The notes under the pieces: model-generated
Told to the model about the DNA's origin: nothing
Databases searched by the model: none
The model's input: the letters and a program-made list of their open reading frames with translations, nothing else
Shown here: positions 1-64,000 of the stretch, piece by piece
Position numbering within the stretch: the stretch's first letter is position 1
How the letters are laid out: every line of letters begins with the position of its first letter
Assembly (NCBI RefSeq): GCF_026571515.1
Contig: NW_026858491.1
Span: forward strand, 1 to 64,000
Direction: 5' to 3'
DNA: 64,000 nt
DNA from: Ruditapes philippinarum
Lineage: Eukaryota
Program-made: the position numbers and the translations under genes

Positions 1-2046
1 TTAAGCCGCTCATAATTATTTCTAAATTAAAGGGAGCTTATCAGGACATAAGATCAATAAAATGAAGCGTGCGTGATTTAGTGCCCTTATAACCTATTTT
101 TAGAACAATCTAAAAGGGATAACCAATTATCGGGATAGACAAAGGGAAGCAACCTGTAGATCTTAAATATGTAACTTAATTCAGTTATAAAAATGATAAC
201 TGCTTTAAGTTACACCCCTGACTGTATTTCTTGAAAAGTAATTATACTATCTAGCGTTTATTTTTCTATGAATCAATAAATTGCTAAATGACCATGAATG
301 GCCGTGAATTCTCGGAAGATGTATGTTTATTATTATCATATTGCCCCCAACTGCCGCTAAAAAAGAAGTGTGGGCACCTTAAGAAGCTGATCAAACTAAA
401 ATAACTAATTACATTGATAGTCTTCTCAGTGAATCCACCCCATTAGAAAATAACCATTTAAGTTGATTAACAAATACAGAAAGAAAGTTTTGATGGCTTT
501 TTTTATAAATGTCTTGTTAAAAGTGCATATTTTTGATACTTTGTATATAGCACCACAAAGCACCTGGTACATTATCATCCAAAATCATGTATATTTAAGT
601 AAATATTTCCGTGACATACCGACTCATATTTTCCCAGGTTTATACTTCAGTTTAAGTATTTAACTGTGACCGTTGTTAATCTAGTAATTTATATTTGGAT
701 AAGTAAAACTAGGATCTTCTTTGCCAAATGTTCTCAGGTGAGTGGTGCAAGACCAGTATTGCCTACATTTGTTAGTTTTTTGTTTTAATTTCATGTTGAC
801 AAAACAATTGAAATTTAACATATGAATTATTTCGTTACATTCATTAGCTTAATATCCTGTTTGTGGTGTTAAAAAATTTGTTGCTCTTGTTGCATTTTTT
901 TATTTAATTTGTATCATAACGCACATCATGTATTCTTGGAAAACGTCGTCTGTTTAAATAAAAAGCAACAACAAAGGAACGATCTACATGTAAACTGATT
1001 CGAAAATAAAGACGTTTGCACTAAGCAAGAGTGAATAATTCCATGCTTTCAAGCCAAATACCAGCAAATTCGGTATCAAAATGTGCAAAGAAAGAACTGA
1101 TAGCGGATTGTGTGGTCGTATTAATCTGTAAACTGTGTTTTACTTGGAAAGCGAAAATTAAAAATATTATTTTGCCCCATTTGTATCAACAACCCTGATC
1201 GATTACTGAAAGGAAACATATTGTAAGATTTAATTAACTCATACGGAAAAATGCGTCTCATTGAAAGGCTTTTGTAAATTAGAAATCTAACCTTTTCATG
1301 TAAATTGCTGAGTTCTACTGAAGCAGGCGCTAGGGGCGTGGACGGTAGCTTGTATTGAACGTTTTTGCTATTGATGAAGTTCTGTAAAAAGTCTTTTTTC
1401 CTCTATTTAATAACTATATAGTTCGGGATAGCATGACAAGTAAAACTTAACAAACAAACAAACATACAAACAAACAAACAAACTCGACTGTTGCCTTCTC
1501 GCAGAAATCTCGCCTTGTGCAATAACCTATTTTTATGTATGTTGTGTAATTATCCTACATGCTTTCAGTTGTAGTGAAAAACTTCTCTTCACTGCAGTGT
1601 TTCTGCTTTCAGTATTCAACCGTGGTTTTGCCATATGTTTTTCCATAGTCACTTTGCTTAGTTATGACATACATTTTTTGGATTTATCAGCTTTTCTATC
1701 TTCCCACAATTATTTTGAATTTTGTCTTCACAGGATTGTCGTGTTTTTCCATGCCTCTGCATTTAACAGCGACTTCGTCATCTTATAATGATTTCGTTTT
1801 CTTTTATTGCATTGGACTTGCAAGGTATCTTTACACAGTAATTTCAATCTTTTGTCCCTGCAATGTTCTTGTCCACTTTAATCAGCGGGTTTTCCCCGTC
1901 TGTGTATTCACAGTTATGAAGTCTTCTGTTTTTATAATTGTGTTTTGTTCCTGTGTTCTCGCTGTCCTTACTGCCTCATGTACTACTTGTGAAACATTTC
2001 CTTTATCATTCGGAGTATTAAACCTTTTAGGAAGATTAAAAGAATC

Positions 2047-2184
2047 TATCATTGGGGTAGATACAGGATAGGGAAATCCCAACCCGAGGGTGATCGGGTC
2101 AAACGGTATCGAGCCCTGGTGAGTTCCCGATGGAACTGATTGTCCGAGAGCTGGGATTTCTCTATACTCTATCAACCCAATGGT
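2047..2184. mobile_element. Imperfect long hairpin, terminus of a non-autonomous DNA element (paralogous copy at ~50565-50702)
   Basis: The left arm ATCATTGGGGTAGATACAGGATAGGGAAATCCCAAC is an imperfect reverse complement of the right arm GCTGGGATTTCTCTATACTCTATCAACCCAATGGT. Confidence 0.55.
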
Positions 2185-3088
2185 TGAAAATTTTTCTTAC
2201 TCAGCAGGACATATAATTTTTTATTAGTCAAAATACTTCTAAACTACTATGCGCATTACAGGCCGGGCGGTGCTTAGGCGCCTGACTTTCTATGGTTGAA
2301 AAAAGCATTTTACTGTCTACAAACAAATTTACTGATCCAGTTTATGTGTTTTTATATGAAATGAAAATAAATTCTGGTGAGATTCGGCACCAAAAAGCAA
2401 GGTTATCATGATAAAATACATCCATATTTAAAGTGGAAAATGCCATAATATTAGTGTTTATAAGGAATTCAGTTCATACTTCAAAGGTTGACAAAAAGCA
2501 TTTAATCGTTTGCGAAGATTTTTCTACTGATTCAGTTATTTGGCCAAATATTCAATTCAAATACATTAAAATAAGATTTGTCATTAAAAAGCATCATTAT
2601 CATTAAAACGTGGATGATTTCCAGGCCAAAGTGTCATAATATGTGATTTTACGAAGAATTTCGGGATATATTTAAGAGTTCTAATATATTTAAGTGTTCT
2701 ATTTTTAGTAACAGATCGATAAGGAAAACAGCGGACCTAGATCGAGTAGTACTCATTGAAGCGTGAAAGTCATTATCATTTTTTTCGATTCCGTGGGCAA
2801 TTCAATAGATAATCTCACATAGTTGGTACAAGATTTGACCTCATGATGTTTCTTTATTGTCAAAATAGAGTGTGTAGAAAAACGTGTGTGTTTATTACAA
2901 ACAACACAAGAGCAATAGAAATTTACAATAATGAAAGTATTGTTAATCGCAAAATGTTGAAATCAATTATTTCATCTATACTAGAGTGTGAGTAAGAATA
3001 TCTCAATAGGAAAATGTAGATTTTAAGCTTTGTGAATTTGAGAGGGCCTTGCAAGTAATTTTAGTCTAAAATCGTTCTCCATGGCTAT

Positions 3089-3644
3089 TGTAAAGGATTT
3101 CGGATAACAACTAGACTTTTCGAGTATTCGCTTCTATATATCTTTTATTTTTGCACATCAGCATAAAACCAAGCGATTCTCTGAAACAAATGATAAACTA
3201 ATTAACTAATACATTCATTTCTGATATAAACTTAACAAATAAATAAAAGAATAGAATAATTAAATAATTATTTCCTATGACGAAGAATCTTAAAAAACAT
3301 AAGTACAGATAAAAACCATAAAATAAATTATCGTAAAAATTGATTTAAATTAATAAATACCTCATTAGAAAATACTTTTTATCCGTAAACAAATAAATAA
3401 AATAATTCAAATAATTTAAACAGCTATCATACCGACTATAATGTCTTTAAAATACTGTTTCAGCTTTTAATTAACGTTTAACGCTGCTACATATAACGGA
3501 AGTTACCTTTTAAATTCATGACAAACAATTACGTCAAAATGATGCGCTAAACTGTTCAGCGCGTAACGTTAAATGAATTGGCGCCAAATAACGTTTAACG
3601 TAAAAATATATTTTAATTAGAATCGGTAATAAACGATTCTTACA
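3089..3644 (-). repeat. 3' LTR of BEL/Pao element
   Basis: TGTAAAGGATTTCGG...ACGATTCTTACA, a direct repeat of 7639-8192. Confidence 0.93.
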
Positions 3645-3813
3645 GTGCCCTCCATGAAATTCCTTAATTTCATCAAATCACTTAATATCAATAGACAATA
3701 TATTATCGATACAAAAATGTAAATTGCAACGAACTTTATGTTCATAAGAATGATAATATTCGCAATAAATCATGCATTATATCAAAGTACTTGCTAATGT
3801 TAAAACAATCTGT

Positions 3814-5593
3814 TTAATACACAGTATGTATCCTTTTAAACATAACGTAATCATGTGAAATATTTTCAGAGTAATACAATAATTTGTCTGAACATTCTAA
3901 AAGGCACAAATTTGTGATTGGCCTTATCATAGCCGAGTCCCTAGTTTGAACTTTACATTTACGAATATGCCCATCCCTACCCTTTATGACTTCGGTTACT
4001 CTGCCTAGTGGCCACTGTCCTCTAGGAACACTATTGTCTACCACAAGCAAAATGTTATCTACATGTACGTCTCTAGGGCTGAGGCTAACGACCGTCGGCG
4101 CACGTTCAGATTCCGGAATCGTATTAAGTACCCTCCGCTTGTTGCTTATCCACTTTGTAAGTCTAGTGCCACCTAAGCTCGTCAGGGACTGTAAATCTGC
4201 TGCAAGTTTAACAGCTTTATCTTCAGAATCTACAGACTTCAGGCAGTCGTCTACGTAAAAGTTTCTCTTTAGAGTTGATAATACTGCAGGTTCAAATCTC
4301 TCTGCATTGTCAATGGCAGTTCTTCTCAGCGCATACGCAGCGCAGCTCGGAGAAGAAGTTGCTCAAAATAAGTGGACTTTCATACAATAAGTCATGGGTG
4401 TTATAGATAAATCTCCACCAGGCCATCATAGAAAACGTAGGTCATCACAGTTCCTCTCACATAAACGTACCTGATGAAACATTGCCTCTATATCAGCGGA
4501 AAGAGCTACCTTTTCTTGTCGAAATCTGGTTAATACGCCTTCAAGACTTTTCATCATATCAGGACCTTGTAAAAGTTGACTATTTAGTAAAATACCTTTA
4601 TATTTTGCCGCACAATCAAATACAACACGCACTTTTCCGGGCTTATTCACGTTTGCTACAGGATGGTGGGGTAAGTACCATATGTGTTCTGAGTTCGTTT
4701 CCTTATTTGTCAATTCTTTTGCGAATCTTTTATCAATATAGTCTGTCATTGTTTTGGTATACATCTCATGTAACACGTTGTCACGAGAAAGTTTTCCTTT
4801 CAGGTGATTCAATCGCGCATGCACAAGCGCTAAATTATTCGTCAATTTTGTGTCATCCTGTCGCCATGGTAATCCCATCTCATAGTGTCCATTGAAACAA
4901 AGTGTAGATTCCATAATTCCAAGTGCTCTCTTATCTTCAACTGACATGGAATTTTTCCCATTATAGGATGCGTCATTGCAGTCTGACGTCCACATACGTT
5001 CAATTTGTTGTTGTAGTATGGCGTCATTTGACTGACCGAAATGAATGTTAATTGAGGTTCTTCTGTTGTCTGTTTTATTATGTTTTGAATTATTACATGG
5101 TATTGGTCCACGAACTGTCCAACCAAGTTGCGTTCTCACTGCATATGGCTCATTACTACTTCCTGTTCGTATCTATAGTGGAATATGTGTCACCGGTGTA
5201 TCCGTGCCAATTAGTAACATGACATCATTAACGTTCACGTTCGGAATAGTCAAGTCACTTATAATTATATAGTATATTTCTAATATCATCGGCAGTAGCT
5301 GCAGAATGCGTAGAAATAGGCAATTGTTTTACTGTCCAAACATTGTGAAGCTTTCCTTCACTTTCACCGGAAATAGGACTCACAGTTAGGTCAACTTCTT
5401 TTCCGTGTATTGCGTTCCTTGTTGAATTAACAGTTGAAATCTGGAAAGTAACTGGCCTACTAGATTTATTCAGCTTCTGTATAAGCTTTTCGTCACACAG
5501 GGGGTTTTTCCCAAAACCAAACGTCAAGCAGGGCATAGGGTTTAAGAAGTAAACCTCCCCAAACCCCCAAAAGTTATAAATATAAAACCCCAA
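3814..5593 (-). pseudogene. BEL/Pao pol remnant (protease region, reverse transcriptase, integrase C-terminal tail); RNase H and integrase core missing
   Basis: ORF fragments RTQLGW, WYLPHHPV.N.NKPGKVRVVFDCAA, LLQGPD, LTRFRQ and ADIEAMFHQV; FYVDD at ~4246-4260; C-terminal PRGQWPLGRVTEV..GRDG.IR...V. Multiple stops and frameshifts. Confidence 0.9.
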
Positions 5594-5926
5594 ACATGTT
5601 TTAGAAAAAAAGAGCCATTTTTGGGCTTCACCCTTTAAATTTAAGGTTTCTTTACAGCCTTTTTCAGAAACCCCACCCGGGGAACCCCAGTAATTTAAAG
5701 TGTGATGTTTTTTGCAACAATCAGGTTTTAGTACAAAGATTTTTTCTTTCCTTCATTCACTAGACAAATAAATTTCTTTAAGGGCTGGGAAAAACAAACT
5801 TTCTTAACAAAATAATATTATTTCTTTTTATCTGTTAAAAATTTATTTCCCTTTAAAAACCCATGACATATCTAAGTTTTAAGCCCTAAACCCGAGCAAA
5901 AATAAAAATTTTTTTTCCTTCTTTGT

Positions 5927-7057
5927 TTAAACACTTTCTATAAAAGACGACAAGGTAGTTATTTTGCCTTTAACATAATTATTGGACTCACTATGGGGCT
6001 GTTTTTTTACTTGGGATGGTGCATTTTCTTTAACAATATCAATACCATATACCGAACAGGCAACACGTGATCTTTCTTCAACAAATTTCAACAATTCAAA
6101 GAATCTCGGCTCTTTGCCGCACTCATAGATTGTATGTGCAATATCTGCCCACTTGGTTCGCATATGCATAGGCAAACGTCTAACAATTTGTCTTAAGTTT
6201 TCTGAATTATTTACATCAGAAACAAAACCTAATTGGGATAAGGTCATATGACATCTTTGCATATCTAATGCTAACTTAAATAGTTCGTCAATATCATAGG
6301 CTTTAATTTGAGGGTCATACAAAAGTTTATCAATGTAATTTCTGGCAATTACATGTGGCCTACCATAACGTGACTGTAAAATAGCTTTAGCTTGTCTGTA
6401 CCCTTCATTTGAATCTAACAATACGCAATCTTCAATACATGATTTCGCCTCACCATTACAATATTGAATAAGGTAGCTTAATCTAAGTCTATCATCACTT
6501 ACTTTTTCCACTACGTTTGTCTCAAAATTCTTGATAAACTTGCAATAATCTATCGCAGAACCATTAAATGTTAATAATTCGGGCTTTGGTAAGTTAAACC
6601 CTTCTTGTAATATTGTTGCTAGTTTCTCGAATGCTGAATTACTGCTATCACTCGAGCCGGAAGTTAAGGTATTGTCTGTCTTACCATTTAAATCTTGTAG
6701 ACTGTTCTGTAACCTTAGATACGGGCTCACCATCAATCTGTTCTGTAAAAACACATGAGATCCTGCACTAGCTGAAGTATCACGTGGTACATTTGTGTGA
6801 CCGGAAGTAGAAGCATTTATGTCACGTTAATTTTCCTTATGCGTATGTTCCGTAATTCGTGCACTTACTGAAATTTCTTCGTTAATCTCAGTAAAGACTG
6901 ACTCCTTAATTCTAGCAATTTCTATCTCGCTCTCCTGTTCTAATAGTTCACGTTCATTCTCTATTTCCTTTTGCTGCCGTTCAAGTCTCTGTTTTTCTCT
7001 CAACATTTTTAATCGCTGTTCTGCAACAAGCCGTTTTGCATAGCTGCACGTGATCAC
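5927..7057 (-). pseudogene. BEL/Pao gag remnant (coiled-coil N-terminus plus LPKPEL..FNG capsid-like region)
   Basis: ORF 5927-6754 (LPKPELLTFNG, RLSYLIQYCNGEAK, L.SRYG, RRLP...KW) and the E/R/K-rich coiled-coil ORF 6827-7057. Confidence 0.88.
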
Positions 7058-7638
7058 TGTAACGAACTAGCTCTTGTGCGCACAGACGCGTAATCATCGT
7101 CTGCTGCCGAATCTAAACATTTAATCCACTCCGTATAGTGTTCCTTACATTCAACAAAATTGTTTTGCTGTGACTTACATAACTATTTTCTAAAGTCTCA
7201 AAAGTTTCCGTATCTTTGCACAAATCCATACATTGTAAATGTACTATTTTGAAAAGTTCGTATCTATTACATAGACGGTCATATAATTTTTTTCACTTTT
7301 TTCTGTATTTTCATAAGACACCATTTTGGTTTTCGATTTCATTGTAAATCTTTGTCAGTTGTGAAAGATGTGCTGTTTGCGTTTTCTTGCACTCATAAAA
7401 ATCTGTTTGTTCCATAGTTAATTACACTTTTAGAGTTATTGATTTATCATCACACGAATTAACTTGTATTAATAGTAAGTTTCTTTATCTAATTTTCTTC
7501 AAGTTATAAGTATTTTAGAAACCTCTGTCACAAACCGCTTATTCTTCTATAAATATATGTAATTTCTTTTCCATGAATCTGTAATTTCTCATCCGCAAAT
7601 ATCAAACTTCTAGTCAATCACGATGACTAGTCGAGAAT

Positions 7639-8192
7639 TGTAAAGGATTTCGGATAACAACTAGTCAGACTTTTCGAGTATGCGCTTCTATATATCTTTT
7701 ATTTTTACACATCAGCATAAAAACAAGCGATTCTCTGAAACAAATGATAAAGTAATTAACTTATACATTCATTTCTGATATAAACTTAACAAATAAATAA
7801 TAGAATAGAATAATTAAATAATTATTTCCTATGACAAAGAATCTTAATAAAATAAATAATCGTAAAAAATGATTTAAATTAATAAATACATGAAATACTT
7901 CATTAAAAAAATACTTTTTATCCGTAAACAAATAAATAAAATAATTCAAATAATTCAAACAGCTATCATATAGACTATAATGTCATTAACATCGAAACCT
8001 TTAAAATACTGTTTCAGCTTTAACGTTTAACGCCGCTACATATAACGGAAGTTAACTTTTAAATTCATGACAAACAATTACGTCAAAATGACGCGCTAAA
8101 CTGTTCAGCGCGTAACGTTAAATAATTGGCGCCAAATAATGTTTAATTTAAAAATATATTTTAATTATAATCGGTTATAAACGATTCTTACA
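7639..8192 (-). repeat. 5' LTR of BEL/Pao element
   Basis: TGTAAAGGATTTCGG...ACGATTCTTACA followed by the TSD GCTAT. Confidence 0.93.
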
Positions 8193-9494
8193 GCTATTAT
8201 CTGAAAGTAAACCTGGCAGGGGTTTATTACATTATGCAAAACATATCCTTTCAAAGTTAATCTATAAATATAAATAATAGTTAATACACCCTTGGGAAAA
8301 GTCAATTGCAATAATTTGAATCGTTTGAGAAAAATGCCCAAGATAACAAGGTGAAATAACACATGAAATATCTCTAAACTCTTTGTGTTTTAGTTTTTAA
8401 TAAAAGTTAAATAGCATTTGTCATATCATTCGTGTTAAGGGACTCCAGGGGCGTCGCCAATTTTGCAATATAATTCTGGGCCTTTCGGGCTTGAAGTGAC
8501 ATTCTAAATATTTAACTTTAAAACCTACTTAAGCTGTTGTGTATAAGATATGCAACGAAATAGGGACATTTATATCCACCTTAAATATTTTTGTGACCTG
8601 TCAAAAGTCCATATAGAAGATGGTGAAAATATTTTATTTAGAAGCGTATACAGTAAAATTTATCGTTACATTCAATTGTTATATATTAACAAGATTCACA
8701 CACATTAACATTCCACACACATTTACAAAACCACACACTTTCACATGACATACACATGAAACAAACCTTTACATGACATAAATCATCAATACAAATGATG
8801 AAAATAAAAAAAAATAAAACACTCAGAAAAAGAATATTTTATCGGATAACATTTAATTACATCAGAAGATATTTAAGTGGAAAGAATGGATTTAGCTAGC
8901 TTAGCTGACAGTTACAGTAATGCTAATATTTTAGGTTTTGTTCATTTGCTTTTCAATTCAATGAATAATTGTCATAGTTCTAAAAACGATAAAAAATTAA
9001 AAAAAAGGTGAAAAGGGAGTTTTCAACATCTTATTTGTACATTATAAAATTAAAGAGTGAGAGACATGCGTCAAAGCTTGTCCCCCTAGAAAATTTACAA
9101 AACTTAAATTTAAAAACATACTTTTATATGAAAACTTTAGGAAAGGCATACATTGTTTTACTTGTGTATATAATGTAAATCAGTTATCTACATGTAGTAT
9201 GCAAAATATGACTTGATAAATTCCAGTTATCAAATATTTACCCAATAACAAAAATAGTTTGACTATTTTTGTTTTATGTAATTATGTTGCTCAGTTGTGC
9301 TTTATAAAAGCTAGAATAATTTTTGTTTACTTATTTCATGTTATTTCTGTAAAATAAAATCGGAAAACAAACAAGATCAAATTACAAAGTTAATGTTATA
9401 AGAAATATGGCAGAAAGAGAAGTAACTCATAAACTACTATCCAAAAATTTAAGAAGATGTTCATTTCAATTTATTTCTGTTTAGTTCTTGCATG

Positions 9495-10444
9495 TTGCAC
9501 CATAGGGATATCTGAAGATAGAATACAAAACATAAAATAATTGATCATTTTGCCTACAATCAGAACATGATACTATCGAATTTACTTAAAACAATGTTTA
9601 AACACACTTGTTTAAAAATTCTTTGGTTTGTCGGGCAATTTAAAATCATTCATAAATAATTACAAGTGTAAAATTGAAATGTTTTTCATTGATTAAATAA
9701 AGGTCAGGTAAAACATTGTATCAGTTAGTGATAGTATGAAAATTATCAGTTGAATAGTTAATTGATCTACTTACCGAAACGAAATGCTGCACAAACTATA
9801 TCATTCAATGTGTGTAGCCGTTTATAGCATATCCACCGCAGCCTCCCTTGTGCATTTCAAACTGGTAGAAGTAATTACATGGAAGATATTTCGAAGCTTT
9901 TTTACCCACATCTATCCAACTTCTCATTAATTTAGTATAGCAGCATCGCTTGTAATAACCATTTGGATCGTTGTTGTTAGGATTGACAAAGAAAGCCAAG
10001 TAGCTATTTGGATTTGCATCACAGTTTTTAAAAGTGTAGTCGACGTCGTTGGCTCTGTATCCCTGTTTAGTTTTGCTTTTAGCAATAGATGCTGGTAAGA
10101 ATCCAAGATATATGTAAGGACCCATTGTTGCATGGTTTATTGGTCTGGCATAACCAAAATTTGAGCTGTACTTCACATTAAGTGGTACGGAAAATGTGAA
10201 GAGATCTGCTTCATCACAGTATCATACTGATGACCATTTGAGCGCAAAAGCCTTACTAACACTTTGGAATGAGATCGCCCAAGAAGTCCGAAATCGGCGT
10301 TTGCAGCCTCTTCTTTGGATATAAATGTGTAGCCATAGTTTCGGTGAAATTCGCAATACACTTTTTATTGCTCGCCTCGATTATTTTAGAACGAATATTC
10401 GCCACTTTTCCTTTCATCGAGTTTCCTTTCACAGGAACAGGAAG
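9495..10444 (-). pseudogene. Pseudogene copy A of the uncharacterised secreted-domain family
   Basis: Main exon 10444-9775 is homologous to 55570-54890. It has two TAC>TAA stops, frameshifting deletions (ORF pieces 10173-10361 and 9805-10176) and a deletion near the C-terminus. The terminal exon starting at 9511 has lost its stop (TAA>CAA). No signal-peptide exon was found, and homology to copy D ends at ~10712. Confidence 0.9.
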
Positions 10445-13199
10445 CTTTCAATAGGCAAAATATCACATAAGCTTCTCTTAATTTGAATACATTATAGATC
10501 TAGGCACAATGTATTTAAGACAGTATAAACTGTACAAAGTAGTGATAGATATTTAAAAGTAATAACATACTGTTGACATATTTAACAATAAGTGAAGTCG
10601 ATTTTTAATATGCAGGTTATGTCAATTTCAGTTTATATATATTTTACTTATAGTCTATATAAAACAGTACGCTAAGTAACTGAATAAAGAAATAAAAAAT
10701 AACAAACATGACAAATTTAATCAAAGTGCTGCAGCACTGAATGCGACGGACATGCAACCGGAGAGACACCAAGGCTTCTTTTAGAAAAAACAAAACAAAA
10801 TAAAAACAAAACACAAAATATATAACAGAGAAAATTTGTTCCATACAAGTTCGAGATTTGTAGAGCAATATATTTTGTGTCCCAAATTGATATAATTCAG
10901 ATTTTCTACTTTCAAGCACTTAAATACAGAATGAAATTTATGCCTAAAAACTCTGGTCAAACTTGTAAATCAGTGTCCTTATCGATTTATTCTAAGAAAT
11001 GATATGTAAATAGAAAAAAAACTATCAACGAAATATTTTCTAGAATAAATCCAGGCAAATAAACTTCAAACATAATACATTGTACATTTGAGAATGCTAT
11101 TTAGAATTGCTTCGTGTTTATATCATAGTGGCATACAGACAATAAAATATAAGTCATTTGTATTTTTATTTCTCTTGGATATGTCTCATTAAAAAAAAAT
11201 TGGTTAAAATCATCAGCAATTAATAGTGTATTTCTTAGATTTTTTTATTTACAAGGTAAAATGATGTAGAGGCCAGAGCACATCGTTTTTATTTTAATTT
11301 AAATGTCACTTAAGCACTACAGTGTTTAGTTGTCCTTTTCAACTTCACACTAAATTCCATTTTCAACTTGTTTGCTTCTTACAATTGTATAGCATTTCTA
11401 AAACTATTGCATTACAATCCGCTAGTTGTACTTCCTAATCGCCTGTCCAAAAATCAGAACAGTAAAGCAGAATCTATTTTTAGAATATCGAAGGTTAACT
11501 CATATCATGACCTAGTAAAATATGTAAACAAACCACAAGAATCGGAAGTAGAACTGATATTATAACTTCCTTACCATGATTTCAAGACTACATGGCGGTA
11601 AAGTGTCTTACATGCATTTTTCAAAAAATAGATATTTATACTAGCCATTGAACTGTATCTAATATATTAATAACTGCTGAATATTCAGCTAAACCCGCGT
11701 ATGAGTCACGAAAATAGTTCTTCTTTTATTAATGCGCGAGTTATCCTAGAGTCAAAAAACTTTGATTTGTTAATAATAATGTTTTGTATAATGTAGAAAT
11801 ATTTATTTCCTACTAATAATGTCTTGGAACTCAGAGGTTACACTTTATTGTAGTATAATTTGCTGTCCTACTTTTTCGACAGCGGTAAATCGTTTCAGCA
11901 GTAATTTGCATATTGCGCAATAATACTACGGGACTACAACGTTTTTATCAATAATATACGTTCATATTTTAACTTGGATAACTTAATTTGAAATTGAAAA
12001 GGCTTAATATGGAAGACATTAAGATATCCAGACAAAGTATGGGAGTTTTGAAGGATCAAATTCATGTACTATTTCTTGGGCTGTTAATTGGTTTAGGACA
12101 CATTGCGCGAGTGTAGCCAACGAAATCCCATGTGTAGATGACTTAGCTCTGAACGCGCCTGAGAGCGCGTCCGTCGCAAAAAGCAGGCAACATACCCTTA
12201 GGATGATTATACAGTATTCAAGTAGGAATACTGGAACCACCCAAGTTGAAAAAGGCCAAATAGAAGAAACTAAAAATGGCACATAACACATGTAACATGT
12301 ATTCACAACAATTCAGTCGTGCTGAACGATCTTCAAGGATCGAAAATATAACATCTTTGATTTAATGAACGGAGAGACTTTTTACGGCCGCCACACGGCA
12401 CAAATAACACTGATGTGACCATAAAGTCACGCATCCTTCAAAAGATCCAAGGGAAATAAACCGAAAAAGTAATAAGGCTTATGCTTCAACAAGTCAAAAT
12501 TGTTAATATCAATTTTGGCAAAGATGAAATACTTTGAACAAATATATTTTAAAAAGAAAAGGAAACCGGGTTCTTAAATATTTAATTTTTAAAAAATATA
12601 GGAAGATTTTGTGACAAATTTAATTTATTCGTTAAACAATGTTCATTATCATAAATTCTTTTCCAAAATTCGTTTCTTCACAGACATCGACAGATAAATA
12701 AACATCTATGCCATTTGTCATACCTATAAACAATGGCTGTTAATATTTGCCATTGTTTTGAGCTCTTATTTTATTTGCATTTGCTGTCAACAAAAATGGT
12801 ATTGCTAATATTACATTACTTTTAATAACAGTGTGATATTCTTCTCAATTGGAGTAGATGTCATAGATTCATCATATATATTAGATTAAAAATAAAATGA
12901 CCAAATTCTAGTTTCTTGTTAGAAATCTTTGTAATAGATAATGAATGCACATTATTCTTTTAAAGAAAACGCAACTAATTCTACTTAAGAAAAAGCGAGC
13001 AAGAGTTTTTAACGTTAAAAAATGGTTTTAAAGCATATGAGGTGCCTTTCATCTGCAGAAAGTAGCAGTGAATGTTGCTTGTCATAAAAATAGCGGAATA
13101 TAAACAAAGCAGTGTTTTACTTCTATTTAAAATACAATATAACTGCTCTTATTCAGGTAGGTTGCAAATTAATAAGTTTTGAAAATTAAGACAGGAAAC

Positions 13200-14430
13200 C
13201 ATCAATACAAAAGCCTTGAAAATTAAAAATGAAAGTATTTCTGTATAATCCTAAGATTATACCCCAAGACAGCTGCTGTAATCTAAATGCAATAACGGGA
13301 TAAATCCTTCTAAATTTTATACCATAGCAGTGAATCAGTTATTACATTTAGGTGACGACTGCAAGTCATAACCTATAAGAAATGTTAAATAAAAACAACC
13401 AACATTAAGAGAACTTACGTTTGAATCACTTAATAAAGGCTGTATGAGCAAGTGTGTAAAAATCTATTTTTAGCACTGATGACCTTGAACCAACTGACCA
13501 TTAGCTCCATAAAAGTTTATGTTTCTATCAATTATAAATAACATGTCTATAGAATAATGTCAATATACCTGTAAAAATGTAAAAATATATTTTTAACATT
13601 GGTGACCTTGACATTGGTAACATTGACCTTGACCCAAATGACCACTTACTACGCCTAAAGAAGGAGGACCTCCCTTGGTATGTTTGTATTAAACTAAGAC
13701 ATCAACTAAACAATAAAGGCCTTATGAGCAAAAATGTTTATTATTTTTTAAACCAATGACCTTGACCGTGACCCTAGAGACCGCTTTTTCCACAAAAAAA
13801 TAGAGGAACATCAAAGGTATCGACCTACTAAATATTAAAGATATCATTACAAAATTAAGCAATTAGGAGAAATTTAAAAAATAACCGAGAAAGAAAGAGG
13901 AAAATAAGAAACAAGAACGTGTTTGTTAAACACTAATGCCTCCGGCTCAGATTCTTGTCAGTAGCAATATTTCAAAAAATGTTTACCGTTCACTCAGTAA
14001 TGGACAGAAAAAATTGCAAAAAAATTGTAAACACAAATTATATAGCTTGACAAAGTCATGGCATTTTGTAATTGTGAAAAATATAGGTTGCCAAGTCATT
14101 GCTCTGACTTGTGAAGTTGAAAAATATTCAACTTCATGCAAGTTATCTTTATTTTGAGCAGTGGTGAGCAGTGGTGACCTTGACTAAACTGACCCCTAAC
14201 TCTATCCAAAAGAAGAATATCATATGCTATCTTACTAACAAATATGAAATAAATATGTCAATGAATAAAAGCTGTATGGGCAAAAGTGTAAAAATCTATT
14301 TTTAGCACTGGTGAATTTGACCCAACATACCCCTTACTCCATCTAAAGGAAGAATACTATGAAAGTTATCTTTCTACCAAATATGAAATGCATCTGTCAT
14401 TAAATAAATGATGTATGTGCAAAAGTGTAA
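13200..14430 (-). mobile_element. Decayed Helentron-type non-autonomous (HINE-like) elements with internal tandem units
   Basis: Recurring units containing AATAAAGGCTGTATGAGCAA...TTTTAGCACTGGTGACCTTGACC. AACAAG plus the GTGTTT..AAACAC hairpin and ATGCC at 13910-13940 match the reverse-strand 3' end of such elements. Boundaries approximate. Confidence 0.55.
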
Positions 14431-15830
14431 ACATTATACATATGTATCCGTTGCCTGTATTTATTATTTTCATAACATTAATTGTTTTTTTTATGATTGA
14501 ACTATTAGTCCCACATTTTTTCGTATATCTGTTATAACTATCAATCCACGTTTTCAGTAAGAGATCACTTCAATTAAAACCTTTAAGTTTGATTAAAACA
14601 GGCTTTCGTTAATGCGTTTTTGACCTACACAAAATGCACATGCGCGAAATGCAACATCCGTTACTATGGAAAAATCGTATTGTAAAAATGGTCTATTAAG
14701 CTCATTGTTTGATTTTGTTCGGTCACTGTTTTCAAAGATTAATAAAGTTCAACATCGACATTCAATTGTAATTTTAAGAAAACGAAAAAACAGTCGATTT
14801 TTGTCCTATTAATCATTTTTAATGACTTTCTAAGCATGTTGCAATCACTTTACTCCTGTACAGCCTCAGCCCATAGTCATATCTATAAGCAGTTTTGCAA
14901 GTCATTTGATAGATACATTCAGGTATAATCAGTCGTTTTTAAATCAATGTTCATGATAATATTCCTTTCATAATTATATCATTAGCCGACGTTATACATT
15001 CATTTCCGATAATTATAGCATAAAATCGGCTATTTTTCCCTATTTTGCCCATGTTATAACGGGACCAAAACCATGTGTTAACATAGTCACGCGCTCTTGT
15101 TATAGCCCGGTTTCACCTATGCGCAATACATACAGGGCCCAGTAAACAAACAAAAAAATGACGATTTGGCCTGTTTGCCAAAGAGTCATGCGCTCTTGTT
15201 ATATTGAAATTATGGATTCGAGGGCCTCAATCGCATTAAATACGGCGAGCAGCATTCAAGTAACTATGCCGGAAATACGGCGTATATACATCGCTGCTAA
15301 TCTTGGTTGTCGCCCTTTCTAAGAAACGGACAGTTGTCAATGTAAACAAATTACTGGCATTCAGTTTAACCCTCCGATTAACTTACAAAACAGGATAACA
15401 CAAAATGAATATGAGAACATGCTTATGTTGATAAATGCTCTTTATATTTCTTTGAGAGAATAATGTTTAGTGCCTGATTTTTTTTATAAACTTGTGTGCT
15501 TGAAAAAACCCGATTCTGATGACGTCACTGATCTTTTTTCTACCGTCAATCTGAAATCATTCTAAGAATTTCTGAGGGTCATGTTTTGTATTTGGAAGAG
15601 TAATGTAACGTTGTTGTTTTTTTTCCTTGAGATAATATTTCTCCAATGTCAAGCTTTATAATATCAATTAAAATTCAAAATTTCGTTCGGTTCGTTGTTG
15701 GCCCCGGAAAAATAAAACGTATACGTAAAACATGTAGAATTGGATAAATACCGTCCAAGCACAAGGATTTAATGTATTGTGTTTTGTATTAAATATACAT
15801 CATGAATCTGTTTTAAAATTTTATGCTATA

Positions 15831-15977
15831 ATAGCGTCAACGCACGTTTATTTCGTGTTATAAAGTCTGCAGAGTCCCTCAGAACTGTTGGAGCCCTCGC
15901 CCTACCGGGCTCGGGCACCAACCGTTCCTCGGGACTCTGCAGACGTTATAACACGGAAAAACGTGCGTTAACCCTAT
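15831..15977. repeat. Long inverted repeat (hairpin) with GC-rich central stem-loop
   Basis: AACGCACGTTT..CGTGTTATAA.GTCTGCAGAGTCCC pairs with GGGACTCTGCAGAC.TTATAACACG..AAACGTGCGTT; loop CCTCGCCCTACCGGGCTCGGG. Confidence 0.85.
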
Positions 15978-16191
15978 AAAATAGAAAACTTCAAGGCCTA
16001 TCTTTACAATGCTCCGTCAATGATTGCACTTTTTCTTAGACGAATTAGAACTTTTTTTTCTAAAATTTCTAAAATCAAAACAGATAAATTGTGGTTGTCA
16101 ATTCCATTACATTATTTTACGTTTTTTGCGGATAATATTGATAATATTGTGTTAGTTTTATCAAAGATAACAATCCATACTTATTTAAGAA

Positions 16192-16363
16192 ATAATATCG
16201 GTCTTAGCGGTGTTAATCGGCTATTTAACACCGGTACGGAGTTTTGGTGCATAAAAATTGGCCACGAAGGCTGTAGGCCTGAGTGGTTAATTTTTTCGCA
16301 TCAAAACGACAAAACCGGTGTTAAATAGCAATAGCCAATAAACACCGCTCAGACCAATATTAT
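16192..16363. repeat. Long inverted repeat (hairpin) of a second non-autonomous element
   Basis: ATAATATCGGTCTTAGCGGTGTT / AACACCGCTCAGACCAATATTAT, plus a perfect 16-bp pair GCTATTTAACACCGGT / ACCGGTGTTAAATAGC. Confidence 0.85.
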
Positions 16364-17724
16364 ATCGATTGTAACACGATAAAATAAGGAAGATCACTAA
16401 TGTTTTCAAGCGGAAATAACTTCCAGTGCCGATTTTCGTAAAACGCTGTTCGATTTTCGCTCCCTTCTAGCTGTTGCTAAGATATATTTTATCAAGTTTT
16501 CAACAATAAAAACTTATGTATTAGAATGTTTTACATCAGTGCCCAATTTACCATTCTTGTATGTTTGAAATGACGTAAGCGTTTATGAATGAGTTGTATA
16601 CTCAGGATGACGTCATTACGCTGCTTACAGTTTGGCGCCGTTTTGTCAAAATATCTATTAACTGATATGGATGCGAGATATCATTTCTGTATCGTATGAA
16701 AAGGAAAATTATAAGAACTGAAAATACAAATAACTTTTTTATAATGTTGCTTTAGTTTAATGAGTAAACTATATAATCGGGGGAGAAAACATTGCGGCCG
16801 CTATAACAAGTAGTCCCTTACGATTATTGTTTATTGGCAGTTTAACACCGGTGTTTTTCTTCTTTGTCTATATATTGACAGAATCACAAGGAGTGTTTGA
16901 ATTTGATGTATAAGTATAGTACAGAGTTGGCACTTTGAAAGCAAAAAGTACATTGCAATCATGGTTAGAAAAAAAGAAGTGTGTGATGCAGGGTGATAAA
17001 TTATTTTATTATTTCTAACGATTACTAACGATTAGAAATAGTAAACGATTTTAATTATTCATGACTACTTTTAAGTACAATTAAAGGCCTAATGTATCAT
17101 AAAATTTATAACGGGAAAGCCTGTAATATATACTTCAGTGATATTGCCTCCTTGCATTTTCTAATATTTATTTGATTCCTTTATGAGTTATATTCTTAAT
17201 TATTCATGCCCTGAATGGGGAGTTGTATATCAAAATATATTGAACATGTCACGGAGATAAAAGTGTTTGAATATGTTTATCTTCTTTTAACTAAATTTCA
17301 CAAGATACCTTATTATCAAGGCTCCAATTATGCCTCAGATTAATATTCGCCAAGGTCTAATTAGAGTCAAACTTTATTTGGCCTCATTAATATTCACTTT
17401 ATTCTACGTCGATACCAGTCCGCTTTATTTATGGTGGGTTTCAATTTGACCTGATAAATATGCATGATTTTCGTCACTATGCATGAAGTTGCGTTTCAGT
17501 TGGAAATATGGAGGCTGAGTGCGCGGTTCTATGGAGCACTATAAACTAGGAACGGTGTTTGATATAGTAACGACTTTTTTGCTTCTATGAAAATTAACGC
17601 ACATAATTTTAAGAAATACGGCTTTTCTCTTTTGATGACAAATAATGTTGGACAGTAATATGGATGAACACTAATATATACTAAGACACCGTACTATTAT
17701 CTACTTTCACCTTACAATTAACAG

Positions 17725-18257
17725 CCGCTTGAAATATCTCTCAAATGTTGCGGTTCGGACCAGAATATTCGTGTCGATGGGACCCGCCCATTAGGCTGTA
17801 ACGAGGCTTTAGACTTTTATAATAGTAAACTAATAAAACATTTTTCATGGAGTAATTTTGAAAAGGGACACTGTGGACTTGAAAGAAACACAACAACATC
17901 TTGCCTTTTATTGTTTTATGAGGAAGCATAACAAGACGCTTGAGATATTTGTTTCAGCGCACATGGATATTTAGTGAATATTGCCGGCGAAACTGACAAC
18001 CACGATATATCAATGATGTTGACTGAAATGTTCCCTGGAATTGAAGTTCTGGTGTGGATTGGGTTAAATAAAGTGAGTTCAGAAAAAGTCATATGGCCAT
18101 ATATGACACAATTGAGTTTTAATAAATTCGGTAATGGACAGCCTGATACAGCTAGAAATTGTGTTTTCTGACGGGTTCCAATCTTTACAGCTACTACTGG
18201 GTGACGAGAAGCTGCTCAGAAAAATGGACATATCTTTGTGAAAGGCGAAACAAATGA
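17725..18257 (+). pseudogene. C-type lectin domain gene remnant (QPD motif), frameshifted
   Basis: Exon from 17958 (TTTCAG acceptor) reads HGYLVNI...VWIGLN...W...FNKFGNGQPD..RNCVF, then after a 1-nt shift TGSNLYSYYWVTRSCSEKWTYLCERRNK*. A probable degenerate upstream exon at 17725-17824 reads ..PLGCNEALDFYN. Confidence 0.8.
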
Positions 18258-19642
18258 TGGAATTTTGGCAAGAAAATAATGTTTAATGTTTTCGTAAAGA
18301 GTTGGTAAAGGGAAATGTTTTCTTTGTACCAATGTACCAGCCTCGATTAATCGAGATAATATGAAATTAAATTAAAACCCTTAATTAGACTTCCTCGATA
18401 ACTTTGGTATAAAATATCAAGACTAAGAAGATGGAACTGCTTAAACCGCCGTTGCTAAGGTCAAGAAAGATGCTAGGCTGTCATTTATGTCACTATTGTG
18501 ATACAAATACCATTATTTCCAAATACATTTATATTATGATACGGATTAAAATATATTTGAAGTATTAGGTTTATGTTATCTACATGACGTATTTCAAGAA
18601 TAGTCTGAAAAGGCTAAACGTATTCAAGAAAGATTTCCTTTAACTTGTGAAACAGGATAAAATAAAACTTAATCATCAAAACTAGTACAGGCTAGAATTA
18701 GCTTTTTGATAGGTTACATTTCTTTTGTACATCATTTAAAATAGTAATTATAACCATATTATATTCAAAATTAACGTGTGTCTGAAACTAACTCTCTTAC
18801 ATCAATCGTGTCCCATGATTGGAAACAAGAACACTACATTTAACTAATTTGATAAAGATGAAAGCTCGTGTTTGCCTATTGTGGAGTAAAATTGAACAAG
18901 TCTCGCGTGAAACTAAATAGGATGTTTACTGTTAATTTTTTCACACAAAATAAACACAAAGCTAAACTCTCCCAATATATAGTTTCATATAAAGACAATC
19001 CCCTTCTTGGTAATTTTCAATATATAAGTTTGTTGCTGGTGTTACAAATGAGAATCGGCAAAGCTAAACCATGGAACCGTATGCCTAGTAGAACGTATTA
19101 ATAAATCACGGAGACAGATGTATATACACCATAACACAGTGTTAGAACAGTCATTAATTGAGGTCGTATCTAAAATCAAAGATTTTTAGCCAAGCTTAAA
19201 CCTTGGAATTCACAAAATGCTTCCTTTATAAAGTTAAATTATGTTTTTAAAGTGGAAAAAAGTACAAATAATAAGAGACAAATCGTAGATTTGCATATAT
19301 CTTGTATATATATAAACTTTAGAAAATATTTTCTTTCAATTGTGTTGCTTATATTTTTTTTCCATCCCTTTTAGAGTTTCTATTTCATAATACATATTCT
19401 AACAAAATTGCGATGCCATCCTGATTATAACAATTACGGATATTTTCACCCAAATAAAAACCAGGAAGTTAACTGTTAAGTTTTGCCGTAAATTGGTACT
19501 AAATCCTTATTATTTGCATGAACGATAAATAACCCACTTGGTCCAAGGACATTTCTGTAAATATCTATCGGAATTTACCTATAACGTTCAATTTGTAAAA
19601 TGAGTGGGGCAGTCTTTTTAGATTTATATTTTATACTTAACA

Positions 19643-21437
19643 TTTTTCTGCCCCCACCATAAAATGGCTGGGGCATATAGTGTTACCTTGTTCCGTACTT
19701 CCATCCTTTCGTCATTCCATTCTTCCTTCATTCCGTCATCATCAGTTTCCGTTCATTATCTTAGTAACCGTTGCACACATTCAACTAAAATTTGACATAT
19801 GGATATATCATAGGAAAATACAGGTCAAGGTCAAATTTGGTCACTTTCCGATGATTTTTGACAGAGTTTTGCCCCTTGATGAAATTTTCAGTTTCTGTTC
19901 ATTATCTCCCCAACAGTATTACACATTTAACTCAAATTTGACAAGGAATGCGTAGGTCAAGTTTGAATTTGTTCATGGTTCAATGATTTTTGGCAGAGTT
20001 ATGCCCCTTTATTTTCGAAAATAATGTGAAATTTTCAGTTTCCGTTCATTATCTGCCTTACAGTAGATCACATTCAACTCAAATTTAAGATATGGATATT
20101 TCGAAGAAATGCACAGGCCAAGTTTGAATTTGGTCATTGTTTGATAGTTTTTGGCGGAGTTATGCCCCTTTCACTTTGAAAATAATATGAAATTTTCAGT
20201 TTCCGTTCATTATCACCCGAGTGGTATTACACATTGAACTCAATTTGGCATATGAATATGTCACAGAAATGCGCAGATCAAGTTCGAATTTGGTGATGGT
20301 TCGATGATTTTTAGAAGGAAAATGCCCCTTTAACTTTGGGGAAAAAAGCAATTCATTATCTCCCTAACCGTTGAACATATTTAACTCAAATTTAACATAT
20401 GGATATGTCATAAGAATACACTTGTCAGTTCGAATTTGGTGATGGTTTGATAAAAGCTGACAGAGTGATCCCTCTTGAACTTTGCTGCAAAAAGTCAGAA
20501 ATTTTTAGTTCCCGTTCATTATCTTACCAACAGTACTACACATTCAACTCAAATTTGACATATAGATACATCAAAGGAATGCCTAGGTCAAGTTTGAATT
20601 TGGTCACGGTTCAATGATTTTTGGCAGAGTTATGCCCCTTTCACTTTGAGAATAATGTGAGATTTTCAGTTTCCGTTCATTATCACCCCAACTGTAGTAC
20701 ACATTCAACTCAAATTTAAGGTATGGATATATCGAAGAAATGCGCAGGTCAAGTTCGAATTTGGTTATGGTTTGATGAGTTTTGGCATAGAAATGCCCCT
20801 TTAACTTTGAAAAAGAAAAGCAAATTTACAATTTCCGTTCATTATCTCCCTAACAGTTAAACTCATTTCACTCAAATTTAAGATATGTATATGTCATAAG
20901 AATACAATTGTCAAGTTCGAATTTGATGATGGTTTGATAATAGCTGACAGAGTTATCCCTCTTGAACTTTGCTGCAAAAAGTCAGAAAATTTTAGTTTCC
21001 GTTCATTATGTCCCCAATGGTTGTACACATTTAACTCAAAATTGACAGATAGATGAATCTTAGGAATACGCAGTTCAATTTTTAATTTGGTCATGGGTCA
21101 ATGATTCTGGACAAAGTTATCTCCCTTGAATATTGGAAATAAATTGAATTTTCAGTGTCAGCACTCATACTTTTTTGGAAATGTATGTAGTCATTATTTT
21201 GGAATATTTGAAATTTACAAAAGGTTAACACTGAATAGTGTCAGTGCGTTAAACTTTGTATAAACAAAATAAAAATGGTTTATGTAAACATTGAATAGTT
21301 TTAAGGGCTTTGTTTTGAACTTAAAATGAAATAAAAATGGAAAGAAAAAAATCAAAACAAATTTAGAACCTTATACTATAACATCTGAAATGTGGGTGCA
21401 TGCGGGGCATCCGTGGCGTGACGATGCATTTCTAGTT
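19643..21437 (+). mobile_element. Helentron-associated non-autonomous element (HINE/DINE-1-like) with ~160-bp internal tandem array
   Basis: The 5' end has a T-run and a TGCCCC..GGGGCA inverted pair, followed by a (TTCC/CCGT)-like microsatellite at ~19690-19740. About 9 tandem units follow, each starting TTCCGTTCATTATC. The 3' end is GGGGCATCCGT..ACGATGC hairpin + CTAGTT. Confidence 0.8.
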
Positions 21438-23501
21438 CAATATCAACTGCTGGTCAATCACAATTCTAACACTCAATCTTTTGAAATATATAGTCAATTC
21501 AGCTAAACATGACAATAAAAAAATAGCAAACGCTTTAACAGTTAAGCGTGTCAAGTTCTTGAATAACATTGCGATGTTTTTATTCTATATTGCATAAGAA
21601 TGTTAAATTCCAAAGTTTTCTAGCACTATCTAGCAAACAGACATATTTGATACATTTCCGGTTTCAGCAATGCCAAAAAAATTTTTTCTTTCTTTTTAAC
21701 ATTATTTATGTATCTCTCAGATCCCTTATGGAAGAAAAAAGTGTTTGACTTTAATTATATCAATGTTGGAGGTATTTATAATTATGTCAATAATTGCGTA
21801 ATAATGTCAAATTTAATTGCAATATGGTACCAGCTATTTTCAAAATTTAATAAAATTAAAATGTTAGAATGTAAAAGTAAAGTGTGGTGATGTCAACGTC
21901 AGAGTGTTAACTGACGCACTTACATTTTCAACGTCATGATGTACGGCATAAAACGTGTTGTTAACGTTCTATCGTTTACAATTCTACATGTTATACATTT
22001 CTGAATACTGTTGGTGATACACAACTAAATACACTTTGGATAATAAGCACCCTGCTACCAGCTTCCATTATGTCAAATTGAGATAATTAAAACGTTTAAT
22101 GCCAGTGAAGTATGTAACTCCCAGGCGGTTTGGTCTGCTAGGCTGTATTCCATGAAGCAAGATCCGAACTTGGTTTTTTGTTAAGAACTACTAGAAATGC
22201 CTTTCACCATGGGTTTGGTCACCTATATTTTATTCCCTTAGGCTAAAACCGGGATTGGTTTTTAACATATAATTAATCTAGTTCCAAATAAAAACATGGG
22301 TAACATATATTATGTTAAGGGACATAAGAACCTAACATATTTTTGGTTTTTTAGATTGTTGAAAAATAAACTATTTTCATAGGAGGTCATTGGTTTAGAA
22401 AATTAATAAAGAAAAGGATAATTTTTATTTTCCTTCTTCTTGTTTTTTTTGACTACCTACCGAATAGTAACTTTAAAGGAAAATAGGATAAATTGTAAGT
22501 AAATTTGTATTTTTTTTTTGATAATTATTTTATTTCATTTGTACTAAAAAAAGTTTACAGTTTATTTGTTTTAAAAGGGAGTGTCAAGAATCATGTTCAT
22601 ATAAAATTATATTTGATAGAGAAAAACAAAAAATGTAATTATAGCAAAAACAAATTTTACACAAAATCTTATTTATCAAACAATTTAAATTTCAAATATT
22701 GTATGATATTCCTACAAGTACATTAATTGTAATTTATATTGAAAACAAGGAATAAAATCATTTTTAAAGATTAAAACTTCCTTTAAGCTAAAAATAATTA
22801 AATGGTATACATAATCATAAGAAACGTTTTGTGAAAGGATTACAATTTTATTACTGCTAAATGAAAATTTTATAGTTGATCTATCTAGGACTTTATAAAT
22901 GCATATCTTGTTTTCAAACTTCTGATTCTAAACACTCAATTTCTTTTTCTTTGAACATGAAAGTTCTAGACATAAAAAGTAAACTGCTAATAAAATAAGA
23001 CCGTGAAGAAATATTAGGCTGTTTTCGTTGCCATTTATGATGCTAATTCCATCATTTAAAATGTGTTTGTAACTTAAATGGTTAAAAAAATTAATTTGAA
23101 AATAAACATGACTTTTCATCACATACCAGTGCCACTTTTGCAACTCAGTAAAAAGCGGTACAGCACGGTCGTGCAGTACCGCTTGACATGACGCCATTTG
23201 CATCATACTCATACAAACATTGCGCAAAGACGCGCCGAATGTAAGCGTTGCACTATAAGTACATAACATGAATGTTTGACAATTAATTCATTTTACCGTT
23301 TACTTTAAATTTTGGAATACATATATTCATCTTAAAAATTTATATTCGTGTGGCTTCATTTCTAAATTTATTGCACTCGCCAGTGACCTGCATAATGTAG
23401 TTTAATTTAACTCGTTTAACTAAGCTGATACTGATTCCATATCTTCTGTATACAGAGAGTTCAGATAGAAATGGTTTAGAGTTCTTGAAATAAAACCGAT
23501 T

Positions 23502-26500
23502 ATGCTTATACTAGGTAGGTCTCATTTCTATATCTTTACATGAATTACATTTTCAAACGTACCTATAAAATTCACTAAAGAACTTTATTTTGAAAATGTG
23601 GTTCATCTCACACAGAGAAAAAAAAAATGATTTGCCAAAATAAACAGGGTTGCATTCAAATAATTCACTCTGTTGAACATATTATATCGCCTTCAAAAGA
23701 ACAAACAAAGGCAGGTTGTTGACACAAATGAAACGTTTGAATGATGGTTTAAAAACATTATTGTACTTAACTTACAAAGAGGATACTTTTTTAATTTATC
23801 TGAAATAACATATGTAAACATATTGTTAGACCTCGTTTAACTATACAGGTGTTTTATTGTTGTTTGGTTTATCTGCGATCAGAGGGACAGGTACGTTAAT
23901 CTTTACTATCTAATGCCGAAGTTCATTTATTTTTCAGATAATCACAAAAGTTGTGTGAACAGTAGTTTTAAAAGTACTCTGAGACGTCAAAAACTAAACT
24001 TTGAAAATATCAATAAACATTTGATTATTCCTCTTACAAATACATTATATATTCGTTATTATTTAATCATTGTAAACAAGATTATCTTCAATAGTAATTA
24101 TTTTTGCAAGGTCAATCAGACGCATGATCAAAGCATGGAACTTTCTAGTTTTCTTCAATACAAGGTCAAAAATAATTTAAAATGTCCGTCTGTTACATCA
24201 CCAATACATGTAATCAAATTGATAATTTTGTAAATAAATTATAAAATATTTTATTTCAATTAAAACCTTATTTGTTTTGGTTTTAGATTCCTTGGAGTGT
24301 TACAGTTGTTCTGATGCTCTAAGTTTTAACGAATGTAAATCAGTGGAAACATGCGAGACAGGACAGGTAAGAATCAATCCATGACAAAAATGTGAAAAGT
24401 TAGAACAATAATTTTATATTCAATGCATTCAACTCTCATATAACCATTGTTTTCTATTGATAAAAAGTGGTACCCATTATATCTATTTTATCTTTTTAAA
24501 GGTTTGTTTAAAAAAAAGAGAATATGACAACCAGGTTCAGTATACAATGGGATGCATTGACAAAGAGGTAAATTAAAGAATGTTTTACTTGAGACATTTA
24601 TAGAAAAAAATATCCACTTGCATAAAATGTCTCAATGTCATAATAATACATTTTTCAAATTGTTTTAAATGTGAATCTTACAAAAATATATTAAGGCATT
24701 GGCATTGTTTACTTCGTTAAAGCCACATTAACATTCTTTATAATGATTACTAACTTTTAGCAATGTCCTTTTCCACATTTGTTGCAGGCAGGATTCACGT
24801 CAAAATTCAACTGCAAAAATGAACGCTGATAAGACAAGTTATTGTTACGAATGTTGCTCGAGGGATAAATGTAACGAACATCTCTGCATTCATCTTCCAC
24901 GTAAGGGGCTTTATTTTGCATACACATATCGTGGCCGTATGTTATTGACAAACTATTAAATTATGATCAATTGATAAGAAAAATATGGTTTAGATGTGGC
25001 AGATACATGAACAAAATAAGACAACATACTTCTTTACAAATTTTTACCTGACATAGACTGAATTTCTTATAAAATAAACAGTTTTGGGAGATATTGACAT
25101 TTTTTATAAATATTTAAGTACTTCATCGTTTATGATAACGCCGTGATTTTTTTGATGCGCACAAATTAGATAAATAGTCATTAATAAAAATGCATTTTCA
25201 TATTATTTGTCTCACACCACACCTTGCATTATGCTGCACCATTAACAAGAAATTATCTTTTCATGCTTTTACTTATTGAAGAACATATATTTTTCATGTA
25301 CATTTAAGCTGACATACGATCTCGACATTTCCTTTCTTCATTTTATTTGTATTGTAGCCATATTATTTTTTCTACTTACTTGTTTTAGACTCCCTTTGTC
25401 AAGATGACAAGTCGGTGGATTGTGCTAAATTGGACTCAATGTTTAATATTTGTGAGGTTTCGAGTCATGCAAAGAAAATATGTCAAAGATATTGTAATTT
25501 ATGCGATCTGGGTTTGTAAACTATATCAAAATCTTTAAAAGTAATTTTCTTAAAACGTTTATCTGATGAACAACCAAAGAATTACTGTAATGTAATGACA
25601 CGTTTTGCTTTAGTGTAAATGGTAACTTTTAGTGGTCAAATTAAAATAAAAATAAAAATTTCTAAAATGCGATCGATTTGGCACGATATTTCATGCAGTT
25701 GATGGTAACTGGTCACCATTGACATCATGTGACGTAACTTGTGGATCAGGATCATTGTTACGACATCGAACATGTACTAACCCAGCACCACAAAATCGAG
25801 GTCTTGATTGTGCGGGCAAAGGAACTGATCAACAAATTTGTCATCTGAAGTTATGTCCAGGTAGTATGACACATGTGGCAATTAATAATACTAACTATTT
25901 CTCATTGTTCTCAACACATTTGCTTGAAATAAATAAAAGTCAGTAAACTTCTATCGTCAATTAAAGATTCAATATGCATTTAACACTGGTTACTCTGAAT
26001 GATGGTAAATTGAAAAAAAATAATGGTACAACAATTGAAATTTATATTCAACGATGTTATTGCAATGTTACAGTACATGGTGGCTGGACTTTATGGGGTA
26101 TTTGGGGAAAATGTTCGGCATCATGTGGTGAAGGAATGAGGAGACGCACACGTTCATGTACCAATCCACGTCCAGAACGTTTCGGTGACCATTGTTTTGG
26201 TGATAGTTCAGAGGATGAACTGTGTAATACTAGATCTTGTGCAAGTAAAATGAATATGTGATACATTTGTAACCAATTGAAATCTCTTCTAATGCGTATT
26301 TTCAACCTTACTATGGTATGTTTCTTGTATGTTAATAATGCCTTTACTGGTATTATACAAATCTTGTTCAGGAAGAAATGATCAAAGCAAACTGTATAGT
26401 AATAACTGGCTATATAACGGTTGCAACCTTAGTTACAGAAACATGAAATAATGTAAAAGGAAATTTTGATTAAACAATATATTTAAGCACGATTGCAAAA

Positions 26501-29500
26501 CAAGTTCTTGCAACTCATATTGATAACTATTGAGTCCGTTTCCTTCAAGTAACCAGTTCATGTGCCATATGAATAAGGACATTAACTCATGATGACAGGG
26601 CTGAGAGGCAGGTATCTCAACCACTAGGATGCCACCCAACTTAAGAAATCATCTAAATGTGTAAAGTTTAGTAGTTTTAGAATGACGTTTAAGCTTTATT
26701 TTATTAAGTCAAGACATAAGGCCTATTAGCTTGTTTCCGTTTAAACATAACGTTTCTATATTAAAACAAGTTCTTTATTTTGTTTATGTTTGTATATGGT
26801 TTCACTAACATGTATGAACAGTTGATGGTGGCTGGAGTGAGTGGTCGCAATGGGGAACATGTTCAGTGACATGTGGCAATGTTGGGCTTCAAAATCGTAT
26901 ACGGTCGTGTACAAATCCAACTCCAAGAAATGCTGTCATCATTGCATTGGACAAAACCTTGACGTGAAGCTGTGTCATGGATTGTGTACCGGTTGAATAT
27001 ACATTGAAATTTAAAAATAAACTGTCGAAAGATGTAGTGAGTATTTGTTTATGTTGAGTGAATATGCAGTACAATTATATCACTGAGGTGTGTTATAAAA
27101 TGTTATTTTCATGAATGCGTCACGCAAGCGGGGTTCTCTTTTATCACTTTGATGTGTGATGAATAAAATATTCACATAAAAACACAAATTCTTTTTATGC
27201 CGAATAAGTATAGATAAATAAGAGCAATTTTCTACCGGTTTCATTGAAGCGCAAGAAGGAGGAGGATGTCAGAAGTTCAACGGCTTCGCAAACGCTGTGC
27301 AAACAAAAATAATTTAAGTTTGTAGTGAATATTGCGGAGTAACTTTTAACATCTTTAGATTATATATTTTATCACACAGATAGGACTTAGTATCTCACTG
27401 GTAAACTTGAAGAAGATAGTAATTAATATTGCTATGACTAGATGTATGTAAAAGTTTATCATATTTTTTACCGTATTGTGTGTGTTTGTTTTTGTTGTTG
27501 TTGCTTTTTTATCGAAGGAAGTCGCATATCCTTGATATTAAATTGTAGTTCACCTTACTTTGTTTCTGTGTCCAAAATACTTGATTCTATGGGATTTTAT
27601 AATCTGGTGGAATTTGTTTTTTAGTGACCTCATACAAACAGTTACTTAGATGTTCTCCCTCTCACCAGTTTACAAATTGTAAAATCTACGTCTCTTTAGA
27701 ATTGAACTTAGCAATTTCAAAGGTTTAAGGATTTCCTCTTTTTATCTGCTTCTGTACAGTACACCACTTAGTACCTGCGATTTGATTGGCTGGAATATAT
27801 TTGAGCTGCGTTCTGTGATAAACTTTACTTTTCTGATATATATATTTCTATCATACCATGTTAAACAGTATTCAGGAAAACGCAAATGAATAAAATAAGG
27901 TAAATATATAGAATACGTAGAAATGCAGGTTGGCGTTTGAACACAGTAGTAATGTGAAGTAGTATAGGCTGAAAACTAATTCTTGGCTGATATTTTTCAG
28001 AAAACGTAGCTTAAAATGTTGAACTTATTTGTGAACAATAGTCTACATATCTGGTATAATACTCAAAATGTAAATCTTCTTTAAATGAACAACTTAATAG
28101 ATGTTACTATCAGTTATTAAACTTATTGATACTATCCTATAGCCTGTTCAACAGAATGACTTTTTCTTCATTCTTTGCATAAATGGTTAGATTGTTAGGT
28201 TTTAAACAATATTTTCAAAATATCCTTCCGCGCCTGACACAGTTTACGAATTGTTCTTATATCTTATGAAACATAATACAATGGTTATTAATTATTTTAC
28301 ACCTAAAACGTTTTAAATTCTTATCTGATATTCCTTCACATATTGCTATGACATTAATAAGCTTATGCCCAAGAAAAAAAAGAGGAGTATATAATGTACA
28401 TCCCTTGAAAACAAGCCGTGCAATTCCGGTGTACTGTGACTTTGATACAGATTCGGGAGGATGGACGGTTTGATTGATTATTTAAGCATTGTTTTTATAC
28501 ACCGGTAGTATTTTATATAGATGCCTACAATGTGCATTTTCTTTCATGTTATAACTATAAGTATTTGTTGACAGATGTGAAAAAATACCTTTACCCATGA
28601 CTAAAGACTTTTAACATTTATGACGAAGAATTCCTTTCACGAAGATTTGACAGTTGATCTGATCACAAAAGTGAAGAAAATGCATAATAATTACACTCAA
28701 ATGGAATAGAACGTACATTGTTTGCTTATTATCGAACTTATTTAAAGCAATTAAATATGAAATTTGAAATTGCAAAAAAACGACAATATTCTCAACAACT
28801 TAAATGACATTGAAATTGAAATGTACATTAAGTGATAAAGAAACGATCATTCCATCTAACTGCTACTTGTCTGTAAGTTTGTCACTCTTAAGACGTACAT
28901 AAATACTTTGCTAGATTGAACATTTACCACTGCTGTGAAATTCTGAAAATATTTCTTTCAAATCTAAACATTCAGGTCTTTCAATTCCGATTCAACGGCA
29001 GCGTTGAATTCTACAGAAACTGTAGTGAGTATGAAAACGGATTTGGTTCATTCGATGGCGAATTTTGGTTAGGTAACTGCTTTATTTGAAATCAGATTTT
29101 CTTCATACGATTTGTACACATGATAAATACACACACAAATAAATTGCCATAAATAACTTTTAGTTAGAGTACAGCTTTGCTTTAAACGCTGGTAAACATA
29201 ATTTGAAATAATGGAGAACATACAAGTGTCATTAACCATGAACAACATTAAATAACATCTGTAAAATCTAGCAAACGAAAGTGCGGTGTTAAAAAAAAAC
29301 AATTTCATCACTAAGGTTTCTTACCTTTCGCCTTTTATAATAGTATTTGTCAAGAGAATGTCTCAATAAATATCTAAGAAAGTTGAGTAAGAGAAACTAC
29401 AATTAAGAAACTTGTAATAGGAAGTGTAATATTCCAAATCTTAACTTGCTTCTTTAAATACTTGAACATGTTTATTAAATGTTTGCCCCAAATATAACAT

Positions 29501-31712
29501 TTAACAGTTTAATGACCATCTCCATGCAATCTAATTAAAGTCATCTCTAAATAACGCTCCACTTTTAGATCTAACCGTGACCAAAAACGAAATCATATCT
29601 GGTGACCCGTCTCACAGCCAATCATCGGCGAGATTTCATAATTTTGAAAGCGATGTGATTTTTAGTTTTAACCCTGGGAAAACCAATACTGAGCTTGTAA
29701 TTATCACGTTTACGAGAACAAACATGGCGTTGTCCATATAGTGGACTGATAAACTGGCAAAACAATCTTGAACTTTAGTCAGATTGCTCTCAATGAAACT
29801 TTAAACAGTTATTATCACAAATGAGATAACTCTTTGAAACTTAGTTTTTTTTCAAAACCTCTTTACATGACAGCTTTCAAATGCTTTTGTTATGGATCTT
29901 GGGGGGTCTTTTAACTTAAGGTGGGCACATATGAAAATATATTACACTTTCCTCGCGCATATTTCATTTATTGACTGAGTTCGTTCAAATTTCGGAGGTA
30001 GATATTTTAGGTTGCTCTTTAACTTTGTTTTAATGACTTAGATCACTGGCATTTGAAAAAGAGTTTTAAAACATTATTCTTAACGATTTTATTTATTGAC
30101 TGGCGTTAATGAAAATACAAATGTGCAGGTTCGGATAGCATCTGGCATTTTAAGAAATATTCTTGTTCGGATGAATTTTAATGTTAAATAAATGGAGTGA
30201 GAACATTCTCTTTTTGCGTCTTAGAAAGACACAGGTAGAGACATGTACAGGCTTTTCTTATATTATATCGAAATAAGTATATTTTCTATGCAGGTCTTAA
30301 CCCATTACTTCATGAGCATTTTGTGAAAAATGGCTGTTTTCATTGAAAAGTCTCCCGTTACAAGTTCAAATTGCTATAATACTATAAAAACTGCTTCAAC
30401 ACTAATCAAACTTGGCACAAATGTTGACAGGACCATTGTCCTTGCAACAACATGCTCAGGCTTAAATTTTCTGTTACCATGGCAACGAGGGGACATCTCA
30501 AAATTGCCAAAAATCACTATTTTGCGTTGATTTTTTCCATCAAAATTGATTTCAAAGTGCTGCAACTTCTCAATGGATTGAGATAGAGTCAAATGCTTTT
30601 CAGCGTTGGTAACACGTTACCTTATGATCAATCTGGGGTCATTTACAGCCTCTCACAAGTCCAAAATTTTCTTGGCGATGAGGGGGACTCCGCCCCCCTT
30701 CAAACCCCCCCAAACAGAAGGGGGCACATCCCCCTTCTGGCAACCCCCTGATGTATCTTTTGGTTGGGGGGCCGCGCCGAAAAAAGGGTCACTTTTTTTA
30801 ACAACATTTCTCAAACAAAAACAAGTGTTTGGGGCCTAAATAAGGCATTTTTTCATCATTTGAGACAACAAAAAGGGGGGGGGGGTGAAAAAGGCGTTAA
30901 AAGGCGTGTATATGAAGTAATGGGTTAAACATATTTTTTGTATATACGAAATGGTTTCCCGACACGAGAGTTAAGATTGGATCTGACAGCGACTGATGGA
31001 AGGGTTATGCACGAAACATTTTTAGAATTTTCGCTTCAGTAATGGCCCGTATTATACTCTTCGTATGGACATTGGAGTCAGTTCTCCAGGTAAGAAATAA
31101 TGTGATTGTTCTTTTGAATGACATTTTAAAAAACCAACAACAACAACTACAACAACAAAAAACGTGCACAATTATACCCATGAGAAAAAGATTAAACGAT
31201 AAATGCTTAGTTATAAATCTATTACTCTTATTATGAAGGACAACGTGCATTTTACATATTTCTACCTTTAAACAGGCAATTTTAATTAATGAAACTACGA
31301 AACTGAAAAGACTGCATGCCAGTAACTGCTTAATCCAATGAATATTCACACAGACTTTCCGAACATGTAAATTGTCTTGAAATGTTGAAGTTACAAAGAC
31401 AAAAAATGAATATTCAATGCACTTCATTAAATGTCTTCCTTGAAACAGATAAAAGTGACAGATTACCAAACCAATTTGGCAAGCATTTACAACGTACGAT
31501 CATGATCAGGATGCATATTTTGATAACTGTGCTGTTTTAAGGGGTGGTGGTTGGTGGTACCAAAATTGCGGCTATACCAATCTACATGGGATCTTTGCAA
31601 AACCAGGAATATTGTCAATTGGCAAATTTGCCCATGATGGAATGTTTTATCACTCCTTCACCAACAACTTTAATTTTTAAAAACGTCTAAAATGATGTTC
31701 CGAAGAGTATAA
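23502..31712 (+). pseudogene. Secreted Ly6/uPAR-like + ShK + 3x thrombospondin type-1 + fibrinogen C-terminal (FReD) protein gene, disrupted
   Basis: Hand-spliced exons: 23502-23514 and 23849-23890 (signal MLILGVLLLFGLSAIRGT); 24287-24366, 24502-24567 and 24761-24900 (LECYSC...CCSRDKCN); 25389-25511 (ShK six-Cys pattern); 25699-25860, 26074-26244 and 26822-26991 (TSP1); ~28330-28467 (VYCDFDTDSGGWT); 28976-29072 ([15 protein letters not shown]...GEFWLG); 30294-31089 (with insertion); 31449-31712 (FTTYDHDQD..NCA...GGWWYQNC...KMMFRRV*). Frameshifts in several exons plus an exonic transposon insertion. Confidence 0.88.
30301..30924. mobile_element. piggyBac-type non-autonomous element inserted in a FReD exon
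   Basis: Perfect 13-bp TIR CCCATTACTTCAT / ATGAAGTAATGGG flanked by TTAA on both sides (30297-30300, 30925-30928). Confidence 0.9.
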
Positions 31713-32365
31713 ACGTTGCTTTTCATACGTTCGAAAATCTTAGGGGTGGAGGGGTTATTATGGTATATCGTTGTCTGTCTTTTAAAAATAATGAATTGTG
31801 GTTTAATTGTATTTTTATTTGACATGTCAGTATGTTGAAACAAAACAAAGGTAAAATTCGAATTGGTCCGTTACTTATAGAGATCTACCGTTTGGTCATT
31901 TTTGTTTCTGTTACAAATCTTTTGAAGAATTTGAGGGATTGTGTTTACAGTTTTATTTTGTTATGAAAGTATGTTTTTATAAGAATTCAACTCAAGTTTG
32001 ATATGTGCTGCAATCAAAACAATGCTGATAGATTTGTTCCGCTCTTTAAGCACACTTTAAGTGAAGTAATAGGTTTTCACAAAATAACTTTAAGGACGCT
32101 GTAGCAACTCAATAGCATCTTCTACAACGCAACAGGAGAGCCTTGAAAGCGCAGAACGATCGCCGAATGAACGCCTTTGTTAGCCATGGCGCTTGTACGG
32201 AGATTGTGCGGCGTCTCTATCACCCTATACTGCGTATGTACGGCGATTGTATGGATCTTTATCTTTTGTGAAAAGCTCTTACTACGACTTTACGTCACTG
32301 TCACGGCGACCACTGCGCTTTCAAGGCGATTCTACTGCGTTCATCTGATATTGCAGAATACAGTA

Positions 32366-32831
32366 CAGTAAAATCCCTACTTAAGACCACTCCGAAACAA
32401 AGATCATTCCTGTATTAAGACCAATTTTCAAAAGAACGAGAGTTTCTGTTATTTATGTTAATGGTAGCATGGTACACAGTTAATACCACACCACTTATCC
32501 ATCTTAAAGACCACCAGTTTCAGTTCCAATTAATTGTTTTATTTATCTAACTCCACTATTGAGACCACTGATATTCCAGCAAATACCTATTCAGATCACA
32601 AGTTTATTGTAAATAAATAAACTTCATAATGGTTTAATTTTATTTTCTGCATTTATTTCGAAGGTTATAATATAGTTGATTAAAAACATGTTAACACATA
32701 AACATTCAAATAGAGTGGTCATGAAGTATATAGACCTTGATAATTATAGCCATATTTTAGACCATTCGCAATTCAGCTCACTGAGACTTTAGTCTAGTCC
32801 TTTTGGTGGTCCTAATAGAGGGTTTCCACTG
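32366..32831. mobile_element. Tc1/mariner-type MITE
   Basis: TA-flanked imperfect TIRs CAGTAAAATCCCTACTTAAGACCA / TGGTCCTAATAGAGGGTTTCCACTG with internal TAAGACCA repeats. Confidence 0.7.
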
Positions 32832-35008
32832 TATATATATTTTTTGACGATTACCTGAAGTAATGTAATAAATCCTGTGAAAGATGTCCGTGATAATCTT
32901 CTTCTTATTTTTCTTATTTGACTTTATGTGTGCAAGCCCTTCATCTGTTGGCACAATAGCATAATGAACTTTGAAACATTGTATGCCTATACATTCACGT
33001 CCGCCGTTTTACTAACACAAATATCATGATTTGAAAATTTCATAGCCATCGTTTATCAAACATAAATAAAGTTCAATTAATTAAATCAACCACATTATGA
33101 GTTTCACTTAATCATATAAAACATAATCTAGACTATCACAAATGATATTTTCTTTAAGCAGAATGCTCTAAAATCGTGCTTATTTGTTGAAAATGTAGAA
33201 GAAAAAATGTTTTAAAGCAGTATCTACAAAGTGAGCAAATGAAGTTATTTATCCTGTATGAGACACTTTCAATCCGATATGAGTCAAAATATCATCCTCA
33301 CTATGTTTCCTTTTACAAATAAGTGGTCAAAAAGTTATAATATATAAAGGGATCGAAGAATCAATGGAATTTAAAATTTGATGTCGAAAAAAATAAAATA
33401 TAAAATAACCAAAACCAGTTAAAACAGTATGTGGAGGTTGTAGTTGTTGACATGCAGTCCATTACTATTACATCAGTTTGTTGACCATTGTTTAGTTGTG
33501 ATAATTAGTTTCATTGCACAGTTTCTCCTTTCGATCTAAATACATGTATATCATTTATGAAAATATCTTGAGGCTACGATATGTTTTTTTAAAATAATTT
33601 TGGAGACAATACAAGAAAGTGATATTGACCTGTTTTTGCTGGGTTTATAACTTGTTTTGTCCTTGTTGATCTTTCTTTCCGTTTATCTTAAACTTTGGGA
33701 CTTTCATGGGAAATACTAGCTGATTTTTCAATCCTGATTGCCATATCTGTGTCTGAGGTAATCTGAAGCTTCAGTTCTTTCTAACAACGAACTAATAAAT
33801 TAGTTAAATTTGTTTTGTTTGTTTGTTCATTTTAAGCCTTTCCCAACAGTATTTGCTTTATCAGATGGGTTTTCGTAAACTTTAGAGGATTTTATTAGCC
33901 AAATATTCTTTTAGAAATTTCACAAGGATTAATTGTCATGTAAGACTATATAAAAGAATAGCGAAAATGGGCGAAACATAGCCGGCCGAAATACGCCGGC
34001 AATGTAATGTATCAATCCGTTACAACCCAAACATTCCAGATAACAAATGAGAGATATCAGTAAGAAGGGACTGTATTGATATTCCCACTAACACAAACAA
34101 TAAAGATCCTTGTTAAATGCATTAATTTCAGATCTATATCAATACATAAACAATGTGTTGTAAGGGCGATAAATGGTCGTTTAATTATGAAACAATAAAG
34201 AAGAGTTACCTGTTACTTTAGCAAAGAACGTGTGCAAATGTGGTATATTTAAACTATGAACAAATTATGAAACATGTCTTTGCTACATATATTGCGTCCA
34301 GTCGTGTGTAATTATAAAGATACTCTACATACCATGTTTTATGATACTTTCATTAACAAACAGACAGTTTCAACAAAGCAAGCATAAAATTCGCTAGTCT
34401 TGTTGGAGAAAAACGCTTATGGTATGACTATTCTTGGGTCAAACATCAAACATGACCACCGACCGTAGTTGAATTGATAAGAAAAATCATAGAACAACGC
34501 CATGTTGCACTGTTAGTTATAAAATACTTTGGTACAATACAGGTTAAAATTCAGGAAAGTCGGTAAGTTGTTACATAACTGATCAGTTCATTTAGTTTCA
34601 CATGCTAGTCTCGTGATTGGTAACAGATGCTTTTGAAAACGGAATCGATATAACTTAAATGTTATATAAGTTTATTTTACCTTGTACATTATCAGTGTCA
34701 TTTTACATAATACCATTTGTTACAGTTCATTTGTATCATAGTTTGGAGACCTTTCTGTTGAAAATGTGTCAGGGTTAAATCGTATACATATACATGCACA
34801 GTGCGTTAACTGGAGTGCGGGTATTAGTTACCCGCACTCCAGAGCATGCCCATTGATTGGCTCATTTTCGCTGGGGTTTACATATTTGACGGCAGAGAAA
34901 GGGAAAGCGACAGAAATGTCATATTCAGATGTTCGATCATTGGTTCAATTTTGCCGGGGTTTCATATTGTGACAACAGGGAACGTGCTTTTATGTTTGAC
35001 TATGATAC

Positions 35009-35110
35009 AAAAGAGAATGAACACCAAAACACTCGGTAATCTGATTAATACTCGGGGGCTACGCCCCTCGTACAAATCAGATAGCCTCGTGTTTCGGTGC
35101 TCTTTCTATT
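35009..35110. repeat. Hairpin terminus of a non-autonomous element
   Basis: CACCAAAACAC..ATCTGATT pairs with AATCAGAT..GTGTTTCGGTG around the loop CTCGGGGCTACGCCCCTCG. Confidence 0.7.
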
Positions 35111-35787
35111 ACTTACTGATAATAGATATTATTATAGTGGTCTTAAATCAAGCACAAACTATTTGAAATGACTGTACTCAGTATATTCAGAGGTCTTAAA
35201 TGAGGGACAATCTATTTGGATAAAACTTATTTCATACAACAAATTTATCATAACAATTTACCATATCAATTTACCACATTAAGTTATATTTACAGAAATA
35301 TTACTGTGAAATACATAATCCTATGATACAACATTCAAACGTATGATATAAGGAAAGGAACAAACGCTTAAATAGCATTTATTTGGCTTGAATACATAAC
35401 AAACTTGTCAGGTAAAAAACAAATAAAAGAAGGCAAATAGTTTGTAAATTACTGTAAATCACATATGAATATAAACGACCATAGGAACTGCATACAATTG
35501 TTACTCCCTTACATTTGTGAGTATAAAGGAGAAACCACTACCACTGGGAAGAAAATATTACTACAATACTTAGCTCTTTAGCAATGCGTTTATGCTTTGC
35601 TGTAAAGAAAAAAGGAATTAAATTGGCTGTTCAAAAAAGACATGAAAGATTAATGAATAAGCTGTGAGCGTGCTTTGAATGATTTTTACCACAAAACACA
35701 TACCAACCATCTAACTACAATTATTTTGATTAAGCATTGGGCGCATAACAATGCAGTTTATTGTACTTTTTCATAAAATGCACTATC

Positions 35788-36000
35788 GCCTCCGTGGTCG
35801 AGGGGTTAGAGTCGATGACTTCCAATCCAGTTACCTCTCTGGCGTTAGTTCGATACCCGGGAGAGGCTTTGGTAGTTTAGCACGGAGGGAGGTAGTCTTG
35901 TACTAGTGTAACTCTCCAGGAACGATGGTTAGGAAACTACCCGCCTATAAGACTAAAATAATGTTCGGAAAAGGCGTTACTAAATGAAACAAACAAACAA
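35788..36000 (+). mobile_element. tRNA-derived SINE
   Basis: tRNA-like head GCCTCCGTGGTCGAGGGGTT (A box)...GTTCGATACC (B box), an unrelated body, and a 3' (AAAC)n tail. Confidence 0.75.
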
Positions 36001-38125
36001 TGAGAACAAGCCCAGTACAATTATAGATCAACAATTGAGCAAGTGCTTAAGGTTATCCACGTGCTTGGTAGAAACAGTTGTTGTTATGATGTCAATTTGA
36101 ACTTATATAATAGAAAAACAAGAAAATAGGACATCTGCTTAATGTGTCTGAAAAAAACTGTAAAATATTGTAACAGTTGTTTTGACAAACAATTGTCTCA
36201 TTTAATTTTTTTATCAGACATTCAATCTCTTTAGTTCGACCAATCGTTGTCGAACACATATTCTGCGTTTGTTCTATCGCTAATAAATACTGTGAATTAA
36301 TATCATTACACATTGTTAAACAGAAGAATATAGGAGGGCGAAATACTTGGAATTTATTTGCAGGGTTTTAAAGAAATAAAATTATTTAACGTCAGGGAGC
36401 TAGAAGATTCAACTTCATTTTACCTGAAACCTGTACAATGTGAGTACCTTATTTCTATTTATCTATTTATTTATCAACTTATACGTTTATTCATCTTAGA
36501 CACAGACTCAGCAAAATTTCTAAACTTGCGTATCATAGTTTATAATTTTGAAAGTTTATTTTTTTAAACTGTCTCAACATGTAGAAAGTTTATATTTTTA
36601 AACTGCAGCGTCGACTGAAAACCTGCTTTTAGGCTTTTATCGAGCGAATGATTAAACATTCTTTGTATATTCTAAGGATAGCAATCATGTCTGATTTCTA
36701 TTTAACGGTTAATATAATTTTACACTCCAATTTTAAAAGATAAAATAGAGAGTAAAAATGCAGAAGAAAAGTTTATAAACCCGCGTTTCCTCTATATTTT
36801 TTCTGTTCATTTACTTACTTTTCGATGTAAATAATATAACAAACCATACACAGAAATGTTTGCAAGCCCGCAAATAAGAATACAGTAGGATCTGCACTTT
36901 AGGGGTCGATATTTACAACCGAAACTTTATCCGTGGCAATTGGTCTCTATCATTGGGTCTAACTGGATATCAATATAACCGTTTGCGTCGGTGTTAAACG
37001 TTGGTATCGATATTGCACAATAATCATTTCAATGTGTCAAATACGGGCTTTTAAAAAGACCCTTTGTTATGTGATTAGCCATTGTTTGTTTTAATGGTCA
37101 ATGGAATCTATTTTCTTATGTTTTATTTTAACATCGAAAGAAAGCAGTGCCCAGGTCAATAAATTTACACCGAGACAGCTTTTTAGAATGACCCTTGAGC
37201 ATACTGCAGAAAACATAGCTGTTATTTAGAAAGTCTCCACTGCGGTCTGGAGCTTTGTATAGACATATTTTGTCGAAACGAAAGTCTTTAACTTGGTTCG
37301 GCTTTAATCAAATAAGAGGGTACTTAATCAAGTCAAAGCTACATTATTTTAGATCATACTCCTGTATTACATTTAATCTAATAATTTAGTGATGTTAATC
37401 TGAAGTACTACATCTATATAATAGTTTAACAATTAAAATTGAAAAAATAAGTGCTAAACTTTAAAATAAAATGACACCAATAAGCGTTTGCCAATCTTTG
37501 TTGAGTTTATTCTTCATATAACAAGATTCAAAAAACATTTTTAAATGATTATACTTTACAGATTATTCAAATCGATCTATTTTAATAAACAAATGAAAAC
37601 TGATGTAAATAAAATAAGAGTCTTTCATGTCATTTAGTGACATACCAAATATGCCGATTCGTTTTGATTCAGTATGGGGATGGTAGCTTGTATTATACAA
37701 TACCGTTCATGTCACAAGCTCTGGCTAATGAAAATGATGGGATTTAGGCCTCCGTCCCATCTGTGTCTTTACTCGATGGTGATCATTGAACTCGAAGACA
37801 ATGACCTTAACCACTTGTTCGCTGACGTCCGTTTTGGCCTTTTGTCAAATCAAATATCGAAACCAAAAATATGAGTTAATAATAAATCAAATATTCAATA
37901 AGTTGTGAAGAAAATCGTCATAGCTTGCCTGCGAAAAAAAGATTATTCAACTCACAATTATCATTTTCCGGGCTCGGACCTATGAAAAACTGGGTTGAGG
38001 AATAGACATCAATCATCATTTGTTTGTTGTCAATGATTATTTTGTGTTAATTCTTCATGTTTTCAGACAAAATGTTTGTTTTTCACCCTTATGTTTTTAT
38101 TAGCTATTTGTAATCTGTGAAGAAG

Positions 38126-41100
38126 ATGTCGATGTTAATATACACTGGCTTGGTAAGATGTTACTTACATAAATTATTTACAGTGATAATAACAAATTGT
38201 ACCCCCTTCACCTACGCCCCGTCTGCAATATTCTAAATCAACTTTAAAGTAATAGATTATTATCTTGAATGTATGATGTTTAATATTTTAGCCAAATCAT
38301 AGAAAATATTTCTTGCATGCACTATCATCTTAATTAGATTATTTACCAAATATAGAAATATTATGGATTTACTTATAACACTTGGTCTTAATAAAACGAT
38401 ATTTAATTACAAATAGAAGTGTTATTACTTGACCTGTAATAGGGAATATAGCTTTCCGTAAATATATCGTATACTCTTTTATTCAAATAAGACATTTTTG
38501 ATCAAAATTTCATAGATTTCAATCAATTTTTACGATGAAAATATTTAACTCAAAAATGAGTTTAATTAATTTTGAATGACCAATTTTGTTTATTCATGTC
38601 AGGTTTACGTGTTGCTTTCAATCTATATCAAAACAACAGAAGGCGCTTTGAGCTGTGTTGAACATTCTGATGTAAGTGTTTGTTGTTTTTATTTTTCTTT
38701 TATTCTTTCATTGCTTAAGCAAAGAAATATATAAAATTAAAACAAGGCAATGATTATAACATAGATTTCATTGTTTTGGTTAGGCCTAGTTATGATCAAA
38801 CACCGATCATAAGCTTGATAAGGAAAATATGTCTTTGACTTTTTACCATGTGACCTAATTCTTCAACAACCATATTCAAATTTAACCTGTATATCATCCA
38901 GGCAGAGATAAAAGATTCAATATAGGTTGTGATCTTAAGAGTATGAAGAAAGTTTTTCTTTCATTTGACCCGATGATCTAGTTGAACATATTCGCAACTA
39001 ACCATTTTACCAGTCTAAATAACAAAAGCTCCTATAGATAACATTGTGTTCAAAGGAGCTAACTTTAAATCCAAATGCTGCTTTCAATGACTATTCTGGC
39101 TGGAAACATCATCCGCTTAAAATTCACGACAGAAAACTTTTTAAAACATAGCTCTCTTTTTTTTGATAAATATAAGTTTTTGGGCTTGGATCTTCGAGGG
39201 TCAAGGTAGCATTGAAGATGAACACTGTTCGTGATACATATCTAGACAAATATTAAAATAGAGAAAACATAATGCCTTAAATAACGCGCAGAACGACTCT
39301 ATTGACAGTTTTAAGCTTGTTCGTGGACGGTACTGGAAAGTGCAGGTCACTGTCCACGCCCAATAGCACCGGCTTAAGCAGAATTCAACATTTAAAAGCA
39401 AAAGAGATGAAATGTTAGATGTTAAAACATCAGCAGAAGCGCTCATACGGCTGATAACATGGAACCTTCATATTTAATCTAAAACATCCAAAGGATGTTT
39501 TTTATTGTATTGAGTAGAAGTTGTTTTTGTGAGAAGTTTTGTAGCACTCAAAGTGTTTCTGACCAATTGGATAATCAAATGATAAAGTACAGATATAGTT
39601 AAAGTAAATTAATATAATTACACAATTCAACAAAATTGAATCTGTTTAATAACAGTTCAGAATCTTTTTTATTGCAGTGTCCTGTCGGAAGTGCATGCTT
39701 GCTTCCGGGATTTGGAACAGCAAAGCAACCTGCCTCAAAAAAATGTTACCCTTGTAAGTTAAATACGTCGAACGTTTTTCAACAATTAATTAGTAATATT
39801 TAAAAAAGACTGTTATTGTAAATACTAAAGGTTTTACCATTTTACCTCTTTTTTATTTGCATTTAAATTTTGCTATTTATCTTATTTATTTATATATTTT
39901 TTCTAGAAAATCATGGCCATTAGAATACAATCATTTTATACCTATAATTGTCGGCAAACTTCCGTTACTTTACATAAATGATTTATTTCGAAAAGTTTTG
40001 TTCTCAATCTTACTTTGATTTTCGTTCATAACAGCTATTTAGAATTTTAGAAATACTCAAGGGAACCAGTCTTTAAAACTAATTTGATATTGAAATTGAT
40101 TGCATTCAATGTTGTAGTTTCATGACTGCTAATCAATAATCTTATCACAACCAATTTATTAATGGCATCTTTTTAGGTTCGTGTGCTGATTTGAATCAAT
40201 GTTACTTTCAAGGGGGCCTTCATGGCAAGGTGATACAATGTAACTGTTCCGGGTCGGGCTTTACTGGCTGCAACTGTGAAACAAGTAAACGTGCATTTTA
40301 CGTTATGTTTATCAATCAAAGTCGCTGTACTTTATTAATAATTTATTAATATTTTTGTTGGGATTTACGTCACACCGACACAGTATAGGTCATATGATGT
40401 CATTTGAGCTTTACTGTTGCAGGAAGACCTCACGTACCCTTCTATGTATTATTTCAGGCACGACCAAGCAGCTGGGTAGAACCACCGACGTTCCTTAAGC
40501 TCGCTTCATAGTTATATTGATATATGATTGCTTACAACATCTTAGAAGAATGTTACAATTTAATAAAATAAGTGAAGAAGATAATGCTATAATGAAAGGG
40601 AAGAAGTATGATTTTAAGAGAGGTGGAGATCATTCGAAAAAACAACTAGTTCAAGCTTATTATAATGATCGTTAATGATCTTATATTAATAATAATTTTA
40701 TTTTAGGCAACATGTATCCATATTTACCAGAAAAATGTCTGTATAACTTATGGATGAATTACAATCTTTCAAACATTTTTTTGTGTCCATCAACATAAAC
40801 ATATAGAATGCTTATCCTTGAGTAATATAATTTAATCACAAAGAAATTATTGAAATCTATGAAATTCTTATTGAATATATTTACTTTAAATAAACAAATG
40901 AATAATTTATGTATGTGAAGCTGCATTTCCATGTAAAGTTGGTCTTTTCTTTAAAAGAAATATGCCAGTTTTTTATGACACTATATATTCATATTGTGAC
41001 CATAAATAGTATGTCGAATCTTAAAGAGAACATATGTACTTTGCGTGAAGTCGAAACACGTTTATTTATTTTGCATTTACAAAGAGACTGTGTAGCAATT

Positions 41101-42797
41101 ATCAATATTTTCTAATATCAAATTTGAGCAAAATTTATCTTTAATTTAGATATTGATGATTGTGCTAGTTCACCATGTTTGTATAGAGGGACATGCAATG
41201 ACGGGATCAATTACTACAATTGCACATGTTTGCCTGGGTTTAGAGGAGAGAACTGTGAAATAGGTACGTCGTATATCCAAATCTTTCTTTCATTTTGAAC
41301 ATTACAAACAGAAAATGCATTGCAAAGGATTTACAATGCATGCATAAATCATATACATGTATTCAATTTAATGCGTTTGTCATAACTTATCTACGGTTGA
41401 AACCTTACATGAATTGTGTTTTAACTTCAGGGGGGGGGGGGCACCTTTCTATCTGATCTTTATTTTACGTTCTTTAAAATCATTTATCAAAAAAATCGTT
41501 TAACAGAAGTTTTAAAAATGAAATAAAACGCTACTATTCCGTACTCCTTTTTTCATTTTCTAGTGACACGTTCTTTACATTTCTCTGTCAAATTCGTTTG
41601 GATATTTTTCCTGAATGTAACAAGTGGCTTTCTGGTCAATTTAATGAAAACTTGTTTTCATGAATCTTTATAAATGTCATAAAACAAAAACTTGTTGGTC
41701 TACTATTAACCTTGATTTAACCTTTTCAATCTAAACGGTAATTACGAAAGAAAAACAATACAGTTTCAAGTCAGAATTCAATATAAATAAAAAATAACTA
41801 TGTGATCGATTGTCTTTATTATAGCGCTCAGAGGTTGTGATGATTTACAACCCGAGGACAGAGTAAATGGGGAATATGTAATCTACAATAGCCAAGACAA
41901 GCCATACAAAGTGTACTGCGAATTCCACGCAAGTTATGGCTACACGTTTATTTTAAAAAAAAATGCTGGGAAGGCTGATCTGAACCGCCTCCGGTCATAT
42001 TATACTGAAGTGTTAGTAAGACACTTGCGTTCAAATGGACATCAGTATGATACTACAATGGAACAGATCAGTACTTATTCTTCATTGAATATAAGTATCC
42101 AGTACAATGCTAATATTGATTATAAAACTCCAATCAACAGTGCAACATGGGGCTCTTATTTGTATGTTGGCTTCTTACCTATATCTATCGCAGCAAGTAA
42201 ATCTACACAGGGATACCGAGCAAACGGTAACGACTTCACGTTCTCAAATTGTGATAGTAATCCAAATAGCTACTTAGCTCTCTTTGTCAACCATAACAAT
42301 AACGATCCTAATGGAAAATACAAGAAATGCTGCTACAAACCATTGATGAGATTTTGGATCGAAGATGCTGCTAACCAAGCTCCAAATTACATTCCGTGTA
42401 ATTACTTCTACCAGTTTGAGATGCACATGGGAGGATGTGGTGGATATGCAATCAATGGCTACAACACTTTGGATGACATTGTTGGTGCTGCGTTAGGTTT
42501 CCGCTTTGGTATGTAGGTCAATTTTTTAACTGACTATAATGTAATTCATAATTTTTAAATTTAAAAAATCGAGTGTCTGGCAACGTACTGTATTTTCAAT
42601 AATTCAATATTTTAAATTGACAGCAGCCAAACAATGATATAATAAAAAGTGTAACTTAACATTATTGCAAAAGTATTCAAAATATTCAATGTTACCTTAC
42701 TAGTATTTTAGTAATAGAAGTGCAAGTCGCTTATATAGTTTTAATCTATAATTGACACCCATTTTAATTTTTTCTAATCCATTTTTCAGATATCTAG
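38126..42797 (+). CDS. Secreted protein (~361 aa): signal peptide, Cys-rich segment, EGF-like, calcium-binding EGF, then the uncharacterised ~228-aa domain (copy B)
   Basis: Seven GT-AG exons in compatible phases with no stops: 38126-38152, 38603-38671, 39678-39753, 40177-40284, 41150-41263 ([37 protein letters not shown]), 41825-42508 and 42790-42797. Total 1086 nt. The first exon is least certain. Confidence 0.85.
40352..40500 (-). mobile_element. 5'-truncated SINE (3' portion) in an intron
   Basis: On the minus strand it ends TATGACCTATACTGTGTCGGTGTGACGTAAATCCCAACAAAAA, which resembles a mollusc core-SINE tail. Family recognised from memory, not searched. Confidence 0.55.
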
Positions 42798-44279
42798 AAG
42801 GACTTAATTATTGATAATGTAAAGAGAACATATAAGAATGAAGAAAATCTTTCTATTAAGTACATGTTTTCAAATGTTTATATTTACTTATTATGCCCAT
42901 ATAAATGTATGTATGTCCTCCTTTTTGAGGTTTATGCCCTAATTACTGGGACAAATTAGATGTTGTGCAAAGTTGGGAACATTTGTTTCTATAGATATAC
43001 GGTGTCCTATTTCCTTATTATACCATACAGTGTCCTATTTTCTGATTAAACCATCACTTGGCCGTCATCACAAATAACATAATTTTCTGTTTCTAAAACG
43101 TGACTTTGCTAACACGAATTACATAATGTAACAGATTGTGACTAAAATTATGCCCGTACATTTATTATATATCTTACCTTTAGAAGGAAATGCTTATCAT
43201 GCACTCTAAATGATTTAATATACCAAGTTCCAAAACAAACTGTTAAATAAATATGCATTTAGTACTATACATATGCTTTTGCTCACAAAGGTAGCAAAAA
43301 AATACATCTTATTGATAATGCCTTCCGATGCCTTAAATAATGTAATGTAACCACTACGACTATAAATTTCTGCCCTCATTTTTTTTCCTGACACAAAAAC
43401 AAAGGAAACAAATTATAATGCCTAAACAATATCTATGTTAATCCATTTGTTGGCACAATTATCAAAAAACAGTAATTTGGGAAAACTTGTATGTCTATAC
43501 ATTTACTACAGTCACCACTTCGTTGGCACAAATAACATAATGCTCTAAACTGGGAAATACTTGTATGCATTTACATTTTCTATGCCCTTTATTTTGCTGA
43601 TAATTGTAATATTAAAACCAAGATGGGTTTGGAAAAACTTTAATTGAACCCTTATAATGTGCTGTAAATGTGTTGTACACTTACATACATAAACCGTTTA
43701 GACAGAAAATATATATGTTTAAGCAGAAGATCTAGGTTTCCAGAATCCTGAATAATCTGAATAAAACTCTGGAAATTGTTGAAAAATCATCGAAACATTC
43801 AAAAGAGTCGGACAATTTTATCTGATGAAACACTGCCTGAAATCTGAAACTAGCAAATTATCACTTTATAACATTATTTCCTTTGAATGTTTGAGTACAG
43901 CCATTAAGTTTCAACATCTTGTTCTTTTATATTTGTTTGTATATAATCTTATTATATTTTCTTTCTCATATTGATATAAATTCCTGAACTGGTAATTGAT
44001 GCAAGAAATTGAACAAAAATAATGAACAACCATTTAAACTCGATGAATTTCAATTTTGTGTGCAACAAATCGTCGTCTGGTACAAATTAATTGTTTCCTA
44101 TTTCTTGCTTTCATTATTTGTAAAAATGAAAATTGATGTTTTATCAGGTTACCATATGAATTTGTGAATGGTATTTTGTTTGTTTCCTTGTATTGTGGGG
44201 TTATTGTTTAAATTATTGTACTTGTATATTATTTAATTTACTTGAATAAAACATCTTCTTCTCTCCCTTTTCATGTGTT

Positions 44280-44810
44280 GTGTTCGTTTGTTTGCAAAAA
44301 GATATAATTGCGCAGCGTGGACAACCTATCAGTTGCACTTGTGCCATTTAAAATAGTAAGTTCCATTGGAGATGAATCCATTCTGAAAAATAGTGTTATT
44401 TAATGTCTGAAAGACGCAACAGATATACATCCATCATTTGTGCCAAACATCTTTACGATAAAATCGACGAAAAGTTACAATCAATTCTCCCACAATTGCC
44501 GAAATTGACATATCTGGCTTCCAAAACTTTATTAGCCGCTTTTTGACATTGTGTTCTTTCATCTTCTGCGGAACAGTATAAAACGGACACTCTGAATACC
44601 TTAAGTTACATCGGCCGTATCCGGAAAATCTCGGATAAGCACTTGAATATGATTTGTCGGTCGCAAAGCCAATTCACAGGGCTATTTGCCATCCTGTTCC
44701 CGGCACCTGCCGGACAAGTGATGTACTAGCAACGGCTGGACAAAGTTTAACAAGACAACTGTTTGCATTTCTTATTCCGAAAGGCGTTTGATCTGCTGAA
44801 CAAAAACGAG
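44280..44810 (+). mobile_element. Possible highly decayed non-LTR (LINE) reverse transcriptase remnant
   Basis: Fragments translate to VRLFA and FRKAFDL, resembling RT motifs. No intact frame, and the motif order is unusual. Confidence 0.3.
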
Positions 44811-46224
44811 CATACTTAAGTTAATTTATTACATAACCGTGCAATAATATGTTGTAGAATTGAATGTTTGGAATATTTAACATCGCGACATAAAAATTTA
44901 TGTAGCAAAAAAACGAAAAATCATGAAAATGGCGTCTGTCTTCTAATGGAGGTAATGTAACTGGAATAACTTGTTTTGAGGAAGCAACCAGAATACATAG
45001 ATAGAAAATGAAATTGGTCCATACTAGAGCGAGAGTAAGCGTAACTCAACAGAGAATGGTAAGTATAAAGAAATGTTTAAAGCCCTGTGAACTGTAGAGG
45101 GCCTTGCAAGCAATCTTATTTTATAATCGTTCTCCATGACCATTATCTGAAAGTAAACTTGGCAGAGATTTACTACATTGTGCAACAAAACCCTTTTTCA
45201 AAGTTAATCTCTATATAATAGTTAATATACGCTAGGAAATTGTCATTTGCAATGATTTAAAGAATTTAAGAAAAAATGTCTTAAATAACACGGCTATAAA
45301 CATAAAAAATCTTTAGCTCGTTACGTTTAGATTTTTAAAAAAAGTTTAATTAAACTTTCAAACCATTAAGGGACTTCAGGGGCACCGCCAATTTTGTCAT
45401 ATAATTTTGAGCCTTGCAGGTTGGAAGAATTGGGATTATAAATATTTAACTTTCAATGCCTTCTAAATCCACTGTATTTATGATATACTATGGACTAGAG
45501 ACATTTGCATTCACCGGAAATGTTTCCATTACATTTCCAAAGTTTTACATAAAAGAAGGTGAAACGTTTAATTCCAGTTGCGTATACAATACAATTTATC
45601 GGGTTTTTTTCAATCAGTAGTTTCAGAGATTCAGTAATTTCAGCTGACAGTAACGGTATTGCTACTTCTTATGTTTTTGTTAACTTGCTTTTCAATTTGA
45701 ATTAAAACGATAATTGTCAAGTGCTAAACAGGTCAAAAATAGAAAAAGTGCAAGAGAAGATGTATTTTTTATAATTGATAGCTTTTCTTTTAAACTCCTT
45801 TTTGTACAAGATACATATACAGTCAGAGTTATGCGTTTAAAGCGCCTCCAGATAAACGAAGAAAGATAAAAAGCAAAATATTTTATATGAACAGTTTAGG
45901 AAATGCGGAATTGTTCAAACCTTTATATAATGTAAATCATTTATCGACATGTTACATGCAAAATATGTTCTTATTAATTCCCTTAATCAAATATTTACCC
46001 AATAATAAACACAGTTAGGCTATTAATAACGCACGTATCATGTATTAGTAATTATGTTGCTCAGTTTTGCTTTCTAAGTCGATAAACAAAAAAGATTAAA
46101 TAGTTAATGTTTAAGCAAATATTGGAGAAAGTCGAAAACAACTTTCTGAAGAGTTCGAATGAAGTTTGACCACTTGGTATACATGTATATTTCATTCAAT
46201 TTATTCTTGTTAAGTTCTTGCGTG

Positions 46225-48120
46225 TTAAACCATCGGGATTTCTGAAGTAAATAAAAACAAAAAGTTAAAATTGTTTATCGTTTTGTCTAAAATCTGAACA
46301 TCGTACTAGCCAATTTACGTAAACCTCATATTAAACAATAATGTTTGACAAGGAGAACTTGAATTTTATTTGCAATAATGTTATGTAACATTTTTTAAAA
46401 TTATTTTGCTTGTCAGGCAATTTGCAATGATTCGTTTAAAACTATTGAGAAACGTAAAATCGAAAGGGTTTTCATAGATTAAATAAAAAGTCAGTTAAAG
46501 TATCGTATCAGTTAGTCATAGTATATAAAATATCAGTTAAATAGCTTATTGACCCACTTACCGAAGCGAAATCCTAATGCTGCACCAACTATGTCATTCA
46601 AAGTGTTGTAGCCGTTTATAGCGTATCCACCACAGCCGCCCATGTGCATTTCAAACTGGTAGAAGTAATTACGTGGAAGATATTTCGAAGCTCTTTTACC
46701 CACATCGATCCAATTTCTCATTAATTTAGTATAGCAACATCGCTTGTAATTACCATTTGGATCGTTGTTGTTAGGATTGACAAAGAATGCCAAGTAGCTA
46801 TTTGGATTTGCATCACAGTTTGTAAAAATGTAGTCGACATCGTTGGCTCTGTATCCCTGTTTAGTTTTGCTTTTAGCGATGGATATTGGTAAGAATCCAA
46901 GATATATATATGAACCCATTGTTGCATGATTTATTGGTCTGGGATAACCAACGTTTAAGTTGTACTGCACACTTAGTGGTACGGACGAATGCGAAGAGAT
47001 CTGCTTCATTACAGTATCATACTGATGACCATTTGAGCGCAAATGCCTTACTAACACATGTGAATGTGATTGTCCGAGGCGTTTGAAATCTACCTTTGCA
47101 GTGTTTTGTATGGATATAAAAGTGTAGCCATAGTTATGACGAAAATCGCAATACACTTTGTATTGCTCACCTCGTCTATTGTAGAATGAATATTCCCCGC
47201 TTTTCATTTCATTGAGCTTCAAATTCTGACACGGGCTGGAAGCTTTTAATAGAAAAAAATCACATTCATATAACTTTTCATATTTGAATACATTATAGGC
47301 ACTTTTTTATAGGCACTTTGTATTTAAGACAGTCTTAACCGTACTCAGTAATGAAATATATTTATAATACATTTGTAATAGACAGTAATAACATGTTGTC
47401 GATATATTAAGCAAATAATATGTACTTTTGCAAATCGATTCTTAATATGGTGGTTAATTTACATATCTTTTACTTATAGTCTATATAAAACAGTATGTTA
47501 TGTACTAGCACATGAATGAAGTAAGAAAATATCTGAACGTATGAAAGGGGTTGGATTATTGCAAAAATATTTATTACTTTTATTACAAACTAGAGTTGTA
47601 AACTTATTAGCGAGAGATGCCTGTACAATGTACAAAGCATAACTTCTTCAATTAGTTCTTAATTTGCAACATTCAATTTCCTACAAAAATGTCTTTCGAT
47701 GCAGCCTTACTTCTTCGACATACAGCAAGCAATCATTTAAAGAGAAACATTTAGAAATGAAGTATCCTAGATTGTTTCTTATTCACTATTTCCTTAAGGA
47801 AATTATTTATTTTGATTGAAGATGGATGCACGTTTCAGATGTGTTGTAATATAACCACAAAGGCCTATACGCCCGATAGCTTAACTACAGAACATTTAAA
47901 CCCCTCACCATATTTGCATAAATGCACTACAGAGCAAGAATAATTTGACTTTCATTTAAATTTGAATTTTAAATGCTTATAAAAAATAAAAGCGATAAAA
48001 GTGTATATAACAACAATTTATTCAAAATAACAACTGCCTATGCAAGAAATAATTACCTCCGTCTGATACTCCAGAATAGTTGAATAGAAGGACGAGTGAT
48101 GCAATAACTGTTACCTTCAT
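46225..48120 (-). CDS. Secreted uncharacterised-domain protein, copy C (~253 aa)
   Basis: Exons 48120-48057 (signal MKVTVIASLVLLFNYSGVSDG), 47242-46562 (681 nt, phase 1-1) and 46241-46225 (EIPMV*). GT-AG sites and an open frame throughout. Confidence 0.9.
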
Positions 48121-48871
48121 TGTGTATTCTTCCTGTCTGTTTAAGAATATAATCTTATAAAATAATATCAATAAATCATATTGATAGATTCGTACACTCG
48201 GTGGTACGTCATATATAAAAAATACAAGCACGCAAACACAAAACAAAACATACAGCAAGAAAAAACACAACACAACAACAGCAACCAACAAGAACACATT
48301 GTCACATTTATAATAGTTTTTTTATAAATATTTTCAATTATGTAAATGAATCACATTATGCATAAAGTTAAAGCGTATTCATGAAGGAATGTTCCACTTT
48401 CTATATTATTTAACAATCATTTATGCTACCTGTTCAAATATGTTCATTTTGAAATTAAATGTGTTTTATATAATATATAATATTTTGAAAATATTTTACT
48501 CTGCAAAGACATTGTTCTGATCACGTTATATACATTATATTTGTCTACGCTATGAATATCGTGAAAAGATGTGTTATACATGTACTTGATAAAAACAACC
48601 ACTGTATTGTAGTGCAACTATAAATAATAAATGGCTGCACATCATGAAGATAAATCCTGATGAATTTACACAGACTTTTTTTAAACATAAAAAACAACAT
48701 CTTACTATTTAACAGCAGATTAATAATATAAAGTATTATCAATTTTATGTCATTGATAAGATAATGTATATTCGCAAGTATTATATCATTCTTGTTAAAT
48801 AAAAGTAACCGAAAATTTACTAATATTTTCATGGTGCTTTCTAAAAATTATCAAAGGCTTTTAAACATGAC

Positions 48872-48931
<60 letters not shown>

Positions 48932-48958
48932 TAATGATTATTATTATTATTATTATTG
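48872..48958. repeat. (AAT)n microsatellite followed by a short (ATT)n tract
   Basis: Read directly from the sequence. Confidence 0.95.
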
Positions 48959-51892
48959 TTATAAACAAGTTTGACTTTGTTGAATGTGAGTTTTGCTTTG
49001 TAAGCATCAATTAAGTTGAATAATACTTACACACTTGTATTATCCTTATAGAATACAATTTCTCGGTGATTTTCACGCTGCTTAAATAGTTTGGCAAGCT
49101 GTCAAGAACGAACTAATGAAAACATGATGATTTATTTGCAGCGATAATTAGCTCGCCGGAACTGAGAAGAAAATTCTGGATGTGTTATAATTGGCGGGAG
49201 AATTGAGGGTGGGGGAGGTGGTGCTTATTGAATAATATTTTCTTCAAAATCATATCAAATGGTAATTGAGTACCACGTTCATCATATTGAAACAATTTTC
49301 ATTCTAATTTGCTACCTACATCCGGAAGGACCGAATTTATTTCAATATAATTTGTCTTTGAACCTCATATTGAACGTTTAGTTTGTCCACTATGAAGTTT
49401 TCAAAAAAATGGTGACCCTTTTGGAAGAATAAAACAAAACCACAAAGCACAATGTACATTATCCTCTAAAATCATGTATATTTAAGTAAATATTTTTATG
49501 ACATACCGATCCATATTTTCCCAGCTTTATTTATTTACTGTGACCGTTGTAAATCTAGTAATTTATATTTGCATAAGTAAAACTAGGACCTTGTTTGTTA
49601 AATGTTCTCAGGCGAGTGATGCAGGACCAGCATTGCCTACGTTTGTTAGTTATTTTGTTGTTGTTTTAATTTCAAGTTGACAAAAATATTTGAAATTCAA
49701 CAGATGAATCATTTCGTTACATTCTTCATCTTAATTATCCTGTATGTGGTGATAACAAGTTGGTTGTTCTTGTTTTTTTGTTTAATATGTTTTGTAACGC
49801 ACATCGTGAATTTTTGAAAGACGTCGTCAGTTAAAAAAGAACAACAACAAAACAACGATCTACATGTATACTGATTCAAAAATAAAGACGTGTGCACTTG
49901 GCAAGAGTGAAATATTTCATGCTTTCAGGCCAAATACCAGCAACTTCGGTACCGAAATGTGCAAAGAAAGGATTGATATTGGATTGTGTGGTCGTATCAA
50001 TCTGTAAACTGTGTTATACTTTGAAAGCGAAAATTAAAAAGATAATTTCAACAACCCTGATCGATTACTGAAAGGAAATATATTGTAAGATTCTCGCAGT
50101 AGTCCTTTTTTATGTATGTTTTGTAATAATCCTACATGCTATCTGTTGTAGTGATTGCCTTCTCTTCACTGCAGTGTTTTCGTTTTCAGTATTCAACCGT
50201 GGTTTTGCCTTCCCACAATCTTCCCACAATTAATTTTATTTTATCTTCACAGGAATCTCGTGTTTGTCCATGCCTCTGGCTTCAGCAGTGACTTTCATCA
50301 TTTTACAATGATTTTGTTTTCTTTCATTGAAGTGGTCTTGCTAGGTATCTTACACAGCAATGTCAATATTTGTCTCTGCAATGTTCTTGTCCACTTTAAT
50401 CAGCGGTTTTTCCCCGTCTGTGTATTCACAGTTATGAAGTCTTCTGTTTTTATGATTGTGTTTTGTTCCTGTGTTCTCGTGGTCCTTACTGCCTCATGTA
50501 CCACTTGTGAAACATTTCCTTTATCATTTGGAGTATTAAACATTTTAGGAAGATTAAAAGAATCTATCTTTGGCTAGATAGAGGATAGGGAAATCCCAAC
50601 CCGAGGGTGATCGGTTCAATCGGGATCCAGCCTTGGCGAGTTCCCGATGGAACCGATTGCCCGAGGGTTGGGATTTCTCTATCCTCTATCAACCCAATGA
50701 TTGACTATTTTTCTCACTCACCAGGACATATAAATATTAATCAGTTAAACTACTTTCTATGCGAATTACAGTCGGGCGGTGCTTAGGCGCCTGACTTTCT
50801 ATGGTTGACAAAAGCATTTTACTGTCCACAAACAACTCTACTGATCAAGTTTATGTGTCTAATATTAAATAAAAATAAATTCAGGTGAGATTCGGCACCA
50901 AAAAGCAAGGTTATCATGATAAAATACTTCAATATTTAAAGTGGAAAATGTCATAATATTAGTGTTTATAAGGAATTCAGTTCATACTTCAATGATTGAC
51001 AAAAAGCATTTAATCGTTTGCGAAGATTTTTCTACTGATTCAGTTATTTGGCCAAATATTGGATTAAAATACATTAAAATGAGATTTGTCATTAAGAAGC
51101 ATCGTTATCATTAAAGAAAACGTGGATGATTTCCAGGCCAAGTGTCATTATTTATGCGATTTAAGAAGAATTTCGCGAAATATTAAAGTGTGCTATTTTT
51201 AGGAACAGATCGATAAGGAAAACATCGGACCTAGGTCGAGTATGACTCATTGAAGCGTGAAAGTCATTATCATTTTTTTTCGATTCCGTGGACAATTCAA
51301 TAGATAATCTCACATAGTTGATACATGATTTGACCCTCATGACGTTTTTTTTTTTGTTGTCAAAAAAGAGAGGGTGTAGGAAAACGTGGGTGTTTATTAC
51401 AAACAACACAAGAATGGTGTTTCAATAATGAAAGTATTGTTAATCGTAAAATGTTAAAATCAAATATTTCATCTAATGCTAGAGCGAGAGTAAGCATATC
51501 TCAATAGGAAAAGGCAGGTCTTAAGCTTTATGACTTAAAGAGGGCCTTGCAAGCAATTCTAGTTTATAATCGTTCTCCATGGCTATTATCTGAAAGTAAA
51601 CTTGGCAGAGGTTTGTTACATTATTTTTCAAAATTAATCTATATATATATAATAGTTGAAAGTAGAAATGTCATTTGCAATAATTTGAATAATTTTAGAA
51701 AAATGCCTAAGATAACAAGGTGAAGTAACACATGAAATATCTCTAATCTCTTTGTGTTTTAGTTTTTAATAATTTTTTCTGGGCCTTTCGGGCTTGAAGT
51801 GACATTCAAAATATTTAACTTTCAAAACCTATTTAAGCTGTTGTGTTTAAGATATGTAACGGAATAGGGACATTTATATTCACCTGATATAT

Positions 51893-53699
51893 TGTAGTGC
51901 CCCGGTATTTAATGGTAACTGATACTTACCTGGTGATTTTCATCTATTCTGTGACCTTTTGTTATTTTTTTTCTTTTTGTAACAGTAAATAGATTTGCAG
52001 CTTTCACTGGCTTCCCGTATAAATCAAGACAGTTGGACTGTTTAAATATTCAGCTCAACTTGCCTTATCTATGCGTTTTGCCAGGATTTCTTAGTTTTTA
52101 CATCGCACTGTCTCCGTTCAAAATGTAAACAGTTTGTATTTTCACTTTTGCTGCTCCGTTTATCCTAGTCCGTGAAGTTTTTGTGATAAATCCAGTTTAA
52201 ATCGTTAATAACATATGTTTTCTTTTATTGTGTGAAGTAACTTGTTTAAAATCCATGTTAAACCTTCCAAATTTATTGATTTAATTTGTAATTACTGGCA
52301 CATTGTTGTTGTACAGGAGGCGGCCATTTTGTTATGACAACTTCCGGTTGTATTGCTACGGACGCCGGTGCACTAAGGATATTTTTTCCGTATCGTTTAC
52401 ATTGTCTTGATTTGAGAATAGATAGCTATGGCCAGCTTGTTAAACTGTAGAAAACGTCCTTATCATGTAATTATTTTTGTCTTACATTTCTATCTTTATT
52501 TTTAGTGTCTACTCGGTATGTTTATTCAAGATTTTAAGTTTGCATCACTGCTGCAGTAGATGCGCGCTTTTGCTACGTCATTAATGCTGCATTGATGCGT
52601 TCTTGTGTTATGCTACAAGAATGATGCATTTATGCATCATTTTGTTGCATGCTACATCGGTAGCACTCAGTTTTGTATAAATACCAGACGTCTTGCTGCG
52701 TTCTGGGACTTCAGATATTTTTTTCGGCCTGGGCACCCGTTACTCTAGTAGATTCTAGCTATATATTTTAAGAGCATTTTAAAGCATTTATTTTTCTAAA
52801 AGGTTAGTGTGACTTAACAAAATAGCGAATAGACACTAGACAAAAATTATTTATAGTACATTTTTCTTGGCTTAATAAAAGATTTTATATCTTCAAAGTA
52901 ATATTTTTGTAAGAGAAATCTTGTAATGTTTTTGTAGATTTCTCATTGATAAGTAATAATAGTTTTTCTAAATATCTTTAAGTAAACTTGTGCATTTTAA
53001 ATCATTTATTACCTTGCCATATGAGTTTGAGGCTTGTAGGTTCTATATACAGTGAACAGTAAATTATAAGTTATTCAAATACTTGCACAAGGGTTTAGCA
53101 TTTCAGTAAATATAGTGGTTAGCATTAGGTTGGTAGATAATTTAATGAGTTTTAATTAAGTTGTTAAAGCATTTATTTATGAGCATGTTCTGATTGCTTT
53201 AGATTTAACAGAAATTAAATTGATTATACTTTATCACTTGTCTTTTGTCATTGTGTACAAAAATAGATTTTAATTCTTATTTACCCATACTGGTTGAGAC
53301 CTTCCCCCCCCCCTTTTATTGAGTACTGAAGTCCATAGCCCATTTGTTTGCCCTTCACCCTGAAGCCTAAGTCCTGTATCCTGACAATATTGCAAGGGAC
53401 TCGGAGCATTGGGATAACCAGCCTGGTGAACTGAGCAGTATAAGTGGAGCTGATACCAAGGTCGAGCACTCACACACTCAGTCATCCGGACACTACATTG
53501 TCTATAGCATATTGTATTTTGCAATACCAAGGCCATCCGGACGCAAGGACCGCTAGCACGTAGCATATTTTTAATAAGTGGAGCTGGTATCAAGGTCAAG
53601 CACTCACACACTCATTCATCCGGACATTACATTGTCTATAGTATATTGTGCTATACAATACCAAGGCCATCCGGACGCCAGGACCGCTAGCGCGTAACA
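51893..53699. mobile_element. Solo LTR (~1.8 kb), probably Ty3/Gypsy class
   Basis: TGTAG...TAACA termini with a 4-bp TSD ATAT (51889-51892, 53700-53703). Absent from the paralogous site at ~8585. TATAAA at ~52676 and AATAAA at ~52875. Confidence 0.8.
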
Positions 53700-54601
53700 A
53701 TATTTTCGTGACATATCAAAAGTCCAGATAGAAGATGGTGAAAATATTTTATTAAGTAGCGTATACAATACAATTTATCGTTTCATTCAATCAATTGTAT
53801 ATTAACAAGATATACACACATTAGCATACCACACACATTTACATGACATACATTTACATGACATACATTTATATGACATTCACAAGAAACAAACCTTTAT
53901 ATGACAAAAAGCATCAATACAAATAATGAAAATTAAAAAATAAAAGACTAAAACACTCAGAAAAAGAATATTGTATCGGATTACATTTAATTACATCAGA
54001 AGATATTTAAGTGAAAAGAATAGATTCAGCTAGCTTAGCTGACAGTTACAGTAGTGCTAATTCTTTAGTGTTTGTTCATTTGCTTTTCAATTCAATGAAT
54101 AATTGTCATAATTCTAAATAAAAAAGATAAAAAAATAAAAAGGTGAAAAGGGAGTTTTCAACATCTTATTTGTACATAATAAAGTTAAAGAGTGAGAGAC
54201 ATGCGTCAAAGCCGGTCCCGCTAGAAATTTGCAAAATTTAAATATAAAAACATACTTTTATATGAAGATTTTATGTTTTTATTTTGTATATAATGTATAT
54301 CAGTTATCTAAATGTAATATATGCAAAATATGACTTGATAAATTCCAGTTATCAAATATTTACCCAATAACAAACAAAGTTTGACTATTTTTTGTTTTGT
54401 GTAATTATGTTGCTCAGTTATGCTTTAAAAGAGCTAGAATAATTTTTGTTTACATATTTCATGTTATTTCTGTAAAAAAAATCGAAACAAACATGATCAA
54501 ATTACATGGTTAATGTAATAAGAAATAAGTAACTCATAAACTACAAGCAAACTATTTTGAAAGATGTCCATTTCAATAAATGTCTGTTTAGTCCTTGCGT
54601 G

Positions 54602-56099
54602 TTACACCATAGCGATATCTGAAGATAGAATGCAAAACAATATGTAAATGATCAGTTTGCCTAAAATCTGAACATGATACGATCGAATTTACTTAAAACA
54701 ATGAAATAGGACTTGTTTAAAAACAAATTGGTTTGTCAGGGAATTTGAAATTATTCATAAATAATTACAACCGTAAAATCGAAAGAATTTTCATATAGTA
54801 AATAAAAAAAAGTCAGGTAAAATATCGTACCAGTTATTAATAGTAATACTATGTAAAGTATCAGTTAGATAGTTTATTGACCCACTTACCAAAGCGAAAT
54901 CCTAATGCTGCACCAACTATGTCATTCAAGGTGTTGTAGCCGTTGATAGCGTATCCACCACAGCCGCCCATGTGCATCTCAAACTGGTAGAAGTAATTAC
55001 ATGGAAGATATTTCGAAGCTTTTTTACCCACATCGATCCAATCACTCATTAGTTTAGTATAGCAACATCGCTTGTAATAACCATTTGGATCGTTGTTGTT
55101 AGGATTGACAAAGAAAGCCAAGTAGCTATTTGGATTTGAATCACAGTTTGTGAAAGTGTAGTCGACATCGTTGGCTCTGTATCCCTGTTTAGTTTTGCTT
55201 CTAGCAATAGATGCTGGTAAGAATCCAAGATATATGTAAGGACCCATTGTTGCATGATTTAAGGGTCTGGCATAACCAACATTTGAATTGTACTGCACAT
55301 TAAGTGGTACAGAAGAATGTGAAGAGATCTGCTTCATTACAGTATCATACTGGTGACCATTTGCGCGCAGATGCCTTACTAACACTTGGGAATGAGATTG
55401 TCCAAGACGTCCGAAATCGGCCTTTGCAGCGTCTTCTTTGGATATAAATGTGTAGCCATAGTTTCCGTGAAATTCGCAAAACACTTTGTATTGCTCGCCA
55501 CGGCTATTGTAGAACGAATATTCCCCACTTTTCCTTTCATCAAGTTTCAAATCCTCACATGAACAGGAAGCTTTTAATAGACAAAATATCATCATTTTGA
55601 TAGCTTCTCTTAATTTGAATTAGGCACAATGCATTTAAGACTGTCTAAACTGTACATAGTAGTGTAAGATATATATAAAAAAGTAATAACATATTGTTGA
55701 CATATTTAGCGATAAGTGAAAGTCGATTTTTAATATGGAGGTTATGTCAATTTCAGTTTATATATATTTTACTTATAGTCTATATCTTTATAAAACAGAA
55801 CGTTATGTAAATGAATAAAGAAATAAAAAATAACAACTTAACATGACGGGGTATGGATTTCATACTGTAAAACATGTATTGCTACTTTAATGACTAGATA
55901 ACAATCCTTAAAGCAAGTCCAAAACGGCAAAATTGAAAATGTTGCAGGCTCGGGTTAGCCTTAATGTTCCTTTTTATTTATTTTATAGCAATGCATCAAA
56001 ATAAATATCAATTGCCTAAAAATAAATGAAGAAATTACCTTCGTCTGAGACAGAATAGCCGAATAGAAGGACGAGTGTTGCACAAACTGTCACTTTCAT
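54602..56099 (-). CDS. Secreted uncharacterised-domain protein, copy D (~252 aa)
   Basis: Exons 56099-56039 (signal MKVTVCATLVLLFGYSVSDE), 55570-54890 (681 nt, phase 1-1) and 54618-54602 (DIAMV*). GT-AG sites and an open frame throughout. Confidence 0.9.
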
Positions 56100-58197
56100 T
56101 GTGTATTCTTCACGTCTTTTTAAATCTACAATACAATTTTATTTTTAAATTATAAACCTGCAAATAAATGTCTATTCCACGTCAACAACATTCAACAAAA
56201 AATTATGTTACCTGACAAAATAATGTCATTTTGAAATCAAATATGTAAATTTTATTTTACGTTGCAAAATCTTGTTTATGTTAAAATAATATACATTATA
56301 TTTGTCTTAGCTAGAAATTTTGTCAAAACACGTGTTATGCTGGATAAAATGAAAATAACAATTATATAATACTAACATGCAACGACTGATATAAATCATT
56401 TATGGATGCACTTCATGTAAAAAATATAATAAATTTACACATTGACTCTGACACAAATGTTTTCACAGATTTTTATATACAGTAATATCAATTATTTACG
56501 CAAGTATAATATCATAAATGTATCATATTTCCCTGGTGCTTTCTAAAAACTATCGTGAGCTTTTTAGCATGAATAAAAATTATAATAATAATAATGATAA
56601 TCAATATAAACAAGTTTGATACTTGTTGAACATGAGTTTTGCTTTGTAAGAATCAGTTAAGTTGAAAAATACTTACACACATGTAATATCCTTATTGAAT
56701 ATAGTTTTTGGTAGGTTTTCACGTTGCTTAAATAGTTATGATAAGCCGTATGTTTACAATAAGAACCAATGAAAACATGATTATTCTTTGCAGTGATAAT
56801 TAGCTCACCTGAACAATAAAATGGTTGTGTTATAATAGGCGAGGAAGTGTATGGTGGTGGTGGTGCGCTTGTACTATAGCATCTGTCTAAGATGAAGCAT
56901 CTATTTATTGTAAAACATCCTTGTGACAATTTGAATTATGATTTTATTATTATACCATTAAGCCTCTTATCGTCTCCTAAAACTTGAAAAAAGTTTCAAT
57001 AATTTCATTAACCGATGAATAGGCCACTGAAAAACTGAATCTGTATCATCCCTTTGTAGTTTGATTTCAAGTTTGGTTGTTTGGTTGAACCATTACAATA
57101 GCTACTGTAACAGATTTTACTACAACATACCTCTCCTAATGAATTAAGCGAATGTTCATCACCAGCTCAAATCATACTTAGAGAGACTTCTAATAGAATA
57201 AGATCATTATACAAGTTATAAGAAACATCAATAAATTTCTATATTTTCCGTAAATCTGGGAATGGATTAAATAAGTCTAAACTGAACTCTAATAGACGTG
57301 GTAAACGAACTTAATTGGTTTGTTTATTTTGTCCCTAGAGCTAACAAGTGACCATTGTTTTTATCATTCTTTTCATCTGAAATAAATGCATGCGCGTAAA
57401 ATATATTCCCCTTTCATAGGCGTAAAAAGTGTTCATCTATACGAAATCATGTAAAATAAAAAAAATCATCTTCAGATACTTTTTCTTTAAATATCTTTGC
57501 TAATACCTTGCAAAAATATGTCCATGACATACCAACCGATGTCCCCATTTACCAAGCTTTATACTTCAAACTGTGACCGTTATTTATATTTGCATAAGTA
57601 AAACAATCACCATGTTTGTCAAAAGTTCTCAGGTGAGTGTTGTAGGGCCAAGATCGCATTCTTTTGTTTTTAATTTCATGTTGACAAAAATATTTACCAT
57701 TTAACAGATGAATAATTAATAACGTTACAGTCATTACCATAATATCCTGTTTGTGGTGTTAAAAAGTGTATTGATGTTTTTTGTTTAATTCGTATTATAA
57801 CGTACGTCGTAAATTCTTGGAAGACGTCTGTTTCTTTTTATTTTTAAAAGAACAACAAATAAGATATATATTTGGTATCATAATGTGCAAAAATGTAATG
57901 GCTACAAAATGTCTTTCTTTTAATCAAAGCATTGATTTACGTTTCCCTAACCACGTTGATTTACGTTTGACCATCTACTTAAAAGATAAGAGCTGCACAT
58001 AGATAATTTGTAACAGCCTTTTGATTAAGACTTAAATTACAATTTGATGAAAACTTGGTCTACAAAAGAAAACAAGATAACCTTTTACTTAATGCACACG
58101 TTTTTTCTACCATGACTCTTTATTATTTACCATTTAGCTTCATCTAAAATAATAGACGGTGTACAGATGTTTACAGAGATATGTTTACGCTAAATCA

Positions 58198-59819
58198 CAC
58201 AGCTGTCCTGTATCTAGGCAGTCCAAAGTTGGTAAATATTTCTTTGAAGAAAGGATGGTTAGTGTTTTTTTTTGTGATCGTATCTGTCTGCAAACTGTTA
58301 CATACTGAGTTAGCAAAATCTTAAATAACAAAATGTAAAAAGTGTTAAATTAAATAAGCCAAAAATGCAAATAACAAAGTTTATATAAGTACGTGTTTAA
58401 CGATTACACTCAACTTGTAGGTTGAAGTTTTACAAATAATAAAAACTGTAACAAATTAAGTTTACATAATAAACTTGCAATATTTTTATATTATTAGTGA
58501 TTCCATTTAATATAGTGGGTGTAATGAATTACAGATATACAAAATGTAAATACAATATACATGCATTTCAGCAATAAGTGTATAATGTCATGGTTGTGAT
58601 CTAAATATAAACACTATAACAATATACAAATATGTTTAATAGATATAACGGATCATTACTGATTTGTTTCACCACACAGTGTATCCCTATGTTTACTTAT
58701 TTGCATTAAAATATGAAAACAAAGATCAACAAGGAGAAGTGGCATTCAATGAACGCATCCTCTTATACAGCACAGAAAATAATTTCATTTGTAAAAGGTG
58801 AATTATAAATTGTTACCCTTCTATTACATTTAACAATCTTATTTTCTTTTCGGCTAGTTGGGACATATGCACAGTAATTAGACAATTAGACAAATTCAAT
58901 TGCCACATGACCATCAATGTGTGTATATTAAAAATTAATGTATCATCTTGGATAAATGAGCCGTGCCATGACAAAACCAACATAGTGCGTTTGCGACCAG
59001 CATGGATCCACAGCTGTCCTGTATCTAGGCAGTCCAAAGTTGGTAAATATTTCTTTGAAGAAAGGATGGTTAGTGTTTTTTTTGTGATCGTATCTGTCTG
59101 CAAACTGTTACATACTGAGTTAGCAAAACCTTAAATAACAAAATGTAAAAAGTGTTAAATTAAATAAGCCAAAAATGCAAATAACAAAGTTTATATAAGT
59201 ACGTGTTTAACGATTACACTCAACTTGTAGGTTATGTTTTACAAATAATAAAAACTGTAACAAATTAAGTTTACATAATAAACTTGCAATATTTTTATAT
59301 TATTAGTGATTCCATTTAATATAGTTGGTGTAATGAATTACAGATATACAAAATGTAAATACAATATACATGCATTTCAGCAATGAGTGTATAATGTCAT
59401 GGTTGTGATCTAAATATAAACACTATAACAATATACAAATATGTTTAATAGATATAACGGATCATTACTGATTTGTTTCACCACACAGTGTATCCCTATG
59501 TTTACTTATTTGCATTAAAATATGAAAACAAAGATCAACAAGGAGAAGTGGCATTCAATGAACGCATCCTCTTATACAGCACAGAAAATAATTTCATTTG
59601 TAAAAGGTGAATTATAAATTGTTACCCTTCTATTACATTTAACAATCTTATTTTCTTTTCGGCTAGTTGGGACATATGCACAGTAATTAGACAATTAGAC
59701 AAATTCAATTGCCACATGACCATCAATGTGTGTATATTAAAAATTAATGTATCATCTTGGATAAATGAGCCGTGCCATGACAAAACCAACATAGTGCGTT
59801 TGCGACCAGCATGGATCCA
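58198..59819. repeat. Near-identical ~810-bp tandem duplication
   Basis: 58198-59010 is repeated at 59009-59819 with only a handful of differences; junction GGATCCA/CAGCTG. Confidence 0.95.
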
Positions 59820-59957
59820 GACCAGCCTGCGCATCCGCGCATTCTGATCAGGATCCATGCTGTTCGCTATCAGTTTCTCTACTTGTAATAGGGTTGGTAA
59901 GCGAACAGCATGAATCCTGACCAGACTATTATGTTGGTTTTGTCGTGACGCGGCTCA
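59766..59957. mobile_element. MITE with ~28-bp TIRs (truncated copy at ~58957-59010)
   Basis: TGAGCCGTGCCATGACAAAACCAACATA / TATGTTGGTTTTGTCGTGACGCGGCTCA, with internal CAGCATGGATCC / GGATCCATGCTG palindromic repeats. Confidence 0.85.
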
Positions 59958-61783
59958 AATTATGTTTTATTTGTCTTTCTACAATATTGAGTCATATACA
60001 AACCGGTTGACTTCGTCAATTATTACGTATTTTGCAAGTCTTTAAAATACATGTATATACCTTTCTGAAAACAAAACAAACAAACGAAATGACACCGTTC
60101 TGGTCCCGACTTCCTTTTTAAAATCACGTGAATTAGTAGGTTTTTGGATGGATCGACTTTCATTTGTTTGCCTCTCGTTAGTATTACAAGCTCAACATTC
60201 ACAATGAATTAGCTTCCTTAAATGTTTACTCCAAATAATAAAGGAAGAGTTTCACATCTAACAAACAAGCTAGAATGGGTAAGATTAATGCTGTTTACTT
60301 ATTGGTCAAAAGTTGACAGTATGGGCTTATTGTTCTTCAATCAAACACAAAACCTTACATTGTAGTATATCAGTAACTAATTTACATATAGTCGAACCAT
60401 ATGCCCGTATAAGGAAATTATTTAAAGTGATATATACATTTTGAAATCGTATAAATTCACACTGAGTCTGTGGGAATTGTGCAAACCATTTGAAGTTGAA
60501 AAAAGACTTGTAAGTTATTTCTTTTTTCCTTTTTTCTTTTTTTCTTTTGATGTTTTTATTTCTTATTTTTTGTTGTTGTTTATGGCAATTTAATAACACA
60601 TGTACATGTTGGTCTGTTGCATATCCTTTAATAGGTCAATTTAATCGGTTTCACCAAACGCCATAGACGACCACCTAGTAAAGATAGTTAATGATCAATT
60701 CATTGGTTCATTAGAAGAAGAAGGTTATGTTTGTAAGGCTTTTGTTATGCGCTAAATTTAGAGTTCTACTGAAGGTGGATTGAATCTCAACACAATGTTC
60801 CGTTTTATATTTTAATGTTTCTTTCTTAGTGGAATACCACAGATAATATATAACATATACACAGGTTATCCTGATGTTTACAAATTAATATTAAAACAGT
60901 AACAATTATTTCTAGTGGAAAGCCACAATACAATGTTATCACTTGGAAATCCAAAATCTAACTGTTCTAAATTTTCTACATGTATCTTTACAATAATTCT
61001 AAAATTGATTTCGTTTTAACTGACCAATAGAATTTTAACATTTTTGTGTCTTAAATAACAAAATGACCAATCAGGTTTCAATACAAATAATGTAACATAG
61101 CAACATAGAATTTATAACAACAATCATCACCTGGATATTTTATCAGTCATAAGGTTTAACAACATGATAAGTACAGACAGCTTAATTGACCTTATCACCT
61201 ATATATTATAAAACTTTTAGCACAGTTGATTGGACAAAGAGGAAAAACCGCATTTTAATCTTCCAGTTACATAATTTTAAATTTGACATCTGTTATTGAA
61301 ACATATACTATTTGTAACTTAACATATTTGAAATTTCACAAATTTTGTCTTGAAAATATGACTTTTTAGAAAATGATCATATATATAAATATTTGTGTTT
61401 AAAAGAAAATCATCATGCATATTTATTCCTTTTTTTTTGTAAATGAATTTTATCATTTTTCGGCTGCACAACACTTCTCCCTCCTTTAAGACTATTTCAC
61501 TCCTGTGAAATGAAGCATAAATACTATATAACAAAAATAAATATCATTAAATTAGAATACTGTTTACATAAGATATTCAGTTACAGAAATATATACTTGA
61601 ATATAAAGCACCGATTTGCTGAAAAGCGTAAGTACCATTCACTAATAATAAATATTCTAATCACTGTCTTATTGTAAACAACACAGTTTTAATGACGTCT
61701 ATTTCTGTTGTATTGCCCCCTCTGTCCTTGTTGTCTTCCATCATGATATTGACCTCTCCATTCATGTAGGAACCCGGTTTCGC

Positions 61784-63220
61784 ATGTACTTGAAAGATCA
61801 AAATAAATATTATTGGCCACATATGTACCAGGAAATACTAGATTTTGTTAAATCATGTGACATATGTCAAAGAGCAAAACATACTACACATCAGGTAAGT
61901 ACTCCTCTTAATCCTTTACCTGTAGTAAATGTTTTTGAACGAATGCACCTAGATATCATAGGGCCACTTCACAAAACAACTGATGGATTTGAATATATAC
62001 TTGTCTGTGTAGACAGTTTCTCAAGGTGGGTAGAGGCATTTGCATTAACTAACCAATCTGCTGCAGAAATAGCAAGGGTGTTACATAATGAAATATTTTG
62101 TCGTTATGGGGCACCAGTGTCTATTGTTACAGATAGAGGACAAAATTTCCTCTCCAAACTCATAAATGCAGTATGTGAAATTTACAATGTCACAAGACAC
62201 CGCACAGCTAGTTACAATCCAAAGGCAAATGGATGTTGTGAAAGGCAAAATGCCACAATTATCCAGACATTACGTATGTATATCGATAAAGATCAAAAGA
62301 ACTGGAACATGTTTTTACCAATAGTATTGCAAGCTCTTAGGTCATCACCAAACATTGAAACTTCAGGGTTTAGCCCCTATAAAATGATGTTTGGAGGTGA
62401 AATGAGACTCCCTATGGATGTAAATCTAATACCAAGAGAAACATTAGGAACGGAAGCTAAGCAACATATACAATCCTTGTTGCAAAGACTGAAGGTAATA
62501 CATAATATTGCGAAACAAAACACTGAAACTACTCAGCAAGAATCTAAGGTAAGGCATGATTTAAAAGCTCAACCCTCTGATTTCAGACTTTTAGAACAAG
62601 TATTATTGAAAATTAACAAACATACTCCAGGTCTTACATCTAAACTAGAGTATAAATGGAAAGGTCCTTATTACATAAGACAAAAAGTATCTCCAGATAC
62701 ATACAGAATTGCAGAAAGTAATACACATCAACTTCATAGAGCACCAGTAAATGCAAAAGACTTAAAAAGGTACAATGATCCAGACAACTTTAGGTTTCAA
62801 AGTGATGATGAGCAAATAATTGATGCACAATCCAGTTCTACTGACTATAATGATCAGTTAAATAACCCAGATCAAGGTAATGTAACAAATAACAATGACA
62901 ATAATCAAGATGACCAAACACAAACCCCAAGAAATCAGGTAAGTGACCAAAATAAACAATTAAATGTTTCAAGGGAAAAATCTCCTACACCAACTACTTC
63001 AAACAATAATGATGGGGTATGGTACAAAGCAAATAGAATTTTGAAATTAAGAATAAGAAATGGTATGAAAGAATACCTTATTGAATGGAGCAACAAAAAG
63101 TATAAGCCTACTTGGCAAACAGATGAAAATGTTAGTGAAGAACTGAAACGTTTATTCTATGTTCGATACACTAAAAGTGGAAAGAAAAGAAAAAGACAGT
63201 ACAGATATTTCAATACATAA
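61784..63220 (+). CDS. Ty3/Gypsy retrotransposon integrase with GPY motif and C-terminal chromodomain (pol 3' part)
   Basis: YYWP..CDICQ zinc-finger half; DDE core (HLD, VTDRG, NGCCERQN); KWKGPY; an N/Q/D-rich linker; chromodomain-like WYKANRIL..R...GMKEYLIEW......TWQTDENV. Confidence 0.92.
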   Translation: MYLKDQNKYYWPHMYQEILDFVKSCDICQRAKHTTHQVSTPLNPLPVVNVFERMHLDIIGPLHKTTDGFEYILVCVDSFSRWVEAFALTNQSAAEIARVLHNEIFCRYGAPVSIVTDRGQNFLSKLINAVCEIYNVTRHRTASYNPKANGCCERQNATIIQTLRMYIDKDQKNWNMFLPIVLQALRSSPNIETSGFSPYKMMFGGEMRLPMDVNLIPRETLGTEAKQHIQSLLQRLKVIHNIAKQNTETTQQESKVRHDLKAQPSDFRLLEQVLLKINKHTPGLTSKLEYKWKGPYYIRQKVSPDTYRIAESNTHQLHRAPVNAKDLKRYNDPDNFRFQSDDEQIIDAQSSSTDYNDQLNNPDQGNVTNNNDNNQDDQTQTPRNQVSDQNKQLNVSREKSPTPTTSNNNDGVWYKANRILKLRIRNGMKEYLIEWSNKKYKPTWQTDENVSEELKRLFYVRYTKSGKKRKRQYRYFNT

Positions 63221-63577
63221 GTAATACATGTACTTAGGTTCAAACCCTATTGAGTTGTTATGTTCTTAGACACTTATAGTATTTCAAGTTCTTCAGGTTG
63301 TTGACTTGTGTACTTGGCACATGGTATTTAAATTCTTTTTCTTGAATATAGTTCAGGTCTGTGTTATAAGATGGCAAAAATTAGTGCAGGATGGTTAGGA
63401 TCACTATCTTTTGAACTGAATATGACTGTATATGTGATGACTGAATGTGTGCATTGAATGAATGGTCTTTTTTTTCTTTCTCTTTTTACTTCAAATATTT
63501 AGTTCAAAGGTTAGGCAGATAAAACTGATCACTTTGTTTGTCCCTTTAGTGATTCTTTTCATTTCCTTGTATTCTAG

Positions 63578-64000
63578 TTGCTTCCATTGTCCTGATGCTG
63601 ACCTTGAGCATGATACTATGTAGTCCATCGGTGTCTGGAAAGAAGGTCTCTGACTTGCAACGTTTGAATTATGGGGTTGTATTTGAACCAGTGGATAACT
63701 TGCAGTTGGCAGAAGAGTCATGGATTCATACATTTGAAATTATATTACCAAAAACAGCTAATTTGTTCAGTATTTTTGGTTGTAATAGAAACAAAAAGTT
63801 TTGTGATTTAGTAAATGAAATGTTAGTGGAGATTAATCAAATCCGACAGAGTACAGAAGTTATGATAAATGGTACAATTGCTACTATTAATAAATTGTTG
63901 CCTGAAAAGAAAATTTCAATTAAAAGTAGAAGTAAGCGTGCCATTTTACCTTTTATTGGAAGTCTCTCAAGATCAATATTTGGCACAGCTACAGTAAAAG
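63578..64000 (+). CDS. env: Envelope (env) glycoprotein N-terminus, baculovirus-F/errantivirus-like; runs off the window
   Basis: Frame +1 is open from 63553 to the end: ASIVLMLTLSMILCSPSVSG (signal-like) KKVSDLQRLNYGVVFEPVDNLQLAEESWIHTFEI...C......C...NGT...KSRSKR|AILPFIGSLSRSIFGTATVK. Furin site at 63928-63939. Polypyrimidine tract + TAG acceptor ends at 63577. Confidence 0.82.

What the first reader, a model, noticed from the sequence alone, without database searches (positions are those of the whole stretch)
38126..56099. Expanding family of secreted proteins with an unassigned ~227-aa domain
Seen: three intact genes (B, C, D) and one pseudogene (A, ~9.5-10.4 kb) share the motifs HLR.NGHQYDT, GFLP, QGYRAN, NCD.NPNSYLA.FVN.NNNDPNG.YK.CCY and [33 protein letters not shown]. 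All intact copies have signal peptides. I cannot match the domain core to a named Pfam family from memory. Inference: a lineage-expanded secreted effector or lectin family undergoing birth-and-death evolution beside other lectin-type genes.
Basis: partly seen in the sequence, partly recalled or inferred. Interest (0 to 1): 0.82.

Follow-up and report, generated by a model that had tools for sequence, protein, structure and literature searches.

The report
Unnamed secreted domain family in a clam
A Manila-clam gene cluster encodes secreted proteins built on an unnamed ~227-residue domain, which has a fibrinogen-like N-terminal cap and a body matching no solved structure, and which also occurs in corals, brachiopods, snails and some myxobacteria.

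Summary
Genes B, C and D are intact and canonically spliced, and A is a frameshifted pseudogene lacking a detectable exon 1. Each carries the domain on one symmetric phase 1-1 exon (681 or 684 nt).

The window matches Ruditapes philippinarum. B corresponds to LOC132753327 (99% identity over the domain exon).

The genome holds at least 20 full-length copies. Two more lie on the same contig just past the window. Copies are under purifying selection (dN/dS 0.2-0.3), and RNA-seq covers exon 2 but not the intron.

The family is not clam-specific. Full-length homologues occur in other bivalves, Haliotis, Lingula and Montipora. They also form the C-terminal domain of large proteins in high-GC Myxococcota-type MAGs with bacterial neighbours.

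The universal signature is QG, F-x-N-C-D-x-N-P-N-S-Y, W and H-x-G-G-C-G. An extracellular binding (lectin-like) role is inferred, not shown.

The parts
56039..56099 (-). Gene D exon 1: start codon and signal-peptide-like N-terminus (20 codons plus 1 nt, ends in phase 1)
   Evidence: Sequence read. GT donor at 56038-56037 and hydrophobic window of 2.69. Exon-1 pattern match.
54890..55570 (-). Gene D exon 2: the whole 227-codon domain on one symmetric phase 1-1 exon
   Evidence: ORF, splice sites. RNA-seq depth is confined to this exon, and loose ends at both borders run into exon-1-like and exon-3-like letters. AF2 model pLDDT 92.7.
54602..54618 (-). Gene D exon 3, coding part: the last five residues and the stop, followed by 3' UTR
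   Evidence: AG acceptor at 54620-54619. Contig and read depth at 54534-54667.
48057..48120 (-). Gene C exon 1: signal-peptide-like N-terminus
46562..47242 (-). Gene C exon 2: 681-nt domain exon, phase 1-1
   Evidence: 90% nucleotide identity to D. dN/dS 0.23 against D.
46225..46241 (-). Gene C exon 3, coding part
38576..38680 (+). Gene B exon 1: signal-peptide-like N-terminus. Borders are approximate, taken from tblastn.
   Evidence: tblastn of P0003 (LOC132753327). ORF. Hydrophobicity.
39675..41265 (+). Gene B exons 2-4: Cys-rich and EGF-like modules at about 39675-39755, 40179-40286 and 41149-41265. Borders are approximate.
   Evidence: tblastn of P0003, 95-97% identity. Weak Pfam EGF/hEGF match at P0003 residues 98-128, below the cut-offs. 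P0004, the closest NCBI paralog, carries precomputed EGF and hEGF domains.
41825..42508 (+). Gene B exon 5: 684-nt domain exon, phase 1-1
   Evidence: (99% identity to P0003).
42790..42797 (+). Gene B exon 6, coding part: two residues and the stop
   Evidence: It reproduces the C-terminus of P0003.
9454..10712 (-). Pseudogene A: a copy of the D-type gene from the intron to the 3' region. Domain remnants lie at about 9786-10466, with two 1-nt deletions and no detectable exon 1.

Best explanation
B, C and D are functional genes for secreted proteins built on an unnamed extracellular domain of about 227 residues, encoded by a single symmetric phase 1-1 exon.

The domain has two parts:
- A 45-50-residue N-terminal cap, held by a disulfide. 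It is homologous to the A subdomain that opens fibrinogen-related (FReD), intelectin, collagen C-propeptide (COLFI) and GON domains.
- A body of about 180 residues with its own signature: QG, F-x-N-C-D-x-N-P-N-S-Y, W and H-x-G-G-C-G. The body has no detectable relative among solved structures or curated profiles.

The exon behaves as a shuffling module:
- In the clam it is used alone behind a signal peptide (C, D and two further copies) or behind EGF-like modules (B-type).
- In other animals it is joined to Sushi, TSP1 or EGF.
- In Myxococcota-type bacteria it ends large secreted-looking proteins that carry MopE-type Cys repeats, EGF or beta-helix repeats.

What is shown: gene structures, transcription and splicing of the subfamily, purifying selection, recent tandem expansion with one dead copy, homology of the cap, lack of any match for the body, and the phyletic spread.

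What is inferred: the Asn/Asp/His-rich loops, almost identical from clam to bacterium and probably tied together by the C143-C204 pair, form a ligand site, most likely for a glycan and possibly metal-dependent. On this reading the expanded clam copies serve as soluble recognition proteins alongside the very large canonical FReD repertoire.
For: Gene models, splice sites and phases.

Expression:
- Two bona fide RNA-seq libraries cover exon 2 of D at about 1-11x per strand, read from only 4-12% of each run.
- The 3' flank has no depth, and intron depth is low outside a repeat.
- Loose ends at both exon borders continue into exon-1-like and exon-3-like sequence.

Selection: dN/dS is 0.11-0.41 over all paralog pairs.

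Expansion:
- At least 20 full-length copies in the genome.
- The C, D, 73.9k and 76.6k copies form a species-specific tandem clade (99/98), and the B-type clade is supported at 100/100.

Cap homology:
- Profile against PDB sequences hits XEEL at 7e-5, plus ANGPTL3 and fibrinogen gamma, over query positions 23-84 only.
- hhalign of 138 family sequences against 20 canonical FReDs of the same genome gives probability 95%, E 3.3e-8, over 47 columns.
- 20, 13 and 4 of 68 members hit Pfam Fibrinogen_C, COLFI and GON. Where the matched region was inspected, it was nearly always only the first ~45-80 profile positions.
- NCBIfam NF040941 is passed by the coral, Lingula and bacterial members.

Body:
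- AF2 pLDDT 94.5.
- Best Foldseek E 0.31.
- Body against FReD body by hhalign: probability 0.4%.

Spread.

Bacterial authenticity:
- GC 0.60-0.69 and ORFs of 560-1184 aa.
- PF11617 repeats in the same proteins.
- Histidine-kinase and RimK-operon neighbours.

Universal signature.
Against: - No binding, localisation or phenotype data exist for any member. Four literature searches found nothing.
- The 'novel body' claim rests on a predicted model and on the PDB only. No AlphaFold DB or ECOD search was possible.
- RNA reads laid on D carry letters typical of paralogs C, E and F, so expression of D itself, as opposed to the subfamily, is not resolved.
- Signal peptides were judged by hydrophobicity only.
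Confidence: 0.6

Rival explanations
1. The whole 227-residue unit is simply a very diverged fibrinogen-related domain (A+B+P). The P (ligand) subdomain has been rebuilt, as in intelectins, so it is a far-flung FReD lectin rather than a cap joined to a new body.
For: - The top 50 rows of the second-look alignment are all FReD or intelectin chains, colinear over model residues 1-229 with 125-154 residues aligned. The top 6 of the wide search are all FReD, intelectin or COLFI.
- A relaxed hhalign lines up NCD with the FReD NCA cysteine, and F-E-M-H-M with the last FReD strand.
- Pfam Fibrinogen_C aligns to P0003 over profile positions 4-181, below threshold.
- Language-model features of the body alone still lie nearest to COLFI, GON and Fibrinogen_C clusters, at 0.88-0.90.
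Against: - Z never exceeds 4.5, with rmsd 4.2-5.8 A.
- With the deeper alignment, hhalign stops at column 48.
- The shared-feature counts (110-135) lie in the range the tool gives for chance or very distant relatives.
Confidence: 0.35
2. The proteins are structural or adhesive extracellular-matrix components, for example mantle or shell matrix or cell-cell cohesion. In this reading the domain acts as an assembly or oligomerisation module, like the collagen C-propeptide, not as an immune lectin.
For: - The cap is shared with COLFI, a trimerisation module.
- The domain is fused to matrix-type modules: EGF, Sushi and TSP1.
- One bacterial protein's TSP3 part resembles the cell-cell cohesion protein MtsC.
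Against: - The single-domain secreted forms C and D have no matrix-anchoring module.
- The homodimer prediction gave no verdict, which is neither support nor refutation.
- Rapid tandem turnover with pseudogenes is more typical of recognition families.
Confidence: 0.2
3. The domain is an enzyme, for example a hydrolase or a metal-dependent activity, using the invariant His, Asp and Asn residues of the NCD and H-x-GGCG motifs.
For: His200, Asn142, Asn148, Ser149 and Gln74 are nearly invariant from bacteria to clams. Conservation this strict is also seen in active sites.
Against: - No similarity to any enzyme family in Pfam, NCBIfam or PDB.
- Glu198 is not conserved in bacteria.
- The conserved cysteines are more likely disulfide-bonded in a secreted protein.
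- The position as the terminal domain of adhesin-like bacterial proteins suits a binding module.
Confidence: 0.08
4. The copies are not real genes. They would be chance ORFs, transposon-borne sequence or assembly duplicates.
For: Retroelement fragments lie in the window. The assembly has 15,874 contigs and may hold haplotigs.
Against: - Canonical splicing and exon-limited RNA coverage.
- dN/dS of 0.2-0.3 with dS of 0.12-0.33 between tandem copies.
- NCBI gene models in the same species.
- Conservation across phyla.
Confidence: 0.01

Closest known systems
Fibrinogen-related domain (FReD; Pfam PF00147), e.g. ficolins, angiopoietins, tachylectin 5A
   Same: - An N-terminal A subdomain of about 47 residues with the Cys ... 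S-G-x-Y ... V-x-C pattern (hhalign 95%).
- Secreted, and similar in size (about 220 aa).
- Massively expanded in the same clam genome, with a canonical FReD gene about 10 kb away.
   Different: - The body shows no sequence similarity (probability 0.4%) and no stand-alone structural similarity.
- The window proteins get no PF00147 hit.
- The FReD signature after the cap (GGGW, F-W-L-G-N, the Ca loop and the W-W-x-x-C motif) is absent. A different signature takes its place.
Intelectins / X-type lectins (human ITLN1 4wmq, Xenopus XEEL 4wmo, lamprey serum lectin 7e1e)
   Same: - The same logic: a fibrinogen-like start followed by a rebuilt body that carries the ligand site.
   Different: - The hits cover only the cap.
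- Body motifs differ and the domain is shorter (227 against about 280 aa).
- The intelectin Ca2+/diol site could not be mapped.
Fibrillar collagen C-propeptide (COLFI, PF01410) and GON domain (PF08685)
   Same: - Both share the same N-terminal cap. 13 and 4 of 68 members give weak hits.
- Nearest language-model clusters carry COLFI or GON.
   Different: - The hits stop at profile positions of about 45-86.
- None is above threshold for the window genes.
- A full GON profile comparison was not made, because the clam GON domains are split over several exons and the joined step was left out.
NCBIfam NF040941 GGGWT_bact, 'fibrinogen-like YCDxxxxGGGW domain'
   Same: This 46-position model is passed by the bacterial, coral and Lingula members of the family (46.8-53.2 bits, cut-off 30). 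The cap is therefore an already catalogued module, and it is known in bacteria.
   Different: - It covers only the cap. The 180-residue body has no model.
- The window's D protein does not hit it, because bivalves replaced GGGW with Y-G-Y-T.

Membership tests
FReD (Pfam PF00147 Fibrinogen_C) | Match to the family profile above the gathering score over most of its 221 positions | tested here: not met
   - No hit for B, C or D at E up to 10.
- P0003 (gene B's product) scores 18.1 bits, below the 22-bit cut-off.
- Relatives that pass do so with profile positions of about 3-56 only.
FReD (Pfam PF00147 Fibrinogen_C) | A subdomain: disulfide-stapled N-terminal unit with the Cys ... SGxY ... VxC pattern | tested here: met
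   - hhalign against 20 canonical FReDs of the same genome: probability 95.1%, E 3.3e-8, columns 2-48.
- PDB profile hits fall at positions 23-84.
- C5 and C32 are conserved.
FReD (Pfam PF00147 Fibrinogen_C) | B and P subdomain fold | tested here: inconclusive
   [not shown]
FReD (Pfam PF00147 Fibrinogen_C) | P-subdomain ligand/Ca2+ site motifs and second conserved disulfide | tested here: inconclusive
   - Only a low-confidence relaxed alignment pairs the NCD cysteine with the NCA cysteine.
- The body-only profile comparison is not significant (E 0.16).
Intelectin / X-type lectin | Full-length similarity to intelectin, including the intelectin-specific body | tested here: not met
   - Sequence-profile hits to XEEL, ITLN1 and lamprey lectin cover query positions 21-72 only.
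COLFI (PF01410) | Profile match beyond the N-terminal cap, above the 26.2-bit cut-off | tested here: not met
   - No hit for the window genes.
- Relatives match profile positions of about 19-116 only.
GON (PF08685) | Profile match above 22.6 bits | tested here: not met
   - 4 of 68 members hit it, with best E 0.0056 (17 bits) over positions 2-45.
- A profile-profile test was not made.
NCBIfam NF040941 GGGWT_bact | 46-position YCDxxxxGGGW cap above 30 bits | tested here: not met
   Window protein D gives no hit. The coral, Lingula and bacterial relatives score 46.8-53.2 bits. The family's cap therefore belongs to this module, but the bivalve version has diverged out of the model.
The unnamed family itself (cap plus body) | Full-length match including QG, FxNCDxNPNSY, W and HxGGCG | tested here: met
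   B, C, D and the remnants of A. The signature is conserved from bacteria to clams.

The most novel reading that the evidence does not exclude
The ~180-residue body is a new protein fold and a new class of extracellular glycan- or ligand-binding module. It would have been exchanged horizontally between early marine animals and Myxococcota, and later recruited and expanded in bivalves as an innate-immune recognition family parallel to FReDs and C1q.
Probability: 0.3. Interest if true: 0.78.

Novelty: new variant of a known kind. Interest (0 to 1): 0.62.

Why it matters
**An unmodelled family.** Bivalves rely on huge, fast-evolving families of secreted recognition proteins. This one has escaped annotation: every named member is 'uncharacterized', and no Pfam or NCBIfam model covers it. 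Yet it comprises 487 clusters at 50% identity and occurs in several phyla.

**Practical use.** Defining the family gives a new profile for annotating marine invertebrate and myxobacterial proteomes.

**A structural target.** The body is confidently predicted but matches no solved structure.

**An evolutionary question.** Near-identical motifs are shared between animals and Myxococcota, which bears on how the fibrinogen-like superfamily arose and spread.

**An aquaculture candidate.** If it binds microbes, it becomes a candidate immune marker in a major farmed clam.

Tried and rejected
- **Single-sequence searches.** Pfam scan of B, C and D found nothing relevant. phmmer against PDB found nothing.
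- **Foldseek on the whole model.** No match at E of 0.001 or below.
- **Weak beta-trefoil hits for the body.** Foldseek listed RyR N-terminal domains, IL-1 family members and Kunitz inhibitors at probability 0.12 or less and TM 0.2-0.28. The full VIA search did not support them, so they were rejected as noise.
- **hhalign -glob.** It gave a meaningless alignment and was replaced by relaxed local alignment.
- **Homodimer prediction.** The verdict was 'no answer' (score 0.02). It counts neither for nor against oligomerisation.
- **Literature.** Four searches by topic, gene identifier and motif found nothing on this family.
- **Taxa of unnamed clusters.** The organisms behind many ENA, JGI and Logan members stay unknown.
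- **Spliced model.** The 252-aa model was never joined.
- **GON comparison.** A profile-profile test was left out because the clam's GON domains are split over exons.
- **ApeC/apextrin and C-type lectin.** Both were considered from memory and rejected, because Pfam gives no such hit.
- **Low-GC 'Dehalococcoidia' MAG hits.** L063, L064 and L066 were not counted as bacterial evidence. They have GC 0.43, sit in a 10.4-Mb bin, have short exon-like ORFs and group with eukaryote-type sequences.


Full report
**1. What is in the window**

The window is AT-rich (GC about 0.31) and intron-bearing. Gene B's domain exon is 99% identical to NCBI protein P0003 (LOC132753327, Ruditapes philippinarum). Other copies in the genome match P0004 and P0005 of that species. 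The source is therefore a Manila clam assembly (1.41 Gb, 15,874 contigs).

| Gene | Strand | Exons | Product |
|---|---|---|---|
| D | - | 56099-56039, 55570-54890, 54618-54602 | 252 aa |
| C | - | 48120-48057, 47242-46562, 46241-46225 | 253 aa |
| B | + | six exons, about 38576-42797; domain exon 41825-42508 | compared with NCBI model P0003 (361 aa) |

- All checked introns are GT..AG.
- The domain exons are 681, 681 and 684 nt, and each starts and ends in phase 1.
- The ORFs read through the donor after G-F-R-F. The true C-termini come from a short last exon, which reproduces the C-terminus of P0003.
- Pseudogene A (about 9454-10712, -) is a 90%-identical copy of the D-type gene from its intron onward. 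It has two single-base deletions, and no exon 1 was detectable.
Every search used the domain exon by reference.

**2. The genes are real and in use**

*Transcription.* Two true RNA-seq libraries, read at only 4-12% of each run, cover exon 2 of D.
- The 3' flank has no depth. The intron has almost none, apart from a short dispersed repeat at about 55919-55953.
- At both exon borders the reads and contigs leave the genomic sequence. They continue into exon-1-like and exon-3-like letters, which means they are spliced.
- Many reads carry bases typical of paralogs C, E and F. The safe statement is that the C/D/E/F subfamily is transcribed. Assignment to D itself is not resolved.

*Selection.* Pairwise dN/dS is 0.2-0.3 among the tandem copies, with dS of 0.12-0.33. 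That is too high for alleles and indicates purifying selection.

*Copy number.* The genome holds at least 20 full-length domain exons. Two more lie on the same contig just beyond the window, at C6978:73945-74652 and 76605-77327.

*Phylogeny.* In a maximum-likelihood tree:
- the short secreted copies C, D, 73.9k and 76.6k form one species-specific clade (99/98);
- the EGF-bearing B-type copies form another (100/100);
- Mercenaria proteins, with two further copies from this genome, form the sister clade.

Together with pseudogene A, this is birth-and-death evolution by local duplication.

**3. What the domain is**

*No curated model covers it.* Pfam gives no hit for B, C or D, and NCBIfam gives none for D.

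*The cap is fibrinogen-like.*
- A profile of 42 members searched against PDB sequences hits only fibrinogen-type proteins, and only over its first ~60 positions. XEEL scores 7.4e-5 and lamprey serum lectin 2.5e-4, followed by ANGPTL3, intelectin-1 and fibrinogen gamma.
- A profile-profile comparison with 20 canonical FReDs from the same genome gave 58% probability over 120 columns with the small alignment.
- With a 138-sequence alignment it gave 95% probability and E 3.3e-8, but over only 47 columns, which is the A subdomain.
- Twenty of 68 members hit Pfam Fibrinogen_C, 13 hit COLFI and 4 hit GON. Where I looked at the matched region, it was nearly always only the first ~45-80 profile positions.
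- The coral, Lingula and bacterial members pass NCBIfam NF040941, the 46-position 'fibrinogen-like YCDxxxxGGGW domain'. Bivalves have replaced GGGW with Y-G-Y-T and fall out of that model.

*The body has no detectable relative.*
- AlphaFold2 gives confident models: pLDDT 92.7 for the whole domain and 94.5 for residues 55-232 alone.
- Body profile against FReD body profile gives probability 0.4%.

*Hints that the body is still a diverged FReD body.*
- Language-model features of the body lie nearest to clusters carrying COLFI, GON or Fibrinogen_C, at scores the tool rates as a lead only.
- A relaxed alignment places the conserved cysteines colinearly with those of FReD.
- Pfam Fibrinogen_C aligns weakly to P0003 over positions 4-181 (18.1 bits).

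*Reading.* The cap is homologous to the FReD-superfamily A subdomain. The body is either an FReD B/P body diverged beyond recognition or a different fold. I put the former at about 0.35.

**4. Distribution**

- The family has 487 clusters at 50% identity with E of 1e-3 or better, and 137 with E of 1e-30 or better.
- Named members come from many bivalve orders and from Tegillarca, Mya, Mactra, Haliotis and Lingula. They also come from the corals Montipora foliosa and M. capricornis.
- The alignments are full-length: 39% identity for Lingula and 32% for Montipora.
- Partner domains include EGF, Sushi and TSP1. One Mytilus member carries the database name 'CUB domain-containing protein'.

*Bacterial homologues.* A scan of 185,579 bacterial and archaeal species found 15 loci.
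- Twelve lie in high-GC MAGs labelled mostly as Myxococcota, Myxococcales or Deltaproteobacteria (GC 0.60-0.69 over the match).
- There the domain is the C-terminal end of ORFs of 560-1184 aa. These also carry PF11617 MopE-type repeats, EGF, Big_9, or hexapeptide beta-helix plus TSP3 repeats.
- Neighbours of L067 are a histidine kinase and a RimK operon, so these are genuine bacterial genes.
- Only 8 of 301 sampled species of that phylum have the domain.

*Suspect hits.* Three loci in a 'Dehalococcoidia' MAG have GC 0.43, sit in a 10.4-Mb bin, have short exon-like ORFs and group with eukaryote-type sequences. I treat them as probable eukaryotic contamination.

*Tree of animals and bacteria.* The bacteria form one clade (100/99). 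Molluscs form a second group (96/89). Cnidarian, brachiopod and unnamed sequences form a third (97/82). The tree is unrooted, so the direction of transfer is open. Rarity in bacteria, the eukaryote-like partner domains and the mainly animal superfamily of the cap favour transfer from animals to bacteria. This is an inference.

**5. Likely mechanism**

Residues conserved from Myxococcota to clams are G16, C32, G39, Q74, P119, G130, F140, N142, C143, N148, S149, Y150, W178, H200 and G202-G203-C204-G205. The T-F-T-N-C-D-A-N-P-N-S-Y stretch is almost letter-identical across the two domains of life.
- C143 and C204 are the only universally conserved cysteines outside the cap. They probably form a disulfide joining the two motifs into one Asn/Asp/His-rich surface.
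- The C-C pair is confined to part of the bivalve clade. It can therefore only pair with itself or stay free.

Four observations point to a ligand-binding site, most plausibly for a glycan and possibly metal-assisted: this residue chemistry, the terminal position in adhesin-like bacterial proteins, the secreted single-domain clam forms, and the turnover beside FReD, TSP1 and lectin-like exons. This is inference, and nothing was measured.

Matrix/assembly and enzymatic roles remain possible. A homodimer prediction gave no verdict.

**6. Novelty**

The cap is known. The family as a whole, its body, its signature and its animal-plus-myxobacterial range are not described in any library or paper I could search.

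I class it as a new variant of a known kind: a new branch of the fibrinogen-like superfamily. There is about a 0.3 chance that the body is a new fold and a new binding-module class.

Noticed in passing
window 28270-28470, 28892-29086 and 31459-31677 (+); 25719-25946 and 25974-26261 (+); 17974-18171 (+): A canonical, multi-exon fibrinogen-related domain and two TSP1 repeats lie about 10-15 kb upstream of gene B. A C-type-lectin-like exon (W-I-G-L and Q-P-D by eye, no Pfam hit) lies further upstream. They may belong to one or more multidomain lectin genes.
   Followed up: partly
G000:C6978:73945-74652 (+) and 76605-77327 (+), just beyond the window (L004, L008): Two more intact D-type domain exons sit on the same contig. 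The tandem cluster therefore has at least five intact copies plus the pseudogene.
   Followed up: partly
window 55919-55953 (intron 1 of gene D): A short repeat is covered about 50-fold more deeply than the exons in RNA-seq. Loose ends on both sides show a dispersed element transcribed elsewhere, not part of gene D.
   Followed up: no
window 3814-7057 (-) and 61784-63220 (+): Retroelement remains. One is a gag-like DUF1759 ORF with adjacent ORFs. The other is a Gypsy-type integrase (rve, zinc-binding H2C2, weak chromodomain).
   Followed up: partly
window 1664-2175 and 50155-50692: Two copies of the same repeat, with near-identical ORF translations on both strands. One copy lies between genes C and D.
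   Followed up: no
L063, L064, L066 (MAG CAXXBX01, labelled Dehalococcoidia): A 10.4-Mb bin has GC-0.43 contigs carrying three eukaryote-type copies of the domain, one of them split between frames. This is probably eukaryotic DNA binned into a bacterial MAG.
   Followed up: partly
whole genome G000: Canonical FReD exons are hugely expanded. The search reported 151 matches above the Pfam cut-off from only 150 scored candidates, out of 746 candidates in all. Many of them are single-exon.
   Followed up: no
P0117 (JGI, 4035 aa, 275-kb contig): A giant protein with about 15-17 tandem FReD/COLFI-like caps and a Laminin_G_3 domain. Each cap matches the family profile weakly. Its organism is unknown.
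   Followed up: partly

Follow-up and report, generated by a model that had tools for sequence, protein, structure and literature searches.

Integrases that end in a chromodomain after the GPY/F module are a hallmark of the chromoviruses (MAGGY, Tf1, and Sushi, and Reina, Tekay, and Galadriel of plants), whose chromodomains carry a TW motif in strand 3. The available part of PMC3350952 separates retrotransposon chromodomains into group I, with all three aromatic residues of the cage, and group II, which lacks the first and usually also the third. The errantiviruses of Drosophila (gypsy, ZAM, and Idefix) have no chromodomain and carry an F-type env with a furin site as their third open reading frame (ORF). 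Both features meet in the “ancient errantiviruses” with a chromodomain known from Cnidaria, Mollusca, and Annelida (Chary and Hayashi, eLife 2026, PMC13524379), a clade that is placed basal to the known chromoviruses and as sister to the errantiviruses without a chromodomain. The sheet of that study records a chromodomain in 28 of 139 elements and in 12 of the 19 molluscan ones, including two from Mya arenaria, and the elements from Mollusca among the rows listed are assigned to ENV_F. The words “aromatic,” “readthrough,” “read-through,” and “frameshift” are absent from its main text, so that the state of the cage and the gag-pol junction are undescribed there. At this junction, a −1 frameshift operates in the majority of surveyed animal elements, according to the available part of PMC5009743.

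The locus described here lies at the end of the window, which is the whole 64,000-nucleotide stretch of Ruditapes philippinarum DNA that was analyzed (G000:C6978:1-64000 of a 1.41-Gb assembly). The window very probably ends in a 5′-truncated copy of a young Ty3/gypsy element with an F-type env and a chromodomain-tipped integrase, likely a member of the published clade. Its elements, such as Mollusca_Bivalvia_Mare_errantivirus_1 and _2, likewise have gag, pol, and env within long terminal repeats (LTRs), an F-type env, a chromodomain C-terminal to the integrase, and several near-identical copies. The features of the locus are as follows.

60743 to 61799, no strand assigned: high-copy interspersed repeat of approximately 1.06 kb, outside the element (blastn, 85 to 96% identity to other loci)
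61661 to 63220, forward strand: ORF with integrase, 519 amino acids stop to stop, stop codon at 63218 to 63220
61798 to 63220, forward strand: 3′ portion of pol (integrase) in a 5′-truncated Ty3/gypsy copy, 98.9% identical from 61798 on to the sister copy on G000:C8782 (Pfam Integrase_H2C2 and rve)
61937 to 62221, forward strand: first part of the integrase catalytic core (D,D35E; Pfam rve), D to E spacing of 35, the Glu lying just beyond, near 62240
62663 to 62671, forward strand: GPY motif of the SH3-like C-terminal domain of the integrase (by sequence, with weak SH3_Tf2-1 and Integrase_p58_C matches)
62783 to 63019, forward strand: low-complexity linker of 79 amino acids (16 N, 12 D, 11 Q)
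63020 to 63169, forward strand: chromodomain, three strands and a helix (Pfam, phmmer, AlphaFold, Foldseek, VIA-align)
63023, 63086, 63095, and 63101, forward strand: cage position 1 (Tyr), position 2 (Trp), position 3 (Lys), and Tyr at W+5, by alignment to CBX8
63170 to 63217, forward strand: basic tail kept across the clade, with TxxG and then a K/R run (seen in 46 of the 57 domains aligned)
63553 to 64000, continuing to contig position 65943, forward strand: env, F-type class I fusogen, 797 amino acids stop to stop
63928 to 63939, forward strand: furin site RSKR (env residue 126), followed by a hydrophobic fusion peptide
contig positions 66472 to 67696, beyond the window end, forward strand: 3′ LTR of the window copy

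The truncated copy and its complete relatives

The window copy is without gag, protease, reverse transcriptase (RT), RNase H, and 5′ LTR. Its 5′ break falls at approximately 61798, within the integrase zinc finger, and since the ORF begins upstream of this point, its first 45 or so codons are not element sequence. The adjoining repeat has at least 42 matches in the genome (40 scored among 320 candidates), and repeat and retroelement are both cut at a single junction. An assembly chimera was suspected here, as the break coincides with a GATC and loose ends at GATC occur in two runs deposited as RNA, and this candidate was rejected. Fusion to an unrelated repeat through a natural deletion fits better, because GATC is absent from the element side and a short microhomology is present between repeat and element. 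Joined to an unrelated repeat by such a deletion, the window copy would be incapable of moving. The same repeat also lies within errantivirus pieces, or close to them, on C8049, C2583, C2357, and C7129, which may reflect either targeting or a common repeat-rich environment. No APOBEC-like hypermutation was seen in the window copy, with 6 G>A among its 32 differences from the sister copy, and no tRNA genes were found within the window.

The sister copy on C8782 presents the order LTR-PBS-gag-UAG-PR-RT-RNase H-IN-chromodomain-env-PPT-LTR. Its gag spans 314 amino acids stop to stop and its pol 1442, with the Pfam domain order PR-RT-RNase H-IN that is characteristic of Ty3/gypsy, and approximately 180 residues separate RNase H (ending at 759) from the zinc finger (starting at 940), the bridge in which members of the published clade have a “mini” domain after RNase H. 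The LTRs of 1.23 kb are accompanied by a primer-binding site led by TGG and by a polypurine tract. Between the two LTRs of this copy, 8 mismatches in 1223 aligned bases and 3 gaps were counted (<1%), and this near-identity indicates that the family moved recently. The genome holds at least 45 matches to the LTR, and at least 13 extend over nearly its whole length. A target duplication of 4 bp, which is also the length found in gypsy, is exact in four of six insertions checked and has one mismatch in the other two. In all six, the LTR termini are TA..CA and not TG..CA (window copy LTR, L001:5472-6696), and the few bases just past the 3′ LTR of the window copy look like the beginning of the primer-binding site. 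Mare_2 has LTRs of approximately 1.18 kb and a primer-binding site that shares its first 8 bases with the one seen here. The present element probably represents a further family next to those of PMC13524379.

An integrase that ends in a chromodomain

The catalytic core of the integrase is recognized by Pfam rve with an E value of 6.5e-14. The plan that a sequence-only reading had given for the rest of the protein, with GPY followed by an N/Q/D linker of about 80 residues, a chromodomain, and a basic KKRKR tail, is borne out, with GPY at 62663, a linker of 79 residues, and the tail at 63182 to 63196. The motif named in that reading, WYKANRIL..EYLIEWSNKKYKPTW, starts at 63020. A search of the last 70 residues, which it had suggested, retrieves Pfam Chromo at 20.1 bits (E value of 6.3e-4), a match that lies under the curated cut-off of 25.1. 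In a phmmer search of the PDB, CBX8, CBX6, and CBX4 rank first, with an E value of 2.7e-5 for CBX8. The AlphaFold model, made from an alignment of 58 rows, folds into three strands and a helix with a mean pLDDT of 84.6. All matches listed by Foldseek are chromodomains, with a probability of 1.00 and none with an E value below 1e-3, and the wide structural search with VIA-align places Oxpecker, Rhino, HP1, and CBX7 on top, with Z scores of 7.6 to 8.0. The combination of sequence and fold matches shows that the chromodomain is real. A search of full-length proteins with the chromodomain alone gave 1 match among 38 candidates, the word index used there limiting sensitivity.

In the alignment with CBX8, the cage Tyr and Trp are kept, a Lys occupies W+3, and the loop has one residue fewer. 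The earlier suggestion that the third aromatic had shifted is not sustained, as the counterpart of the Tyr at W+5 in this alignment is a loop residue of CBX8 outside the cage. The same trend was seen across the clade in a set of 57 domains, made up of the query and 56 homologs after one identical row had been dropped. Positions 1 and 2 are both kept in 47 of these, 37 having the first two only and 10 the full three-aromatic cage. An aromatic residue occurs in the loop at W+3 in 11 of the 57, at W+4 in 11, and at W+5 in 9, the last among the nearest relatives, and 25 have none. As the third position wanders or vanishes across the clade, loss is the better reading of these alignments. The cage thus differs from group I, which has all three aromatics, in the Lys at W+3, and from group II, which lacks the first aromatic, in the Tyr kept there; its sequence pattern fits neither group. 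Compared with the chromovirus cages, as grouped in the available part of PMC3350952, position 1 is kept and position 3 is lost.

The case for the chromatin-guided integration that had been read from the domain is weakened by this incomplete cage, and since only 10 of the 57 clade domains have a full cage, reading of H3K9me or H3K27me is doubtful. The chromodomain and basic tail, held on a flexible linker, might well tether the integration complex to nucleosomes. Such tethering would more likely rely on a pocket of two aromatics together with DNA contact than on HP1-like reading of H3K9me3, and canonical reading of that mark by a domain of this sequence appears unlikely.

A candidate readthrough signal and an F-type env

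In the sister copy, gag and pol form one frame across a single UAG (L009:4816-4818, G000:C8782, reverse strand), in contrast to the elements that use a −1 frameshift. A hairpin lies 3′ of this codon (z of −3.05, with none of 200 shuffles as stable). At 16 of the 24 loci inspected, gag and pol are in frame across the UAG; a further 3 are broken copies that retain the signal, 2 are unclear, and in 3 the junction is missing from the stretch. The arrangement of UAG-G, a spacer of approximately 8 nt, and a hairpin of 11 to 14 bp with compensatory changes also occurs at L014, L021 to L028, L037, and L052; the last is an outside contig with 72% RT identity that has the same gag-UAG-pol layout and a chromodomain. 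Thirteen junctions, 3 of them from one family, were aligned after exclusion of five same-family duplicates, the unclear ones, and L040, which has a different context. UAG-G is invariant in all 13. In the stem, 96.8% of cells are paired and 21 two-sided changes fall in 6 of the 12 pairs, a score biased in favor of the hairpin because the structure was derived from the very sequences scored; none of 500 shuffles reached it, and slid registers gave at most 50%.

This arrangement resembles the type III readthrough signal, described in the available parts of PMC3159437 and PMC13517186 as UAG-G, a spacer of approximately 8 nt, and a structure, and ascribed to gamma- and epsilonretroviruses in that of PMC1224870. 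The gag-pol signal of MuLV likewise has UAG, then G, and a spacer of approximately 8 nt before its structure, an H-type pseudoknot, whereas the present hairpin is a simple one of 11 to 14 bp, among the nested folds that were computed, and the RT is Ty3-like and not retroviral. Gag-Pol is therefore likely, on this pattern, to be made through stop-codon readthrough. Gag would be translated from the full-length RNA, and a minority of ribosomes would probably pass the UAG with the assistance of the hairpin to give Gag-Pol. Readthrough is not unheard of among retrotransposons, and a survey of gag-pol recoding in LTR retrotransposons from 2003 reportedly found it in a few elements. Within journals that can be read without subscription, no published description of a readthrough signal in the present group of elements was found.

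Other contexts were met at two kinds of locus. At L040:1407-1409, the sequence is UAG-CAA-UCU with a weak fold (z of −1.1), a context closer to type I of tobamoviruses than to UAG-G. In a more distant element on outside contigs (L068:713 and L069:669), a UGA separates two long in-frame ORFs, and the stem that follows it after 7 to 8 nt forms a UGA version of the UAG signal.

The env of the element is of the F type as judged from its sequence, with a signal peptide, the furin site RSKR, a fusion peptide, and a transmembrane segment. As the third ORF inside the LTR pair, it has the position by which PMC13524379 defines errantiviruses. In the Atlas search, Baculo_F clusters come first (0.93). The nearest named homolog, a protein of Mya arenaria with 54% identity, passes Pfam Baculo_F, and a Pfam search of the window element's own env gave no Baculo_F match. 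Other named homologs are from Mactra, Ruditapes, Mercenaria, Pinctada, Mytilus, Saccostrea, and Haliotis. A profile of env retrieved no solved F protein from the PDB, with weak heptad-repeat matches only, and its single-sequence model was unusable (pLDDT of 35). Compared with the env of Drosophila errantiviruses, the present protein is longer (797 residues) and has an additional hydrophobic segment as well as a domain at its C terminus. The hydrophobic segments lie at residues 585 to 620 and 657 to 687 (residues 585 to 797 correspond to L001:4305-4943), and a C-terminal region of approximately 108 residues with no family match is common to 70 of 95 homologs. An Atlas search with residues 640 to 797 gave nothing above 0.78. 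By analogy with Drosophila gypsy, it is rather probable that Env would be cut at the furin site and that particles could pass between cells.

Lineage and alternative readings

Among solved structures, the RT of the family is nearest to that of Ty3 (E value of 1e-71), ahead of those of retroviruses and caulimoviruses, with 8r0s at 2e-48 and foamy virus and MuLV at 5e-35 or weaker (MuLV, 1e-33). The RT tree comprises 130 rows, with no named chromovirus among them, and joins 92 of the 120 listed homologs (at least 46% identity) in one group with a base support of 0.86. A chromodomain profile matches 73 of the 77 complete pol proteins of this clade (15 of the 92 being too short to judge) and none of 25 complete proteins outside the group, although the profile was built from clade members and hence favors that clade. 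An independent Pfam Chromo annotation is found in 29 of the 120 listed RT homologs. The tree groups the element with proteins of Haliotis, Pinctada, Mytilus, and Ruditapes, and the closest named relatives among the matches listed are mollusc proteins; no relatives were found in viral_contigs or genome_contigs. From its architecture and these named relatives, the element likely belongs to the published chromodomain-bearing clade. [quoted passage not shown] The distinct lineage that had been proposed from this combination is real, as the 73 of 77 clade proteins show, and its novelty is not, the lineage being already described in PMC13524379; the pairing of chromodomain and env is accordingly no surprise.

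The pairing is found repeatedly among the relatives. Gene models of Mytilus (P0214) fuse Chromo and Baculo_F, a chromodomain and an env match occur together in 15 of the 32 stretches of genome fetched (many of the others being incomplete), and both are present in the outside contig L053. In L024 and L025, the chromodomain is kept and the 3′ LTR follows with no env in between, and L022 and L039 have an env and a degenerate chromodomain, the pol and env frames of L039 being open. Families of both kinds within one genome indicate that the pairing is not obligate.

Several alternatives to this placement were weighed. The least probable, to the point of being virtually excluded, is that env is part of a second, nested element or that the arrangement is an assembly artifact, as might be supposed from the truncation of the window copy and its fusion to a different repeat. 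In the sister copies on C8782 and C9400, gag, pol, and env all lie within a single LTR pair, which rules out a nested env and places it on the element of the integrase itself, as the sequence-only reading had it. The same spacing of pol and env within one LTR pair recurs in other families and an outside contig, and 20 public runs contain 85 to 90% of the words of the stretch. A true chromovirus that recently captured an env is a very improbable origin. The chromodomain after GPY and the basal position of the clade relative to the known chromoviruses in PMC13524379 speak for it; in the same study, however, the clade is sister to the errantiviruses without a chromodomain, the cage is not that of group I, and env homologs with 71% down to 20% identity across bivalves and gastropods fit long codescent and argue against recent capture.

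The two remaining alternatives concern the chromodomain itself. It is improbable that the domain is a decaying relic next to a basic tail that alone has a function, as a nuclear localization signal. The env-bearing families L022, L039, P0096, and P0104 do have degenerate domains, and no feature of the C terminus is kept better than the K/R run, but core residues and length are kept in the 73 matching proteins down to approximately 46% RT identity, while the adjoining linker is unalignable. There is a somewhat better, still small chance of a canonical methyl-lysine reader in which the Tyr at W+5 replaces the third cage residue and which steers insertion to H3K9me or H3K27me as in MAGGY, the precedent given in the available part of PMC3350952. 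Such a reader would agree with the retention of positions 1 and 2 in most domains and of the full cage in some, with nearest structures of Polycomb and HP1 type, with the W+5 aromatic of the nearest relatives, and with a sister copy flanked on one side by an ORF1-like coiled-coil frame and on the other by RT fragments, probably parts of a LINE. The Lys at W+3, the alignment of the Tyr to a noncage loop residue of CBX8, and the 25 domains without a loop aromatic nevertheless stand against it, and one such nested insertion, in a genome rich in repeats, is anecdotal.

The preferred reading remains a young, env-carrying member of the chromodomain-bearing clade. Since the pairing of chromodomain and env is already in print, the element alone adds one more family, and the parts that go beyond the known pairing are a cage pattern outside both described groups and the readthrough signal. 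Together they raise the possibility, more tentative than the placement itself, that a lophotrochozoan Ty3/gypsy clade reached a gammaretrovirus-like design independently of the vertebrate retroviruses, in which UAG readthrough with a conserved hairpin 8 nt past the stop is combined with an F-type envelope and a chromodomain of a third kind (positions 1 and 2 of the cage kept, position 3 lost, basic TxxG-K/R tail) that would read nucleosomes other than by H3K9me3. If this is true, the readthrough signal and the cage type of the clade would be undescribed so far. A covarying stop-readthrough signal in Ty3/gypsy, for a mode known mainly from gamma- and epsilonretroviruses, would bear on whether that mode is ancestral or convergent. 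With its dated copies, the young family also offers natural insertions that could test chromodomain targeting by an env-carrying element.

The public runs recorded as containing the window stretch include no RNA runs. In the RNA-seq runs X23 and X24, reads cover the LTR and none cover the chromodomain. In X21 and X22, filed as RNA-seq, 57 to 58% of the placed reads continue into unlike sequence, many of them at GATC, and these runs look like Hi-C or DNA ligation libraries. Elsewhere in the window, positions 58198 to 59819 hold a tandem duplication of approximately 811 bp with 99.3% identity, which may be real or a duplication in the assembly. On the reverse strand, positions 54861 to 55619 hold a Cys-containing frame of approximately 250 residues with no Pfam match, which belongs to a local multicopy host-like gene family; similar stretches lie near 8584 to 10712, 41836 to 42533, and 45642 to 47532 and at L002:2840-3652 and 5605-6318.
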